Positions 1 to 64,000 of a DNA stretch of 64,000 nucleotides are shown one piece after another. The DNA is from a virus. The translations under genes were made by a program, and so were the position numbers. The first letter of the stretch is position 1, and every line of letters begins with the position of its first letter. Location of the stretch: the IMG/VR virus record IMGVR_UViG_3300025128_005882, positions 13,568-77,567 of that record; one strand, 5' to 3'. The notes under the pieces are model-generated. The model saw nothing but the letters and a program-made list of their open reading frames with translations. It searched no databases and was not told the origin of the DNA.

Positions 1-690
1 TATAGCCTTGGTGTCCTTTGGTAAACACATGCCACCAAACCCCCTAAAGTTATCGTTGCAATCTAAATATATATCGTATATATGCTCTCTATTTACTATA
101 GCGTCTTTGACTTTAGAATAGTCGGCCCCTAAAGATTTACAAACCTCATAGAAGCTATTTGCGAAAGTAACTAGAGTTGCATTATATATGTTGTTATAGT
201 ATTTTGCTAACTCAGCTTCTGTAGGTGACACAGAAATTACACTCTTCGGCAGCTTACCGTGCGCTTCTTTAATTACTGCTTGAGCATCTTTATTATTTGT
301 TCCTATGATACACACGTCGTGATTCTCTACAAAGTCTACAGATGCACACCTTTCTCGCAAGAATTCAGGTACAAAACATATGCTATAATTATTATATTTG
401 TCTATCAGGTCTTGAGTGGTTCCCGGAGATACAGTTGATTTTATAGCAATTACCCCAGAGTAGTCGAGCTTGTGTAAGTCTTCAATCACATTTTGTACTA
501 TAGACGTGTCACAGCTACCGTCTTCACTCGGTGGGGTTGGCACACACAAGAATACTATTTCTGCATCTACCAAATCCTCTATGTTCGTATTAAGAGAAAT
601 GTCGTGACCTACTACGTTATGACCTAGCTTTTCTAGACCATATCTAACGGCAGACCCTACAACCCCTAAACCTACAATACCTACGTTCAT
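1..690 (-). CDS. UDP-glucose/GDP-mannose dehydrogenase family protein (runs off left edge; not in ORF track)
   Basis: Manual translation: MNVGIVGLGVVG (Rossmann), FLCVPTP, IKSTVSPGT, FVPEFLRE, AELAKY, GFGGMCLPKD; ATG overlaps the upstream TAA. Confidence 0.9.
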   Translation of the reverse strand, partial: MNVGIVGLGVVGSAVRYGLEKLGHNVVGHDISLNTNIEDLVDAEIVFLCVPTPPSEDGSCDTSIVQNVIEDLHKLDYSGVIAIKSTVSPGTTQDLIDKYNNYSICFVPEFLRERCASVDFVENHDVCIIGTNNKDAQAVIKEAHGKLPKSVISVSPTEAELAKYYNNIYNATLVTFANSFYEVCKSLGADYSKVKDAIVNREHIYDIYLDCNDNFRGFGGMCLPKDTKAI

Positions 691-1487
691 TATGTATAGA
701 CTCCATCTTTTTTGTTCTTTGTGGCTTCTAAGCCGCCGCAATGATAACTAATAGCATCTAATGCTTTAATCACATTTACGCCACCAGCTTTGCACCTGTT
801 AAAAAAGTCTGTGTCTCCTGTAATGTTGTTAACATAGATCCCCATTGGGTCTGGACTATTGTCTACAGAAAATTTATTCATCGGGCCAAATCTCTCCCAA
901 ACATCTCTAGACAGCGCAAATGGCATAGCATCAAATCTATGACCATAGGCCACTTCATCTGTAGCAACTTGACCTTCCGCAGCCTCATATAGCGCATCAG
1001 CAAATGGGTTCCACTCATCCATCTTAAACTCTGAGTAATTGGTAACACCGAAGTTTCTACATGTATGTATTGAATATTGATTTCCCGGCTCTATTAGTTT
1101 GCAGTTTACGACTGTGTTTTCAGCACAATTCTTGTATAAATTGGCTAGCCAGTTTTTATGGAAGTAATGGTCTGTTGCTATTGGGCATACATAGTCTGCG
1201 TGCTCCAGCGCTATTGGATAACCTGCGTTCCAACCTCTGTATAAATTCCACAAAAATCCTTTACCTTCGTCGTACCCAATTTCTACACTTTTGTAATTCT
1301 TATCTTTTAGCCACTGATGTGCTTCATCTGAAGACTTCCAAGTTAGAAATACAATGTCAAAATCTTCTTCTGGCATACCTGCATTTTCTATTGCGCTTGT
1401 CACAGAAAATTCTGCTTCTTCTATGTATCGACCTATCTGGCAGTACATTACAATTTTTGGGTTTTCCCATTTGCCGTTATTATGCAT
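690..1487 (-). CDS. putative GT-A glycosyltransferase
   Basis: Similar layout to neighbour 1480..2238 (CKLIE, MPF, GDTDFF, YH); glycan locus context. Confidence 0.55.
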   Translation of the reverse strand: MHNNGKWENPKIVMYCQIGRYIEEAEFSVTSAIENAGMPEEDFDIVFLTWKSSDEAHQWLKDKNYKSVEIGYDEGKGFLWNLYRGWNAGYPIALEHADYVCPIATDHYFHKNWLANLYKNCAENTVVNCKLIEPGNQYSIHTCRNFGVTNYSEFKMDEWNPFADALYEAAEGQVATDEVAYGHRFDAMPFALSRDVWERFGPMNKFSVDNSPDPMGIYVNNITGDTDFFNRCKAGGVNVIKALDAISYHCGGLEATKNKKDGVYT

Positions 1488-2238
1488 CTTTTTCTCCTTC
1501 TATAATATGGTAAACCAGCGAATCAAAGGGTGTGATATGTCTCATTCCGTATTTAGCTTCTAAAACGTCGTGAAAGAAGAAATCATCACCAGCTTTAAAC
1601 ACCGGCCTGTCGTTTGGGTAGCCTGCTACTATCGTTCCGTCTTCTTCCAGAAATATGTTACCTCTTGGAAACATACCGGCTTCTATAAACCTTTGCTTTT
1701 CTACAAGGCAAGGCATGTACAGTCCTCCATGTGCTATGTGGTCAATAGAGTTTTGTTCAGCCCAAGCTTCCCATCCTGCGTCATCAAACTGGTTAGGGTG
1801 TCTCCCAAAGTGATTGGAGCCTAAATTAACTCCGTGCATACCACTAGCCATCTTGCCGCTTTCAATCAATCTACTGCAAGGTATGTTAGTGCCATCGTGG
1901 TGCTTCAGTAAATTTGATAACCACCCTTTAGAAAAGCGGTCGTCTGAGTTTACTAGAACCACGTTGTCGTATTCGCTAGATTCAACAGCATAATTATAAG
2001 CCCCATAAACTCTATTTAAATAGAATTCATCTGGGTCTGTATTATTGAATACCGAGTATGGTATATCGAGAGTAGCGAGCCTGTCCAGTACCTCTTGTGT
2101 TGCATCGTTTGCTACCACCCTAACCCCAACATCCCAACCGTCAGCAGTGCAAAGATCGCTCTTGAGTTGCTTTACTATAAACTCTAGGTAATCAAGAGAT
2201 TTATATACTAACGTGACTACTTCCACGTTGTTATTCAT
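1480..2238 (-). CDS. GT2-like glycosyltransferase
   Basis: VVANDA, LVNSDD (DxD-like), GDDFFF, VYH. Confidence 0.65.
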   Translation of the reverse strand: MNNNVEVVTLVYKSLDYLEFIVKQLKSDLCTADGWDVGVRVVANDATQEVLDRLATLDIPYSVFNNTDPDEFYLNRVYGAYNYAVESSEYDNVVLVNSDDRFSKGWLSNLLKHHDGTNIPCSRLIESGKMASGMHGVNLGSNHFGRHPNQFDDAGWEAWAEQNSIDHIAHGGLYMPCLVEKQRFIEAGMFPRGNIFLEEDGTIVAGYPNDRPVFKAGDDFFFHDVLEAKYGMRHITPFDSLVYHIIEGEKDA

Positions 2239-2872
2239 AATATGCCTCTTTTATAAAAAGTTTTGTGCCGTCAGCACATTGTATATATGGGTTTGGATAT
2301 GGGTCTTGTAAACACCTTATCTTATTATATAATTGTTTTGCTGTCATGCAAGAAAAATCCTGTGATTTTATCTCACTATCTTTTGGTTTTCTTCTTCTGC
2401 AAATTGTAGCTTGGCTATGATCTTGTTCATACCCCTCATGCTCTGGGTTGTCTAATATAAACTCAATACCAAACCTACCAAGTATAGACATCTTAGCAAA
2501 TATATATGTTAAGCTGCCCACGAGCTTCATTTCTTCTTGCCATAGTATTCTTCCGTGATCTAGCTCATTATCCATAATAAAAAACGTTACTGCGCTATCT
2601 GTCACACCATCTATAATTTGGTTTTGTATAGGTGATCCGCCTCTGTATTTTGGTAGAGCAGATGGGTGCATACATATGCACCTGCTAGACTCTAAAAGTT
2701 TTTCGTCTACTATCCAACTCCAACCTATGAAAAAAATAGTATCGTAGTCATTCTTTTCTGTAGCCTGTTTTAGTTCTTCTGGTGAAGAAACAAAATCCCA
2801 GTCTACACCTAACGTGTCGTAAATTCTCACTGCCCAATCACGATAGCCACAAAACAGTTTTAGTCCACCCAT
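2231..2872 (-). CDS. formyltransferase (Fmt-like, probably sugar N-formyltransferase)
   Basis: HPSALPKYRGGSPIQ, ELDHGRI. Confidence 0.85.
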   Translation of the reverse strand: MGGLKLFCGYRDWAVRIYDTLGVDWDFVSSPEELKQATEKNDYDTIFFIGWSWIVDEKLLESSRCICMHPSALPKYRGGSPIQNQIIDGVTDSAVTFFIMDNELDHGRILWQEEMKLVGSLTYIFAKMSILGRFGIEFILDNPEHEGYEQDHSQATICRRRKPKDSEIKSQDFSCMTAKQLYNKIRCLQDPYPNPYIQCADGTKLFIKEAYYE

Positions 2873-3471
2873 CTTATTACCTCAAACGCTTCGGCAAATT
2901 CAAGATTGGCTTGTCTACCTCTGACTTTTGCTAACTCTTCCACGAATTCAGGACTCCTGAAACTCCTAACCTGTGACTCTAGTGACAAATAAGCGCTTTT
3001 CTTTCTCTCCATGTCTATCGGCACAAAATAGTTTGGCTTAAAGGAAGAACTAATTGAGTGTGAGTGATCCCATAAAAATACGTGAGGCTGCTCATAGACT
3101 AATACTTTCTTTACAAAGAAGTTAATATCGTGTGGCCTCAAAGCTATAAGCGAAGCCTCGTATACCGCCTTGTGGTCTTGGTTGTAGGATGGGTATGGTA
3201 TAAAAACTTTTTCTGGCTTCACCTTATTTATGGTGTCAGAAAGCTGGTCTATTATTGTTGACACGTCATAGCTGTTTACTAAATTTGAAAGAGTTTCAAA
3301 CTCAAACCCTAATATTTCCTGCGCCTTTTTAAGTTCCTCAATTCTTCTGTCTCTAGAAACAATGTGAAATTTATCTACACCGCACTCTAGGACAAATGAA
3401 TTACTATCCAGTATACCTCCGCAACCTAAGACTTCATCATCTATATGTGGGGAAATTATAAGTTTATCCAT
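2860..3471 (-). CDS. PIG-L/LmbE family N-deacetylase
   Basis: SPHIDDEVLGCGG, NQDH, AEAF. Confidence 0.85.
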   Translation of the reverse strand: MDKLIISPHIDDEVLGCGGILDSNSFVLECGVDKFHIVSRDRRIEELKKAQEILGFEFETLSNLVNSYDVSTIIDQLSDTINKVKPEKVFIPYPSYNQDHKAVYEASLIALRPHDINFFVKKVLVYEQPHVFLWDHSHSISSSFKPNYFVPIDMERKKSAYLSLESQVRSFRSPEFVEELAKVRGRQANLEFAEAFEVIRWVD

Positions 3472-4237
3472 ATATTTCCTTAAGCGTTTTTAGTGTTGTT
3501 GGATCTGGAGTGTTAGAGTCTATAAATACAGGTAGTACCTCAGCCTCAGACTCTTGAACCTCAAGATCCTTCTCGCAAATCAATCTATCTAAATCCCAGC
3601 CAGTTTGACCCAACCCCTTGTATAAATTGTATCTATCCATTACTTGTTTGTCTGTAGCAAATCCGTAGTGTATCAGTTTTAGCCATCTGGCATCCACAAT
3701 ATTAGCTATGCCATAGGGCTCCTGATGTCCGTGTAAACCCTTCTCTTCAGGAAAGTAAAGCTCTCCATTATTTCTCCAGAATGGGACTCTACCCCACTCG
3801 TTGAATCCGTGATAGCTACTATCAAGTCTGTAATGCTTATTACTTCGCCACAAATTATAATGCCCAAGTCTAACACCATCTGCACCAGATTCAGCAGATG
3901 TTTTTAACATGTCTTTTAAGAGAGCATAATCATTATCCATCAGCCTCTGATCTATCATCGTATCGCCGTCAATCCAAAAAATCCAATCAGTATCAGGATG
4001 CTCTGACAGCAGTTTTTCTAGCATCTCTTTTTTGCACAAAATTTCTTCGTGAAAACGGTTCTCTTCTGACTGTATCAAGACTACGTTATCATGTTGTGAA
4101 TATATATCATGGCTGCCATCGTCCGAGGCTTGGTCGAAGATATAGATGTAGTCGCATATTTCCATGCACTGAAACCAGTTCTCTAGATTACCTTTAGATA
4201 GCTCGTTTCTGAGTTGTGAAAATCCAATTATCTTCAT
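3464..4237 (-). CDS. GT2 family glycosyltransferase
   Basis: IFDQASDDGS, WIDGD, LIHYG. Confidence 0.75.
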   Translation of the reverse strand: MKIIGFSQLRNELSKGNLENWFQCMEICDYIYIFDQASDDGSHDIYSQHDNVVLIQSEENRFHEEILCKKEMLEKLLSEHPDTDWIFWIDGDTMIDQRLMDNDYALLKDMLKTSAESGADGVRLGHYNLWRSNKHYRLDSSYHGFNEWGRVPFWRNNGELYFPEEKGLHGHQEPYGIANIVDARWLKLIHYGFATDKQVMDRYNLYKGLGQTGWDLDRLICEKDLEVQESEAEVLPVFIDSNTPDPTTLKTLKEIYG

Positions 4238-5307
4238 GTAGTTTCCTTTAATCTTTTTATTATCTCTATACTAGTATTACCACAACCAAGCCAGTCTGCA
4301 CTCATATTTTTTGAAACATTTACGATAAAATCGCATATTTCCATCATTTCGACTTCTCCGTAGTCGAGCGGCAAATATCTAGAGCAACTGGCTGTGTAAG
4401 ACTGTGGCCTTTCTGTGAATTCTCTTGGCACTAACACCGGAGTTCCTAACAATGCAGGCTCTTCTTGCGCTGTTCCAGAATCTGATATGACAAACACAGC
4501 ATTATAAACTGACTTGATGTATTCTTTGTAGGACATTAAGTCGATGTGTTCTACAGAGTGCGTGTTTATTTCGTATAGATCTATGTAATCATACGTTCTA
4601 GGAAATTTTAACGAGATACACTTGACACCGAACTCAACGGATAGGTCTCTGGCCCAGTCAAATATTGCTTGCAGTCTTTCAGGGTCTTTGAAGTTTTCAG
4701 GTCTGTGCACATCTAGAAGAATATGACCATTCTCTTTCTCTTTTTTCCTGAACTCAAGACTGTGCTTATTTACAACTTCTACTATAGTGTTACCTACATT
4801 CACAACTTTGCTTCTTGGTATATTTTCTTGAAACAAATTATCAGAGTAGTCTTTGTGGTATGTAAATAACAGCTCGCTGGAGTGGTCGCACACAATTCTA
4901 TTTATCTCTTCCAGCATCCTTCGATCTCCAGACCTCATGCCAGCCTCTATATGCGCCACGTTGATACCCTCTTTCTTCAAAGATGGCGCAACTAATACTG
5001 AGTTTGAATCGCCTAGAAAAATAACCCAGTCTGGACACAGATCTTCACTTCTTATCAGTTCTATTAGCTTGACGGTGAGCTCAGCGTTTTGATGGAAGTG
5101 CTCTTTGCCGCTGCCACCAATTTCCAAGTTGTAGTCGGGCTCTCTAATATTTAGCTCCTGAAAGAATACACCAGAAAGGAGCTTGTCGTAGTGCTGTCCA
5201 GTGTGTATTAATATATGATTAATACTTGGATCAGAATCCAAAGCCCTAAATACTTCCGACATTCTTATGAAGTCAGGTCTAATTCCCGTTACAGTTATAA
5301 TATTCAT
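4234..5307 (-). CDS. wecB: UDP-N-acetylglucosamine 2-epimerase
   Basis: GIRPDFIR, HTGQHYD, HIEAGMRS, EEINR, SDSGTAQEE. Confidence 0.9.
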   Translation of the reverse strand: MNIITVTGIRPDFIRMSEVFRALDSDPSINHILIHTGQHYDKLLSGVFFQELNIREPDYNLEIGGSGKEHFHQNAELTVKLIELIRSEDLCPDWVIFLGDSNSVLVAPSLKKEGINVAHIEAGMRSGDRRMLEEINRIVCDHSSELLFTYHKDYSDNLFQENIPRSKVVNVGNTIVEVVNKHSLEFRKKEKENGHILLDVHRPENFKDPERLQAIFDWARDLSVEFGVKCISLKFPRTYDYIDLYEINTHSVEHIDLMSYKEYIKSVYNAVFVISDSGTAQEEPALLGTPVLVPREFTERPQSYTASCSRYLPLDYGEVEMMEICDFIVNVSKNMSADWLGCGNTSIEIIKRLKETT

Positions 5308-6091
5308 TTTCTGGTGCTCTGTATAAAGTTTCGTTCTGTGTAATATTACGATACATACTGTGGTTTAGAAATGCCAGCCTATTCGCATCCAGATAATCGC
5401 CGTTTATTATAGCGCCGCTATAGGTAGACGTGTGATATTGATGTACGCTAAACGGGTCGTCGATATTTACAATTTCTAGACCTTTTCTTTTTATCCTATC
5501 TAAGAATTCGTTATCGTCAAACTCCATACCATATTTATATCTTTCGTCAAAACCATTTATAGACTCTAGGTTTTTTCTGGTGATAGCTGTGGTAAAATGG
5601 AAGTCTACTTTTCTATAGCGTGAGTGATTATACCAAGTTATTGCGTCGCCTTTAGACTGGTTGAATTCTTGAGGCAGCGATAATATAAAATCCTTTTTGT
5701 TTTCTGCGTTATAAAGCCTTTCTATGTCTTTTTCTACAACATTATAGCAAGCGTATGACAGGTATCTGTTGTCATCTATATTTTCGGCTACAGACTGCAT
5801 TAATTCCCCCACATGCAAGCACTCAGGGTTTTGGATTATTATAACTTCTCCAGAGCACATGGAGAAAGCAGTATTGTAAACTATACAAGGGTTTTTATAT
5901 GGGTTAGCTTGTACAGTTATGACTGTAAGAAACGGAAATCTAGACTGCAGATCTGCTACCTTCTGTTCTGGATCGCTGGCGTCGTCAACAACTATTACCT
6001 CTATATCTTTGTATGATTGAGACTCAATAGACTCAAGAGTTTTTATTAGTTGCACTTTTCTGTTTTTATATGCCATAGCTATAGAAATCAT
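5279..6091 (-). CDS. GT2 family glycosyltransferase
   Basis: EVIVVDDAS, INGFDERY, FDDNEF, HQYH. Confidence 0.85.
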   Translation of the reverse strand: MISIAMAYKNRKVQLIKTLESIESQSYKDIEVIVVDDASDPEQKVADLQSRFPFLTVITVQANPYKNPCIVYNTAFSMCSGEVIIIQNPECLHVGELMQSVAENIDDNRYLSYACYNVVEKDIERLYNAENKKDFILSLPQEFNQSKGDAITWYNHSRYRKVDFHFTTAITRKNLESINGFDERYKYGMEFDDNEFLDRIKRKGLEIVNIDDPFSVHQYHTSTYSGAIINGDYLDANRLAFLNHSMYRNITQNETLYRAPENEYYNCNGN

Positions 6092-6813
6092 GAGAACGAG
6101 CACTCCAAGTGGGCAAAAAATGTATTTGGATTTTGATATGGTCTAGTCATTACGTTTTTAGTGAAAACATCTAATGGAGATCCTACATCTATATATGTGT
6201 TGTTTGGATTGCTTTCGTATAGCTTGTCCACCATAATGTTTGCCATAGGCCCAGCAGATACTAAGAACAGTGTGTCCTTATGGCGCTTAGAAATATCTTT
6301 AATCATAGCTAGTATCTCTAGCTTATAACTGTTATACCATTCAATACATTCTTCTGAAACCCAAAGAGCATCAACTACGTTAAATGGATACTTCTTATCA
6401 TACCCTTTTTCGTTCGCTATTAACACTACATCTCTTTCTAATTTCATTAAATATGTAGCAAATTTTCTGAAGTTGGCATTTACCAGAAGATTGGCGAATA
6501 GAACATTGTTATTAGTTATCATATCTAAATACTTGTTCTTGTTTTCTTCTCCGTGGCAGCAAACGCATGGGATTCCGTAGAAGAAATTATCTTCAGTGCG
6601 ATTCAAAGAATTTCTCAAGTCTTTGGCAAAAACACCTGCATTACCATCAGTGTGCCAACCATCTATCTCGTAGGCTTGTGTATCCTTTCCTATTTCCCGA
6701 CCTTCTATAATCGCAAGCTCCCCATCTCCATATCTTGACAAGGAAAAGTTATCGCCAGAAGCTATCTTATCTATAATAAAGTCTACCTGATCTCTAAACT
6801 GTAAGTTTATCAT
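6088..6813 (-). CDS. GT-D fold (DUF1792-like) glycosyltransferase
   Basis: LSRYGDGE, VSAGPMA, IDVGSPLD. Confidence 0.7.
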   Translation of the reverse strand: MINLQFRDQVDFIIDKIASGDNFSLSRYGDGELAIIEGREIGKDTQAYEIDGWHTDGNAGVFAKDLRNSLNRTEDNFFYGIPCVCCHGEENKNKYLDMITNNNVLFANLLVNANFRKFATYLMKLERDVVLIANEKGYDKKYPFNVVDALWVSEECIEWYNSYKLEILAMIKDISKRHKDTLFLVSAGPMANIMVDKLYESNPNNTYIDVGSPLDVFTKNVMTRPYQNPNTFFAHLECSFS

Positions 6814-7559
6814 ACTTCTTCCTTAATTATCTGATAGCCTCTATCTCGAATATAATTCCAGTACTTGTTCATACCTTGATTATTGACATTATTCTTAGAT
6901 ATGGCGTTATCATCTTCCCCTATGCTGTGCCCAGTCTCTGGTTGAGATCCCCACATTTCTCTATCGTCTTTAGGGTGCGGAGGAACATAGCTGTGTAGCC
7001 CCAAATGCTTCTTTACTGCATACGAAAGATGCATGTCTTCACCAAAGTGGTGAGGCGCTGGAATTGGAGCTTCGCCCCAAAAGAATCTTAGCCAATCAGT
7101 CTCGAAAAACCAAGAGTGACATAGCATATCGACTCTTTCTACCTCTTCGTTTGGGCTTCCCCATCCGTGAGTTTCGTATCCATTGTAGGGGTAGTTACGA
7201 TCATCTTCTGGGTTCATTACGACGCCTCTCGTTCCTAGCGGCCCTCTGTGACTTTCCATAGTCATCAGGCAGTTTTCAAGCCACTTTCTGCCGGGAATTG
7301 TATCGTCATCTATGATGTTGACATACTTGGTGCTAGCATTAAGCGCTAGCGCAAATCTACCCCATACACCATAGTTACTATTTGACATTGTTGACTCGCA
7401 GGCCTGCACTACATCTTTTGGAAAATCTTGCATTTCACCATCAGGGCTATTAGTCCATAGCCATACATCTACATCATCAACTGTTTGATTTTTTATAGCC
7501 TCATATTGCTGCTTAAGCGCGTGAGCCCTTTTGTATCCGCTTAGTATAACAGTTATCAT
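6810..7559 (-). CDS. GT2-like glycosyltransferase
   Basis: IIDDDTIPG, GEDMHLSY. Confidence 0.75.
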   Translation of the reverse strand: MITVILSGYKRAHALKQQYEAIKNQTVDDVDVWLWTNSPDGEMQDFPKDVVQACESTMSNSNYGVWGRFALALNASTKYVNIIDDDTIPGRKWLENCLMTMESHRGPLGTRGVVMNPEDDRNYPYNGYETHGWGSPNEEVERVDMLCHSWFFETDWLRFFWGEAPIPAPHHFGEDMHLSYAVKKHLGLHSYVPPHPKDDREMWGSQPETGHSIGEDDNAISKNNVNNQGMNKYWNYIRDRGYQIIKEEV

Positions 7560-8458
7560 TGCAGTTCTCCAATCTTCTCATCAAACTTTTGTTTAATTTC
7601 ATGCCACCCAAGTTTGGCACATATCTTTTGCGTTCTATTAAAGCATGTATGCTTTTTAATTGTCTCTTCTCTAATCTTTTTATGAGAAAAACTCTCTCCT
7701 AACTCAAAACAACGTTCAACGCCTCTGTATATATTTTGCAGGGAGTTCATAACCACTTGCGCCTGAGTCTCATATTTACCTTTGTAGAAAACATTTGCCC
7801 CATGATAAATACCGGAGAAGAGCGATTGAGGTATACTCTGGTCGTCTCTAGAGATTATAATGTTTTTGTAGTTAGGGTAGAGCGCTTGCAGGTTTAATTC
7901 AGGTGCGGTTATGTCAATATGTTCTGTTAATTCTGCTTCGTTAGAAACAAAGTGGTGACTGGTTCCTTTAAGCTGGCTAGAAAACCTACTTCTTGAGTCA
8001 TAGTTAGTTATGACACAATTATCAATGTCAAAATCTTGCGGCTTAGGCTGTGTTGCTGCTGCAAAGATGTCTGCGGCTGGTAAAAGCTCTACAACCTCTA
8101 ATACGGTAGACTTTAATTTGTTTATATCTTTAGGTGTGGATGTGAATATAAACTGGCAATTCAAACCCGTACTCCTCACTATCGCGTCAAGCTGCTCAAC
8201 GTGATTTTGCTGAGCGCCTGTCATATTGAGAGCGCATTTTATGTTCTGATTTTCCGTAAGGTACTTGACGCAATCGGATGTCAGCCTACTGAAATGAGCA
8301 ACAAAAAAGTTGGGCTGGAAAGAATCGAATATATCATAAGCGCTGATTCTATCAGAATTCCACAGAGCAGCTTGGATGCCAATCGAATTGAAAGATTGAC
8401 ATAAGTACATGGGCTCTGTACTATTAGGACTTGAGTAATCTTGTATTAGTACGCGCAT
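7556..8458 (-). CDS. hypothetical protein, possibly a degenerate GT-B/CgeB-like enzyme
   Basis: C-terminal KHTCFNR resembles the CgeB-type HTxxxR motif; locus context. Confidence 0.35.
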   Translation of the reverse strand: MRVLIQDYSSPNSTEPMYLCQSFNSIGIQAALWNSDRISAYDIFDSFQPNFFVAHFSRLTSDCVKYLTENQNIKCALNMTGAQQNHVEQLDAIVRSTGLNCQFIFTSTPKDINKLKSTVLEVVELLPAADIFAAATQPKPQDFDIDNCVITNYDSRSRFSSQLKGTSHHFVSNEAELTEHIDITAPELNLQALYPNYKNIIISRDDQSIPQSLFSGIYHGANVFYKGKYETQAQVVMNSLQNIYRGVERCFELGESFSHKKIREETIKKHTCFNRTQKICAKLGWHEIKQKFDEKIGELQ

Positions 8459-9200
8459 AAGTTTTCCTTACCTCGTGATACGTTTTTATGTTATCTAGTT
8501 TTAATATATTGTGTTTTTGGTTTTGAAGTGCTTGTATTCTGTGTTTTGATTTTAGTATGTCATTTAGAGCCTCGAATATAAATTTGTTCTTATATTCCAT
8601 GTTGGAAATAAGTTTTCTCATATATTCTATAATCAAAGGATTGCCGAGGAATAGTACTTCACACCATTTGTTTGGCATACCGTAGCAGAAGTGTTGGGGA
8701 TTACCCTTTTGATCTATAGTAACACCGACATCGAACGCTTCATTCTTCTCTTCATACACGACAGAGGAGATCCTTACGTCTATCATTTTCAATAGATGAT
8801 CCTGTATTATTATCTCCCCGTTGCATACCAGTATCTTATCGTTTAGGGTGTTATTTAGGCATAGTCTCAAACTCTCACACGAGTTGGAATTGTTATGCAT
8901 CTGATTTTCTACGAACCGCGCAGATATTTTCTTATGATTTTCTCTTATGTGCTTAATAACTTTCTCAGCCTCAAACCCTCCGCAGATGATGAGCTCAAAG
9001 TTTTTCAACACCCTCTTTATAGCAGATATTTGCAAGTCTATAAGGGTTGTGTTACCTATCTTGGCAAGCGGAGTAGGGCCATATGATTTCATCCTGTGTC
9101 CAGCGTTTTCGCATAAAAGAACAACAGTCACTAAGTCATTTGACTCTTCTATAGCAACATGGTGGGGCGACGTTATAAAGTTTGTGTTTCTAGCCATCAA
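8424..9200 (-). CDS. nucleotidyltransferase (LicC/NTP-transferase-like, divergent)
   Basis: GHRMKSYGPTPLAKIG, NSCESL, CNGE. Confidence 0.6.
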   Translation of the reverse strand: MMARNTNFITSPHHVAIEESNDLVTVVLLCENAGHRMKSYGPTPLAKIGNTTLIDLQISAIKRVLKNFELIICGGFEAEKVIKHIRENHKKISARFVENQMHNNSNSCESLRLCLNNTLNDKILVCNGEIIIQDHLLKMIDVRISSVVYEEKNEAFDVGVTIDQKGNPQHFCYGMPNKWCEVLFLGNPLIIEYMRKLISNMEYKNKFIFEALNDILKSKHRIQALQNQKHNILKLDNIKTYHEVRKTYARTNTRLLKS

Positions 9201-9939
9201 ATCGCTTATATAAACTGGTTTCTTTAGACTCTTCTCTCAGGGCGATCTGCATCTTATCGTAGTCTCTGTGGTCTAAATATCTGTTATTAATAGCTTTGAA
9301 TAATATTGTAGAAGAACTTGAGTCTTCAAAGAATACATACCTTTCTAGTAAGTCGTTTACGGACTTATCTATTTTCTTATATGTGTCCTTTTCAACAACC
9401 TCTCCCACATTTAGCTTAGTTATGTAATTTTGGACAGCTATCTTTTTAAATGTGTCGTAGTCTCTCTGTTTTTCGTTTCCATAGACTACTACCTTGATAC
9501 TGTGAAACCCAGCATCTTCTAGACTTCGCATATGCTTTCTCATATTATTTGTGAACTCAGGACAAAGCATTTTATATGAGTGTGAGAGACAAACATAAAT
9601 ACTGCCGTGGTCGTAGTTAATATCGCATATAGATTTGATCGTTTCTTCTAGGCCGTCTGTTTCTTCTTCTATGTAAACCGCTATTCCAAATGTCTTTTTT
9701 CTTATCTTCTTGATTTGTTCTAGCGACAAGTCGTATCGTTTGTCAACTTTGTACGAGCATAGTGTGTTTATAACATAAAACTCTTTATCTTTGTCATATG
9801 CCTCAAAGCCCATACCTTTTTCCATATAGGCCTCAGCCCTGCCAGCCTCACATCCAGTCTGCGTTTTGTCTTCATATATGGCGAACTTGCAGTCTTTGCA
9901 ACTCGTTTCGGCTACTTTATCTAGTTGCTTCGATTTCAT
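9190..9939 (-). CDS. hypothetical protein with N-terminal Cys cluster
   Basis: CKDCKFA...C...C. Confidence 0.45.
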   Translation of the reverse strand: MKSKQLDKVAETSCKDCKFAIYEDKTQTGCEAGRAEAYMEKGMGFEAYDKDKEFYVINTLCSYKVDKRYDLSLEQIKKIRKKTFGIAVYIEEETDGLEETIKSICDINYDHGSIYVCLSHSYKMLCPEFTNNMRKHMRSLEDAGFHSIKVVVYGNEKQRDYDTFKKIAVQNYITKLNVGEVVEKDTYKKIDKSVNDLLERYVFFEDSSSSTILFKAINNRYLDHRDYDKMQIALREESKETSLYKRFDG

Positions 9940-10336
9940 ACCTGTATCCTTGATAGCTGGTTGAAGAAACTTTTAAACCTAAAGATTGTAATAGAGATTT
10001 AATCGAGCTCATATCCAAACACGATCTTCCACGAAAGATAACCTCATTGGCTTCTGCAGAATTTATCTCTCCAGAAACAATGGCTCTTGACAGTAGCCTT
10101 ATGTCTGTTCCGCCGATGCAGATCTTGCCGCCACGACGAGTCTTGCTCTCAATAAGTTTTACAAACCCCTGAACATTGCCAACGGGAACCTCGTCTAATA
10201 TATCAGAAGCAAGAATAAATTCACACTCGTTCATTGCTAGATTATTAAGGTCAACAGAGCCATTAATAACCTCAACCTTTTGGTATCCGTCAACTGCCTC
10301 TGAGCCTTTCGGTACAATATGTATCTTTGTCATCAC
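9917..10336 (-). CDS. truncated SAM-methyltransferase-like protein
   Basis: ILASDILDE...TRRGGKI resembles class I MTase C-terminal motifs. Confidence 0.4.
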   Translation of the reverse strand: MMTKIHIVPKGSEAVDGYQKVEVINGSVDLNNLAMNECEFILASDILDEVPVGNVQGFVKLIESKTRRGGKICIGGTDIRLLSRAIVSGEINSAEANEVIFRGRSCLDMSSIKSLLQSLGLKVSSTSYQGYRYEIEATR

Positions 10337-11391
10337 TAAGCCTTTTTGTAGAAGTTGTTATTTTTTATGTTATAAGCCTCGTTGAAAATTTTACTCCAGT
10401 TCGATATAAAACTTTCTTCAGAGAACTGTTCAATTACTGTCTGACGTGCATTTTCGCCAAGCCTATTTCTAAGGTCTTCGTCTCCAAGTAGCTGTTCTAT
10501 GTATGATCTTAATTCCTTTTCGTCGTTTGAAATCATGCCATTCTCACCGTGTTTCACAACATCAGGTATCATACATGTTGCGGTTGTCACCACTGCGCAG
10601 CCGCACGCCATTGCTTCCAAAAGAGATGTAGGAATTGGACTTACCGTTGTAGTATTTAGATACACCTGAGTGCTTGCGTAATCTTTTACAAGCTCCTCAA
10701 TACAGCTAGCGGGCTCAGAAAAACCGTCTGGACTACTCCCTATAACTTTAGTTTCGATTCCATTCGTTATTCTTTCCCAACCAGAGTAATTTAAACAGTA
10801 GTCTCTGTTCTTAAAGTCGTTAGCTACGGTTAGCACTACAGGACTTCTGTCATAGCCCCCCGGCTTGAATAGTTCTACATCAACTGCATGGTGAACCACC
10901 TGTTGATTGTCTGACTGTATTTTCCATTGCTCCCTAGACCAGTCAGAGATAAATACATTTATATCTCCTGCCATTCCCTTTATTTCTTCTAGCCACTCTT
11001 GTTTTAGAACTGAGGTGGGAGCTGTGTGTTCTAGCGCTATAATTGGAAGATTTAATTTTTGATTTATTAGTTCGGCCACTTGGAACTGGCCAAATTTACT
11101 TTGAGCCAAAATAAAGTCAAACTTGATGCCTCTGTACAGTGTCTCTTTTGGGAGGGCGTAGAAGTTATCGGGCACTTTGCCATAATCTTCATTCCATACT
11201 TTTATACCTTCAGTCAAAAAGCCGTAAAAGTTGTGACCAGTTTTAGCCATTAGCGTCTGGTATCTTTCGTGCGTAGCAAATGTAAGTATGTTATACTTCT
11301 CTCTTTTGCCAGAAGTCGCATCGTCTATGAGTCTAGAAACATAGTCACTTGGCGGCATCTCTGGTACACGTACTCTATGTGTTCTAGGCAT
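10336..11391 (-). CDS. GT4 glycosyltransferase
   Basis: PTSLLEAMACGCAVV, HGENG. Confidence 0.85.
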   Translation of the reverse strand: MPRTHRVRVPEMPPSDYVSRLIDDATSGKREKYNILTFATHERYQTLMAKTGHNFYGFLTEGIKVWNEDYGKVPDNFYALPKETLYRGIKFDFILAQSKFGQFQVAELINQKLNLPIIALEHTAPTSVLKQEWLEEIKGMAGDINVFISDWSREQWKIQSDNQQVVHHAVDVELFKPGGYDRSPVVLTVANDFKNRDYCLNYSGWERITNGIETKVIGSSPDGFSEPASCIEELVKDYASTQVYLNTTTVSPIPTSLLEAMACGCAVVTTATCMIPDVVKHGENGMISNDEKELRSYIEQLLGDEDLRNRLGENARQTVIEQFSEESFISNWSKIFNEAYNIKNNNFYKKA

Positions 11392-12511
11392 TTAAAAACT
11401 CCTTTATCTTATTTCCTACAGACTCATATGAGAACTCTTTCGCTCTTTTTATGCCAGCCTGCCTATCAATGACGTGTCTGTTTTCATAATAATATCTCAT
11501 AGACTTTTTAATTTCTACCTCGCTGGGGTCAAACCACAGCTCTCTTCCGGTTAGTATTTCTGGGAAGGCTGCGTCTGGGCAGTCGCAAACTGCTAGCTGG
11601 CCGCCAACTAGTGTTCCGGTGCTCTTATCTTTAGGATCTATAAAATCAGCCGGCCCTCCAAAATTGCTACATATTGGCGTTTTTCCATAAGCCATAGCTT
11701 CAAAGGATGGTATAGACCAAGCTTCACCGTGAGATGGGCACACAAAACAGTCTCCGTACTGATGTAAGGCCTTGACTCCTTCATCAGGTAGGTCGTCTGC
11801 TATGACTACTTCTGGCGCGTAATGCTCATCATTTCTGTATATCCTTAGTCTATTCCTTACCGCCGCACAAAGATTACCTACTTGTGACACTGTGTCCGAT
11901 GGAGATTGACCGTACTTTCTAACTTTAATTATTAAGGATACGTTATCAGATCTTCCAAACTCAGAGTGGAAGCATTTGACTACAGATGCCAGATTCTTCC
12001 TCTCATTTAAGTCTCCAATATAATAAAATTTAAACGTACCGTCTGCTTCGGGTATTTCTACTTGCTGACTAGCTGAACCAAAGAACTTAGCCATGTCGCT
12101 AGGGTGAGGCAAAACTTTTAACCCACCCTTTACGACAACCCCGTCGTCGATTAGGCTAGACCAAGAGCTAGAATTTGGAACCCAAACTTCATCCATCTGA
12201 CGCAAGTGAACAGCCCAAGGCTGCATTTTTATATTAAGAGTTTCGCCTTCAAACCGAGCTACATTTTTCTTAAATTTGTCTGTACCAACCAAGTGGTGAG
12301 GTAGTAAGTGTTGTATACAATACTCAGCTCCCGCTACAGACTTCTTTTCTAGCTCCAGTATGTTTTCGGGCACTTGGTACTGTAGTCCAGTCAATGCAAC
12401 ATTGCGAGGCACTACATCTATACCTACCCGTTCCATTGCAGATATTGCATTTATTGAAGCGCTAGCCCAACCAGTGCCTTCTTTATAGTGACCTAAATAT
12501 AATACTTTCAT
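11384..12511 (-). CDS. GT4 glycosyltransferase
   Basis: ERKN, PSHGEAWSIPSFEAMAYG. Confidence 0.85.
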   Translation of the reverse strand: MKVLYLGHYKEGTGWASASINAISAMERVGIDVVPRNVALTGLQYQVPENILELEKKSVAGAEYCIQHLLPHHLVGTDKFKKNVARFEGETLNIKMQPWAVHLRQMDEVWVPNSSSWSSLIDDGVVVKGGLKVLPHPSDMAKFFGSASQQVEIPEADGTFKFYYIGDLNERKNLASVVKCFHSEFGRSDNVSLIIKVRKYGQSPSDTVSQVGNLCAAVRNRLRIYRNDEHYAPEVVIADDLPDEGVKALHQYGDCFVCPSHGEAWSIPSFEAMAYGKTPICSNFGGPADFIDPKDKSTGTLVGGQLAVCDCPDAAFPEILTGRELWFDPSEVEIKKSMRYYYENRHVIDRQAGIKRAKEFSYESVGNKIKEFLNA

Positions 12512-14187
12512 TAAGATTGCATCCTTTGCTTCATAGATTCCACTCTAATATTTTCCCAATGCATTCTTCTCTGATTGAGCTGAGAAAAATGATCGTATGC
12601 TATATCAAAGTTAAACGCCTGTCTAGTATTTCTGCCCTCAAAAGCTGCTGACTCCTCGTTAAAATACATGCCTCCGGTAGATGCGGTGGAAGTGTTGTAA
12701 ATCAAGTCTCTTGTCAGTCTGGCTTCAAAGAATGTATTTAAAAATCTGGGCTCTCTAAGCACCTCGACTATTAACCATTTTGCAACCTGCGATTGTGTCA
12801 TTGTATTATAATCAACCTTTATCTTTGGAGCTGAAGGCTGAAGAAGTGGCTGAGATGCCCAAGTTTGTTCGATTGGCGGTATCTCTACGCTGTCAAAGTA
12901 TGACTCCCAGACTTTGCCGCTTTTGTCCCACTGGTAAAACTCCTCAAAGTTACTGCGTGTATTGTCACTGTCGGCTTTTCTTTCGTCATCTGTTTTTGAG
13001 AAAAACTTAAGAAACTCTTTTGCTGTGTTTTCGTTGTCAGGCACTGCTCTAAAGCAACCCGTTTCAAGCTCTTTGTAGAGAGCTTTTGGTGGCAAAGGCG
13101 TGCCGCCCAGCTTTCTTATCACGCTCTCCATTGCTGAGTAATCTGTTGACATAACCGGAACACCGCAAGCCGCCGCTTCTACTTGAGGTAAACCAAAGCC
13201 TTCTGAATTTGCATACTGCACATACAGGTCAAATAAATTAATGATGTCTGACAGCTGCTCGTAGGAAGCTCCAGACTTTACACTAGATAGCTCTGCGTTG
13301 AACTTCCTAGTATAAGGAGACTCAGTTACAGCTCCTCTAAAGATAGACACAAAAGGCATCCTTGTTTCTGGGCATATGTATGTAAATAGGACTTTGGAGG
13401 CTATACCGTGCTGATGAAGGAGTTCTGGCACGTCCCACCCTAAGTCTGGATAGCTAGTGTGGCAGTAAAGATAACAGTTCTTATCTTCACTTTTATCTAG
13501 AAACATTTTGAACGCTTCAAAGAGGTCAGGATAAAGCTTTCTCCTTTGGTTTCGCATCACAGTGCCTATGATCTTAGCGTTTGGATCTAGGTCATATTTT
13601 TCTCTAAGCTGTTTTTTGTCTTTTTGCTGATAGGCTGCGTGGGCAGAAGGAGGAGAGCTGCCAAGATAATTAATCTTTCCGCCAGACTGGTCGTCTAGTA
13701 TGCCGCCGGCCCAGTCTGAGTATGTTAAACATGCGTCTGCAGATTGGTATGTGCTGATCCATTGTCTGGCTTGAGGGCGAGCATCTACGGTGGGCATGAT
13801 ACACCATTTAAAATATGGTCTATAAGGAGATCTCTCTGCAAAGTCAAGCATCCAAAAGTCTCTAATGTCACATACCACATCTGGTAGAAAATCAAGACAC
13901 ACCCTTTCAAACGCCCACTCACCGAACTGGTTAGTGGCTTTAGAGCCGTAGTCGTTTATTTCTTCTTGAGAAGATTTAGGCTCTGAGTTCATGTTAGGCA
14001 TAGCGCCATAAAATTTCCAAGGTATTGAGTCGCCCCTTGCATCATTTAACTCGCCGTAGGCTGATAGCTCAGCAAGTTCGTATTTGCCTGTGCTGTGTAG
14101 GTATGTAAGTATCTCTCTATTGTATGTGGCATATCCAGTATTTAAGAAAGTTGCTTCGCCACAAAAAAGTATACGTTTTTTTCTCAT
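12511..14187 (-). CDS. GT4 glycosyltransferase with C-terminal extension
   Basis: RNQRRK, SEGFGLPQVEAAACGVPV. Confidence 0.85.
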   Translation of the reverse strand: MRKKRILFCGEATFLNTGYATYNREILTYLHSTGKYELAELSAYGELNDARGDSIPWKFYGAMPNMNSEPKSSQEEINDYGSKATNQFGEWAFERVCLDFLPDVVCDIRDFWMLDFAERSPYRPYFKWCIMPTVDARPQARQWISTYQSADACLTYSDWAGGILDDQSGGKINYLGSSPPSAHAAYQQKDKKQLREKYDLDPNAKIIGTVMRNQRRKLYPDLFEAFKMFLDKSEDKNCYLYCHTSYPDLGWDVPELLHQHGIASKVLFTYICPETRMPFVSIFRGAVTESPYTRKFNAELSSVKSGASYEQLSDIINLFDLYVQYANSEGFGLPQVEAAACGVPVMSTDYSAMESVIRKLGGTPLPPKALYKELETGCFRAVPDNENTAKEFLKFFSKTDDERKADSDNTRSNFEEFYQWDKSGKVWESYFDSVEIPPIEQTWASQPLLQPSAPKIKVDYNTMTQSQVAKWLIVEVLREPRFLNTFFEARLTRDLIYNTSTASTGGMYFNEESAAFEGRNTRQAFNFDIAYDHFSQLNQRRMHWENIRVESMKQRMQS

Positions 14188-14502
14188 CTATTCTTCTTCT
14201 CCAATATTAGCAAAGTCAAACTCATTAATTCTAAATATAATGCCTTTTTCCCCTTTGCCGGGATTTCTAGCAGAAGCATGAACAGAAATCTTAGAGCCTT
14301 TTCTGGCAAACTTCTTGATTGTTTCTCCGCCCGTATGCCAAGCCTCACAATTTAAGAAGGTAGGTATTCTACTTTTTTCTCCTGTGCTCTTTGTTTTTCT
14401 GTAAGTGTAGGTTATCAAAGTGAATTCTACCAAGCTAACTCCGTTTACATTGGAGAGCTTGGGATCTTCAGATAGATATCCAGTAAAAGAACAGATGTTC
14501 AT
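14188..14502 (-). CDS. ssb: single-stranded DNA-binding protein (short, OB fold only)
   Basis: MNICSFTGYLSEDP, FLNCEAW, KGSKISV. Confidence 0.7.
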   Translation of the reverse strand: MNICSFTGYLSEDPKLSNVNGVSLVEFTLITYTYRKTKSTGEKSRIPTFLNCEAWHTGGETIKKFARKGSKISVHASARNPGKGEKGIIFRINEFDFANIGEEE

Positions 14503-14520
14503 ATTTTGTATCCTTTTTGT

Positions 14521-15174
14521 TTATTCAAAAGTTATATTAATAACTTCGTTGCAATCTATGTCTTCTTCTTTGTGGTGTTTATACTTTTCGTAAAGGTCTT
14601 CACTTACCCACCAATCTTCTATTCTTCCATATCCATTCAGCACAACATCTGCCCACAAAATGCTGTACCCATAACTAGCCAGTGTTTCACGATATTTTTT
14701 ATACTCGTCGGCTATTCTCTTGCGGCGGTCTGGATAATCTTTTGTAAATGGGCAGTGTTCAGTGGATTGATATAAATTGTGTTCTAAAGTAAGAACTTTA
14801 AACTTGTACTTAGACCAATCAAATTCATTGAATACTTTCCACTGTGCATCATCTACGTCTAAAGATATATAATCTATGTTTTCTGGACACCCAATAGATT
14901 CTAGAAACTCATTTATGTTGACTTTCAAAAGATCTTCGCAGTATACAGTATCTGGTCTTGACTCCTTGACTGCGTTATACCATGCTCTATCATAATCTAT
15001 CGCTATGCCACCCCACTGTCTATACTCCTCGAAAAAGTAAGTATTGCTAAAATGGCCAGCGAATAGTGGCGGCAGACCTCCTGTTCCAGCGCCTATGTCT
15101 AGGAAAAATCCTTCATCTTTATTCAACAGCTTATCGACAAAAACATCTTGTCTTACTTGTGAATTATATAGCAC
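14521..15174 (-). CDS. FkbM-family methyltransferase
   Basis: FFLDIGA, SNTYFFE, IDYISLDVD, LEHN, EDWW. Confidence 0.8.
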   Translation of the reverse strand: MLYNSQVRQDVFVDKLLNKDEGFFLDIGAGTGGLPPLFAGHFSNTYFFEEYRQWGGIAIDYDRAWYNAVKESRPDTVYCEDLLKVNINEFLESIGCPENIDYISLDVDDAQWKVFNEFDWSKYKFKVLTLEHNLYQSTEHCPFTKDYPDRRKRIADEYKKYRETLASYGYSILWADVVLNGYGRIEDWWVSEDLYEKYKHHKEEDIDCNEVINITFE

Positions 15175-15224
15175 GTCCTATCTCCATATTTATATATTAC
15201 CCAATACATGCGAGTAAAAACACA

Positions 15225-16796
15225 CTAAATCTCAAAAATATTACTAACAATAAAAGAATTATCTTGTTCTGATACACTACCCGAGAATAGTAGATTATTA
15301 CCCTCATATAACTGGTACTGAAATTTATCTCTACATTCTGGGAATACAATTACACTATCTAAGGAACATGTTTCGTCTTCTATAGTTAAGAATGACATAT
15401 ACTTACCTTTTGACTTGCCCTTCTTTATCTTATAGTCAGACACTCTTTTTATATTGCCGGCGAGCATTAAGCTCTTGCCCTTCTTTCCCTCCAGCACTTC
15501 TTTGCAGGTACTGTTCGCGCCTGATGTGTCGGCAGTCTCTACCTTAGACATGCTAATTGGACAGCCAAGATACTTAACTTCTTGACCTATGACCCAAGAT
15601 GGATCGTCTGAAAGGTCATACGGAGGATTATTCAAGAAATATATCTCATTCTGTATTAGCTGACTTCGTTCTATCTTGCTAGTACCTCCACCTTCTTTCT
15701 TCGTTGGCGCGAGGTCTATAAGGCATTTCTCTAGCGTCGTCCATCTTTTCTTAGGATAGTTTTCTACGACCCACCTAAGCTCTGCGGCTGTCAAAGACCT
15801 GAATATTTCGTATTGATATAGTGCTTCATTTCTTGTAATTCTATCTCTAAAGCCACGAAAAAACCCTACTGACGCTAACGCTTTGAACGCAGTTGAATTT
15901 ATCTTCTTTGACATATATACCAATACGTCCATCCACTTTAAATTTTCTGCATCCTTGCCTAGCTCATCAAGCAACTCGTCTACAGCAAGCAGAACTTTGT
16001 CCCCAGTTTTACCAGTCAGCGACTTAATGTCTTTTACGCCAAAGTATAGATTGCCTTTTCTCATGCAAAACTTTTCTGAGAAGTTAGATATATTTGGTGT
16101 CTTGGTTTCTATGTTGAATAGCTTAGCGTCACTAACCAGCTCATATATCTCTTCGTGGGGATCTTGCTTTTCACCCGCATGGTACAGATAGGACAGGAAG
16201 AACTCCTGCGTATTGTTGGCCTTGTGAAACGCGCTCCAATATGAACACATAGCATATGCTACAGCATGAGACTTGTTGAAAGAGTACCTGCTAGACTTCT
16301 CAATCCAGCTAAATATTTCGTCCGCTGTTGCTTCATCAACTGTACCTAGCTTCTTGCAACCCTTCACGAAATCCTTCTTGACTTTTGCCATCAAGTCGGC
16401 CTTCTTTTTACCAATAGCTTTTCTGAGGACGTCAGCTTCTTTTAGGTCAAACCCAGCCAGATTTTGTGCGATCCTCATGGACTGCTCTTGGTAGACTAAA
16501 ACGCCGTATGTGGGTTTCAGAACATCCTTCAGCGATTCGTGTAGATAGCTAACCTCTTCTACGCCATGTTTTCTGTCAATGTATCTCTGCGTCATTGACT
16601 TACCGTCAGAAATCGCTTTCAGACATCCCGGCCTGATAAGAGCAACAAGAGCTGCAAGTTCTTCTATGTTGCTTGGCTTTAGCTTCTTAGACCAAGACTT
16701 ACCAAGATTGCTTTCAAGCTGGAAGACACCTTTAGTTTTGCCTTCATGAAACAGCTCCCAAGTTTTCTCACACTTGTAGTTAATTTCTCTAGACAT
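15225..16796 (-). CDS. dnaE: DNA polymerase III alpha, C-terminal half (fingers, HhH, OB)
   Basis: GVFQLES, ALIRPG, TYGVLVYQEQ, ADVLRKAIGKK, YSFNKSHAVAY, MSFLTIED; likely start MSREINY. Confidence 0.92.
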   Translation of the reverse strand: MSREINYKCEKTWELFHEGKTKGVFQLESNLGKSWSKKLKPSNIEELAALVALIRPGCLKAISDGKSMTQRYIDRKHGVEEVSYLHESLKDVLKPTYGVLVYQEQSMRIAQNLAGFDLKEADVLRKAIGKKKADLMAKVKKDFVKGCKKLGTVDEATADEIFSWIEKSSRYSFNKSHAVAYAMCSYWSAFHKANNTQEFFLSYLYHAGEKQDPHEEIYELVSDAKLFNIETKTPNISNFSEKFCMRKGNLYFGVKDIKSLTGKTGDKVLLAVDELLDELGKDAENLKWMDVLVYMSKKINSTAFKALASVGFFRGFRDRITRNEALYQYEIFRSLTAAELRWVVENYPKKRWTTLEKCLIDLAPTKKEGGGTSKIERSQLIQNEIYFLNNPPYDLSDDPSWVIGQEVKYLGCPISMSKVETADTSGANSTCKEVLEGKKGKSLMLAGNIKRVSDYKIKKGKSKGKYMSFLTIEDETCSLDSVIVFPECRDKFQYQLYEGNNLLFSGSVSEQDNSFIVSNIFEI

Positions 16797-17466
16797 ATAG
16801 TTCGCCGTCTGCAAATGCTTTATCAATAGTCAAGTTTCTATATACAGCTCTATGTGTCTTCATGAATTTAATCATGATATTGGCTGTATCTTTAACGTCT
16901 TGCAGTGCATCGTGAGCATTTTCTTTGCTAAGACCCATTCTATCTCTCAATGAATCCATGCTAATAGACTTTATTGATGGGTCTCCTTCTGTCCACATAA
17001 ACATATTATCCATCATGTCTACTTTATAGATCTTATTAAAAAGCTTTTGCTGCTGTCTTTCTTTGTCGTATGGGCCGTATGCTTTACATAGTCTATCTAC
17101 GATAATCATATCAAACCCAATGATATTAAACCCAGCTGGGATTGGAGCAAAGAACTGCGTCCCCTTCCAGTTGTGCTGATTGACAAAATCACAGAACTTT
17201 TTCCATACAGTTTTTGGTAGTGGAGCTTTCGCTAGATCTTCTCTATTCTTACCAGTGATGCGAAGCGCTTCATCCTCTAATGGATCGAAGCCCATTTCAA
17301 TAGCTTTTTCGTCGTCCAAGACTGGTCGAATCTCGCTATTAAAAGTACCTTTCAGCTTAAAGTTCCTGCCGTCTAGCGCCAGCGCCGCAATCTGAGTGGG
17401 CTGCGTCTTGCGTGGGTTTCTACTTCCAGTTTCAAAGTCAAATACGATATAGTCTCTAATTGCCAT
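16789..17466 (-). CDS. DEDDh 3'-5' exonuclease (epsilon/DnaQ-like)
   Basis: FDFETG (ExoI), GFNIIGFD (ExoII), AHDALQDV (ExoIII). Confidence 0.9.
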   Translation of the reverse strand: MAIRDYIVFDFETGSRNPRKTQPTQIAALALDGRNFKLKGTFNSEIRPVLDDEKAIEMGFDPLEDEALRITGKNREDLAKAPLPKTVWKKFCDFVNQHNWKGTQFFAPIPAGFNIIGFDMIIVDRLCKAYGPYDKERQQQKLFNKIYKVDMMDNMFMWTEGDPSIKSISMDSLRDRMGLSKENAHDALQDVKDTANIMIKFMKTHRAVYRNLTIDKAFADGELYV

Positions 17467-19090
17467 CTAATACTTCCTCAATTTTCATAATCTTATCTAG
17501 TAAGTTAATTCCTAGTACGTCAAACTTTACGTGGCCTAGAGCTTCAAGATCAGCCATTTCTAGCCCTGCAATCTTTTCGCCTCCACTCCTTTGGTCTACC
17601 ATTGGGCAAACCTCGTGTAATCTATCTGAAGATATAACAACGCCAGCGGCGTGCTTACCTTGGGTTTTGAATGTGCCTTCTAAACTAATTGCCTGATCAA
17701 AATAATCTGCGTAGTCTCCTTCAAGGTAGCCAGAGTCGTTCACAAAGCAATAGTCTCGCAACTCTTCTGAGTTATTAATAAGAGCAAATCTAATGATAGA
17801 ACGATCTTCCTCGTCCATAGCTTGTAGTTGGTCGGATACGTCGGCTTCGTTAGGTATGCACTTTGATATTACATTCATTTCGCCAAACGAACACGCCTCG
17901 TTGATGCGTAATACTTCTTTCAGTGCGCTCCTACCTTGCAGTCTACCAAACGTGAGCATCTGACTCACATTATCTTTGCCATATTTGCTTTTAAGGTAGT
18001 CAATAATTTCATCTCTTTTCCTGCCGGGAACGTCGATGTCAATATCAGGTAGTGATACGTGGCCTCCTGTGTTTCTACCGGCGTTATAGAATCGCTCAAA
18101 TAGCAGGTCATACTCGATTGGGTCGATCTTGGTGATACCAATTAGATATGAAATCAAGCAACCCGCCGCAGATCCTCTTCCCGGCCCTGATAGCCAACCA
18201 GAGTCGTTTACGAAATTAATAATATCTCTAACAATTAAGAAGTATCCAAATAGATGAGCGTCGTTGATAACATCGAATTCCGTCTTGAATCTATCCAGAT
18301 ACTTTTGTTTCATGTCTTCTTCAGCAACCTTCCCAGTTTTTATAAGAAGGTCTCTCCAGCCCTCACGACATAGCTGTTTTAGATAATCTTCTTCAGACTC
18401 GCCTGTTGGTGTGGGAAACTCAGGCAACATTGGAGAACTAAGAATGTCATACTCCTCGCATTTGTCTACAATTTGTTTAACATTCATATCCAAGTCCTCA
18501 GTCAGTATTTCACATACTTCTGTAGAGTCAGGAAGATAGAAGGTGTTTTGCTCAAAGAATTCTCTATTATCAAAATCTTCGTGCTTCGATAACAGTTTAT
18601 TTATCTTAGGTACTGTCGTCTTCATTTTAGAACATAGTAGTATTCTATGCAGAGGTGCGTCCTCTTTATTTGTGTAATATGTTTCCATGAGTGCTGGCGT
18701 TCGTTTGTAGAAGTCCTCGCCCTTGATTGGCGAGTAGCCAGCTTTGTCTGCCACAGATATGAGGTTGCCTTTTGATGTGACCTTTAGCAAAAACTTTTTA
18801 TCATAGTTGCCTTCTTCGTCTAGCGAGGACACAAGTTTAATTAGATCTAGCCATCCGTCTTTGTTTTTGGCGAATAGCGTGAATGTGTCGAACGTGCAGC
18901 CAATGATTGGCTTAATGCCGTTGCTTTTGCAGGCCATAAAGAAGCTGACTGCGCCTGAGATAGATTTATAATCAGCGATGCCACAAGCTTTGTAGCCGTT
19001 AGCCTTGCATTTCTCTGCTAACTGCTGTGGCTTTGAATATCCTTTTAGCAAGCTGTAGTGCGTATAGTTGCACAGTGGAGCCCATTCCAT
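17456..19090 (-). CDS. dnaE: DNA polymerase III alpha, N-terminal half (degenerate PHP + palm/thumb)
   Basis: GPGRGSAAG, LLFERF, LPDIDID, GKHAAGVVI, VKFDVLG. Confidence 0.92.
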   Translation of the reverse strand: MEWAPLCNYTHYSLLKGYSKPQQLAEKCKANGYKACGIADYKSISGAVSFFMACKSNGIKPIIGCTFDTFTLFAKNKDGWLDLIKLVSSLDEEGNYDKKFLLKVTSKGNLISVADKAGYSPIKGEDFYKRTPALMETYYTNKEDAPLHRILLCSKMKTTVPKINKLLSKHEDFDNREFFEQNTFYLPDSTEVCEILTEDLDMNVKQIVDKCEEYDILSSPMLPEFPTPTGESEEDYLKQLCREGWRDLLIKTGKVAEEDMKQKYLDRFKTEFDVINDAHLFGYFLIVRDIINFVNDSGWLSGPGRGSAAGCLISYLIGITKIDPIEYDLLFERFYNAGRNTGGHVSLPDIDIDVPGRKRDEIIDYLKSKYGKDNVSQMLTFGRLQGRSALKEVLRINEACSFGEMNVISKCIPNEADVSDQLQAMDEEDRSIIRFALINNSEELRDYCFVNDSGYLEGDYADYFDQAISLEGTFKTQGKHAAGVVISSDRLHEVCPMVDQRSGGEKIAGLEMADLEALGHVKFDVLGINLLDKIMKIEEVLDGN

Positions 19091-19131
19091 AGTAAATCCT
19101 CAATATAAATTTCAATGTTAAAAACTTGGCA

Positions 19132-19183
19132 ACGGGACGAAGTCGTGAATCTAAAATGAATTAGATGACTAGCTGAATCCCGT
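19132..19183 (-). ncRNA. 52-nt symmetric internal-loop RNA element, copy A (dnaE leader)
   Basis: ACGGGAU|UCAGCUAGUC|AUCUAA|UUCAUU|UUAGAU|UCACGACUUC|GUCCCGU; same geometry as copies B-D. Confidence 0.75.
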
Positions 19184-19190
19184 GCCTCGT

Positions 19191-19202
19191 TATTATATTA
19201 TA
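19191..19202 (-). promoter_or_regulatory. putative -10-type promoter element TATAATATAATA upstream of dnaE
   Basis: Tandem TATAAT; similar AT-rich elements at about 39721-39735 and 47640-47650. Confidence 0.45.
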
Positions 19203-19224
19203 GTCAAATCAAGCGTATAAAACA

Positions 19225-19530
19225 CTAGTTTCCAAGATATTCTATGGTTTTTATAGCACTGTCTTTCATTTGCTCTTTCATATCTTCGCAAGCTGGACAC
19301 ATTTCCTGCTGCATAGGCATATGTACTCCAAGGCGATGATGTGTTAGGAATATAGCCTTTAGTATGTGAGTGTCTCTAGATCTGCTTTCCTGTATTAGCG
19401 TCTGGAGCGCAGGGTCTGAGGCCAAGATAATATCAGGCTCATGTAGTTCTTTGTACATCCAGCCATTAAAACCTAAACTTACTAAATTGATAAATACGAG
19501 TACATAAACAGCATTCTTGAAGAAATTCAT
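19225..19530 (-). CDS. hypothetical membrane-anchored protein
   Basis: N-terminal hydrophobic helix; THH..H..CPAC. Confidence 0.55.
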   Translation of the reverse strand: MNFFKNAVYVLVFINLVSLGFNGWMYKELHEPDIILASDPALQTLIQESRSRDTHILKAIFLTHHRLGVHMPMQQEMCPACEDMKEQMKDSAIKTIEYLGN

Positions 19531-19539
19531 TTTTACACC

Positions 19540-20751
19540 TTAAGAAAATAGATCAGTAATCACTTTTCCTGAATTAGCTATTTTCATGGGTCTTCCGCTT
19601 TTGCTCGTAAATGTAGTGGTCAAGGATATACCAAGAGCTTTACATACAGATGCCATAATGTCTTGCGAACTATGGGGCTCTGTTTCAACTCGCGTGCCGT
19701 CTGAGTTGGTTTCACCGATGGCAATTCCACCGTTCATGCCAGCTCCTCCAACAGCGACGCTCCAGCTTCGTGCCCAGTGGTCACGGCCAGCGTTTTGGTT
19801 GATACGAGGTGTGCGACTAAATTCACCCATCCAGATTATAGCTGTATCCTCCAATAACCCTCTTTGCTCTAAATCCTCAACTAATGCGCTCATGCCTTTG
19901 TCTAACATGGGCAACTTATTGTCTCTTAATGTTGGGAATATATTCTGGTGATTATCCCAGCCTCCCAAATTGACTTCTATAAATGGGACTCCAACCTCAA
20001 CAAGCCGTCTAGCCATTAAGCATGACTTGCCGAAGTTGTTGTCTCCATATCTATCTTTAACCGCCTCGGGTTCACCTGCCACTTTGAACGCTTCCATTTG
20101 TTCACTAGTCAGCAAATTGAACGCTTGCCTGAGTACGTCTCTGTGGTCGCTAGCTATTGAGCCTCTCTTTTGATTTATAAAACCATTTTCTATAACATCT
20201 AAAGCATAGGCTCTTTGAAAGAACCTTTGGTCTGGTTTGACATCTAGGTTACGAACTTGGCCATTGCTGTTAACTACAAACGGCGCATGATTCATACCTA
20301 GAAAACCAGCTCCAATACTTCCTCCACCTACAGAAACAAACTGCGGAATTTCTAGATTTTCTCGTCTTAGCTGATGCGATAAAACGGCACCATAGCTAGG
20401 ATGCTCAATACTTGGGTTGGGAACATATCCAGTGTGCATGTAATATCGCCCACGCATGTGGTCAGCTTCACGAGTACTCATGGATCGGACAATGGCCATG
20501 TGATGCATTTGCTTTGCCATCAAAGGCATATGTTCGCAAATCTCCACATCTCCCGTTGTGGATATTGGTCTAAATGGCCCGCCTGTCGGCGCTTCTGGCT
20601 TTAAGTCCCAAATATCCATGGTCGAAGGGCCACCACCCATCCATAATAATATAGCTGATTTATTTTTTTTCCTCAGCTCGTCAGCGTTTGCGCTTAATAG
20701 TTCTACGAGGGGAAGTGAAGAAAATCCTGCTAAAAAACTTCGTCTATTCAT
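19540..20751 (-). CDS. DUF1501 family protein
   Basis: RRSFL, LWMGGGPSTMDIWDLKP, ARRLVEVGV, GGWDNH, GEFSRTPRIN..GRDHW. Confidence 0.92.
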   Translation of the reverse strand: MNRRSFLAGFSSLPLVELLSANADELRKKNKSAILLWMGGGPSTMDIWDLKPEAPTGGPFRPISTTGDVEICEHMPLMAKQMHHMAIVRSMSTREADHMRGRYYMHTGYVPNPSIEHPSYGAVLSHQLRRENLEIPQFVSVGGGSIGAGFLGMNHAPFVVNSNGQVRNLDVKPDQRFFQRAYALDVIENGFINQKRGSIASDHRDVLRQAFNLLTSEQMEAFKVAGEPEAVKDRYGDNNFGKSCLMARRLVEVGVPFIEVNLGGWDNHQNIFPTLRDNKLPMLDKGMSALVEDLEQRGLLEDTAIIWMGEFSRTPRINQNAGRDHWARSWSVAVGGAGMNGGIAIGETNSDGTRVETEPHSSQDIMASVCKALGISLTTTFTSKSGRPMKIANSGKVITDLFS

Positions 20752-20858
20752 AATATTATTCCTTTACTTAGTAAGGCTTGAGCGCCCGATAAAATCCTTC
20801 TCAGCGAACGCCCAAGCCAATTTCGATGCTAGCTCTCGCCGCTCGGTCGAGATCGAAA

Positions 20859-21026
20859 TTAACTAATACAATTTTCACATTTGCAGATGTCAATGTCACA
20901 AATGCAATCCGTCTCTACACAAGGACAACCGTCTGCGCACAAAGCACAGGCGACAGGCTTATCACCCTGACAACCAAGTGTCATCATAAGTCCAAAAACA
21001 AAAATAAAACTAAGTAGTGTCTTCAT
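20859..21026 (-). CDS. small Cys-rich (metallothionein-like) lipoprotein, 55 aa
   Basis: MKTLLSFIFVFGLMMTLGC lipobox, then CALCADGCPCVETDCICDIDICKCENC; RBS GGGGGTG. Confidence 0.65.
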   Translation of the reverse strand: MKTLLSFIFVFGLMMTLGCQGDKPVACALCADGCPCVETDCICDIDICKCENCIS

Positions 21027-21039
21027 CTGGATCACCCCC

Positions 21040-22071
21040 TTACCATTTTCTGCAAGACCAATAACGAGCTTTCCAGCGCGGGCCGGGATTATCGCAGTTA
21101 TGTCTTGCTCTAAAACTTTTACGACGTTTTGGATTATCCTTTTTAATTTCCATATTAGGATCTCCAAAGTTAACTTTAACAACGTTTCCTTTCTGATTTT
21201 TTACATAAACAGAAAACTTTTTTGGGCCATCAGGAGTTCTAAATGGTTTCCCAAGTTTGACTTTTCTACCCTGATACTCTGCAGCCTTGCCTTTGTATAC
21301 TAGGTCAGTGCCGTCTTTTTTGTATACACCCTTTCTAGCGTAGTTGTAAATTTCTCCAGTCTTTGGGTTTTCATACTTGTATGCGGCTCTGGATTTCTTA
21401 GGATGACCCTTTGGTAACAGGTCATTGTCTTGAGTATAGTTTGAATTAGAAGGTCTGCCAGTCCTTAGAAGTTTTAGAAAAGCATTGACTCTAGCAATGG
21501 CCCAACCATGACGACTCATCTTGGGAGCATGACTACTTGAGTATGCACCAGCGCCCCTTCTATAAACAGCCTTTAGCATCCCAAGAGAAGCTTTTGAACC
21601 TTTACCTTTGGCGTTATGCTCTGCAACCTTCTTAGAAAGTTGAGCAGTGACCTCTTTGCTAAAAGTAATCTTACCACTAGGATTCTTTGCGCTGTCTGGC
21701 TTATTTTTCTTAGAGCCTTTTTTCTGATCCTTCTTTGGAGCAGGAGTCCTGCGAGGATCTTTTGAACTAGGCTTGTCCGATTTAGCTTTTTTAAGTTCTT
21801 CTTGGCTTGGTCTACCTTCTTTTTCAGTCTTAGCTGGTTTGTAGTTCTTACCTTCTCGCTCTTTCTTCTTGCGAATGTTTTCCCAAAGACCGGGCTTTGC
21901 TTGTGACACGTCCCAGTCTTCGATTTCAGAATTTTCATAATAAACCTCAGAAGCCTGAACGTATTCGTCTTCTGTCGGTACATAAAAATTAGTTTCGTTT
22001 AACTCTTCTTCAGATCCATAATTATCAAAGTAATATTTCTCATCTGCTTGAGCTATATAATTTTTAGACAT
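21040..22071 (-). CDS. modular basic phage protein
   Basis: Modules GLWENIRKK; AVYRRGAGAY..WAIARVNAFL; FGDPNM..RKSFRARHNC..ARYWSC. Confidence 0.7.
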   Translation of the reverse strand: MSKNYIAQADEKYYFDNYGSEEELNETNFYVPTEDEYVQASEVYYENSEIEDWDVSQAKPGLWENIRKKKEREGKNYKPAKTEKEGRPSQEELKKAKSDKPSSKDPRRTPAPKKDQKKGSKKNKPDSAKNPSGKITFSKEVTAQLSKKVAEHNAKGKGSKASLGMLKAVYRRGAGAYSSSHAPKMSRHGWAIARVNAFLKLLRTGRPSNSNYTQDNDLLPKGHPKKSRAAYKYENPKTGEIYNYARKGVYKKDGTDLVYKGKAAEYQGRKVKLGKPFRTPDGPKKFSVYVKNQKGNVVKVNFGDPNMEIKKDNPKRRKSFRARHNCDNPGPRWKARYWSCRKW

Positions 22072-22080
22072 TGTTTACTC

Positions 22081-23388
22081 CTAAACTATTAAGTCTTGTA
22101 TAACTTTGCCGCCATCTACGATTTCTATAGGTCTATCTCCGGGAGCCATTAATTCTTTATCAGCGACGATACCAATTCTGTTATATATTGTTGCTGCCCA
22201 GTCTTCAACAGTAAGGGCATTTTCTTCTGGTTCACTTGCGGTTGCGTTTGATGATCCGTAGACCATTCCTTTTTGTATGCCGCCTCCAGCCATAACTACA
22301 CTGAATACTTTAGGCCAATGATCACGGCCAGCATTTGCGTTGATTTTTGGTGTGCGACCAAATTCAGATGCTAAGCATACCAATGTAGAATCTAACATTC
22401 CACGATCATCTAGGTCAGCAATTAGAGCCGCAAGACCTTGATCTAATGCGGGGACTTGTCTACGAATACCATTCTCAATGCTGTCGTGCATATCCCAGCC
22501 ACCATAAGTCAATGTTACAAATCTTGTACCAGCCTCTACTAACCTTCTAGCAAGAAGCATCCTAGCACCTGCGGTGTTTCTACCGTACCTATCTCTAGTG
22601 GCAGCATCTTCTTTGTTGATATCGAAGGCATCTCTGGCTTTTTCGCTAGAGATTAAGCTATAGGCGCGGTCGTAGAAAGAGTCTACTGCGTCTAATGAAT
22701 CTGACTTTTCTTTGCTGGCAAAATAATCATTTACCGCACCAAGCATTTTACGCCTTGTTCCAAACCTGTTGTCATTCACGTTGTTGGGAAGTCTAAGGTC
22801 ACGAACCTGAAAACCATCACTAGCTGGGTCAGAACCCAAGCTAAATCCAGAAAACGAACTGCTTAAATATCCAGTGCCTGCAAACTCATTAGGCTGATTG
22901 GGGATACAGACGTAAGGTGGTAAGTTATGACGTGGGCCAAACTCATGTGCAACCACTGAGCCAATGGACGGATATTGGAGTGCTGGGCTAGGTCGATAGC
23001 CAGTAAACATATTATGTGTACCTCGTTCATGAGCTGCTTCTCCATGTGTCATACTACGAATGATGGTCATCTTATCTGTAATCTTAGCGGTCTTAGCTAA
23101 CGTTTCATTTAATCTAATTCCGGGAACTACAGTTTCAATACTAGACATAGGGCCTCTATACTCTAGCGGAGCAAACGGCTTAGGATCAAAAGTTTCTTGA
23201 TGAGCCATACCTCCGGGAAGATATATAAAGATTACACTCTTAGCTGGGCCTTCTATACTTTCATAAAACTTCTGGTCAGCCTGAGCTTCTTGCATACGAA
23301 AGTAATCAGATAGAGAAATCCCTAGCCCTCCTAAGAATCCCACCTGTAAAAATGACCTTCGTCCTAAATTATTTCCTCTACATTTCAT
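22081..23388 (-). CDS. DUF1501 family protein
   Basis: RRSFL, YLPGGMAHQETFDPKP, ARRLVEAG, SEFGRTPKIN..GRDHW. Confidence 0.92.
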   Translation of the reverse strand: MKCRGNNLGRRSFLQVGFLGGLGISLSDYFRMQEAQADQKFYESIEGPAKSVIFIYLPGGMAHQETFDPKPFAPLEYRGPMSSIETVVPGIRLNETLAKTAKITDKMTIIRSMTHGEAAHERGTHNMFTGYRPSPALQYPSIGSVVAHEFGPRHNLPPYVCIPNQPNEFAGTGYLSSSFSGFSLGSDPASDGFQVRDLRLPNNVNDNRFGTRRKMLGAVNDYFASKEKSDSLDAVDSFYDRAYSLISSEKARDAFDINKEDAATRDRYGRNTAGARMLLARRLVEAGTRFVTLTYGGWDMHDSIENGIRRQVPALDQGLAALIADLDDRGMLDSTLVCLASEFGRTPKINANAGRDHWPKVFSVVMAGGGIQKGMVYGSSNATASEPEENALTVEDWAATIYNRIGIVADKELMAPGDRPIEIVDGGKVIQDLIV

Positions 23389-24647
23389 TATAGTATTACC
23401 TTTGCTTCACCTTCCAATAAATATCTTGGTCTTCCACCGTTATCAACACGCTGAGTGCTCTGTTCTATTCCAAAGTGGTCAAACAGTGTAGCCTGCAAGT
23501 CAAGTGGGCCTACGGGGTTTTCGATTGGACTATATGATCTGTCTGAAGCCCCAATAGTTCTACCTGTTTGATAGGAACCTCCAGCCATCATCATTGGCGT
23601 AATAGCAGGCCAGTGATCTCTACCAGCGTTGGCATTGATTTTTGTTCTTCCAAACTCTCCAGTCACTACTAGCAATACCTTTTCGCTCAGGCCTCGCTGG
23701 TCTAGATCTTCCAAAAATCCTGCGATGGCCTTGTCTATTGGGCTTACCTTGGTTTTCAGCGCGTTAGAGATGTTACTATGCATGTCCCATCCGCCATAAT
23801 GAAGAGTTACAAATTTTGTACCATGCTGCACAAGGCGGCGAGCTAGCAACATTTGTTCGCCAATGTCATTCGCTTTTTCTGACCCATACAGGGCTTTAGT
23901 TTGTTCCGTTTCTTTATCTGTTGCAAACGCATCTTTGGCTGAACCAAGAATAACATCGTAAGCCTGACCTTTGTAAAACCCAACTGATTCAGCTCCTGTT
24001 CCAGATATATCTTTAGCCGCTGAGCCTATAGCTCCTAAGAGTTGTTTTCTGTTGCTGAATCTGTCGATTTCAATTCTTGGTGTGAGATTGTCTTTATTGG
24101 ACGGATCAAATGGTTTAAATGCTCCACCCAGCCAAGCACCTTCATCACCTTCGATTTTACCTTGTTTAACATAAGTTGGTACTCCATTCTGGGGGTGATT
24201 CGCGCCATAGACAGAGGAAACAATAGATCCAAAAGAGGGGTACTTGGCTATAGATGTGGTTGTTCTTTCTGGGTTATAATGCCCAGTCATCATGAAGTGA
24301 GTACCCTGCCTATGAGATGAATCTTTATGGCTAAAAGAGTTGACGACATTGAGCTTGCTTGTGTGTTTAGCTAGCTCTGTCCAGTCAGCGCCAAGAGTGA
24401 TGTTTGTTTTTGGGTCATGAATAGCTCCGTTGATTGGCTGCCATTCAGTTGGAACTGTATCGTTAGGGGCGTGGAATGTTTCAAACTGAGTTGGCCCTCC
24501 TCCAAGCCACACCCAAACAACGGCTTTATCTTCATACGACAGAGCGTCTTGAGCCAAGGCGTAATCAGACAAACCAACGGCACTTAGTCCAGCACCAATA
24601 CTCCCTACTCGCAAAAAATTTCTTCTATCGTATATGAAGTCTAGCAT
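23388..24647 (-). CDS. DUF1501 family protein
   Basis: RRNFL, WLGGGPTQFETF, GGWDMH, GEFGRT..GRDHW. Confidence 0.92.
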   Translation of the reverse strand: MLDFIYDRRNFLRVGSIGAGLSAVGLSDYALAQDALSYEDKAVVWVWLGGGPTQFETFHAPNDTVPTEWQPINGAIHDPKTNITLGADWTELAKHTSKLNVVNSFSHKDSSHRQGTHFMMTGHYNPERTTTSIAKYPSFGSIVSSVYGANHPQNGVPTYVKQGKIEGDEGAWLGGAFKPFDPSNKDNLTPRIEIDRFSNRKQLLGAIGSAAKDISGTGAESVGFYKGQAYDVILGSAKDAFATDKETEQTKALYGSEKANDIGEQMLLARRLVQHGTKFVTLHYGGWDMHSNISNALKTKVSPIDKAIAGFLEDLDQRGLSEKVLLVVTGEFGRTKINANAGRDHWPAITPMMMAGGSYQTGRTIGASDRSYSPIENPVGPLDLQATLFDHFGIEQSTQRVDNGGRPRYLLEGEAKVIL

Positions 24648-25138
24648 TTTGATCTCCTAAATTCGTTGAGTTCTGAAATTGCAACGTTGTGACAATCTGC
24701 TCTTACAACAAAATTATTTGAGGGGTCTATCTGTCCCTTCTTTAAATGTCGGGACTTCTCGAAGTATTCATCATGCCCAAGCCAACCAAGAACCCAAGCC
24801 CTTCCCCATCGTCTATTTTTGTTTTCTACCCTTACAAAGACATATCTATCACATTGTTGCTTTGTATTAAAATTAGCAACTGAGCAGTCATAGTATGGCT
24901 TTGGTTGTGAGGTACATCTCTTCGTTTTAACGTCGTACTTAGTTCCGTCGTTATCTACAATGTCGTAATCATAAGTGTTACTTATAGAACCTTCTATGAC
25001 TACGTTTGCAATCTCTTCACCAATGAAGCCAGCTATATTGCCATCGCCCTTCATGATGGAGTTCTTAATAACTCCCATCTCTCTGGATTTGGCCCATGCT
25101 CTTTTCTTCATGTCCTCTGTGATTTCTACTTGAATCAT
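24641..25138 (-). CDS. PD-(D/E)XK nuclease-like protein
   Basis: GFIGE, YDYDI, YDVKT. Confidence 0.5.
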   Translation of the reverse strand: MIQVEITEDMKKRAWAKSREMGVIKNSIMKGDGNIAGFIGEEIANVVIEGSISNTYDYDIVDNDGTKYDVKTKRCTSQPKPYYDCSVANFNTKQQCDRYVFVRVENKNRRWGRAWVLGWLGHDEYFEKSRHLKKGQIDPSNNFVVRADCHNVAISELNEFRRSKC

Positions 25139-25148
25139 AGTATTTTCC

Positions 25149-26162
25149 TTATCCCGGAGCCTCATAGTGGCCCACGCTAAATCCTTTGGCGGTGCATCTT
25201 TTTACGGTTTCATTCATTCCGTGCTTTTTAAGGTGCTCCTCTGTATATATACACATATTTTGGTCTGTTCCCGGCCAGTTGTTCTTATAAAAATGACAAA
25301 GCTTATTGCACTTCCAATGTTTTCTTGAGTAAGACATTGGCTTTGGCTCTTGATTTCTGCTGATCTGCTGAAATCTTAGCTTTAACATCTCCAAAAACTT
25401 TTCTTGGTCTTTCTTGTCAAAGCACATCGAGAAAGGCCCGCCATCTCTAATATAGAATATCGTCATGATTGACTGCTCATAATCAGGAAATAGTTTTGAT
25501 ATTGCGTAATTATATAGTAATAATTGGGGGTCTGAACATAGCTTCTCATATGTCTTCTCTTCGCCCGTTGCCCAGTCAAGCCTTCTTCCTGTTTTCCAGT
25601 CAACGACTTCAATTATACCATCGTCTACCTCAGTTACAAGATCTATCGTACCTTTTATTGCCAAGTTCCCTGTAATTTTTTGTCCATCGGGCATTTCGTA
25701 GTCGAACTTAGCCCAATCTTCTTCTATCTCAATATCAAAGTGTGGCTCAGCGGCAACAATCTTTCTGTTTCTGGGATCAAAAATCCCATTATTATATTCA
25801 ATCGCTTCCCAAGTCAACTCTTTGCAGAATTTATAATCTGACTTAGTATACTTATGAGTGCAGTTACTAGTGTACCAATCAAAACTTTGCTGCAAAATAT
25901 CGTTTACAAAATCCTCACTTTTTAGTTTTTTGCGGTTAAACTTTATATCGCCAAGCGCATCGTCAGCAAGTAGCATCTTCTTGCTATCCTGCTGTAGGTG
26001 TTGACAACCCGCTAGCACCTCCATAACTTTGTGAACCACAGTCCCAAGCTGAGCTTTTTTGCCAGAGGTGGATTGGTGGCCAAGCACGTAAGTCAGAAAA
26101 TATTGCATCTGACAATACGAGTAGTTATTAAAACTTGAACTTCTTATGTAAGTCACTAACAT
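25149..26162 (-). CDS. PD-(D/E)XK exonuclease (Cas4/AddB-like)
   Basis: LGTVVH, KGTIDLV, VVDWKTG, QLLLY, N- and C-terminal Cys. Confidence 0.85.
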   Translation of the reverse strand: MLVTYIRSSSFNNYSYCQMQYFLTYVLGHQSTSGKKAQLGTVVHKVMEVLAGCQHLQQDSKKMLLADDALGDIKFNRKKLKSEDFVNDILQQSFDWYTSNCTHKYTKSDYKFCKELTWEAIEYNNGIFDPRNRKIVAAEPHFDIEIEEDWAKFDYEMPDGQKITGNLAIKGTIDLVTEVDDGIIEVVDWKTGRRLDWATGEEKTYEKLCSDPQLLLYNYAISKLFPDYEQSIMTIFYIRDGGPFSMCFDKKDQEKFLEMLKLRFQQISRNQEPKPMSYSRKHWKCNKLCHFYKNNWPGTDQNMCIYTEEHLKKHGMNETVKRCTAKGFSVGHYEAPG

Positions 26163-26908
26163 GTGATCTCCAGTTCGCTATAAATTTTAGCCAGAGCATT
26201 AAACAGACTAGTCATGTCTGTATTATTGACCACGTAGTCAAAGTTGCTCCAGTCGTAGTTTTCTTTATCAAGAGCGTTTTCACTTGAGTGACTATCCTGA
26301 GTAAACTCTCTAGTCAATCTTATTACTTTGCCTCCAGCATCCTTTATTGATTCTACCTCGTTCGGAAATCTCACATCCGCTATTATGGCTAAGTCACTCT
26401 TTTCTCTGGTTATAGTTTTGATTGCATATTCTACCCAAACATTGTTGTACATCTTCCTCATAATGTCAGTTCCAAAGTACTGCAATAATTCTCTTGAGGT
26501 CATTGCTCCTCTATTCTTATTAAGGCTGCTATTACTCCAAGTCGGAACGTCCTCCCATAGGACTTTTGTCTGCGTGTTCTTATCGTCTTCGGTGCCATAT
26601 ACTTGGCTTCTAGTGAGACCGAAGAACTCCATACACAACAATTTTAAGCCGTCAGCAAAGCTGTATAATTTTACATGGGGCCACATATTATAATTAGCAT
26701 ATTCAACAAAAGAAGAATCTTTTCTGGTGACATCTAAAAGTCCATACTCCTCATCTCCTTCAATGTCTGTTTTAATTACAAGCGCGCCATTGTTGTCGAT
26801 ATTAAAATCTTCTACCATGCCCATTTTCTTTAATACTAGCCCGTGAAGGTAGTTTGCGGCGGTGTTTTTGCCAGCTTGTTTCTTTCCAGATATTCCAATT
26901 ATATTCAT
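26156..26908 (-). CDS. deoxynucleoside monophosphate kinase
   Basis: GISGKKQAGKNT, FADGLK, RELLQYFGT, DVRFPNE, HSSE. Confidence 0.88.
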   Translation of the reverse strand: MNIIGISGKKQAGKNTAANYLHGLVLKKMGMVEDFNIDNNGALVIKTDIEGDEEYGLLDVTRKDSSFVEYANYNMWPHVKLYSFADGLKLLCMEFFGLTRSQVYGTEDDKNTQTKVLWEDVPTWSNSSLNKNRGAMTSRELLQYFGTDIMRKMYNNVWVEYAIKTITREKSDLAIIADVRFPNEVESIKDAGGKVIRLTREFTQDSHSSENALDKENYDWSNFDYVVNNTDMTSLFNALAKIYSELEITC

Positions 26909-27924
26909 TAATACATACCTTTTAGTTGCGGTAACACGTTTGTTTTTATATCTTCTACAGACATATCTCCAACATCTTTTCTAGATAGTCTTGGAAATAC
27001 GACTTTGAACATTCTGCTCATGTCCCTTTGTATTTTCATCTTCGCTTCTCTTCCGGCTTGATCGTTGTCAGTAAGAACAACCAGCTTTGTAATGCCACTT
27101 TTTTCAAGTATCGACTTCTGCACTGGACTTACTGATTTGCCAAATATACTTATGGCGTTTTTAACGCCAGCTTCGTAAAGTTTCCAAACATCCCCTTGGC
27201 CTTCAGTTATAAATAAACAAGACTTTTCTTGCGCTTTTTGTATAGCTCTATGATAATTGTAAAGGTATTTGTTTTTATTGAACCCTCTAGTAAAAAGAAA
27301 CTTGGGCTTCAAAAAACTCTGCATTGACCTACCTATGTAGGCCACAACCTTTTCACCATTCAGCGAGTGTACTGGTATAATGGCTCTGGACACCATAGAA
27401 GATTTCTTCTGCACACAGTCGCCCACTTGGAAATGAAGCAATGTAGAGTCTGCAAAGCCTCTTGACTGAAAGTAATCTGAGGGATGCATAACGTTACAAT
27501 CTATCCGAACTTCCTGATCGTCGTAGGAGGGGACGTCCTCTTTGGAGAACATCTTGACCATAGAGACAAACTGGTCATCCTCTTCTTGCTTTTCTACATG
27601 CACAGACTTATTATCTATATTCAATATTTTACAAGCCCATTTAAGTGCGCCGCTAAAACCTACGTCAGACTCTGCCTCAACAGATAAGACTCCTCTTATG
27701 AGTCCAAATATGTCATTGCCAAATTCTTGCTGGCATCCTCTAGTCCAACAGCTCCAGATATGCCTATCAGAATTGTAGGAAAAACTGTTTGGGTTATCAC
27801 TGTCTTCATGTACTGGGCAAGAACAAGTTATATTCTGTCCATTCTTTTGATAGTCTATTTCTAGCTCTGAAAATACCAACTCAAGATTATTCCCAAGGAG
27901 CTTTTTGATCTTCTTCAAGTCCAT
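26908..27924 (-). CDS. dnaG: DNA primase (Zn finger + TOPRIM)
   Basis: CPVHED..SF..C..C; TEGQGDV; LTDND.AG. Confidence 0.88.
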   Translation of the reverse strand: MDLKKIKKLLGNNLELVFSELEIDYQKNGQNITCSCPVHEDSDNPNSFSYNSDRHIWSCWTRGCQQEFGNDIFGLIRGVLSVEAESDVGFSGALKWACKILNIDNKSVHVEKQEEDDQFVSMVKMFSKEDVPSYDDQEVRIDCNVMHPSDYFQSRGFADSTLLHFQVGDCVQKKSSMVSRAIIPVHSLNGEKVVAYIGRSMQSFLKPKFLFTRGFNKNKYLYNYHRAIQKAQEKSCLFITEGQGDVWKLYEAGVKNAISIFGKSVSPVQKSILEKSGITKLVVLTDNDQAGREAKMKIQRDMSRMFKVVFPRLSRKDVGDMSVEDIKTNVLPQLKGMY

Positions 27925-29377
27925 CCTCTTCTACCTCCTCGTTAACATTATCTAAGTTTTCAACATCTATTAAACCAGTATCTTCTGATGGCATCACAAG
28001 AAATTCATTTCTAGTTCTTAGCTCTTGCAGTTTTGCATGTTCGCCAAGCATCCGCATATTGATGTAGTCTCCGTCGTCTAAACCTGCGCCATGTCTTGAG
28101 ACAATGGGAACAAGCTTCCTGTTCCCTGCTCTTGGGCCGTCTTCAGCCAGCTCCTCTGGCGATTTTATTTTAAATATGGAGAATGATGTACATAACCAAA
28201 TAAGTCTGTCAGAACCGCTTACAGCATCGGTGGACTCTTTTGTAATACCGTCTCTGTTTAATTGCACAAACGATAGGCAGGGGAAGTCGTACTTGACAGC
28301 CAAGTTATGAAGGTTTGTTATTTGAAAACCGAGAGCTTGATATTCTTGTATATTATTTGTTATTGATGTAGAAGACATAAGTTTTAAATAGTCATAAACA
28401 ACTACACAATCATTTGTTCTTCCATTTTCATCTTGTTTTACATCTTGTATAATCCAGCGTTTAATAATATTTAGTATCTGCTCAAATGGTTTGCCCGCAA
28501 CACTGACGTAGTTATAAGGTATGTCTTGTATCTGTTCAACAGCTTCGTGAACTCTCTGACTCTTCTCGTCGTCATCTACAAACTTACCAGTAGCTACTTC
28601 GTTGATCGGAACTCCGCTTAGGTTGGCTATGATTCTGTTAAGATGATCCTCTTTTGACATTTCAGTATCTAGAACCAATACTGGTGTTCCTTCTCTTGCT
28701 ACGTTGACGGCAACATTGTCTGCAAAAACACTTTTACCGACCTTTGGTCTAGCGGCTACCAGATCTACGCATTTTCTTCTTAGTCCACCGCCTATTGCTA
28801 TATCGTATCTTGGAAACCCCGTTGGTACGCCTATAACATCACACTTATTCTCAGATAAGTATTCAATGTAATCTGTTATATCTTTGCCAATCTTCTCAGG
28901 CTTTTCTCCTCCATCGTCCTCCCTGAGAAAATCCATTACAGGCTCTTCTAGTTTCTGGATAATTTCGTCGATAGTCTCGCTACCGTTGATTTTGTCTACG
29001 TCTTTGTGTATCTTGTCTGTTAGTTTTTTAATCTTGCGAGCAAACTCAAACTTCTTTATCTGTACAGCGAAATTAAAAATGTTGTCTTGACTTACTGGAA
29101 AATCAAAAAGAGACTTTATGTATTCAAGCTCTGATTTGGACTCTACTCGTTCTGAGTGCCCAAGTCTTGATGCCGCAGATAATACAGATGGGAGATCAAC
29201 GTCAAGATTGTTTTCAATTACATCTTTTACGCAAGTAAACAAAACTTGATTATTAGGAATACCAAATGTGTAGCTATCAACAATATCAGCAACTTCAACA
29301 TAAGCATCTATGCCATGCTGAAATAATCCAGCAAGCAAAGCTCTTTCTGCTCCAGCGTCTGTTAAATGTTGTTCCAT
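27887..29377 (-). CDS. dnaB: replicative DNA helicase
   Basis: AARPKVGKS, DTEMS, VYDYLKLM, VQLNR, SRHG. Confidence 0.9.
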   Translation of the reverse strand: MEQHLTDAGAERALLAGLFQHGIDAYVEVADIVDSYTFGIPNNQVLFTCVKDVIENNLDVDLPSVLSAASRLGHSERVESKSELEYIKSLFDFPVSQDNIFNFAVQIKKFEFARKIKKLTDKIHKDVDKINGSETIDEIIQKLEEPVMDFLREDDGGEKPEKIGKDITDYIEYLSENKCDVIGVPTGFPRYDIAIGGGLRRKCVDLVAARPKVGKSVFADNVAVNVAREGTPVLVLDTEMSKEDHLNRIIANLSGVPINEVATGKFVDDDEKSQRVHEAVEQIQDIPYNYVSVAGKPFEQILNIIKRWIIQDVKQDENGRTNDCVVVYDYLKLMSSTSITNNIQEYQALGFQITNLHNLAVKYDFPCLSFVQLNRDGITKESTDAVSGSDRLIWLCTSFSIFKIKSPEELAEDGPRAGNRKLVPIVSRHGAGLDDGDYINMRMLGEHAKLQELRTRNEFLVMPSEDTGLIDVENLDNVNEEVEEDGLEEDQKAPWE

Positions 29378-29379
29378 CA

Positions 29380-29733
29380 CTACCTCCCTATACACCTATC
29401 GCAGCGCCAGAATTCTCCGCTGATTAAGCTAGGGTGTACCGAAAATACTTTGCCACATACGTGACACTTCTTTTCAACCTTGTGCGCTTTTTTCCTGTTT
29501 CTTGGAGTTGGCTCAATATCTGGAGTATCAATGTCTTTGTGTTCACCGTTGTCGCTCCAAGTATTCTTTCTAGCCTTTACAGTTTCTCTTCTCGGCCCTG
29601 ATTCTTTTCGCTGCACTCTGAAGTTACTGTCTACTGAAACATCCTCATCATCGGCAACGCTCTCTTGCACTTCTTCTTGTTTTTTAGCAAGTAGCTTTTG
29701 CAGCTCCTCTATGCTTAAATCTTCTGGATTCAT
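29380..29733 (-). CDS. hypothetical Zn-ribbon protein
   Basis: CHVC...CDRC. Confidence 0.55.
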   Translation of the reverse strand: MNPEDLSIEELQKLLAKKQEEVQESVADDEDVSVDSNFRVQRKESGPRRETVKARKNTWSDNGEHKDIDTPDIEPTPRNRKKAHKVEKKCHVCGKVFSVHPSLISGEFWRCDRCIGR

Positions 29734-30212
29734 AGTCTTTTAGCCCTTTCTAGCAAGATGTCGCCCTGACGCTTCAGTTCGTAAACCTTGCCCTCTAATG
29801 ATTGTAACCTTGATTCCGCAACCAATCTCATTTGATCTACACTTGCGGCATAGCTATTTTCACGTATGATGATTTGTCTTTTTACGTCGTGTTTAGTATA
29901 CTGATCAAAGTTATTTAAGTTTGCTGCGACCAGCTTTTCTATTTGGTCATTGCACCAACTCAGGGCAACCTTGTTCTTGTTGATTTCATCTTGGATATAA
30001 GTAGAATACCCATACAGCAAATATGCTGAATCAAACATTTCTTGAGATGTCATTTTTGACATATCGCCCGTGGTCAAATTAGAGGCCACGATATACTCTA
30101 CATTAAAAGAAGAATAAGAAACATTGGACATAGCTATGTATTCATCTATGCCTTTTATGTGTTCTGCTAATCTTTCAGATGCCTTTAATTGTGTTTCTCC
30201 ACTCATCGTCAT
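29730..30212 (-). CDS. helical protein, possibly a UvsY-like recombination mediator
   Basis: Coiled-coil character, size and position near recA. Confidence 0.4.
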   Translation of the reverse strand: MTMSGETQLKASERLAEHIKGIDEYIAMSNVSYSSFNVEYIVASNLTTGDMSKMTSQEMFDSAYLLYGYSTYIQDEINKNKVALSWCNDQIEKLVAANLNNFDQYTKHDVKRQIIIRENSYAASVDQMRLVAESRLQSLEGKVYELKRQGDILLERAKRL

Positions 30213-30597
30213 TCTCCGAATATTTCAATGTAACTAATTCAATATCGTTAAGTTCACACCACTCTATCTTGTCTTCATCTCTAGCCTTTGCAAGCAGAAA
30301 GTCTGCCTTGGTTGTATGGAAGAATGGTATGTGTTCGTAATGTTGCCTCCCGTGCACCTCAAAAGCTTTCCGTATGTTAGGAATAAAAAAATCTAAATAC
30401 AATACAGAACGCTTGTTTGTTGAGGTACTTCCGGGAAGCTTTACTTCTTCAAGAAGTCTGTAGCTATGATAAATCTCCTTAATAAGATGTCTGGCTCTGA
30501 TATGGTGTTTTGATCTTTTGCGGGTATCATTAGCCTTGACATCATACTTGGAGAGATTCAAATTGTACTCTCTACCATTGAAGCCTGTTACTTTCAA
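30175..30597 (-). CDS. Vsr/DUF559-like endonuclease
   Basis: LYLDFFIP, FEVHGRQHY, RDEDKIEWC. Confidence 0.7.
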   Translation of the reverse strand: MKVTGFNGREYNLNLSKYDVKANDTRKRSKHHIRARHLIKEIYHSYRLLEEVKLPGSTSTNKRSVLYLDFFIPNIRKAFEVHGRQHYEHIPFFHTTKADFLLAKARDEDKIEWCELNDIELVTLKYSENDDEWRNTIKGI

Positions 30598-31700
30598 AAC
30601 AGCTCCTTAATTTTCTCGTATATAAAGTCGCAAACTTGTGGATTTTCGTTTAGGAATTCTGTAAGGTTGTTAACGCCTTGAAACTTGAAGAACCTTTCAA
30701 TATCTTCTTCTTTCTCGCCCACCTCATTCGATCCTAGTAGTTTAGCTATGACTGGCTCTTCCTTCTCGTCAATAGCACACTGAATAGTGTACCAAGCTCC
30801 AGCAGTCTTTATCAACCTAAACTCACAAGCTATCTGCACTACCTCTTGTACCTCGTCTATGCCTATGCCATATCTAATCCAGCTCTCGGCAGTAGAGTTT
30901 GGTATACCTCCGGCGTTTGAGGTTTTAATATTCCAGTTTGCGATTTGTCCTACGTGTGGCCCAGTCTGTGCAGGAACCTGCCATTTTCCACGATGTGTGA
31001 TAATCATATTTGTTCCGGCTTGATATTGCAACATATTACCGCAGTCTGCCATTTTCATTGGCGCGTATCTACTACCGCTAGTATTGGCGATATTGTGAGT
31101 GATGCAGATAATAATTGTTTTGTTCTTCGTGACAGAGCCGCCAATGCGCTTAAAGAACATTGATAGGAGCCTTGGTAATGCGTTGCGAACTCCAGTTCTG
31201 ACCTCTCCCTCAAGTTCAATTTTAGGAACCATATTGGACATAGAGTCAACGATAATAACACACTCTGGATCATTATTGATATAGTATTCAATAATATTCA
31301 AGAAGTCTTCTGCTGATAAAACTCTATCATCTGTAGACTCTACGATTAGTATCTTGTCTGGGTCTAGCCCTTTGATGCCTTCAAAGTTTTGCTTAGCTAG
31401 ACGACCCTCCGTGTTGGCGTAGATAATCTTCTTGCCTAACTTTTGACACTTGGCGGCAAAGCATAAAGCTGTTGTTGTCTTCCCACTCTTGGGGTCGCCT
31501 GTCATAACTACACAGCTACCCTCTCTTAAGCCACCTCCTAGCGCTATATCCAACGCTGGAGACAATCCAATTACCTGTAGGTTGTTAAGATTGCTGAGGA
31601 CTTCTGATCCCGTTCTTACCACGTCGCCATAAGTAGAGACGACGGTGCTGCTGACTACGTCTTCAACAAATTTACTTGTCTTCTTCTTTCTTGCCATCAA
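30594..31700 (-). CDS. recA: RecA/UvsX recombinase
   Basis: LDIALGGG, GDPKSGKTT, IIVDS, YGIGID, AGAWY. Confidence 0.9.
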   Translation of the reverse strand: MMARKKKTSKFVEDVVSSTVVSTYGDVVRTGSEVLSNLNNLQVIGLSPALDIALGGGLREGSCVVMTGDPKSGKTTTALCFAAKCQKLGKKIIYANTEGRLAKQNFEGIKGLDPDKILIVESTDDRVLSAEDFLNIIEYYINNDPECVIIVDSMSNMVPKIELEGEVRTGVRNALPRLLSMFFKRIGGSVTKNKTIIICITHNIANTSGSRYAPMKMADCGNMLQYQAGTNMIITHRGKWQVPAQTGPHVGQIANWNIKTSNAGGIPNSTAESWIRYGIGIDEVQEVVQIACEFRLIKTAGAWYTIQCAIDEKEEPVIAKLLGSNEVGEKEEDIERFFKFQGVNNLTEFLNENPQVCDFIYEKIKELF

Positions 31701-32124
31701 TATCTCTCAATCTTTTCAAACTGTTTTTCTTACCGTAGGATGAAGACCGAGACTTCGGCTTATCCTGTACATCTATTATAGTACGATTACGGTTTTCAGA
31801 CTCAATTATTTTTTGATATTTATCAATTACGCGCTCAATATTTGGATACCGAAGAGAATATACGTTCTTCAGCTCGTTAGAATTTAGGGCTTTAACTATG
31901 GCGGCGCAGTCGTATTTAGATGCCAGCCGATTAGCTAGAATAACTTGGAATGAATAAGTCTTTTTCCACTTGTTAGTGTTCCAAAACTTGTAGGCTTGAG
32001 TGCCTTCATTTTCTTTTTGAGCCATGCGTGTACACATGATTTCAGCTATGTACTGCGAACACGTACAATATTCCCCAGTTGATGGAGAAACATACTTGCT
32101 TTTATCGCTTCGTTCCTTCGCCAT
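31672..32124 (-). CDS. hypothetical protein
   Basis: Coupled ORF in operon. Confidence 0.6.
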   Translation of the reverse strand: MAKERSDKSKYVSPSTGEYCTCSQYIAEIMCTRMAQKENEGTQAYKFWNTNKWKKTYSFQVILANRLASKYDCAAIVKALNSNELKNVYSLRYPNIERVIDKYQKIIESENRNRTIIDVQDKPKSRSSSYGKKNSLKRLRDIDGKKEEDK

Positions 32125-32527
32125 TGTAAATCATCGCCTCTTCAAAACAACCTTCAATAGTATCTTCGTATTCTTTTTCAACAATTAACTCTGGAGTTAA
32201 CCACATCTTTTTATGTACTACTCCGTCAACAAGTGCCCCAGTCGTCAGATAATCTTTAGATCTCTGCCCTATCTGCCCCATTACCGAGCGAACTAGATAT
32301 ACAGCGTCAGCATCAGCAATGTCAACTTCTTCTAAGTGAGACCTAAACTGTAAAGCTAACTTTATAAGCTCCAAACCTTCTGATGAACATATCTGCTTTA
32401 CCTTTAGCCAGTCGTCATAATCAGAAAAGTATATATCTCTGCCGTTAGATAGCTGGACGTTTATAAAAACTTCTTTTTCCCCAGCTCCTCTTATTACCTT
32501 CTTAAATTCCTGTTTTCCTTCTATCAT
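32102..32527 (-). CDS. hypothetical protein
   Basis: Coupled ORF in operon. Confidence 0.6.
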   Translation of the reverse strand: MIEGKQEFKKVIRGAGEKEVFINVQLSNGRDIYFSDYDDWLKVKQICSSEGLELIKLALQFRSHLEEVDIADADAVYLVRSVMGQIGQRSKDYLTTGALVDGVVHKKMWLTPELIVEKEYEDTIEGCFEEAMIYNGEGTKR

Positions 32528-32835
32528 TCTTTCTTAGTTCCTGTAGTACAAGATTGTCTTTTAAGGTCTGCTCTAGTGATTGACTTACCTTTGCCTCTCA
32601 TTTCGTCAGAGATGTTTGAAGCATTTTCTGTCATTATGGTAATGCCATCTTGTCTAGCCATTTGTCCACCCGCCGTATGCATCTCAGGCTCTTTAGCTTT
32701 AGCCTTTTCAATATGCTTAGAAATGGAGTTAACTGGTCTATCCAGCTCCTTTGCTATTTCCTTAGCTTCCATGGATTTGTAGTGTCCCTCGACATAGTAT
32801 TTTTCCGCTTTTCCTAGTGGCCCTTTTTTAGTCAT
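32524..32835 (-). CDS. hypothetical protein with possible HTH
   Basis: AKEIAKELDRPVNSI. Confidence 0.55.
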   Translation of the reverse strand: MTKKGPLGKAEKYYVEGHYKSMEAKEIAKELDRPVNSISKHIEKAKAKEPEMHTAGGQMARQDGITIMTENASNISDEMRGKGKSITRADLKRQSCTTGTKKE

Positions 32836-33175
32836 TTAAAAAGCTCCTTTGTGCTCTTGTTAAATATAATGAATTCTTAGTGTTTAAATATAGCATATAA
32901 AAGTCAAACGTGTTTTTACTCACTCTTGACATTTTTAATTCTATTGCTGATTCTCTATGCGAGTACATTCCATTTGGATCGTACAGACCTCCTTGAAATG
33001 TTTGCGCGTAGTATGATTGCTTTACCTCGCCCTTGTTAAACTTATCAACTATTACCTTAGACATTGGTGTTTCTCGCTTATTCAACACCGGCTCTCCATG
33101 TCTACCAAATAGTTTTTCAGTTTTGGTTTCTTTGTTTACAAACTTATCAACATTAGGGTCTAAGTATTTATTCAT
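32828..33175 (-). CDS. hypothetical protein
   Basis: Coupled ORF in operon. Confidence 0.6.
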   Translation of the reverse strand: MNKYLDPNVDKFVNKETKTEKLFGRHGEPVLNKRETPMSKVIVDKFNKGEVKQSYYAQTFQGGLYDPNGMYSHRESAIELKMSRVSKNTFDFYMLYLNTKNSLYLTRAQRSFLND

Positions 33176-33534
33176 TTCTTGCCTTTCATGATGTAATTAG
33201 TCTTTTGTTCAGGAGTCATTTTGTTTATTTCTGTCTTATTGGCTGTAGCGTGCTTACCCCACACATTCGTTTGCTCTTTGGCGGCTTGTTTTTCCTTTAC
33301 CTTTGTTTCCATTTCCGACCTTTTGTAGTGTCCCATCTTTTTTGTGTTCCTGTCAGCAAGCTGACCTATTGTTGAAACATTTTCTACGAAAGCCGCGCGG
33401 CCACCAAAGATTACTCTAGCTAGGGCGTGCTCACCACATTCTTCGCACAAAGTTAATGGGTCGTCTTTAATAGATTGTAGCACGTTTTTGACTTCGTGTC
33501 CACAGCTTTTACAAACATAGTCATAATTAATCAT
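33172..33534 (-). CDS. FmdB-family zinc-ribbon protein
   Basis: YDYVCKSCGH..Q..DDPLTLCEECG. Confidence 0.8.
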   Translation of the reverse strand: MINYDYVCKSCGHEVKNVLQSIKDDPLTLCEECGEHALARVIFGGRAAFVENVSTIGQLADRNTKKMGHYKRSEMETKVKEKQAAKEQTNVWGKHATANKTEINKMTPEQKTNYIMKGKK

Positions 33535-34201
33535 AGTAATCTTCCTCTAGAGCCTCAAGGACTCTACCAATTATTCCGTTTCTTTGTATGTCTTCATAGT
33601 ATAAGCGGCTAACGCCCACACCCTCTATTCCCTCAAGCTTATCGACACATTCTAGTAGGCCGCTAAACTTTTTTATATCCGTTTGCCGTATATCTCCATT
33701 AATTAAAACCTTAGAGTTCTCACCCATTCTAGTTATAAACATTTTTATTTGTGCTAAAGTACAGTTCTGTGCCTCATCTAGTATCATATACGCTTCATGA
33801 AATGTCGCGCCTCTCATTACTTCAAGTGGTTCATATCTGATTCTACCGTCGTTAAAAAGTTTTCCGTAGTAGTCTCTACCGAGGAAGTGCTTTAGGTTTT
33901 CCTCCATAGGTAGTAAGTACGGTTTAATTTTTTCATCTAGCTCGCCGGGCAGTGATCCAATATCTTGTCCCGCACACACTAACGGTCTAGTCACTATGAT
34001 CTGATCTACTTCATCTCTGTATATATGATTTGCAGCTATGCCTGCGGCAATATAAGATTTACCACTGCCAGAAGGCCCAGTACAAAATATAACATCGTTT
34101 TCTACTATATCTCTAATATAGTCTTTTTGGTTGATAGTCTTAGCTGTTATAGGAACAATTCTTCGTCTATCGTTCTTTTGTTGCTTGCGAGATTTTCTCA
34201 T
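33527..34201 (-). CDS. phoH: PhoH-like ATPase
   Basis: GPSGSGKS, GSLPG, MRGATF, ILDEAQN, GDIRQTD. Confidence 0.92.
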   Translation of the reverse strand: MRKSRKQQKNDRRRIVPITAKTINQKDYIRDIVENDVIFCTGPSGSGKSYIAAGIAANHIYRDEVDQIIVTRPLVCAGQDIGSLPGELDEKIKPYLLPMEENLKHFLGRDYYGKLFNDGRIRYEPLEVMRGATFHEAYMILDEAQNCTLAQIKMFITRMGENSKVLINGDIRQTDIKKFSGLLECVDKLEGIEGVGVSRLYYEDIQRNGIIGRVLEALEEDYYD

Positions 34202-34213
34202 GCGAGCTCCTTT

Positions 34214-34660
34214 TTATTTGCCGGTACTTCCAAATCCTCCCTCACCTCTGTCGGAGTTTTGTAGTATCTCGACTTCTTGTAACTGAAAATGCGGAACCTC
34301 TTGAAATAGAATTTGTGCAATTCTATCACCTTCTTTTATGTTCATCCATTCTCTGCTCGTGTTGAGCAGACATACTTTTATCTCTCCTCTGTATCCAGAA
34401 TCAACAACCCCTGCTAAAACATCTATGCCATTCTTGACCGACATGCCAGAGCGAGGCCATATAAGTCCGACATACTCCTCTGGTATCTCCAAAGAAATGC
34501 CAGTTTTAATCGTAACCCTTTGACTTGGGGCTATTGGTCTAGTTGTAACAGAATATAAATCCCAGCCTGCGTCACTCTGGTTTGACCTAGTTGGTACTAT
34601 AGCTTTTTTTTCCGTCTTCTTTACTCTTATAGTTTTTCCTGCAAATCTTGCGTCTATCAT
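34214..34660 (-). CDS. dut: trimeric dUTPase
   Basis: AGWDL, PRSG, GVVDSGYRGEI, RIAQ, RGEGGFGSTG. Confidence 0.95.
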   Translation of the reverse strand: MIDARFAGKTIRVKKTEKKAIVPTRSNQSDAGWDLYSVTTRPIAPSQRVTIKTGISLEIPEEYVGLIWPRSGMSVKNGIDVLAGVVDSGYRGEIKVCLLNTSREWMNIKEGDRIAQILFQEVPHFQLQEVEILQNSDRGEGGFGSTGK

Positions 34661-35736
34661 AGTTTCAAATCTCCAAAGTCCATATCCTCAAGGTCGTTTG
34701 TGCTTGCTCCGATTTTGTATGAAGTTATTTCATGCTCTTGCGGTGCTACCTGAACGCCCTCACTATTTATCCACGGCTCTGTCCACCCAGCTATTGGGTT
34801 TCTTATTCCAGAGTCGTAGGGTAGTTTAATTGATTTTCTACGGCTCATGCACAACCAATCAATGTACTTATGCATAACTGGTTCGCTAAGCCCAATAATA
34901 GAACCATCTTTGAATAGGTACGAAGCCCATTTCTTTTCTTCTGATGCTGCGCTTTCAAACATCTTTATTGCATCTTCTTCGCACTCTTTTGCTATTTGCA
35001 CAAAACCCTCAGACTTTTCATTTCTTAAAATCTTTAAGATCTGTTGAGTATTGTGGAGGTGTATTGCCTCGTCTCTTTTAATGAGCTTCACTATGTCGGC
35101 GTTGCCAACCATCTTTTTATTTTCAGCAAAAGCAAACGCGCAAATGAACGAAACATAAAACCGGACAGACTCTAGAATGTTGATACTAATTAAAGTTAGG
35201 TAAATCTGTTTTTTGATATCCTCTATCTTCTTGCTGTTGCTTAGCTTTCTTAGTTTATCATATTCTTTTACTGCCACATCTGCTCTAGCGACAATTTCTT
35301 TGTCTGTCAAACAGGAGTCTAGAACCTCACTTGGGTTTGGGTATACGTTCTTAATAATATAGGTGTAGCTGTAGCTATGTATCTGCTCAAAGAATTGCCA
35401 CACGTTAAGACATGCCTCAAGCTCTGGATTAGATACATACTCCTGAATCGTCGGCACACCTCTGCATATTACGGAGTCCATCATCGTTTGATACTTAAGG
35501 TTTGAAGTGAAGATAAACCGTTCATTGTCCGACATCACTGAGTCGTCCTTGAAATCGTTGCGGTCTTTCTTTAGCTCAATCTCTTCTGGTCTCCAAAAAA
35601 ACTCAAGCTGCTTCTTGTATAGGTCAAAAAATACTGGATACTTAAACTTGTCATATCTTTGAAGTGAAAGGTCTTCACCTAAGAATAATGGCTGCTTAAG
35701 GGTATCTACATTCATCTTGTTCAAAATAGTTTTCAT
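34657..35736 (-). CDS. nrdB: class Ia ribonucleotide reductase beta subunit
   Basis: FWRPEEI, EQIHSYSY, RDEAIH, VAPQE. Confidence 0.95.
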   Translation of the reverse strand: MKTILNKMNVDTLKQPLFLGEDLSLQRYDKFKYPVFFDLYKKQLEFFWRPEEIELKKDRNDFKDDSVMSDNERFIFTSNLKYQTMMDSVICRGVPTIQEYVSNPELEACLNVWQFFEQIHSYSYTYIIKNVYPNPSEVLDSCLTDKEIVARADVAVKEYDKLRKLSNSKKIEDIKKQIYLTLISINILESVRFYVSFICAFAFAENKKMVGNADIVKLIKRDEAIHLHNTQQILKILRNEKSEGFVQIAKECEEDAIKMFESAASEEKKWASYLFKDGSIIGLSEPVMHKYIDWLCMSRRKSIKLPYDSGIRNPIAGWTEPWINSEGVQVAPQEHEITSYKIGASTNDLEDMDFGDLKL

Positions 35737-37967
35737 TATATCGCGCAGGCTCCACCTTCACAAGCTGTGTCTTCGTCTAGTTTACCATCACCGTCTGGGG
35801 TATTGCAATAATACAAATTCTTTACCCCATATTTATAGCTGGTGATATTGTCTTTAATTATTTGACTTAGCGGTATCGAACCATCTTCGTGATGGTCATA
35901 GTTGTAATATAGATTGGCACTAATGCTCATGTCTACAAACTTTTGCAACACCGCAACTATTTTAATTATAGCATTGTTGTCGCGCATATCAAACGCTAAG
36001 GAGTAATATTTCCTACCTTTATGATAGTTCGGCACTAGTTGTTTTAGCACACCATTCTTGGCTTTTTTATAAGAAAGTAACTGTCTAACTGGTTCAATGC
36101 CGTTCGTGCTATTCTGTATAACTGAACTTGATTCGCACGGCATAATGGCGGATAGTGTGGAGTGTCTCAATCCAAACTCTTTTATTCTACCCCTTAGCTC
36201 TTCCCAATCCATATTGTATTCAGGTTTAACAATTTCGTCAACTGTTTTCTTATACCAGTCAATAGGGAGTATGCCTTTAGAATATTTAGTATCTCCAAAC
36301 TTTTCGCACGCACCAAGTTGCTCGGCCAACCTGCAAGAAGAATCTAGTAGATACCATTGTATCTTCTCCATCGTCTCGTGGATTAACTTTGGTGTTTGTG
36401 GGTCGTCATAAGTAAGTTTGTTCTTAGCCAAAAAACCAGCCAAGTTAGTGACACCAATACCTAGCGACCTTCTGTTCTTTGTGAAGTTTTCGCCAGCCAA
36501 AATTGGGTAATCTTGATAATCAATTACAGATTCCAATGACTCTACTGCGTTCTTGCACGCTACTTGAATATCCTTGTCTGAGTTGAGTTCCACTAAATTT
36601 AGAGCAGACAATATGCAAATTCCAATCTCTCCGTCTGGGTCGTCAACTGAATTGATAGGCACAGTAGGGTGAATTATTTCTTGGCATAGATTACTCATGT
36701 GTACAGGAATATCCCAAGAACCATTTTCATTACAGTTATCTATGTTCATACTGTATATACGACCTGTCTCTAGTCGCTCTCTAGCAAATACTTCAGCCAG
36801 CTTTCTTGCGCTAACCTTCTTCTTCATCTTAACTGATCTAGAATTTTCATACTTGACATACAGTTCTTCAAACTTCTTGTTGTCACCAAATGCTTCGTAC
36901 AAACCCTCTGCCTCATGAGGGTTGAAAAGAGTAATATCCTCGTTCTTGATCAACCTATCGTAGAACAGCTTGCAGAATTGGATTGAGTAGTCTAACTTCC
37001 TAACTCTATTATCATCAGTACCTGCATTATTCTTTAGTACCAATACATCTTCAATTTCATAATGCCAGAAAGGAATGTGTACCGTTGCAGAGCCTCCTCT
37101 TAGGCCATTCTGAGATGTTGCCTTAACTGCGGATTCAAAGATTTTCAGATATGGAATTAGGCCGGTGTGTATAACTTCTCCACCCCTGATAGGTGAATTG
37201 ATTGGCCTGATCCTGCCTGCGTTAAGACCTATACCAGCTCTTCTGGCTGTGTATTTACCAACAGCGTGGAGACTAGAAAAGATTCCGTCTAAATCGTCAT
37301 CTACGTCTACAAGAACGCACGAAGCAAACTGCTTAATGGTTGATCTAACACCAGCCATGATTGGAGTAGGTAGGTTGACTTTGAAAGTAGAATAAGCATC
37401 GTATGCCTCCTTTACTCTTTTACTGTCTCCTGAGAACAAACACATCGCAATACACATGTACGCTATCTGGGGGGTCTCATATATAATCCCAGTTGTTCTA
37501 TTCTTAATAAGATACTTATCAATTAACTGTTGTAGGCCAGAGTATGTGAACATGTTATCTCGTTCGTGCTTGATGTACGCAGCAAGTTCGTCTACATCTT
37601 CTCTAGTCCATTGATCTAGCATTTGTTCATCATAAATGCCGTTGTCTATCATTAGACATATGTGGTGATGTAAGTCTGGGGGAGTCGTAGCGTGTTTCCA
37701 TACGTTTTTTCTTAGCGACATATTGAGCAACCTTGCGGCTACGTATTGATAGTTTGGCGTTGATTCAGAAATCAAGTCGCTCGCACTTTTAATCAGTATC
37801 TGATGTATCTCTTCTGTAGATATTTTATCACGCATAGAAAGATTCATGTTCATTTCTATGTCGGAAGGGGACACATTGTTTATGCCCTCTGTAGCCCATT
37901 CAACAACTTGGTGTATTTTTTCAACGTCATATAATTCCAACTCACCATTTCTCTTAGTTACTTCCAT
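35736..37967 (-). CDS. nrdA: class Ia ribonucleotide reductase alpha subunit with ATP cone
   Basis: VTKRNG, PTPIMAG, QFASC, SNLCQEI, C-terminal CEGGACAI; start reassigned to MEVTK. Confidence 0.95.
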   Translation of the reverse strand: MEVTKRNGELELYDVEKIHQVVEWATEGINNVSPSDIEMNMNLSMRDKISTEEIHQILIKSASDLISESTPNYQYVAARLLNMSLRKNVWKHATTPPDLHHHICLMIDNGIYDEQMLDQWTREDVDELAAYIKHERDNMFTYSGLQQLIDKYLIKNRTTGIIYETPQIAYMCIAMCLFSGDSKRVKEAYDAYSTFKVNLPTPIMAGVRSTIKQFASCVLVDVDDDLDGIFSSLHAVGKYTARRAGIGLNAGRIRPINSPIRGGEVIHTGLIPYLKIFESAVKATSQNGLRGGSATVHIPFWHYEIEDVLVLKNNAGTDDNRVRKLDYSIQFCKLFYDRLIKNEDITLFNPHEAEGLYEAFGDNKKFEELYVKYENSRSVKMKKKVSARKLAEVFARERLETGRIYSMNIDNCNENGSWDIPVHMSNLCQEIIHPTVPINSVDDPDGEIGICILSALNLVELNSDKDIQVACKNAVESLESVIDYQDYPILAGENFTKNRRSLGIGVTNLAGFLAKNKLTYDDPQTPKLIHETMEKIQWYLLDSSCRLAEQLGACEKFGDTKYSKGILPIDWYKKTVDEIVKPEYNMDWEELRGRIKEFGLRHSTLSAIMPCESSSVIQNSTNGIEPVRQLLSYKKAKNGVLKQLVPNYHKGRKYYSLAFDMRDNNAIIKIVAVLQKFVDMSISANLYYNYDHHEDGSIPLSQIIKDNITSYKYGVKNLYYCNTPDGDGKLDEDTACEGGACAI

Positions 37968-37988
37968 ATTTATGCTACCTCTAGGTGT

Positions 37989-38026
37989 AAAAAAAACTCG
38001 CCTCAAGCGACATACCTGAAGCGAGT
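37989..38026 (-). terminator. intrinsic terminator-like hairpin in nrdA leader
   Basis: ACUCGCUUCAGG-loop-CUUGAGGCGAGU followed by a U run. Confidence 0.7.
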
Positions 38027-38032
38027 AATTAA

Positions 38033-38061
38033 GTTATACTTTTTCAATCTTCATGTGTCAA
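38033..38061 (-). promoter_or_regulatory. sigma70-type promoter
   Basis: TTGACA-N17-TATAAC. Confidence 0.7.
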
Positions 38062-38102
38062 ACTCATTCTACTATATAAACCCTACAATGCAAACAAAAA
38101 AG

Positions 38103-38315
38103 TTAATCTTCTTTCTTGTTATTTTTTGCCCACTGGGTAGCTGTACCCAATAGCAGAGTTGCGATAGGAACGATGAGGGCTGTTGAAGAGCCCCAGTCAA
38201 CGTTTCCAACTTCTGTGCCTAAGTAAGTAAGGCCAGCAGCCAAAGAAACAAATAACGTGTTGAGGCCTAACTTTTTAAGATCCTCTCCGTTTAGTGACCA
38301 TTTTTTTGAACCCAT
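38103..38315 (-). CDS. small two-TM protein, holin-like
   Basis: Two hydrophobic helices, charged C-tail, 70 aa. Confidence 0.5.
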   Translation of the reverse strand: MGSKKWSLNGEDLKKLGLNTLFVSLAAGLTYLGTEVGNVDWGSSTALIVPIATLLLGTATQWAKNNKKED

Positions 38316-38329
38316 AATACAATATCCTT

Positions 38330-38902
38330 TCAAGCATCTGTTATGCTTATTAAAAAACCGCCTTGTTCATTATCATTTAACCTGTAAGGATAACCAGTCA
38401 TCCTCATTTCCATTCCATTGGAGGTTAGTACTTCTTTAGAAAACTTTCTATTCATTTTTAGACAAGACTCAAATTCTTGTAAGAACTCTTCTCTTTCGTC
38501 TTCATGAACATATGTTATCCAGTCATACCCTTTTATATCTGTTAGGGTTTGACCAGTTAGTTGGTAGAATGGCTCATTAGTCCAGACGAGTCTACCTTTT
38601 CTGTCTGTTTCAAATAAGGCTGTATTACTATAATGCAGAGATGCTTTGCTTCTTTGCTCTATAATTTTTTGCCTGTTCTCTATTCTTCCACATGTAGTGT
38701 TCAGTTTTATCACTGCGTCTTTTAAACTAGAACCACCATTGCAAGTAATTTCCTGTTCTATGTTTTCTATAGACTGCACAACATCGTCGTGTTTATCTAT
38801 AAACTTCATAGCTGGTCTAAGCACTTTTAGCCACACAGCGCCAAGAAACCCAAGTAGGGTAGTTAGCATTGTTAGGACTACTGTGAAATCTTCTATAGCC
38901 AC
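38330..38902 (-). CDS. membrane protein with C-terminal PAS domain
   Basis: N-terminal TM, NGGSSLKDAV, FETDRKGRLVWTN..GYDWITYVHEDERE. Confidence 0.8.
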   Translation of the reverse strand: MAIEDFTVVLTMLTTLLGFLGAVWLKVLRPAMKFIDKHDDVVQSIENIEQEITCNGGSSLKDAVIKLNTTCGRIENRQKIIEQRSKASLHYSNTALFETDRKGRLVWTNEPFYQLTGQTLTDIKGYDWITYVHEDEREEFLQEFESCLKMNRKFSKEVLTSNGMEMRMTGYPYRLNDNEQGGFLISITDA

Positions 38903-38973
38903 TGCTGCGCCTCCAATAAGGTGAGACTACGTGACCGCCCGAAGGCGGCCAAGAGTCTTGAAAAGCATTAAGT

Positions 38974-39645
38974 CTAAGTTTCCTTAGCGTCTCTAGCTTT
39001 GTAGTCATCCTGTTTAGGAGTAACTCCACCCTGCATGTAGGCCAATTCACCCGGAACAGCTCTAGTAGGTTTGATGTTGTCAGCGTTAGACGGTTCGTCT
39101 CCGGTAACACCACTAGGGGTGATAAAGGTAATTGGGTTTCCAGCTCCGCTTCCTTTAGTTCTGTAAGGAGCGATACCACTACTGGTTGGCTCCAACACGT
39201 CGATTGCCGCGCCTGAACCGTACATCTTGGTAGTGTTCACGGTTTGAGCGCCGGACTTGCCAAGATTGATACCACCATACTTAGAACCGCCAGATCTAAT
39301 GGTGTCATTTGAAACGCTACCAATTTTTGTGGAAACGCCTCTAATGATGAACTGCTGGTCGTCAGCGGCTCTAGTCTTAGGATCTGGTGTAAATGCGAAA
39401 GCTCCCGCTGAATTAGCGGCTTGAATACCAACGTGATCGTGGAATGGGTTTGTACCCCTATCAGTTGTTTGAACCTCTGAGCCGTATTCAGAACCAGTAC
39501 CTGTTTCATCTAAACCGCCAAAAAGTCCGTTAACGCCACTTGACATTGGACTGTCAGTACCGATGTTAGCGCCTTTAACACCAATTACGATACCACCATC
39601 ATTGTTAATCGACCCTCCAGCCGATTGTGCTCTTTGAGTAGCCAT
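38974..39645 (-). CDS. Gly/Thr-rich hypothetical protein (possible virion protein)
   Basis: Strong RBS GGAGG, composition, downstream stable hairpin. Confidence 0.55.
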   Translation of the reverse strand: MATQRAQSAGGSINNDGGIVIGVKGANIGTDSPMSSGVNGLFGGLDETGTGSEYGSEVQTTDRGTNPFHDHVGIQAANSAGAFAFTPDPKTRAADDQQFIIRGVSTKIGSVSNDTIRSGGSKYGGINLGKSGAQTVNTTKMYGSGAAIDVLEPTSSGIAPYRTKGSGAGNPITFITPSGVTGDEPSNADNIKPTRAVPGELAYMQGGVTPKQDDYKARDAKET

Positions 39646-39735
39646 GCTGCTTCTCCCTCCAAAAGAGTTATTAAAAAGTTATTTTCCAAAAAATCCGAAG
39701 CAGTAAATCCTATCGTCCTGTTTATTATTATACAC

Positions 39736-40203
39736 CTATTTGAGTCTGCTTGCCAATACTTTTGAAGAATTTTCTATCTTTCTTCGTATTGTTTCTCTAT
39801 TTATGCTATGCATATCAGAAATCTCTTTTATTGTATAGTTTTTAGCTCTATCAAGCATTATTTCAGCGTCTGGCAATGCTTCAATTTCGTCAATCATATC
39901 TACCTCACCAACGTGGTAATTACCACTGGAAAATATATACTCTAACTCTTTGCCTCCTCGTCCATAATCTTTTTTCTTAAACTTGACTTCTCTTATACAC
40001 TCAAACCTAACTCCGTTATAAAGGTACGTTGTGAACTTGGAGTTCTTACCTTCGTCCCAGTTTTTTAGGCTCTTCCATAGCGCATTAATCTTACAGGTAT
40101 AAAGCTCGTCTTCAGATAACTGTTTGTTAAAACTACTAGCGGCCTTGTTCATGATGCCGCCTAATTCTTTGTCTTTCAATGCAATTTCAATATCTCTATT
40201 CAT
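39736..40203 (-). CDS. sigma-70-like phage RNA polymerase sigma factor (regions 2 and 4)
   Basis: ALWKSLKNWDEGKNSKFTTYLY; YTIKEISDMHSINRETIR. Confidence 0.75.
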   Translation of the reverse strand: MNRDIEIALKDKELGGIMNKAASSFNKQLSEDELYTCKINALWKSLKNWDEGKNSKFTTYLYNGVRFECIREVKFKKKDYGRGGKELEYIFSSGNYHVGEVDMIDEIEALPDAEIMLDRAKNYTIKEISDMHSINRETIRRKIENSSKVLASRLK

Positions 40204-40212
40204 TTTTCTTCC

Positions 40213-40629
40213 TTATAATAATTTTTCTTCAATATTAGTTCTTACGTCTTTAAAATCAAACATTTTACCAACACCAATGAAGAACCTATATCTACTATTT
40301 ATTTTTAGTATTTCTACGCCGTCAGCGGTGTCAAGTGTATCTCTTATGTTGTTTGTGATGTCAAAATTTGTATGCCCCACCCAACAGTCGAACTGAGCTA
40401 ACATATTTACCTGTGATATAAAATCATCAGTAAGCGCCACGCTTTGTTGGGCTTGAGTATCATAGGATAATTCTTTTTGCAGGCTTTCTAACTCTTCGTA
40501 CGTAAACTCCTCTGTGTTCAGCATCTCTACTGGAGGGCTTGTTATAGTCAAAAGTTCTTGCAAAATAGGGGAGGATAACTGGTCTTCAATAACATTCTCA
40601 TATTTCTGCCAACCTATTTTTCTCTTCAT
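40213..40629 (-). CDS. hypothetical protein
   Basis: ORF with RBS. Confidence 0.6.
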   Translation of the reverse strand: MKRKIGWQKYENVIEDQLSSPILQELLTITSPPVEMLNTEEFTYEELESLQKELSYDTQAQQSVALTDDFISQVNMLAQFDCWVGHTNFDITNNIRDTLDTADGVEILKINSRYRFFIGVGKMFDFKDVRTNIEEKLL

Positions 40630-40640
40630 TGTTACACTCC

Positions 40641-41030
40641 TTAGTCGAAAATGTCAGACGGACTTATGCAAGGCTTGTCGTCTGAGGATGTGTTTAGTAC
40701 GCTGCCCAGCCTTGCGGCGACGGCTATATACAATTCTGCTTTTCCTTGTTCTATAAATCCATCCTTTATCATTTCCAGTGTTTCTGCAAAGTAGTCGTTA
40801 GAATATATACCCTTTAAAAGCTCAGATAGAAAGAGCGTACTTTCAACGTCTGACTCAGCTATCTGTATATCTACAAATGGAACGCCTTCATTAGTTATGT
40901 AGTAAGTAATGGCGGCGCATATATCTTTAACATCTAATTCTACTTTATCATCGCCTTCTTCTTCTTTTTCCTCTTTAGTATCTATCTCTAACTCTAGTTG
41001 CTCTTTGTGCTTCTTAAAAAAATTAAACAT
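40641..41030 (-). CDS. hypothetical acidic protein
   Basis: Coupled ORF. Confidence 0.55.
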   Translation of the reverse strand: MFNFFKKHKEQLELEIDTKEEKEEEGDDKVELDVKDICAAITYYITNEGVPFVDIQIAESDVESTLFLSELLKGIYSNDYFAETLEMIKDGFIEQGKAELYIAVAARLGSVLNTSSDDKPCISPSDIFD

Positions 41031-42093
41031 TTTGTATCGCTTTCCGTATTAGCTTTGCGCTATTTTCCCAACTAAATCTTTTAGCTGTATCAACACCTTG
41101 AGGATTTGTTGATATGTTATTTTCGTGTACAAACTTCATGCGATTAGCTAGCCTTGAGACTTCTTTATCGCCAAGTTTTGCCCACTCGCCAGTGTTTCCA
41201 TCAAACCATTTACCATCATATGCTGGCTCTACTTCTTCTATCGGGATAAGAAAGGCGTTCTCTTCAGTGCAAAATTCTGTATGGGCTGAAAAAAATGTAG
41301 TTATTACGGGCTTGTTACAAGCCATCATTTCTAGTAGCTCTAAGTTCCACCCTTCAGCCCTAGCTGGAAATACACCACATGTGGTTTGTGCCATTATATT
41401 ATACACCTCTTGCTGTGTTTCAACTCTATTCATAATCTTTATTTTGCTACCAAGAGGACATGATTTATACATATCAATCCACCTCTTTTCCTCAGACTCT
41501 GTATTAAAAGGGTTTTGGCACATCATCCATAATTCTACGTTATCCTGTTGAGAAAAAGCCTCACAGAAAGCTCTAGGCATTATGTCGTGGCCTTTTCTAA
41601 CCTCCCACTTACCGCAGTTAAAGAATATTGTAGCATCTTTTTTTTGTATGTCAATGTCTTTATTTGAAAATACAGAAGAATCTACACCTAAAGGTATAAC
41701 ATGCACGTTTTGAGGTGATATGTTAATTCTACTGATTATGACCTGTCTTGCCCATTCAGAGCAAACAAATATTTTATCCAAGCTATTCAGGTGGTGTAGC
41801 TCAATTTCGTTAAAGTTGTTTAGCTCAAAGATTGGAAATCCTATTTTTATATTGTTACCAACAAATTGAGCCATGTCGTTCTGATGCCATATTCTTATGC
41901 AAGGCGCATCAAAGTCAGGTCGTTTAGAGTTTCTAATCATTTCGGCAACCCTGCTATGATCTTCCTGAGAAGTTACAGATGGTTGACCAATAGGCCATAA
42001 AGATACTGGCTCAATGTCATCAAGTTCTTTACATATATTAAGTCCAGCTACACCGTAGCCTAGCTGATTAATTGGTGATATAATATTTAACAT
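41023..42093 (-). CDS. GT4 glycosyltransferase
   Basis: GKWEVRKG, PARAEGWNLELLEMMAC, RFSWE. Confidence 0.85.
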   Translation of the reverse strand: MLNIISPINQLGYGVAGLNICKELDDIEPVSLWPIGQPSVTSQEDHSRVAEMIRNSKRPDFDAPCIRIWHQNDMAQFVGNNIKIGFPIFELNNFNEIELHHLNSLDKIFVCSEWARQVIISRINISPQNVHVIPLGVDSSVFSNKDIDIQKKDATIFFNCGKWEVRKGHDIMPRAFCEAFSQQDNVELWMMCQNPFNTESEEKRWIDMYKSCPLGSKIKIMNRVETQQEVYNIMAQTTCGVFPARAEGWNLELLEMMACNKPVITTFFSAHTEFCTEENAFLIPIEEVEPAYDGKWFDGNTGEWAKLGDKEVSRLANRMKFVHENNISTNPQGVDTAKRFSWENSAKLIRKAIQNV

Positions 42094-43061
42094 TAGTATT
42101 TTCCTGAGTATATAGTTGGTGTGTATAAAGCTATCATGCTTGGGTTCATAAATATTCTACTACCTCTCTTCTTCATCTCATTGTGGAAATAAGCCCACTC
42201 GTTGACAACAGAGCCAGAGTCAGTCATAATAGCATCAAACTTGCAATCTATAGCCTCGTCATATTTATATATTCCTAACCCATTAAAGTTTGAGTTAACC
42301 TCTACAGGGCTTTCACCTCTGTTAAAACTAAACTCATTTACCTCAGCGGAAACTGGTACATCTTTCATCTTTGAGTCGATGTCTCTCCAAGCCCAAGTGT
42401 CATAGAAGAGTGGTTTGTATTCAGAAAAGGTTGTGCCATCAGTGCCGACATAAGTTGCATCGACATACTCTAAACCATTAGCTGTCATCGCAGACCAGTT
42501 ATCGTATGAAAAGCTATGACATATACCATCATAAGACCATCCTCCTTCTAAGTCTAAATCTACAATAAGTATATAGTCTGCTGGAAAAAATTTATTGAGC
42601 AACCTTATGCCTTCAAAAGATATATTCCTAAGACCAGCCAAGTATCTTGGTCTATCCAGCTCTCTCGTTTTGTCGAACATAGGAACACCTGTTGTCTCTT
42701 GAGCTAGAGTTGTCTTGGTGTCAGTTTCAAAATACTTTCTGAGAGCCTGAGTCGTACCATCATCTGAGTCATTCTCATAGATCAGCATCCTGTAATCGTT
42801 GAATAGCTCACCAGTCTTTCTAAGTCTAGCAACTGTATGTCTCAGCACAGGCATTATGTTTCTACACAGGCCAGTAATTATAACATTCTTAGAAGAGGCT
42901 ACGCAAGCACCTTGAGACACTCTTCGTAAGTATTCTTTGTTGTCTTCTGCTGCGAACAGATCTTCTGGGAACCTGCTTGTTATGTTATCCGCATATTGGC
43001 AACTGCTTGTCAAATCCGTCATCCATTCTTCTCCAATGTTTTCCAACTCTTTGATAATCAC
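42093..43061 (-). CDS. GT-A glycosyltransferase (CAP59/GT69-like)
   Basis: IYENDSDDGT, LAGLRN, VDLDL, YDTWAWR, VNSNFNGLGIY, FMNP. Confidence 0.7.
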   Translation of the reverse strand: MIIKELENIGEEWMTDLTSSCQYADNITSRFPEDLFAAEDNKEYLRRVSQGACVASSKNVIITGLCRNIMPVLRHTVARLRKTGELFNDYRMLIYENDSDDGTTQALRKYFETDTKTTLAQETTGVPMFDKTRELDRPRYLAGLRNISFEGIRLLNKFFPADYILIVDLDLEGGWSYDGICHSFSYDNWSAMTANGLEYVDATYVGTDGTTFSEYKPLFYDTWAWRDIDSKMKDVPVSAEVNEFSFNRGESPVEVNSNFNGLGIYKYDEAIDCKFDAIMTDSGSVVNEWAYFHNEMKKRGSRIFMNPSMIALYTPTIYSGKY

Positions 43062-44298
43062 ACGCCGAACACCTGAATTTTTCCCAACAAATCACAGGCT
43101 CGTTCAATCTTTCAAAAGTCCCATCTAGTATGTTTCCTAGCGGCTTGTAATGAGGCAGGGAATAGTTTCCAAATAGTTTTGATCTATCAACAGCACTCAT
43201 ACAGGTATAAGCATCACCAAGTGCGTCTACGTTTACTCTTAGTGATCCCGCCGGACAGAACACGGGGAGCCTCGACTCGTCCGACGTTGTGGGCAACGCT
43301 TCTCCTGACTGAACAGCTTTACTACTAAGAGAAGGAAAGTCTAGATTGCTTATGTTTTCAATTCTAATGATGTTGTCATATAGTGCCCTATCCGTACCGT
43401 CTTGGTTAGGATCTTCGTCGTCAAATACAGAAGTGTATTGATCTATAGCAAGTCTTATGTTGTAGCGTTCGCAAAAGTCCTTCAAGGTTTGCTCTGAAAT
43501 TATTGCGGTATTCATAGGATGATTAACCATTTCAAGCTGAAACCTTTCGGAACCATAATGCTCTGTATATCTAAGAACCTTGTCGAAGAAAGCGTCTACA
43601 TCTTTTATCTGCGTTGGGTGAACACTTGCGCACACGTTTCCCATTCTGTCGATAGGCACTTCCTCAAACCACTTTTCTAACCTAAACGATCCTGCAAAGT
43701 TTGTCGTCATGGAAAGGTTTATGCCTTCGTTTATCATAGATATTAGTTTTGTTATATCTTTGTATAGAGTTGGCTCTCCTCCTGTAAAATACAACTCTAT
43801 GGGATTAATATTATTAAAAGCCGAAGCCCAAGCTTCTACTTTTTCAGTATTGTGGCGCTCAGACCTGTAGACCTCTTCAGTCACTTCTTGCCAACAGTAA
43901 TTGCATTTATAGTTACACTTCCAAGTTACAAACCACTGAAGATATGGGCGAAGACCCTTAGAGCTTTCAATAACTTCCAGTTTATTTTTATCAAATGATT
44001 CTTTGTCTACACAATCCCACTCAGAAAGATTTAAGAAATCTAGTCTATCTTTTCTGTTGTGTATGGACATTATGTTAACTTCTACTTTGTGATCGTGAAG
44101 AAACTCAAGCTCCACAGACCCTATGCTATCTGTCTCATAACATATTAGTCGATTGCCTCCGTCAGATATTTTATAGTCGGATGTTTTACCAGACCCTAGC
44201 TCTACCACTCTAACGCTTGAAGCTCTAGCTCCACGTAGCTGATACACTATATCAATATACCTAGACTTAAGATTGTTTATTGTAAATTTTGTTTTCAT
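42985..44298 (-). CDS. radical SAM enzyme with SPASM/twitch-like domain
   Basis: CNYKCNYC, FTGGEP, CPAG..GDAYTC..LGNI..C..C..C. Confidence 0.88.
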   Translation of the reverse strand: MKTKFTINNLKSRYIDIVYQLRGARASSVRVVELGSGKTSDYKISDGGNRLICYETDSIGSVELEFLHDHKVEVNIMSIHNRKDRLDFLNLSEWDCVDKESFDKNKLEVIESSKGLRPYLQWFVTWKCNYKCNYCWQEVTEEVYRSERHNTEKVEAWASAFNNINPIELYFTGGEPTLYKDITKLISMINEGINLSMTTNFAGSFRLEKWFEEVPIDRMGNVCASVHPTQIKDVDAFFDKVLRYTEHYGSERFQLEMVNHPMNTAIISEQTLKDFCERYNIRLAIDQYTSVFDDEDPNQDGTDRALYDNIIRIENISNLDFPSLSSKAVQSGEALPTTSDESRLPVFCPAGSLRVNVDALGDAYTCMSAVDRSKLFGNYSLPHYKPLGNILDGTFERLNEPVICWEKFRCSACDYQRVGKHWRRMDDGFDKQLPICG

Positions 44299-45059
44299 AA
44301 TTGAGTTACCAATCCAGATTTCAAAATCATAGACAACCACTTTTTTTCCTTACCTGAGTCATGCCCAACTGTGGTAAAACCTTGAGAATTGCCATTCTTA
44401 CTATAATAATGTTGTGTTTCTAGTCCATCAAAGCCAGTAATGAAAATTTTGTACCCTCTTAGCATGTGATCCTTTTTGCATGAGCAACTGTTGCACGGTT
44501 TATCGTAAGACGTAATACCTGTCGATGCCCGCACTGCGTGAGCTATTGCTTTCAATCCTGCTGTTGCTGATTTATGGTCTTTTGTTTTTGTTTTGTCCCA
44601 GTACAAAAACCGACTTCCGTCTGGGTTATCGAAAAACCCACTGCGGTCGGTAAAAGAGGGATAACATTTCAAAAATTCAAAATTCTTAATGTTAGATTCC
44701 TCAGCTATTCTTTCGACAGTTACAGGGCCAGTCTTCCAATTCTGGTGCTCCATCCTACCTTCCATCCAAGCCTTGGAGTTACAACCCCATACCGTTTCAA
44801 CCGTCTTGACGTAATCGTCATAAGCAAAGCCATTGTCTGCCCACCAATCGCAATTAGGATCGTTTCCTTTTTGTATCATATGTAGCAACTTAGGAAATGC
44901 TGAGTGGCACATTATATCTACTTTGGTTCCTACATGCTTTTCATACCCTGAGATACGAAAATCATTAAACCTTATAACAATGTCAAAATCGTCAATCGCA
45001 TGACCATTTTCACTATTGAGTAAACAACCTCCATTTCCTACTATAATCGCTCGTTTCAT
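44295..45059 (-). CDS. GT29 sialyltransferase-like protein
   Basis: L-motif IVGNGG..G..ID.FD.VIRFN..VGTK; TAG; GFDG..HYY..GH. Confidence 0.75.
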   Translation of the reverse strand: MKRAIIVGNGGCLLNSENGHAIDDFDIVIRFNDFRISGYEKHVGTKVDIMCHSAFPKLLHMIQKGNDPNCDWWADNGFAYDDYVKTVETVWGCNSKAWMEGRMEHQNWKTGPVTVERIAEESNIKNFEFLKCYPSFTDRSGFFDNPDGSRFLYWDKTKTKDHKSATAGLKAIAHAVRASTGITSYDKPCNSCSCKKDHMLRGYKIFITGFDGLETQHYYSKNGNSQGFTTVGHDSGKEKKWLSMILKSGLVTQL

Positions 45060-45727
45060 TTTTTCTCCACGTAGTGAGCATATAAGTGCTGGGCAAATCT
45101 AAAATCTTTTTTTGTATCTATGTCTGAGCTGTGATTGTTTGCGTAGTGCCATATTGGGTTCGTGCCTACCCAGTAGCCGCACTCTTTTATAGACGATCTC
45201 GTTAGAATAGACAGAACAAAAGTCATTCGGTACATTTCATTTATCTTTTGTGACGGCAAATGCCATCTCCCAAACTTAAAACCAACTGGCTCATATGTGC
45301 TGTCTAATATGTAATCTTTGAACGGATAAATAGCAACTAGAGAATCATTGTCCTTGGATAAGTCTCTGTCGTCCCATTTCTTAAAACACTGTTCGTGGTC
45401 ATCAAAAAGAGGATCGGTCACACCGCACCAAGCTATATCATCGTCTCCTGAAATCTGACCGCAAACTCCGTTGAAAACATGATAGAAGTTAGTGTCATTG
45501 TCAGCAAGAACCTGATCCCTGAGTAAAAAGTTTACGCCCCACTTCAAGGCAACTTCTTCTCTCTCAGGGTTTTCACAACTGATATAAATATCACTGGGGT
45601 CTAGGAATCTCAGCAACTTCTCAACAGTTATATCCACCAAAGACTTTCCATCATAGAATTCTAGGAAATTTTTATTAGGTAGTCTTTTTGAGCTATCTTT
45701 AGCTGGGATTATCGCTTTCAAAATCAA
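45056..45727 (-). CDS. CMP-nonulosonate/Kdo cytidylyltransferase (NeuA-like)
   Basis: AIIPAK..SKRLPNKN, DIDTKKDF. Confidence 0.85.
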   Translation of the reverse strand: MILKAIIPAKDSSKRLPNKNFLEFYDGKSLVDITVEKLLRFLDPSDIYISCENPEREEVALKWGVNFLLRDQVLADNDTNFYHVFNGVCGQISGDDDIAWCGVTDPLFDDHEQCFKKWDDRDLSKDNDSLVAIYPFKDYILDSTYEPVGFKFGRWHLPSQKINEMYRMTFVLSILTRSSIKECGYWVGTNPIWHYANNHSSDIDTKKDFRFAQHLYAHYVEKK

Positions 45728-46260
45728 CCCTTTCTCATGGCAATTACTAGGAAATCCTGCACCGTTGCAATGTCATCAGTCAAGCTGTTCTTAACAATGT
45801 TTTTTGACTCTGTTTTATTATAGCCTAAAGCCACCAAAGCGTCCACACAATCTTGCTGTAAAGGGTGAACTTTTGACACATTTTTTACAGGCTGAGACTG
45901 TTGCTTAGCCACCATCTTCTGCAACTGCTTTATCTGATTCTCCAAGCTGTTTATCTTTTTGTCCTGCTCTCTAGTGCTAGATGCAGGCTTTGGCTTAGGA
46001 GCTGGCTTTGGTTTAGCTACAGGCGCTTGTATTACCGGAGGAGGAACTACTGGTTCTTCGTAATCGAACAACATGAAAGCTGACGGCTCGCCAGTCTCTT
46101 CGTATGTAAATGCGGCATAGAGATCCGCTTCAGCTTGACTGGACATGGTACGCTGTGACACATGTCCTTGCTCTTTTATGCGTTTGGCTTCTTGTATAAA
46201 GCCTTGTATGAACAAAACTACAACTATAAACGCTACTATTGATCCGCCAATTTCAATCAT
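45724..46260 (-). CDS. TM-anchored protein with Pro linker and RuvA C-terminal-like domain
   Basis: N-terminal TM; PKPAPKP; DCVDALVALGYNKTES. Confidence 0.65.
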   Translation of the reverse strand: MIEIGGSIVAFIVVVLFIQGFIQEAKRIKEQGHVSQRTMSSQAEADLYAAFTYEETGEPSAFMLFDYEEPVVPPPVIQAPVAKPKPAPKPKPASSTREQDKKINSLENQIKQLQKMVAKQQSQPVKNVSKVHPLQQDCVDALVALGYNKTESKNIVKNSLTDDIATVQDFLVIAMRKG

Positions 46261-46295
46261 AATAAAACACCTGTGGGGCTAAAGAATTTCTGTTT

Positions 46296-46323
46296 ATTGT
46301 AACATTTTCCTACCACTTGTCAA
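46296..46323 (-). promoter_or_regulatory. sigma70-type promoter
   Basis: TTGACA-N16-TACAAT with extended TG. Confidence 0.6.
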
Positions 46324-46343
46324 GTGATAACTTTCCACTTTTT

Positions 46344-46395
46344 GCTAGATAATGGCTTAAATCTGGATCAAACCAAATGACATCGTGAATCTAGC
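46344..46395 (-). ncRNA. 52-nt symmetric internal-loop RNA element, copy B
   Basis: GCUAGAU|UCACGAUGUC|AUUUGG|UUUGAU|CCAGAU|UUAAGCCAUU|AUCUAGC. Confidence 0.75.
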
Positions 46396-46421
46396 TTACA
46401 ATTCTCGCCCCACTTTGGCGT

Positions 46422-46628
46422 TTATTTTCTGTTGTTGTAACGATTGGGGTCTGCTAGTCCGTTATCAAGACGATCTCTTAATGTCTTATATCGGCCAAGC
46501 TGATCCTCACACATTACTTCTTTTTCATTTAATTCTTCAACTACCATGTCTACATGTGAACCAAACCAGCTTTTGCTTGTGATAGTGGTTCCAGTGACGT
46601 GTCTTTTTACACTTCTTGTTTTAGCCAT
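46422..46628 (-). CDS. hypothetical protein
   Basis: Start MAKTRS, downstream of terminator. Confidence 0.55.
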   Translation of the reverse strand: MAKTRSVKRHVTGTTITSKSWFGSHVDMVVEELNEKEVMCEDQLGRYKTLRDRLDNGLADPNRYNNRK

Positions 46629-46644
46629 TTCAATGTTTCCTTTC

Positions 46645-46671
46645 AAAAAAAAGCCCATTTAAGGCTGGGCT
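46645..46671 (-). terminator. intrinsic terminator after ssb
   Basis: AGCCCA-loop-UGGGCU followed by a U run. Confidence 0.75.
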
Positions 46672-46685
46672 AGACCTTTAACAAA

Positions 46686-47045
46686 CTAGAACGGCGTTTG
46701 CTCTTCGTCAACCGACTGTGTGCTGACAACTTTCTGACCGGCATTTGGGCCTAGAGAGATCTCGTCTGCCATAACACATACAGAGTTTCTTGGGTTACCG
46801 TTCTTGTCCTCGTACTCGTCAATCTTAATCTTACCTTGAACGGATACGAGTCGTCCTTTTTGTAAGTGCTGAGTCAGGCTTTCTGCCATCTTCCCAAAGC
46901 ACAACACGTTTAAGAAAAGAGTTTCATCGTTGCGACGATCATTTACCGCAAGTCTAAATTTACTCATGGATGTTCCCTTCTTAGTTACGCTCTGTTCTGC
47001 GTCTCTAGTAAGTCTTCCACATCCTAACCAAAAATTTACATTCAT
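46686..47045 (-). CDS. ssb: single-stranded DNA-binding protein
   Basis: GRLTRDAE, FRLAVN, FGKMAE, KGRLVSVQG, acidic tail DEEQTPF. Confidence 0.92.
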   Translation of the reverse strand: MNVNFWLGCGRLTRDAEQSVTKKGTSMSKFRLAVNDRRNDETLFLNVLCFGKMAESLTQHLQKGRLVSVQGKIKIDEYEDKNGNPRNSVCVMADEISLGPNAGQKVVSTQSVDEEQTPF

Positions 47046-47046
47046 A

Positions 47047-47370
47047 TTAAAGCTCCAATGCTGAACGAATCTTTCCACGTACTACTTGGCTATGACCTCG
47101 ATTTGAGTGATTTGTCGTAGCCTGATACAAATTTTCTGTAAAGGTCTTTGACAAGCCCAATGCTCGCCCTGCTCGTAACGTCTCACGCTTGTTGTTAGCG
47201 TAGCTACCATGACCACCTCGGTGGGCAACTGCTGTTACTGCATTAAAAGTATGACCTTTCGCTTTTCCTCTTTTACCAGTCGCAACAATATTTTTATTAT
47301 CGCCAATGCTAAACACATAAGTAGTGCTTGGTAGGCTTGACAACTGCTGATAAAATTCACTAATGTTCAT
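47047..47370 (-). CDS. hypothetical protein
   Basis: ORF with RBS AGGAG. Confidence 0.65.
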   Translation of the reverse strand: MNISEFYQQLSSLPSTTYVFSIGDNKNIVATGKRGKAKGHTFNAVTAVAHRGGHGSYANNKRETLRAGRALGLSKTFTENLYQATTNHSNRGHSQVVRGKIRSALEL

Positions 47371-47388
47371 AAGAAACTCCTTAAAAAA

Positions 47389-47607
47389 TTACTTAAAAAT
47401 GTTGCTAGTTGGCAACTCCATAGCCACAGGGCTACTCTGTTGTTCAACTAAATTACTACTTCCGTTAAGTTCCGCAATGCCGTTTTCTAAATAAGTCCTC
47501 AGCGTAGCGATGTCTGTGTCGATTTGTGTCTTTGTGTTTTCTAAATCCGTGATTTGCTTCTGCACGTTCTTTAGATGTGCTTCAGCCATTTCTTTTATGT
47601 TTGCCAT
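47389..47607 (-). CDS. coiled-coil hypothetical protein
   Basis: ORF with RBS GGAG. Confidence 0.6.
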   Translation of the reverse strand: MANIKEMAEAHLKNVQKQITDLENTKTQIDTDIATLRTYLENGIAELNGSSNLVEQQSSPVAMELPTSNIFK

Positions 47608-47680
47608 AATGTTTTACTCCAGTTTAGTTTTGTCCTATGTTATATTATACTAAAAACCGAGCTTCGGTACACTTCTTTTT

Positions 47681-47833
47681 TTATTTTTTTCTAAATTCGT
47701 ACCAAAGTAATCCTAAGTTTGCTAGTCCGTATGAAAACCACATCAGTGCGTGTGGGTAATCTTTGTCTTTAATGCACGAAGCACAGGTTACCCAGTACAG
47801 CAATGTAGTTGTTCCTATAGCGTAAACAGCCAT
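47681..47833 (-). CDS. small membrane protein, 50 aa (not in track)
   Basis: MAVYAIGTTTLLYW..MWFSYGLANLGLLW; TGATG coupling. Confidence 0.6.
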   Translation of the reverse strand: MAVYAIGTTTLLYWVTCASCIKDKDYPHALMWFSYGLANLGLLWYEFRKK

Positions 47834-48384
47834 CAGCTCATCCTCATCTTATCCTTGTTAAAGAAGAACCATCTTTTATAGTGATCTACGTCACCTTTGT
47901 GTTTATGTACATAGGCCAAGTATCCCATAAGATTTTCCATCGAGTCAAATATATGCTGATGTGGCAACATGAAGAATAGCCAGTTCGGAGCTGCGGCCTT
48001 GCCTTGCTGACACCAAATAAGAACAGGTTTTTTCTGACTGTTGGCTACAGCTATCTCTTCGTAGGTTCCACAAGCATGGACATCTGTATCTACACTTACG
48101 ATCAGGAAATCTGATATGTCTACACATCTCAAGTCTAGAGTTCGGATGACACCATATTCGTCTCTAATCTGCTGAAAGTTTCCTTCCACCTTCAGGCTTT
48201 CGATACGTTCTCTTGTACCCTCGTCCTCCTTGCCTATCTCTGATGGTTTATCACAGGGGTTTAATACTACTACCCCCATCCTTTCAAGTAGTGGTGTAAT
48301 TTTATCTCTCCACCCAGCGCCTCCATCGGGAACTCTGTCCATAGCACCGGCCAAGTAAGTTCTCATGCCTTTAAGTCTGTTCAT
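47833..48384 (-). CDS. nucleoside 2-deoxyribosyltransferase-like protein
   Basis: YLAGAM, VLNP, DL..VD.SD, GTYEE. Confidence 0.75.
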   Translation of the reverse strand: MNRLKGMRTYLAGAMDRVPDGGAGWRDKITPLLERMGVVVLNPCDKPSEIGKEDEGTRERIESLKVEGNFQQIRDEYGVIRTLDLRCVDISDFLIVSVDTDVHACGTYEEIAVANSQKKPVLIWCQQGKAAAPNWLFFMLPHQHIFDSMENLMGYLAYVHKHKGDVDHYKRWFFFNKDKMRMS

Positions 48385-49081
48385 AACCTGCCTCTAAAAA
48401 TTGCCTAGTCTCTTCAAAATTCTTAACCCAAAATGCGTGAAACACATCTAGTTTACTATAGATTGGATAGTCATTTCCATTCTCTTGACAGCCATCACCA
48501 TAGAAAAATACTTCTCCAACCATATCTTCTAGCACTTGTGCTTTGTCTTTACCTTTTGGATAAATGTCTATGCTTATCTGCCCACCGATGGCAAAGTCTA
48601 TATCTGGGTAATCAGCGGATAGTTTATCAACTATGTATTCTCTTTCTTTCCATTGTTGATCCCACTCATAATAATATTCCCTTTGCTCTTGTGTACACTC
48701 ACGTCCTATGGTTGTCATGTTCGCCATACCAACGCGCTTTTCTATATTTGTTCCTGCCGTACCGTTCCATACGCTATTTCGGATTTGATTCTTAACAGAC
48801 TGCTCTAGCCCTCCACAAAGCTCCCATTCGCTCTGTTTAATAAGCTGACCGTCAACATATAACTGATTGCCGCAGTTCTGATAAGAGCCATCAACGGAGT
48901 GCCATATGGCGTGCCCAACTTGTTCTATAGTCTTTTCTTTGTCTGACCCAGTAACTAGAAAAACCTTCTCGTCATCACCTTTGTTGCGCAACATTTTCAT
49001 AAAGAAATGCTTAAAGTCATCTGTCATTGGCTGACGGTGAGGGGTCAATGTTCCATCTACATCGAATAAAAAGTTTTTCAT
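48371..49081 (-). CDS. HAD-IIB phosphomannomutase (eukaryote-type PMM-like)
   Basis: FDVDGTLT, VTGSD, IGGQISIDI, FYGD..GNDY. Confidence 0.85.
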   Translation of the reverse strand: MKNFLFDVDGTLTPHRQPMTDDFKHFFMKMLRNKGDDEKVFLVTGSDKEKTIEQVGHAIWHSVDGSYQNCGNQLYVDGQLIKQSEWELCGGLEQSVKNQIRNSVWNGTAGTNIEKRVGMANMTTIGRECTQEQREYYYEWDQQWKEREYIVDKLSADYPDIDFAIGGQISIDIYPKGKDKAQVLEDMVGEVFFYGDGCQENGNDYPIYSKLDVFHAFWVKNFEETRQFLEAGYEQT

Positions 49082-49270
49082 AGTCTATTAATCCTTACCG
49101 ACTGTGAATAACAACATCATAGTTATTATAAATCCAGTTATTGCTGATCCCACAGTCATAGATATTGAGTTCTGATGTTCTAATATTAAAACTACTCGCT
49201 CTTCTCTAGTCATGTGAACTCCAAATGGCTACGGCTTTCGCGCGACATATCCGCATGTATCAGCTAGTAC

Positions 49271-49287
49271 AAAAGCCCGCGCAGGCT
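49271..49287 (-). terminator. weak terminator-like hairpin downstream of tRNA-Glu
   Basis: AGCCUGCGCGGGCUUUU. Confidence 0.45.
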
Positions 49288-49300
49288 AAAGTTAGTTAAG

Positions 49301-49372
49301 TGACCTCTAGGGGGATCGAACCCCTATTGCCAGCGTGAAAAGCTGGAGTCCTGACCGTTAGACGAAGAGGCC
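49301..49372 (-). tRNA. tRNA-Glu(UUC), CCA not encoded
   Basis: Cloverleaf: GGCCTCT/AGAGGTC, CCAGC-TT TTC AC-GCTGG, GGTTCGATCC. Confidence 0.95.
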
Positions 49373-49442
49373 AGAGTTGGGGTGTTAGTTCAGGATGTTT
49401 CATGCACAAGGAATAAAACAAAAACCCAACTCTTTTGTAATA

Positions 49443-49494
49443 ACGAGATAGCGTCTTGAATCTAGACCAAACTAGATAACGTTCTGAATCTCGT
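49443..49494 (-). ncRNA. 52-nt symmetric internal-loop RNA element, copy C
   Basis: ACGAGAU|UCAGAACGUU|AUCUAG|UUUGGU|CUAGAU|UCAAGACGCU|AUCUCGU. Confidence 0.75.
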
Positions 49495-49497
49495 CTA

Positions 49498-49710
49498 TCA
49501 TTTATAAAAACCTTTCTTATCCATACTTTCCACTCTTGGTTTTACAGTATGTTTATAATAATATTTGAACTGCTTGTACAAATCTTTGATCTGCTTGAAC
49601 GCTTCTTCCTCCGTTATCTTCCCGCCTTGTTCTAAGTCGCATATGATTGACATATGTATATTAAACGCTCTGAACGGATCACGGTATTGGTCAAAGATTA
49701 TTTCATCCAT
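49498..49710 (-). CDS. hypothetical protein
   Basis: Coupled ORF. Confidence 0.55.
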   Translation of the reverse strand: MDEIIFDQYRDPFRAFNIHMSIICDLEQGGKITEEEAFKQIKDLYKQFKYYYKHTVKPRVESMDKKGFYK

Positions 49711-49933
49711 TATGGAATCCTATTTTGCTTTTCTTTGCATTGTCGTCTATGATTTCTAGGATGTCGTCCTCTGCAAACCAGTCTCTTACTCTGGCTTCGC
49801 CTGACCACCAAGCGCACTCGTATTGTATTACATTTGATGCGTGGATTGCAACAGTTATAACCTTAGCAATTAAATCATCGTCATTAAGTTTTACTTTAGT
49901 TCCAACTTCATAAATATTCAATGTGTTATCCAT
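49703..49933 (-). CDS. small SH3-like (YodC/DUF2158-like) protein
   Basis: YEVGTKVKL..YECAWW. Confidence 0.5.
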   Translation of the reverse strand: MDNTLNIYEVGTKVKLNDDDLIAKVITVAIHASNVIQYECAWWSGEARVRDWFAEDDILEIIDDNAKKSKIGFHNG

Positions 49934-50120
49934 TCTTTAGCTCCTTAATACGTTTTTTCAATCTTAGTATAGTGTCTTCAAGCTCTCTCTGATTTTTCTT
50001 CTGTTGTTTGTATCTAAATTCCCACTTTCTCTCGCTCTTTGCTAGTTTTTCTCTCCATTCACTTACAATGTTTTGGCATCTTGAAAATTCTTCGTCTGGC
50101 ATTACTTCCTCCTGTTCCAT
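49926..50120 (-). CDS. coiled-coil hypothetical protein
   Basis: Coupled ORF. Confidence 0.5.
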   Translation of the reverse strand: MEQEEVMPDEEFSRCQNIVSEWREKLAKSERKWEFRYKQQKKNQRELEDTILRLKKRIKELKNG

Positions 50121-50368
50121 TTATTCCTAGCTTCTACCCAATCGTCGCCAGAGCCGCTGGCTCCACCACAGTCATCGCACTCGTACCAATACAGACCTAT
50201 GCTATCCATCGCCTCTGCCTGTGGATGACCACCGCAGAATGGACATGGCAACAATGTATCTTTTGTAAATTCTACTACATCTATATCGTGTTCGCCACAT
50301 TTGATACACCATATTGGTTTGTTATCTACGTCTACAACTCGGTTGCAACATTTTATTAAATACTTCAT
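50102..50368 (-). CDS. Lar-family restriction alleviation-like Zn protein
   Basis: LLPCPFCGG..CDDCG..A..KWNRR. Confidence 0.75.
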   Translation of the reverse strand: MKYLIKCCNRVVDVDNKPIWCIKCGEHDIDVVEFTKDTLLPCPFCGGHPQAEAMDSIGLYWYECDDCGGASGSGDDWVEARNKWNRRK

Positions 50369-50478
50369 CTGTCAAACCTACATATAATAAAAAAATTGTC
50401 ATTGCGATTATAGCTGGAAGCTGGACTGTCAGCAATAGAGCTATAACAAATATATCCCTGATCCTAGCGCGGGAATAT

Positions 50479-50979
50479 TTAAGCTCTCCCATAGTCATCC
50501 TCAATCCGTATGATGTCATCCTCAATGCACTCGCCAGACTGAACTTCTACAAATATCAGAGGACTATCCGCTTCATTTGCTATCCTGTGAACCTCTAGCC
50601 TTCCTATGTTGACGGTATCCCCTTCTTCAACAATCCATTCTGACGCGCCAACCTGCATTAAACCCTGCCCTTTGATGATCTTCCACCACTCACTCCTGTG
50701 GCGATGTAGTTGTAAGCTGAGCCTGCTGTTTGCATTGACAGTTATCTTTTTTATCTTTACGTTTGGTTCATCTAAAAGAATCCTGAAGTTTCCCCAGTGT
50801 CTTGTCTCTTGGTTAGCATCCCCAGAATGACCAACAGGAGCCAGATTCAGGTAAACCATATCTTCCTTGTCTACTTCTTCAAGGATTGGAGATAGTCTAC
50901 CACATTGTCTACAGTGAGTGTCTTCAAATTTTTCGGATACTACATATCCACAGCACTGATACCTAAATTGTCTCATCAT
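50479..50979 (-). CDS. mannose-6-phosphate isomerase type II cupin with N-terminal Zn ribbon
   Basis: RHWG, RLSLQLHRHRSEWW, HRIAN, VEVQSG..EDDIIRIEDDYGR. Confidence 0.88.
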   Translation of the reverse strand: MMRQFRYQCCGYVVSEKFEDTHCRQCGRLSPILEEVDKEDMVYLNLAPVGHSGDANQETRHWGNFRILLDEPNVKIKKITVNANSRLSLQLHRHRSEWWKIIKGQGLMQVGASEWIVEEGDTVNIGRLEVHRIANEADSPLIFVEVQSGECIEDDIIRIEDDYGRA

Positions 50980-51021
50980 AATTATACCTCAAATGTTACT
51001 ATTTTGTTGCCAACGACCCGC

Positions 51022-51321
51022 CTAGTTTGTGTAGGACAAAAAGTCGTCAACGTATATTGGAGTGGACTCACCAACATATGCCCCAAAGGTATTGTATTCA
51101 AGCCACTCAAGTGCCTCGTCCCAGTCAACTGCTAGTTCTCTTGCGGCGATTTCGACCATCTTCGACATAGAGTATACCACCCTTCCTGAATCGTTGCCAC
51201 CAGAAACGCCAATGATAGCATGGTTATAACCATTGGCGAGCAGAGAATCAGGCCAATTAGATTCAATGTATTCCATAAGTTCTGCTTGGCTGTTCTGTTT
51301 CCTATCCAATCTACTTTCCAT
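51022..51321 (-). CDS. conserved-looking phage hypothetical protein
   Basis: AIIG..RVVYS..ALEWLEYNTFGAYVGE.TP. Confidence 0.65.
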   Translation of the reverse strand: MESRLDRKQNSQAELMEYIESNWPDSLLANGYNHAIIGVSGGNDSGRVVYSMSKMVEIAARELAVDWDEALEWLEYNTFGAYVGESTPIYVDDFLSYTN

Positions 51322-51487
51322 GTTTGAAACCCTTCTTCCATGTCTTCTTGTCTTTGTCCCACCATTTACGATACTTCTCTACTATTGCTTTTGTCTTTTC
51401 GTTGATTATCTTGATGTGTTCCCTAAACTCCTGTAGCTCACGATCATCAGTTTTGGGCTTATTGAACTTCTTCTTTTTTGGCGGCAC
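51311..51487 (-). CDS. small basic protein, 58 aa (not in track)
   Basis: GTG start, MPPKKKKFNKPK..WKKGFKHGK; fills the gap. Confidence 0.45.
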   Translation of the reverse strand: MPPKKKKFNKPKTDDRELQEFREHIKIINEKTKAIVEKYRKWWDKDKKTWKKGFKHGK

Positions 51488-51593
51488 GGCGTTTGTAAAC
51501 CTTTTGTTCTTCTCTGTATAGTAAGTAAAATGCTAGGGCAGCGATACTTAATTCTATAGCCCAAGCAGACAATCCTGCGTATAATGCTTCCAT
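51459..51593 (-). CDS. small membrane protein, 44 aa (not in track)
   Basis: MEALYAGLSAWAIELSIAALAFYLLY. Confidence 0.5.
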   Translation of the reverse strand: MEALYAGLSAWAIELSIAALAFYLLYREEQKVYKRRAAKKEEVQ

Positions 51594-51622
51594 ATTATTA
51601 TATCCATAACTCGATGTTTTGA

Positions 51623-51817
51623 CTAAAGTTTTTTGAAAATTTCCACAAAGAAGTCAAACAAAACCCTGTGAAAAAAGAATAAGAATAACCAGAACACTAT
51701 AAAGAAGAACGATACCCAATCTGTCTCATCGTCTGGCCTACGGTATATATCCTCATTGTATCTATCGTATCTATTTGAGTCTGACTTTGGTGGCTTGTAA
51801 GGATTATTGTCTTGCAT
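51623..51817 (-). CDS. small membrane protein with NPYxxP motif
   Basis: MQDNNPYKPP plus Phe-rich TM. Confidence 0.55.
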   Translation of the reverse strand: MQDNNPYKPPKSDSNRYDRYNEDIYRRPDDETDWVSFFFIVFWLFLFFFHRVLFDFFVEIFKKL

Positions 51818-51989
51818 TTTTCATAGTCAGGTAGTAGTCAATCTCCATTTGGTCACTACTTATCCTGCCGATCTCATACGAAGCATACCTTCTCTTAGCT
51901 TTTCCCTCTGCTTCTTTTACGTCTGAGGCTTCTACAAACTTTACTTTGTTGTTACCTCTTGGGTCAGTCATATGTACTATATATTTCAT
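51804..51989 (-). CDS. hypothetical protein
   Basis: ORF with RBS. Confidence 0.55.
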   Translation of the reverse strand: MKYIVHMTDPRGNNKVKFVEASDVKEAEGKAKRRYASYEIGRISSDQMEIDYYLTMKNARQ

Positions 51990-52001
51990 AACTTAATCCT
52001 T

Positions 52002-52044
52002 AAAAAATGGCACGACCTCATGCAGACCCACACAAGGCCGCGCC
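52002..52044 (-). terminator. long GU-rich terminator after rIIB
   Basis: GGCGCGGCCU..AGGUCGUGCC + AUUUUUU. Confidence 0.75.
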
Positions 52045-52058
52045 CTTCCCCAGTGCTA

Positions 52059-52913
52059 CTACGCTACACACACTTTACCGCGCTTCAGCACTTGGGTCAC
52101 ACTATCCAGCTTTGATGCGATTTCATGTTTCCATGAGTCTGTTCGCTCAACTTTCTTGACACCAATGTCAGTCATGTGGACTGATGTTTCAAAGATGTCG
52201 TTGAACAATGACACTACTTCGTAGCGACAGGTTCGGAGCTTCTGAAATCTTGCATCGCTGGGGACACTAACAACGTCTGCTGGGTTGACCTTACAAATTA
52301 CAATCTGGTTTCCACCATCATTGTCTTCGTCTAGATCTATCCCACCATAGCTTTTTACATAGTCGATAGCACCAACATGTAGTCCAGCACTACAGTGTTT
52401 ATCACGGTTGTTATCAACTTTACTTCTGTCAATACTGATCTCTTCACCCACGCTATTGTCGATACCACCAGTGTAGATGTCCTTGAAGTCTGGACTCACG
52501 GCCTTGTACGCCAAGAAGTGTCCATCATCAGTGATTGGCAGATGTTTGTTCTGCATAAAATCAAACAGTTCTACAATCGCTTGATCAGAGGGGTTGTCAT
52601 TCATGTTGTCCAGAAAGTTCAGCATTGGATCAATATTGAAACCTTCTCGTCTCATCTGAAGGATGCGGTCAGTGAACAGTTCTGGCATTGCAATACCCTG
52701 CCAGCTAAGTTCGCCGTTATCCACATGGACATATCCATCACAGTAGTGTTCTACGGTAGAGGCGATGTCGTAAGAAGCCTCAAAGTGTTCTACGTTGCCA
52801 TTCTCAAGATACGCTAACAGCTTGTCGTAGTTCTCATGGTTCTTGTTGAATGTGTAAGGCTTGCCGCCTACAAAAGCATTTACTGAACCGTTGTTACTGA
52901 TGATATACTTCAT
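52059..52913 (-). CDS. rIIB: rIIB-like protein
   Basis: NPS, LPITDDGHFLAYKAV, CSAGLH, KVNPADVVSVP.D..KLRTCRYEV. Confidence 0.9.
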   Translation of the reverse strand: MKYIISNNGSVNAFVGGKPYTFNKNHENYDKLLAYLENGNVEHFEASYDIASTVEHYCDGYVHVDNGELSWQGIAMPELFTDRILQMRREGFNIDPMLNFLDNMNDNPSDQAIVELFDFMQNKHLPITDDGHFLAYKAVSPDFKDIYTGGIDNSVGEEISIDRSKVDNNRDKHCSAGLHVGAIDYVKSYGGIDLDEDNDGGNQIVICKVNPADVVSVPSDARFQKLRTCRYEVVSLFNDIFETSVHMTDIGVKKVERTDSWKHEIASKLDSVTQVLKRGKVCVA

Positions 52914-55033
52914 TACTTTTCTCCTCTATTAATACTGTCAATATATTCTGCTACCATTTTGATATCCTCATCTTCAATCCAGCGTCCTGCTATTTTGAGC
53001 ATAGGATAATACTCTATGATTGTATCATACATATCGTCAATGTCAAGCACTACTGTTTCAAGTTTTTCAAGAAATGTAGCATAAATTCCAATCTTCTTTG
53101 CTGACGCTATTAACTCCTTGAGTCCCTCTGAAACATCAGGTTTAGCCTTAGATATAAAATCTCCTAGCTCACCATGTGTCTCACACTCTTTGCTAATTTT
53201 CTGTAGCTCTGACACAGCGATTTTGTAACCCTTATTACCCGAAGACCAGTTGTTTTTATCTGAGCTTTCATGCTCCGTGATCTTATCTTTATGGAGTTCA
53301 AGTTGGTATCTAGTCTCGGTTGTTAAAAGCTCACTAGCATCAGTCCAGTTTGATCGCTCACGCAACTTCATAGACTTGACAGTAGAAGGAGTGAACACAT
53401 ACAACCTCCCAGCTAAGACATCCATATCTGAGCCTACTGACGTAAGACCATTAAGCAGTTGTCTAACTTGGTACAAGCCTAGTGTTTTACCATTAATGAA
53501 GTAGTCTTCACGAGAGCTTTCTAGAAAGAATACGTTTTCTGCTTTGACACTCACCGTTGAAGAATCACTGTACCACTCACCAGAGTCTTTACATCTAAAC
53601 ACTTCACATCTCTTGTATCCTCCTCCTGAGCTACGACTCGACGATGGATTAGCAGGAGGCTTTGCTAGAGTAGTAACATCTATCACATGATCACGGTTAG
53701 CACCCAGAGCAGTCAACACTTCTTCTAGGTAATCTTCATCTCCTCTTATTAAGAACATGTTGCCTTCTTTCTTTACTTCTTTCAGGTGATGTTTTACTCT
53801 CCCTACTGCTCCTTTCTTCTCGTTTTCATATATTATAGTCATCTCGCCAGAAGAAAACACTTTTAATACTGAAATTTCTTGACGCTGTACTGTACTACGC
53901 CACTTTGACTTTGTGTACCATACTACATTATTACCTGCTTTTGTAGACTCAGGTAGCTGTACGCCGTTCCAATGATCTTTCAAAAAAAGTTCTTGATTTT
54001 TATAGTGAGTGATCTCACCGACTGCCTCTCGGATAGTCTGAACGCCACCCATGCTCTTGCTCACACCAATCCAAGCAAGCCGAGCATCCCACAAGGTAAG
54101 CGAGTCGTCGATGTATTGCTGAGTCTGGGTAGAGATTTCTTCCAAAATAGTTTTAATTTTGTTGTGTATAAACTCTTTAGTTCTGCTATTATAAGATAGA
54201 GATTCACGACTAGGAGTAATATCAACATCTCCAATGTTAGCATAAATAATTAGTCCATGACCACGCCATAGTAAATCATATACCTCTCCATCAAATTGGT
54301 CTGCGTCTAACTCGTATGCAATCTGTCCCATTACAATTTCATTTTTAGCATATCCACGATTTGCTTTATTACAGATTTTCCAATCATCGCCAGACATAAC
54401 AGCGTCACCTTGACTGTCAATCTCAATCTCGATGTTTACATTAGGAGTTGTGACAAAATACTTCCATACATTACCAGCTTCATGTCTAAAGGCAAAAGTG
54501 TCATTTGAGTCTGTAGCAAAAGACACCTTTAGTCCATTAGGCTCATCAGTACGCTGTTCAGTTAGGAGCGCGAACACAGGCTCGTCATTCTCGTTCTTGT
54601 ATGCAGAGAAAGTCATGTGACTTCCATTATAAAAAGACTCGACCATGAACTGATCTGTGTATGCAAATGGAGACTTACTACCAAGACCTAAGCATCCTAC
54701 AGCATCGTTAGAGTCAGTCTTGTCTGAACGGAAGTAAGTAGTATAAAGACTCATGCAATCTTCCTTGCTGAGTCCAGTTCCGTAATCACGGACTGAAAAC
54801 TCATGGTCAAGAGAGGTAGGCAGAGTTACGTCAAAAGGTTTCTCTGAACAACCTGCGGCGACATGAGAGTCATAAGCATTTGTAGACAGTTCACGGACAA
54901 CAGCCAGAATCTTATTAGAGTAAAGACCATCTGATAGAATGGCAAATGCCTTAGCTGTTGCATCAATGCTGTAGTTTGATTCTACAAAGTTTTCGGATTT
55001 AGTAATTGTGTTAGTTTTAGTGTGTAGTTTCAT
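52913..55033 (-). CDS. rIIA: rIIA-like protein (GHKL ATPase N-terminus)
   Basis: LYSNKILAVVRELSTNAYDSH, VRDYGTGLS, GLGSKSPFAY, TPSRESLSY. Confidence 0.9.
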   Translation of the reverse strand: MKLHTKTNTITKSENFVESNYSIDATAKAFAILSDGLYSNKILAVVRELSTNAYDSHVAAGCSEKPFDVTLPTSLDHEFSVRDYGTGLSKEDCMSLYTTYFRSDKTDSNDAVGCLGLGSKSPFAYTDQFMVESFYNGSHMTFSAYKNENDEPVFALLTEQRTDEPNGLKVSFATDSNDTFAFRHEAGNVWKYFVTTPNVNIEIEIDSQGDAVMSGDDWKICNKANRGYAKNEIVMGQIAYELDADQFDGEVYDLLWRGHGLIIYANIGDVDITPSRESLSYNSRTKEFIHNKIKTILEEISTQTQQYIDDSLTLWDARLAWIGVSKSMGGVQTIREAVGEITHYKNQELFLKDHWNGVQLPESTKAGNNVVWYTKSKWRSTVQRQEISVLKVFSSGEMTIIYENEKKGAVGRVKHHLKEVKKEGNMFLIRGDEDYLEEVLTALGANRDHVIDVTTLAKPPANPSSSRSSGGGYKRCEVFRCKDSGEWYSDSSTVSVKAENVFFLESSREDYFINGKTLGLYQVRQLLNGLTSVGSDMDVLAGRLYVFTPSTVKSMKLRERSNWTDASELLTTETRYQLELHKDKITEHESSDKNNWSSGNKGYKIAVSELQKISKECETHGELGDFISKAKPDVSEGLKELIASAKKIGIYATFLEKLETVVLDIDDMYDTIIEYYPMLKIAGRWIEDEDIKMVAEYIDSINRGEK

Positions 55034-55079
55034 TGAATTGTCCTCGTTTCAATATTGTGTGTGTTAGTCAACGTGTTTA

Positions 55080-55107
55080 AGTATAACATAGTTATCGTCT
55101 ATGTCAA
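55080..55107 (-). promoter_or_regulatory. sigma70-type early promoter for rIIA
   Basis: TTGACA-N16-TATACT, extended TG. Confidence 0.75.
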
Positions 55108-55127
55108 CTCAAAACTTTAGAATATTA

Positions 55128-55436
55128 TTATTTTTTTTCGTAAGGCCACCTTTCTGCCATAGCCATGTTCACATTTTGTATATCTACTAGCCAGCGTCCA
55201 TACTTACCAGTCTTTCCTGTTTTGATTATTATCCATCCTTCTTCGTCCTTCTCGCCCTCTATGAGCAAGCCTAACGCATCTCTAGCCACATAGAAGTCTG
55301 CTTGTCCACGCTCAGGTGTATCAACTCCTAAGAAGCGTGTGCGTATCTCCTTGAATACCTTAAACCCCAAGTCAACCAAGAAGTCAGCCGTATCTCCATC
55401 AACACATTTAATTAGCTTTGCTCTATACTCGTACAT
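55128..55436 (-). CDS. thermonuclease (SNase-like)
   Basis: VDGDT..DLGF..RFLGVDTPE..GKYGRWL. Confidence 0.85.
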   Translation of the reverse strand: MYEYRAKLIKCVDGDTADFLVDLGFKVFKEIRTRFLGVDTPERGQADFYVARDALGLLIEGEKDEEGWIIIKTGKTGKYGRWLVDIQNVNMAMAERWPYEKK

Positions 55437-56074
55437 TATATATCCCTTATAATTTTGTATATATCGTTTCCAATTTTTATCTTAGGATTAAATTTATTAT
55501 GAACTGTTAAAGCTCTAATCCTTTTGGTCTGCTCTTTGGTTATTTTCACATACTCGTCTATGCTTTTGTATTTGAAGTAGTTAGTTGTAGGCTGTTTATT
55601 ACCTGCTATTTTTTCTCCATTCACAACAGCTTCAGCATAATCACAAAATAGTTCAGACAACACTTTATATGATTTTTCCACCAATGTTCCAGCAGTATCT
55701 TCTTCTTCTATTGCAAACCTTCTGCACTCTATGATGTCTCCGTGATCTATTTTTTCACTCATGTAATGTATCGTGCCGCCGAATGTTTCGGCTTCATTCA
55801 TTATTGCGTGATATGCCACGTTTCTACCTCCGAAATCAGGCAGTGGTGCTGGGTGAAAGTTTATCCACCTCTTCTGTAGTTGTTCTACTCCTACCTTAAA
55901 CTGGTACAGAAAGCTAACACCAGTATCGTAATCTAAAAGACTTGCTTCATCCCACCTACCATCTGTTGCAGTAGAGTGTTCTGTTACTTCTGCGCCAGCG
56001 TTTCGTAAGAAATTAAGAGCGTGCAATGAATGTGAACTGCTGTTATGTAAAAATAGAATCTTATGTTTACTCAT
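55436..56074 (-). CDS. second formyltransferase
   Basis: INFHPAPLPDFGG, GGTIHYM..IDHGDII; start MSKHK. Confidence 0.85.
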   Translation of the reverse strand: MSKHKILFLHNSSSHSLHALNFLRNAGAEVTEHSTATDGRWDEASLLDYDTGVSFLYQFKVGVEQLQKRWINFHPAPLPDFGGRNVAYHAIMNEAETFGGTIHYMSEKIDHGDIIECRRFAIEEEDTAGTLVEKSYKVLSELFCDYAEAVVNGEKIAGNKQPTTNYFKYKSIDEYVKITKEQTKRIRALTVHNKFNPKIKIGNDIYKIIRDI

Positions 56075-56294
56075 CCTCTTCCTCTTCCTCGTTAGCATAA
56101 GGAAAAAACTTCTTCCAACATGTGTCGCATGTGCCACTAAGCATTAGCTCTCGCTCCCCTGCTGTTAGATGGGGGAAGCAGTCCTGAATAGGTTCGCCAT
56201 TATGCCAAGCGTTATAATCAGGCTCATCAACATATACTTTATCAGTGTAGCCACAATATTTACATTCAAGTTCTAATGTTAAATCTTCAATCAT
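56067..56294 (-). CDS. small Zn-binding protein
   Basis: CKYC..ERELMLSGTCDTCW. Confidence 0.6.
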   Translation of the reverse strand: MIEDLTLELECKYCGYTDKVYVDEPDYNAWHNGEPIQDCFPHLTAGERELMLSGTCDTCWKKFFPYANEEEEEDE

Positions 56295-56856
56295 CTTTCA
56301 CCTCTACTGGTCTGTCAATTAAGTCAATGATCTCTTGCGGAATCTTCTTTATTCTAACATGTCTATCGGGGCTTGTCAACTCTTTTCTTGAATCTGTTTT
56401 GACAATTCTTGTATTTATTTGCTCTGGGTCATACAAAGTGTGGGTTATTTTGATCTGCTTTGCTACTACAATTCTGTAACAGCTGCTGCCACTATCATAA
56501 TAATGAGTGTGCCACTTACCCCTATAAAAATACGGACTGACTCCATTGGTTTTGATAAGACCATAGTTGTCGTTTAACAATGTAAAGTAATCTATAACAA
56601 CGTAGTCAGAACCTTGATACCAGTTACCCGTTCTCTCGCCGTTTTTAGTTTCCGGCAATAGTACATTCTTTCGATACTCCCAGAATATAACTTGTATATA
56701 CTGCTTTTCTATTTGTGGAATATCTTTTTTGTATGAGTGATAATATTTATGGTTTATCTCTATTAAGTCTACATGATCTACCACTACGAGCTTCTCTTCT
56801 ACTCCGCTATCAAAGAACATGCAGAGAAGAAGTATTAACGATTTCATTTTCTCCAT
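56287..56856 (-). CDS. hypothetical secreted protein
   Basis: Signal-like N-terminus; DHVDLIEINH..QVIFWE. Confidence 0.55.
   Translation of the reverse strand: MEKMKSLILLLCMFFDSGVEEKLVVVDHVDLIEINHKYYHSYKKDIPQIEKQYIQVIFWEYRKNVLLPETKNGERTGNWYQGSDYVVIDYFTLLNDNYGLIKTNGVSPYFYRGKWHTHYYDSGSSCYRIVVAKQIKITHTLYDPEQINTRIVKTDSRKELTSPDRHVRIKKIPQEIIDLIDRPVEVKDD

Positions 56857-64000: not shown

Follow-up and report, generated by a model that had tools for sequence, protein, structure and literature searches.

The polymerases of the C family are, to our knowledge, viewed as enzymes with one catalytic chain, and the only natural split among them that is well known, in cyanobacteria, is mended by protein splicing. 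The DnaE proteins of E. coli (2HNH and 5FKU) and T. aquaticus (2HPI) are single chains with the domain order PHP, palm, thumb, fingers, HhH, and OB, and have a catalytic Asp triad and a separate DEDDh exonuclease, epsilon. In PolC, the DEDDh proofreader is tied to the C-family polymerase with the exonuclease inside the PHP domain, and the DnaE1 of Bacteroidetes carries an N-terminal exonuclease domain (Timinskas et al. 2014, PMC3919608). Another kind of interruption is the fractured gene, which has a split intein and whose pieces are separated by another gene, a homing endonuclease (Dassa et al. 2009, PMC2677866).

Split replicative polymerases that lack inteins are also found in phages. The gp43A and gp43B proteins of Aeromonas phages 25 and 44RR are encoded by genes with a mobile endonuclease or other DNA between them, and the two chains are reported to co-purify and to be active, which makes them a precedent for an active split phage polymerase (review PMC2988022). 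These proteins belong to family B and have a narrow distribution, whereas the polymerase described here belongs to the C family. Between the gp43A and gp43B genes there is either a spacer that is not translated or a seg endonuclease; the gp43 proofreader does not lie there, being a domain of the polymerase chain. A study by Iyer et al. (2021, PMC7824862) determined that group 2.2 jumbo phages encode a minimal Pol III alpha as two stand-alone proteins and proposed that these proteins reconstitute the enzyme. An intein-free dnaE split with an exonuclease gene in the gap was not described in the literature that we searched.

We analyzed a stretch of DNA of 64,000 nucleotides (the window) from an uncultured aquatic phage that is part of the IMG/VR record IMGVR_UViG_3300025128_005882. 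An initial annotation of the window had described a split DnaE with an exonuclease ORF in the gap that overlaps the N-half by 11 nt and the C-half by 8 nt. The ORFs, the Pfam matches, and a reading of the individual bases confirm this layout, with three minus-strand ORFs in the order N-half, exonuclease, C-half at the coordinates that had been given. The features of the locus are as follows:

17456..19090, minus strand: dnaE N-half gene, 544 aa (PHP, palm, thumb); PHP, PF02811, 5.6e-18 at residues 10-98; DNA_pol3_alpha, PF07733, 8.2e-69
16789..17466, minus strand: DEDDh 3'-5' exonuclease gene, 225 aa, putative proofreading subunit; RNase_T, PF00929, 6.8e-12
15225..16796, minus strand: dnaE C-half gene, 523 aa (fingers, HhH region, C-terminal OB fold); DNA_pol3_finger, PF17657, 8.1e-50
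17456..17479, minus strand: Junction 1 (ATGGCAATTAG), with a Shine-Dalgarno-like GAGGAAG at 17473-17479, 6 nt upstream of the exonuclease ATG at 17464-17466, the N-half stop TAG at 17456-17458, and the 11-nt overlap at 17456-17466 (base-by-base reading)
16789..16796, minus strand: Junction 2 (ATGTCTAG), an 8-nt overlap with the C-half ATG at 16794-16796 and the exonuclease stop TAG at 16789-16791; no strong Shine-Dalgarno sequence upstream of this ATG (base-by-base reading)
19192..19221, minus strand: promoter-like candidate TTTATA-18-TATAAT, 10/12 matches, the best site upstream of the N-half in a scan in which the number of sites was at chance level

The N-half contains the motifs SLPDIDIDVP and KFDVLG, which hold all three catalytic Asp residues in agreement with the initial annotation, and its C-terminus lies 20 residues past the Asp of KFD. 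These residues correspond to D344, D346, and D516 of P0004, a fused relative of 1052 aa, and are invariant in 99 sequences. The N-terminal His motif of the PHP domain, HLHQHTQF in Taq, is replaced by PLCNYTHY in the window. The C-half frame is open from 16826, and a start at the ATG at 16796, which is kept in the relatives, gives a protein of 523 aa that begins MSREINYKCEKTWELFHEGKTKGVFQLES. The HhH and OB matches of the C-half are weak, at 0.0092 (PF14579) and 0.0029 (PF01336), both below the cut-off; both domains are on record for the fused relatives, and helices plus a beta barrel are seen in the model of P0004. On the NF004226 profile the N-half covers positions 206-572 and the C-half positions 574-1052, with scores of 353.7 and 280.3 bits for the two ORFs, neither of which reaches the equivalog cut-off of 1002 bits. 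The PHP domain, the palm aspartates, and the fingers, HhH, and OB regions that define a DnaE are all found, distributed over two ORFs instead of one polypeptide.

The window proteins and P0004 are colinear across the break, with no residues gained or lost. The N-half aligns with residues 1-536 of P0004 and the C-half begins at the equivalent of residue 533, a position near residue 644 of the Taq alpha subunit. In the AlphaFold2 model of P0004 (pLDDT 92.6) a strand that contains KFD (514-520) is followed by a helix (521-530), a coil (531-542), and a second helix (543-550), and on this model the break falls in the coil that joins the end of the palm to the first fingers helix. The window protein has the domain order, the Asp triad, and the stand-alone DEDDh exonuclease of the single-chain DnaE systems and differs from them in having the chain interrupted at the coil that follows the palm, with the exonuclease gene in the interruption. 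The split Pol III alpha of the jumbo phages consists of the catalytic core only, without a PHP domain, and is encoded by genes that are far apart alongside a family-B polymerase, whereas the window keeps the full DnaE architecture in adjacent genes. Genes for DnaB, DnaG, a RecA-like protein, and NrdAB are near the locus; PolA, PolB, or a beta clamp was not found in the 77.6-kb source record, which is about 49% complete, and another polymerase could be encoded elsewhere.

A comparison of homologous loci found both fused and split forms, with the order N-half, exonuclease, C-half shared by about 110 related viral and metagenome contigs. Among the close loci that reach far enough to show the arrangement, it is kept in 79/79 (58-89% identity), and it is also kept in distant loci where the identity of the exonuclease is only 28-64%. 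The N-half stop is at the same site in 109 of the 115 loci with a complete N-half. Searches of cultured phages at the DNA level gave no match, and at the protein level gave isolate matches of at most 34% identity with one-piece or differently interrupted genes; no cultured member was found in the phage collection that was searched. The Bacteroides phages SJC03 and DAC were considered as further cases and rejected, as their exonuclease homologues are away from dnaE and adjoin no DnaE piece. When genome contigs were searched with the exonuclease, the matches were confined to two that were short and weak, in a Lachnospiraceae MAG, and these offered no clue to the host. Compared with their counterparts in the nearest relatives, the three window genes have dN values of 0.07-0.26, with synonymous sites so saturated that a dN/dS ratio could not be computed; these values indicate that the N-half, the exonuclease, and the C-half are under strong purifying selection.

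We consider it likely that the replicase is made of three separately translated chains, in which the DnaE halves would reassemble non-covalently and the exonuclease would act as the proofreader. The three genes are probably co-transcribed and translated separately, and the 11-nt and 8-nt overlaps probably couple their translation in the window; no convincing minus-strand terminator was found in the block by a promoter and terminator scan that performed at chance level. The first polymerase chain would carry the PHP, palm, and thumb domains and the second the fingers, HhH, and OB domains, with the division between them in a surface coil just past the end of the palm, and the two chains would rejoin through the normal palm-fingers contacts. 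The exonuclease would then join the complex as a proofreading subunit and do the job of epsilon. Translational coupling, which was suggested in the initial annotation, is plausible in the window, although not as an essential feature, given that it has been lost in many relatives.

Several other explanations of the split were weighed against that of three separate chains. Because the window was taken from one metagenomic contig, such a locus could in principle stem from errors of assembly or sequencing, or from the decay of a pseudogene, but the same break is present in about 110 independent contigs from many samples, the halves are separated by a complete conserved gene with no indel, and selection acts strongly on all three genes; we give this explanation almost no weight. 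Frameshifting or hopping at both overlaps, the second possibility raised in the initial annotation, would give one Pol-Exo-Pol chain resembling PolC with the exonuclease at a new place, and with overlaps as short as those in the window two frame changes would suffice for continuity. In the relatives, however, the genes at the N-half/exonuclease junction overlap by 1-19 nt, abut, or stand 1-26 nt apart, in every frame relation, and many relatives have gaps of 171-679 nt at this junction and 320-656 nt between the exonuclease and the C-half. The gaps contain complete, unrelated genes with their own stops (among them FkbM-like methyltransferases and GT-like, HNH, EndoVII-like, and PD-(D/E)XK-like proteins). 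The exonuclease has its own ATG and Shine-Dalgarno sequence, the natural fused relatives join the N-half to the C-half directly without the exonuclease, and no polymerase fusion was found among the best 150 of 564 exonuclease-family cluster representatives, these 150 all being 107-282 aa long. The extra genes and varying frames favor the three separately made chains, and a single Pol-Exo-Pol chain, at odds with the relatives, is extremely unlikely. On this comparative evidence, the split is neither an assembly error nor a frameshift gene. We likewise regard as very unlikely a post-translational joining of the halves by some unrecognized means of splicing or ligation, for example a tag system or a split intein of very short or unusual form. 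This explanation draws on the use of split inteins elsewhere in dnaE by the same lineage (L061; Dassa et al. 2009, PMC2677866) and on a CGC...C motif that the C-halves of the deep split clades carry at their N-terminal end. The locus L061 is a true fractured gene and serves as an internal control, as its dnaE has, at another site (FNK|S), a recognisable split intein together with a Vsr-like endonuclease. In the window, none of the three proteins has an intein domain by Pfam, and RYSFNKSH is intact in the C-half (residues 181-188 of P0003), which upholds the earlier statement that intein motifs are absent and that the cyanobacterial split-intein site is whole; the window shares with cyanobacteria a dnaE in two genes, at a different site and without the intein parts. 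The colinear alignment with P0004 likewise leaves no intein or intron at the break. The two parts of known split inteins require about 88-105 and about 35 residues (PMC2677866), whereas the N-tails and C-heads at the break are short in all clades, and the window clade has only about 8-10 residues past the conserved N-tail helix and about 10 before a conserved W. These spare residues align with the linker of the fused relatives and contain no conserved Cys/Ser/Thr at +1 or HN motif.

The reading of three separate chains also assigns a role to the exonuclease. The DEDDh pentad (D10, E12, D119, H185, and D190) is invariant in 107 family members, and the AlphaFold2 model (pLDDT 96.4) has a DnaQ-like fold that Foldseek matches with a probability of 1.00 to ExoI, DnaQ-domain, RNase T, and PolC exonuclease structures. 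This protein is a putative proofreader of the polymerase, as suggested by gene linkage, congruent trees, and its match to PHROG 192, "DNA polymerase exonuclease subunit" (3.1e-23). It is possible, although we consider it unlikely, that the genes are real and separate and that the exonuclease functions instead in recombination, repair, or host-DNA degradation and owes its place to the history of the gene order. In line with this possibility, the fold is generic and matches epsilon no more closely than it matches ExoI, RNase T, or the DinG exonuclease domains (TM about 0.65), and a sequence search of the PDB gave marginal matches only. The exonuclease is also not an epsilon orthologue by the NCBIfam dnaQ cut-offs, as it scores 20.1 bits with TIGR01406 (cut-off 222.7) and 15.8 bits with NF004316 (cut-off 196). 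Additionally, its homologues in the Bacteroides phages adjoin terminase, ligase, and DnaB genes. Against it, the exonuclease gene is inside, directly upstream of, or at most 2 kb from dnaE in every arrangement seen across the clade, and the exonuclease co-diverges with DnaE. Another proofreader is also expected because the window PHP domain is without the N-terminal His motif of Taq. PolC models gave weak scores only, and the exonuclease is a separate ORF after the palm instead of a part of the PHP domain of one chain, which bears out the difference from PolC that was noted in the initial annotation; its position between palm and fingers exists at the gene level only. There is likewise no covalent fusion of the kind found in Bacteroidetes DnaE1, and where a homing endonuclease lies between the pieces of a fractured gene, the window has an exonuclease that would be a functional partner of the polymerase.

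Replication in a very large group of aquatic phages appears to depend on a Pol III alpha subunit that stays in two pieces, with the division between palm and fingers. An active complex would mean that the covalent connection between these domains is dispensable, and pairs of natural enzymes, one split and one fused, with 55-60% identity could then be used to study how the enzyme assembles and how its proofreader docks. The break may also indicate where a C-family polymerase could be divided when a two-part enzyme is engineered. For annotation, the split halves are easily miscalled as a truncated or pseudogenised dnaE.

The one-piece DnaE proteins are found in sister uncultured phages (P0004-P0054; loci L084, L127, L128, and L152), and in the trees they form three separate clades that are nested in the split clade. 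A single origin is rejected by AU tests for the split state and for the one-piece state alike, and both these rejections and the three nested clades are new here. The exonuclease gene is just upstream of dnaE in two of the one-piece clades and 2 kb downstream in the third. The exonuclease gene had been described as inserted into dnaE, which is not established; the trees better fit an old split followed by several re-fusions, a direction that depends on a root set through a long bacterial outgroup branch. Judging from these trees, the split with the nested exonuclease is probably old in this viral DnaE clade and was followed by at least three re-fusions that left the exonuclease outside each time. 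We tentatively suggest, with somewhat less than even confidence, that the replicase gene has switched between two pieces and one piece at least three times within one viral clade, with a split ancestor and recurrent re-fusion, as the exonuclease, sometimes with a companion gene of about 75 aa, moved in and out of dnaE. If true, this repeated switching would provide a rare natural series for the reversible fission and fusion of a polymerase gene. The homing-endonuclease-type genes at the junctions may be drivers of these exchanges. The order exonuclease then dnaE in the fused clades B and C mirrors the exonuclease-linker-PHP order of Bacteroidetes DnaE1.

The record that contains the window is 77.6 kb long and ~49% complete by CheckV (IMG/VR), and nearly all genes of the window are carried on the minus strand. 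At 15225-19090, three minus-strand ORFs follow in succession:

17456-19090, minus strand: dnaE N-half, 544 aa; PHP domain and Pol III alpha palm family PF07733, with SLPDIDID and KFDVLG
16789-17466, minus strand: exo, 225 aa; RNase_T/DEDDh exonuclease
15225-16796, minus strand: dnaE C-half, 523 aa from the conserved ATG at 16796; Pol III fingers family PF17657

The N-half and C-half occupy profile positions 206-572 and 574-1052, respectively, of the NCBIfam DnaE model NF004226 and, judged by sequence, sum to one complete DnaE. In the C-half, the HhH and OB matches (Pfam) are weaker than that to PF17657, the reading frame is open from 16826, upstream of the conserved ATG, and RYSFNKSH is unbroken. 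Base-by-base reading of the junctions gives an 11-nt overlap between the N-half and exo, ATGGCAATTAG, with GAGGAAG 6 nt upstream of the exo ATG, and an 8-nt overlap between exo and the C-half, ATGTCTAG. The coordinates, domains and junction reading confirm in every detail what the initial annotation had observed, namely the ORFs, the overlaps and the intact FNKSH site. A promoter/terminator scan of the region stayed at chance level and found no convincing terminator inside the three-gene block.

An IMG/VR scan with the window exonuclease gave 157 contigs, and 80 loci with an exo identity of 70-89% were retrieved. All of the 80 that reach far enough have the order N-half, exo, C-half, and the same order was found with other queries in more distant loci at an exo identity of just 28-64% and an N-half identity of 35-59%. 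In 109 of the 115 loci with a complete N-half, a stop codon occurs at most 90 nt from where the N-half match ends; L090, one of the other six, is split as well. The N-half/exo junction varies among loci (overlap of 1 to 19 nt, abutment, gap of 1-26 nt, or gap of 171-679 nt), exo/C-half gaps of 320-656 nt occur, and the large gaps are filled by complete same-strand genes. The assembly error considered in the initial annotation is excluded, as the order is retained in relatives whose junctions differ. The frameshifted Pol-Exo-Pol chain that it also proposed is not borne out: because the junctions differ between loci and the large gaps hold complete genes, a double frameshift is ruled out as the normal expression route. 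Comparison of the window with its nearest relatives shows saturation at synonymous sites and a dN of 0.07-0.26 in all three genes, exo being the most conserved.

Extra genes have been taken up at both junctions (L018, L019, L022, L027, L031, L032, L034, L036, L058, L059, L080). Those in the gaps encode FkbM-like methyltransferases, glycosyltransferase-like proteins, an HNH protein, Cys-rich EndoVII-like proteins and a 163-aa nuclease-like protein, and several are of the homing-endonuclease type.

Many viral DnaE proteins in one piece, 37-57% identical to the N-half, came up when longer proteins were searched for. When homologous loci were compared for fused and split forms, as the initial annotation had suggested, both were found to exist, with the exo position differing among the fused clades:

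Clade A (P0049, L127): exo 2 kb downstream of dnaE
Clade B (L084-L089, L128/129): exo directly upstream of dnaE
Clade C (P0004-6, L152-154): exo directly upstream of dnaE

Trees of the N-half columns (FastTree, 136 rows; IQ-TREE LG+G4, 92 and 95 rows) contain a single viral clade with a split backbone in which the three fused clades are separately nested. Clade C is sister to the split loci L130-133, and that pair is sister to the split clade of the window (99% SH-aLRT). With groups defined after inspection of the tree, AU tests reject both a single clade of all fused forms (p = 2e-4) and the placement of all split forms on one side of a branch (p = 1e-5). Rooting with the bacterial outgroup makes a single early split and three later re-fusions the most parsimonious scenario; repeated insertion into the same coil would need many more events. 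With the root on a long branch, and gene conversion between co-infecting phages as a possible alternative, this direction of change is tentative.

HMMER alignment places the break near residue 644 of Taq alpha (2HPI), a little past the strand with the third catalytic Asp, which in the structures from E. coli and Taq is the palm/fingers transition. No residues are lost or gained there: the fused protein P0004 (1052 aa; 57% identity with the N-half) is colinear with the two chains, the N-half reaching its position 536 and the C-half beginning at 533. AlphaFold2 modelling of P0004 (mean pLDDT 92.6) puts KFDILGI in strand 514-520, after which come helix 521-530, a coil (531-542) that takes in the window chain ends, and helix 543-550. 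The claim that no intein is present holds: Pfam detects no intein family in the three window proteins, P0004 is colinear, and the linker length in fused relatives equals the N-tail plus the C-head of split forms. The window also has no non-coding DNA at the break able to hold an intron. N-half-only database proteins with inteins elsewhere likewise finish 12-32 residues past KFDxLG.

Inteins do occur in this phage lineage. At L061:5641-8530 the C-half, too, is in pieces, as a 'fractured gene': an N-intein part (CLDPETV...) follows FNK, next comes a Vsr-like endonuclease ORF of 297 aa (6516-7409), and the C-intein part, with VVSN at its end, precedes SHSVAY, a layout that fits the description of Dassa et al. 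(PMC2677866). Since this split intein was detected, inteins at the N/C break would have been recognised if present. L080 and L128/L129 have a ~1.27 kb insert at the same FNK/S site. Some relatives have further inserts of 0.3-1.2 kb (L080:1695-2925; L089:2626-3782; L016:5855-6618, on a contig shared with L142; L150:5350-5626), which fall close to residues 306 and 345 of the N-half or residue 65 of the C-half and may represent inteins, introns or genes for endonucleases. The DnaE of Bacillus phage vB_BceM_WH1 (L151:3402-7600) is also interrupted, but in a different way from that of the window: it is annotated as three CDS (gp235-237) with unannotated gaps of 725 and 404 nt, possibly introns, at other positions.

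In the 107-member exo family alignment the DEDDh residues D10, E12, D119, H185 and D190 are the sole invariant columns. The exo structure model is very confident (pLDDT 96.4), and its best solved-structure matches (TM ~0.65: ExoI N-domain, DinG exo, DnaQ domain, RNase T, PolC exo) are generic DnaQ-like domains. Exo falls below the NCBIfam cut-offs for epsilon and by these is not an epsilon orthologue; it matches PHROG 192, annotated 'DNA polymerase exonuclease subunit' (3e-23). It belongs to a small family, with 564 clusters in a set of 1.84 billion representatives, and no polymerase fusion is present among the best 150 of the 564 clusters, as all are 107-282 aa long. At the N-terminus of the N-half (19040-19090) the PHP domain starts PLCNYTHYSLL versus HLHQHTQFSLL in Taq alpha; the N-terminal His residues of the metal site are absent, which suggests an inactive PHP nuclease. 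We infer that exo is the proofreader of the split DnaE because it is linked to dnaE in every arrangement seen, its tree is congruent with the DnaE tree, the PHP domain lacks the Taq N-terminal His motif, and no other polymerase (neither PolA nor PolB) was found in the incomplete 77.6-kb record. No beta clamp was found in this record.

It is proposed that the three cistrons would be transcribed together and translated separately, that the N-half and C-half would join through the native palm-fingers interface, and that exo would bind the polymerase as proofreader. The coupled three-chain replicase of the initial annotation stands as regards separate genes; the overlaps probably couple translation in the window, and relatives clearly do not require coupling. 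Active intein-free split phage enzymes include gp43A/B of Aeromonas phage 25 and split NrdA of Aeh1 (PMC2988022). For other jumbo phages, a split Pol III module of a different, minimal kind has been put forward (PMC7824862). Our literature search found no paper describing the dnaE N-half/exo/C-half arrangement; the present analysis itself covered the nesting of three fused clades among split forms, the varying position of exo, the AU tests, the agreement of the exo tree with the DnaE tree, and L061 as an intein control within the lineage.

Several split clades have a conserved ~75-aa gene (G[VL]S[IL]C...YQVH...KF[FL]E) between the N-half and exo (L093:7705-7926; L130:3586-3816; L090:6319-6543; also L155-L160); the window and its closest clade gave no hit to it in an HMM search. 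In L128 (5088-5303), a fused locus, it is directly upstream of exo, as if the two move together. In another split clade the gap is filled by a separate conserved ~60-aa ORF with an SCC motif (L095:11868-12053; L099:11859-12035; L107:11860-12039; L113:11934-12128). Deeper split clades (L095, L099, L102, L107, L113, L116, L126) have an extra 20-30 residues heading the C-half, with F-x-CGC and a later Cys (e.g. MTINFECGCCF...FRCPKTW), which may form a small metal-binding element; the window clade and the fused forms are without it.

Downstream of the block are an FkbM methyltransferase and glycosyltransferases. Upstream are DUF1501 genes and a replication and nucleotide module:

25149-38006, minus strand, like the block: NrdA, NrdB, PhoH, RecA-like protein, DnaB, DnaG-type primase, dNMP kinase, PD-(D/E)XK nuclease

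Cargo unusual for a phage includes a DUF1501 protein (19540-20751; 7e-104), a radical SAM protein (42985-44340) and a membrane dipeptidase M19 domain protein (56844-58124).
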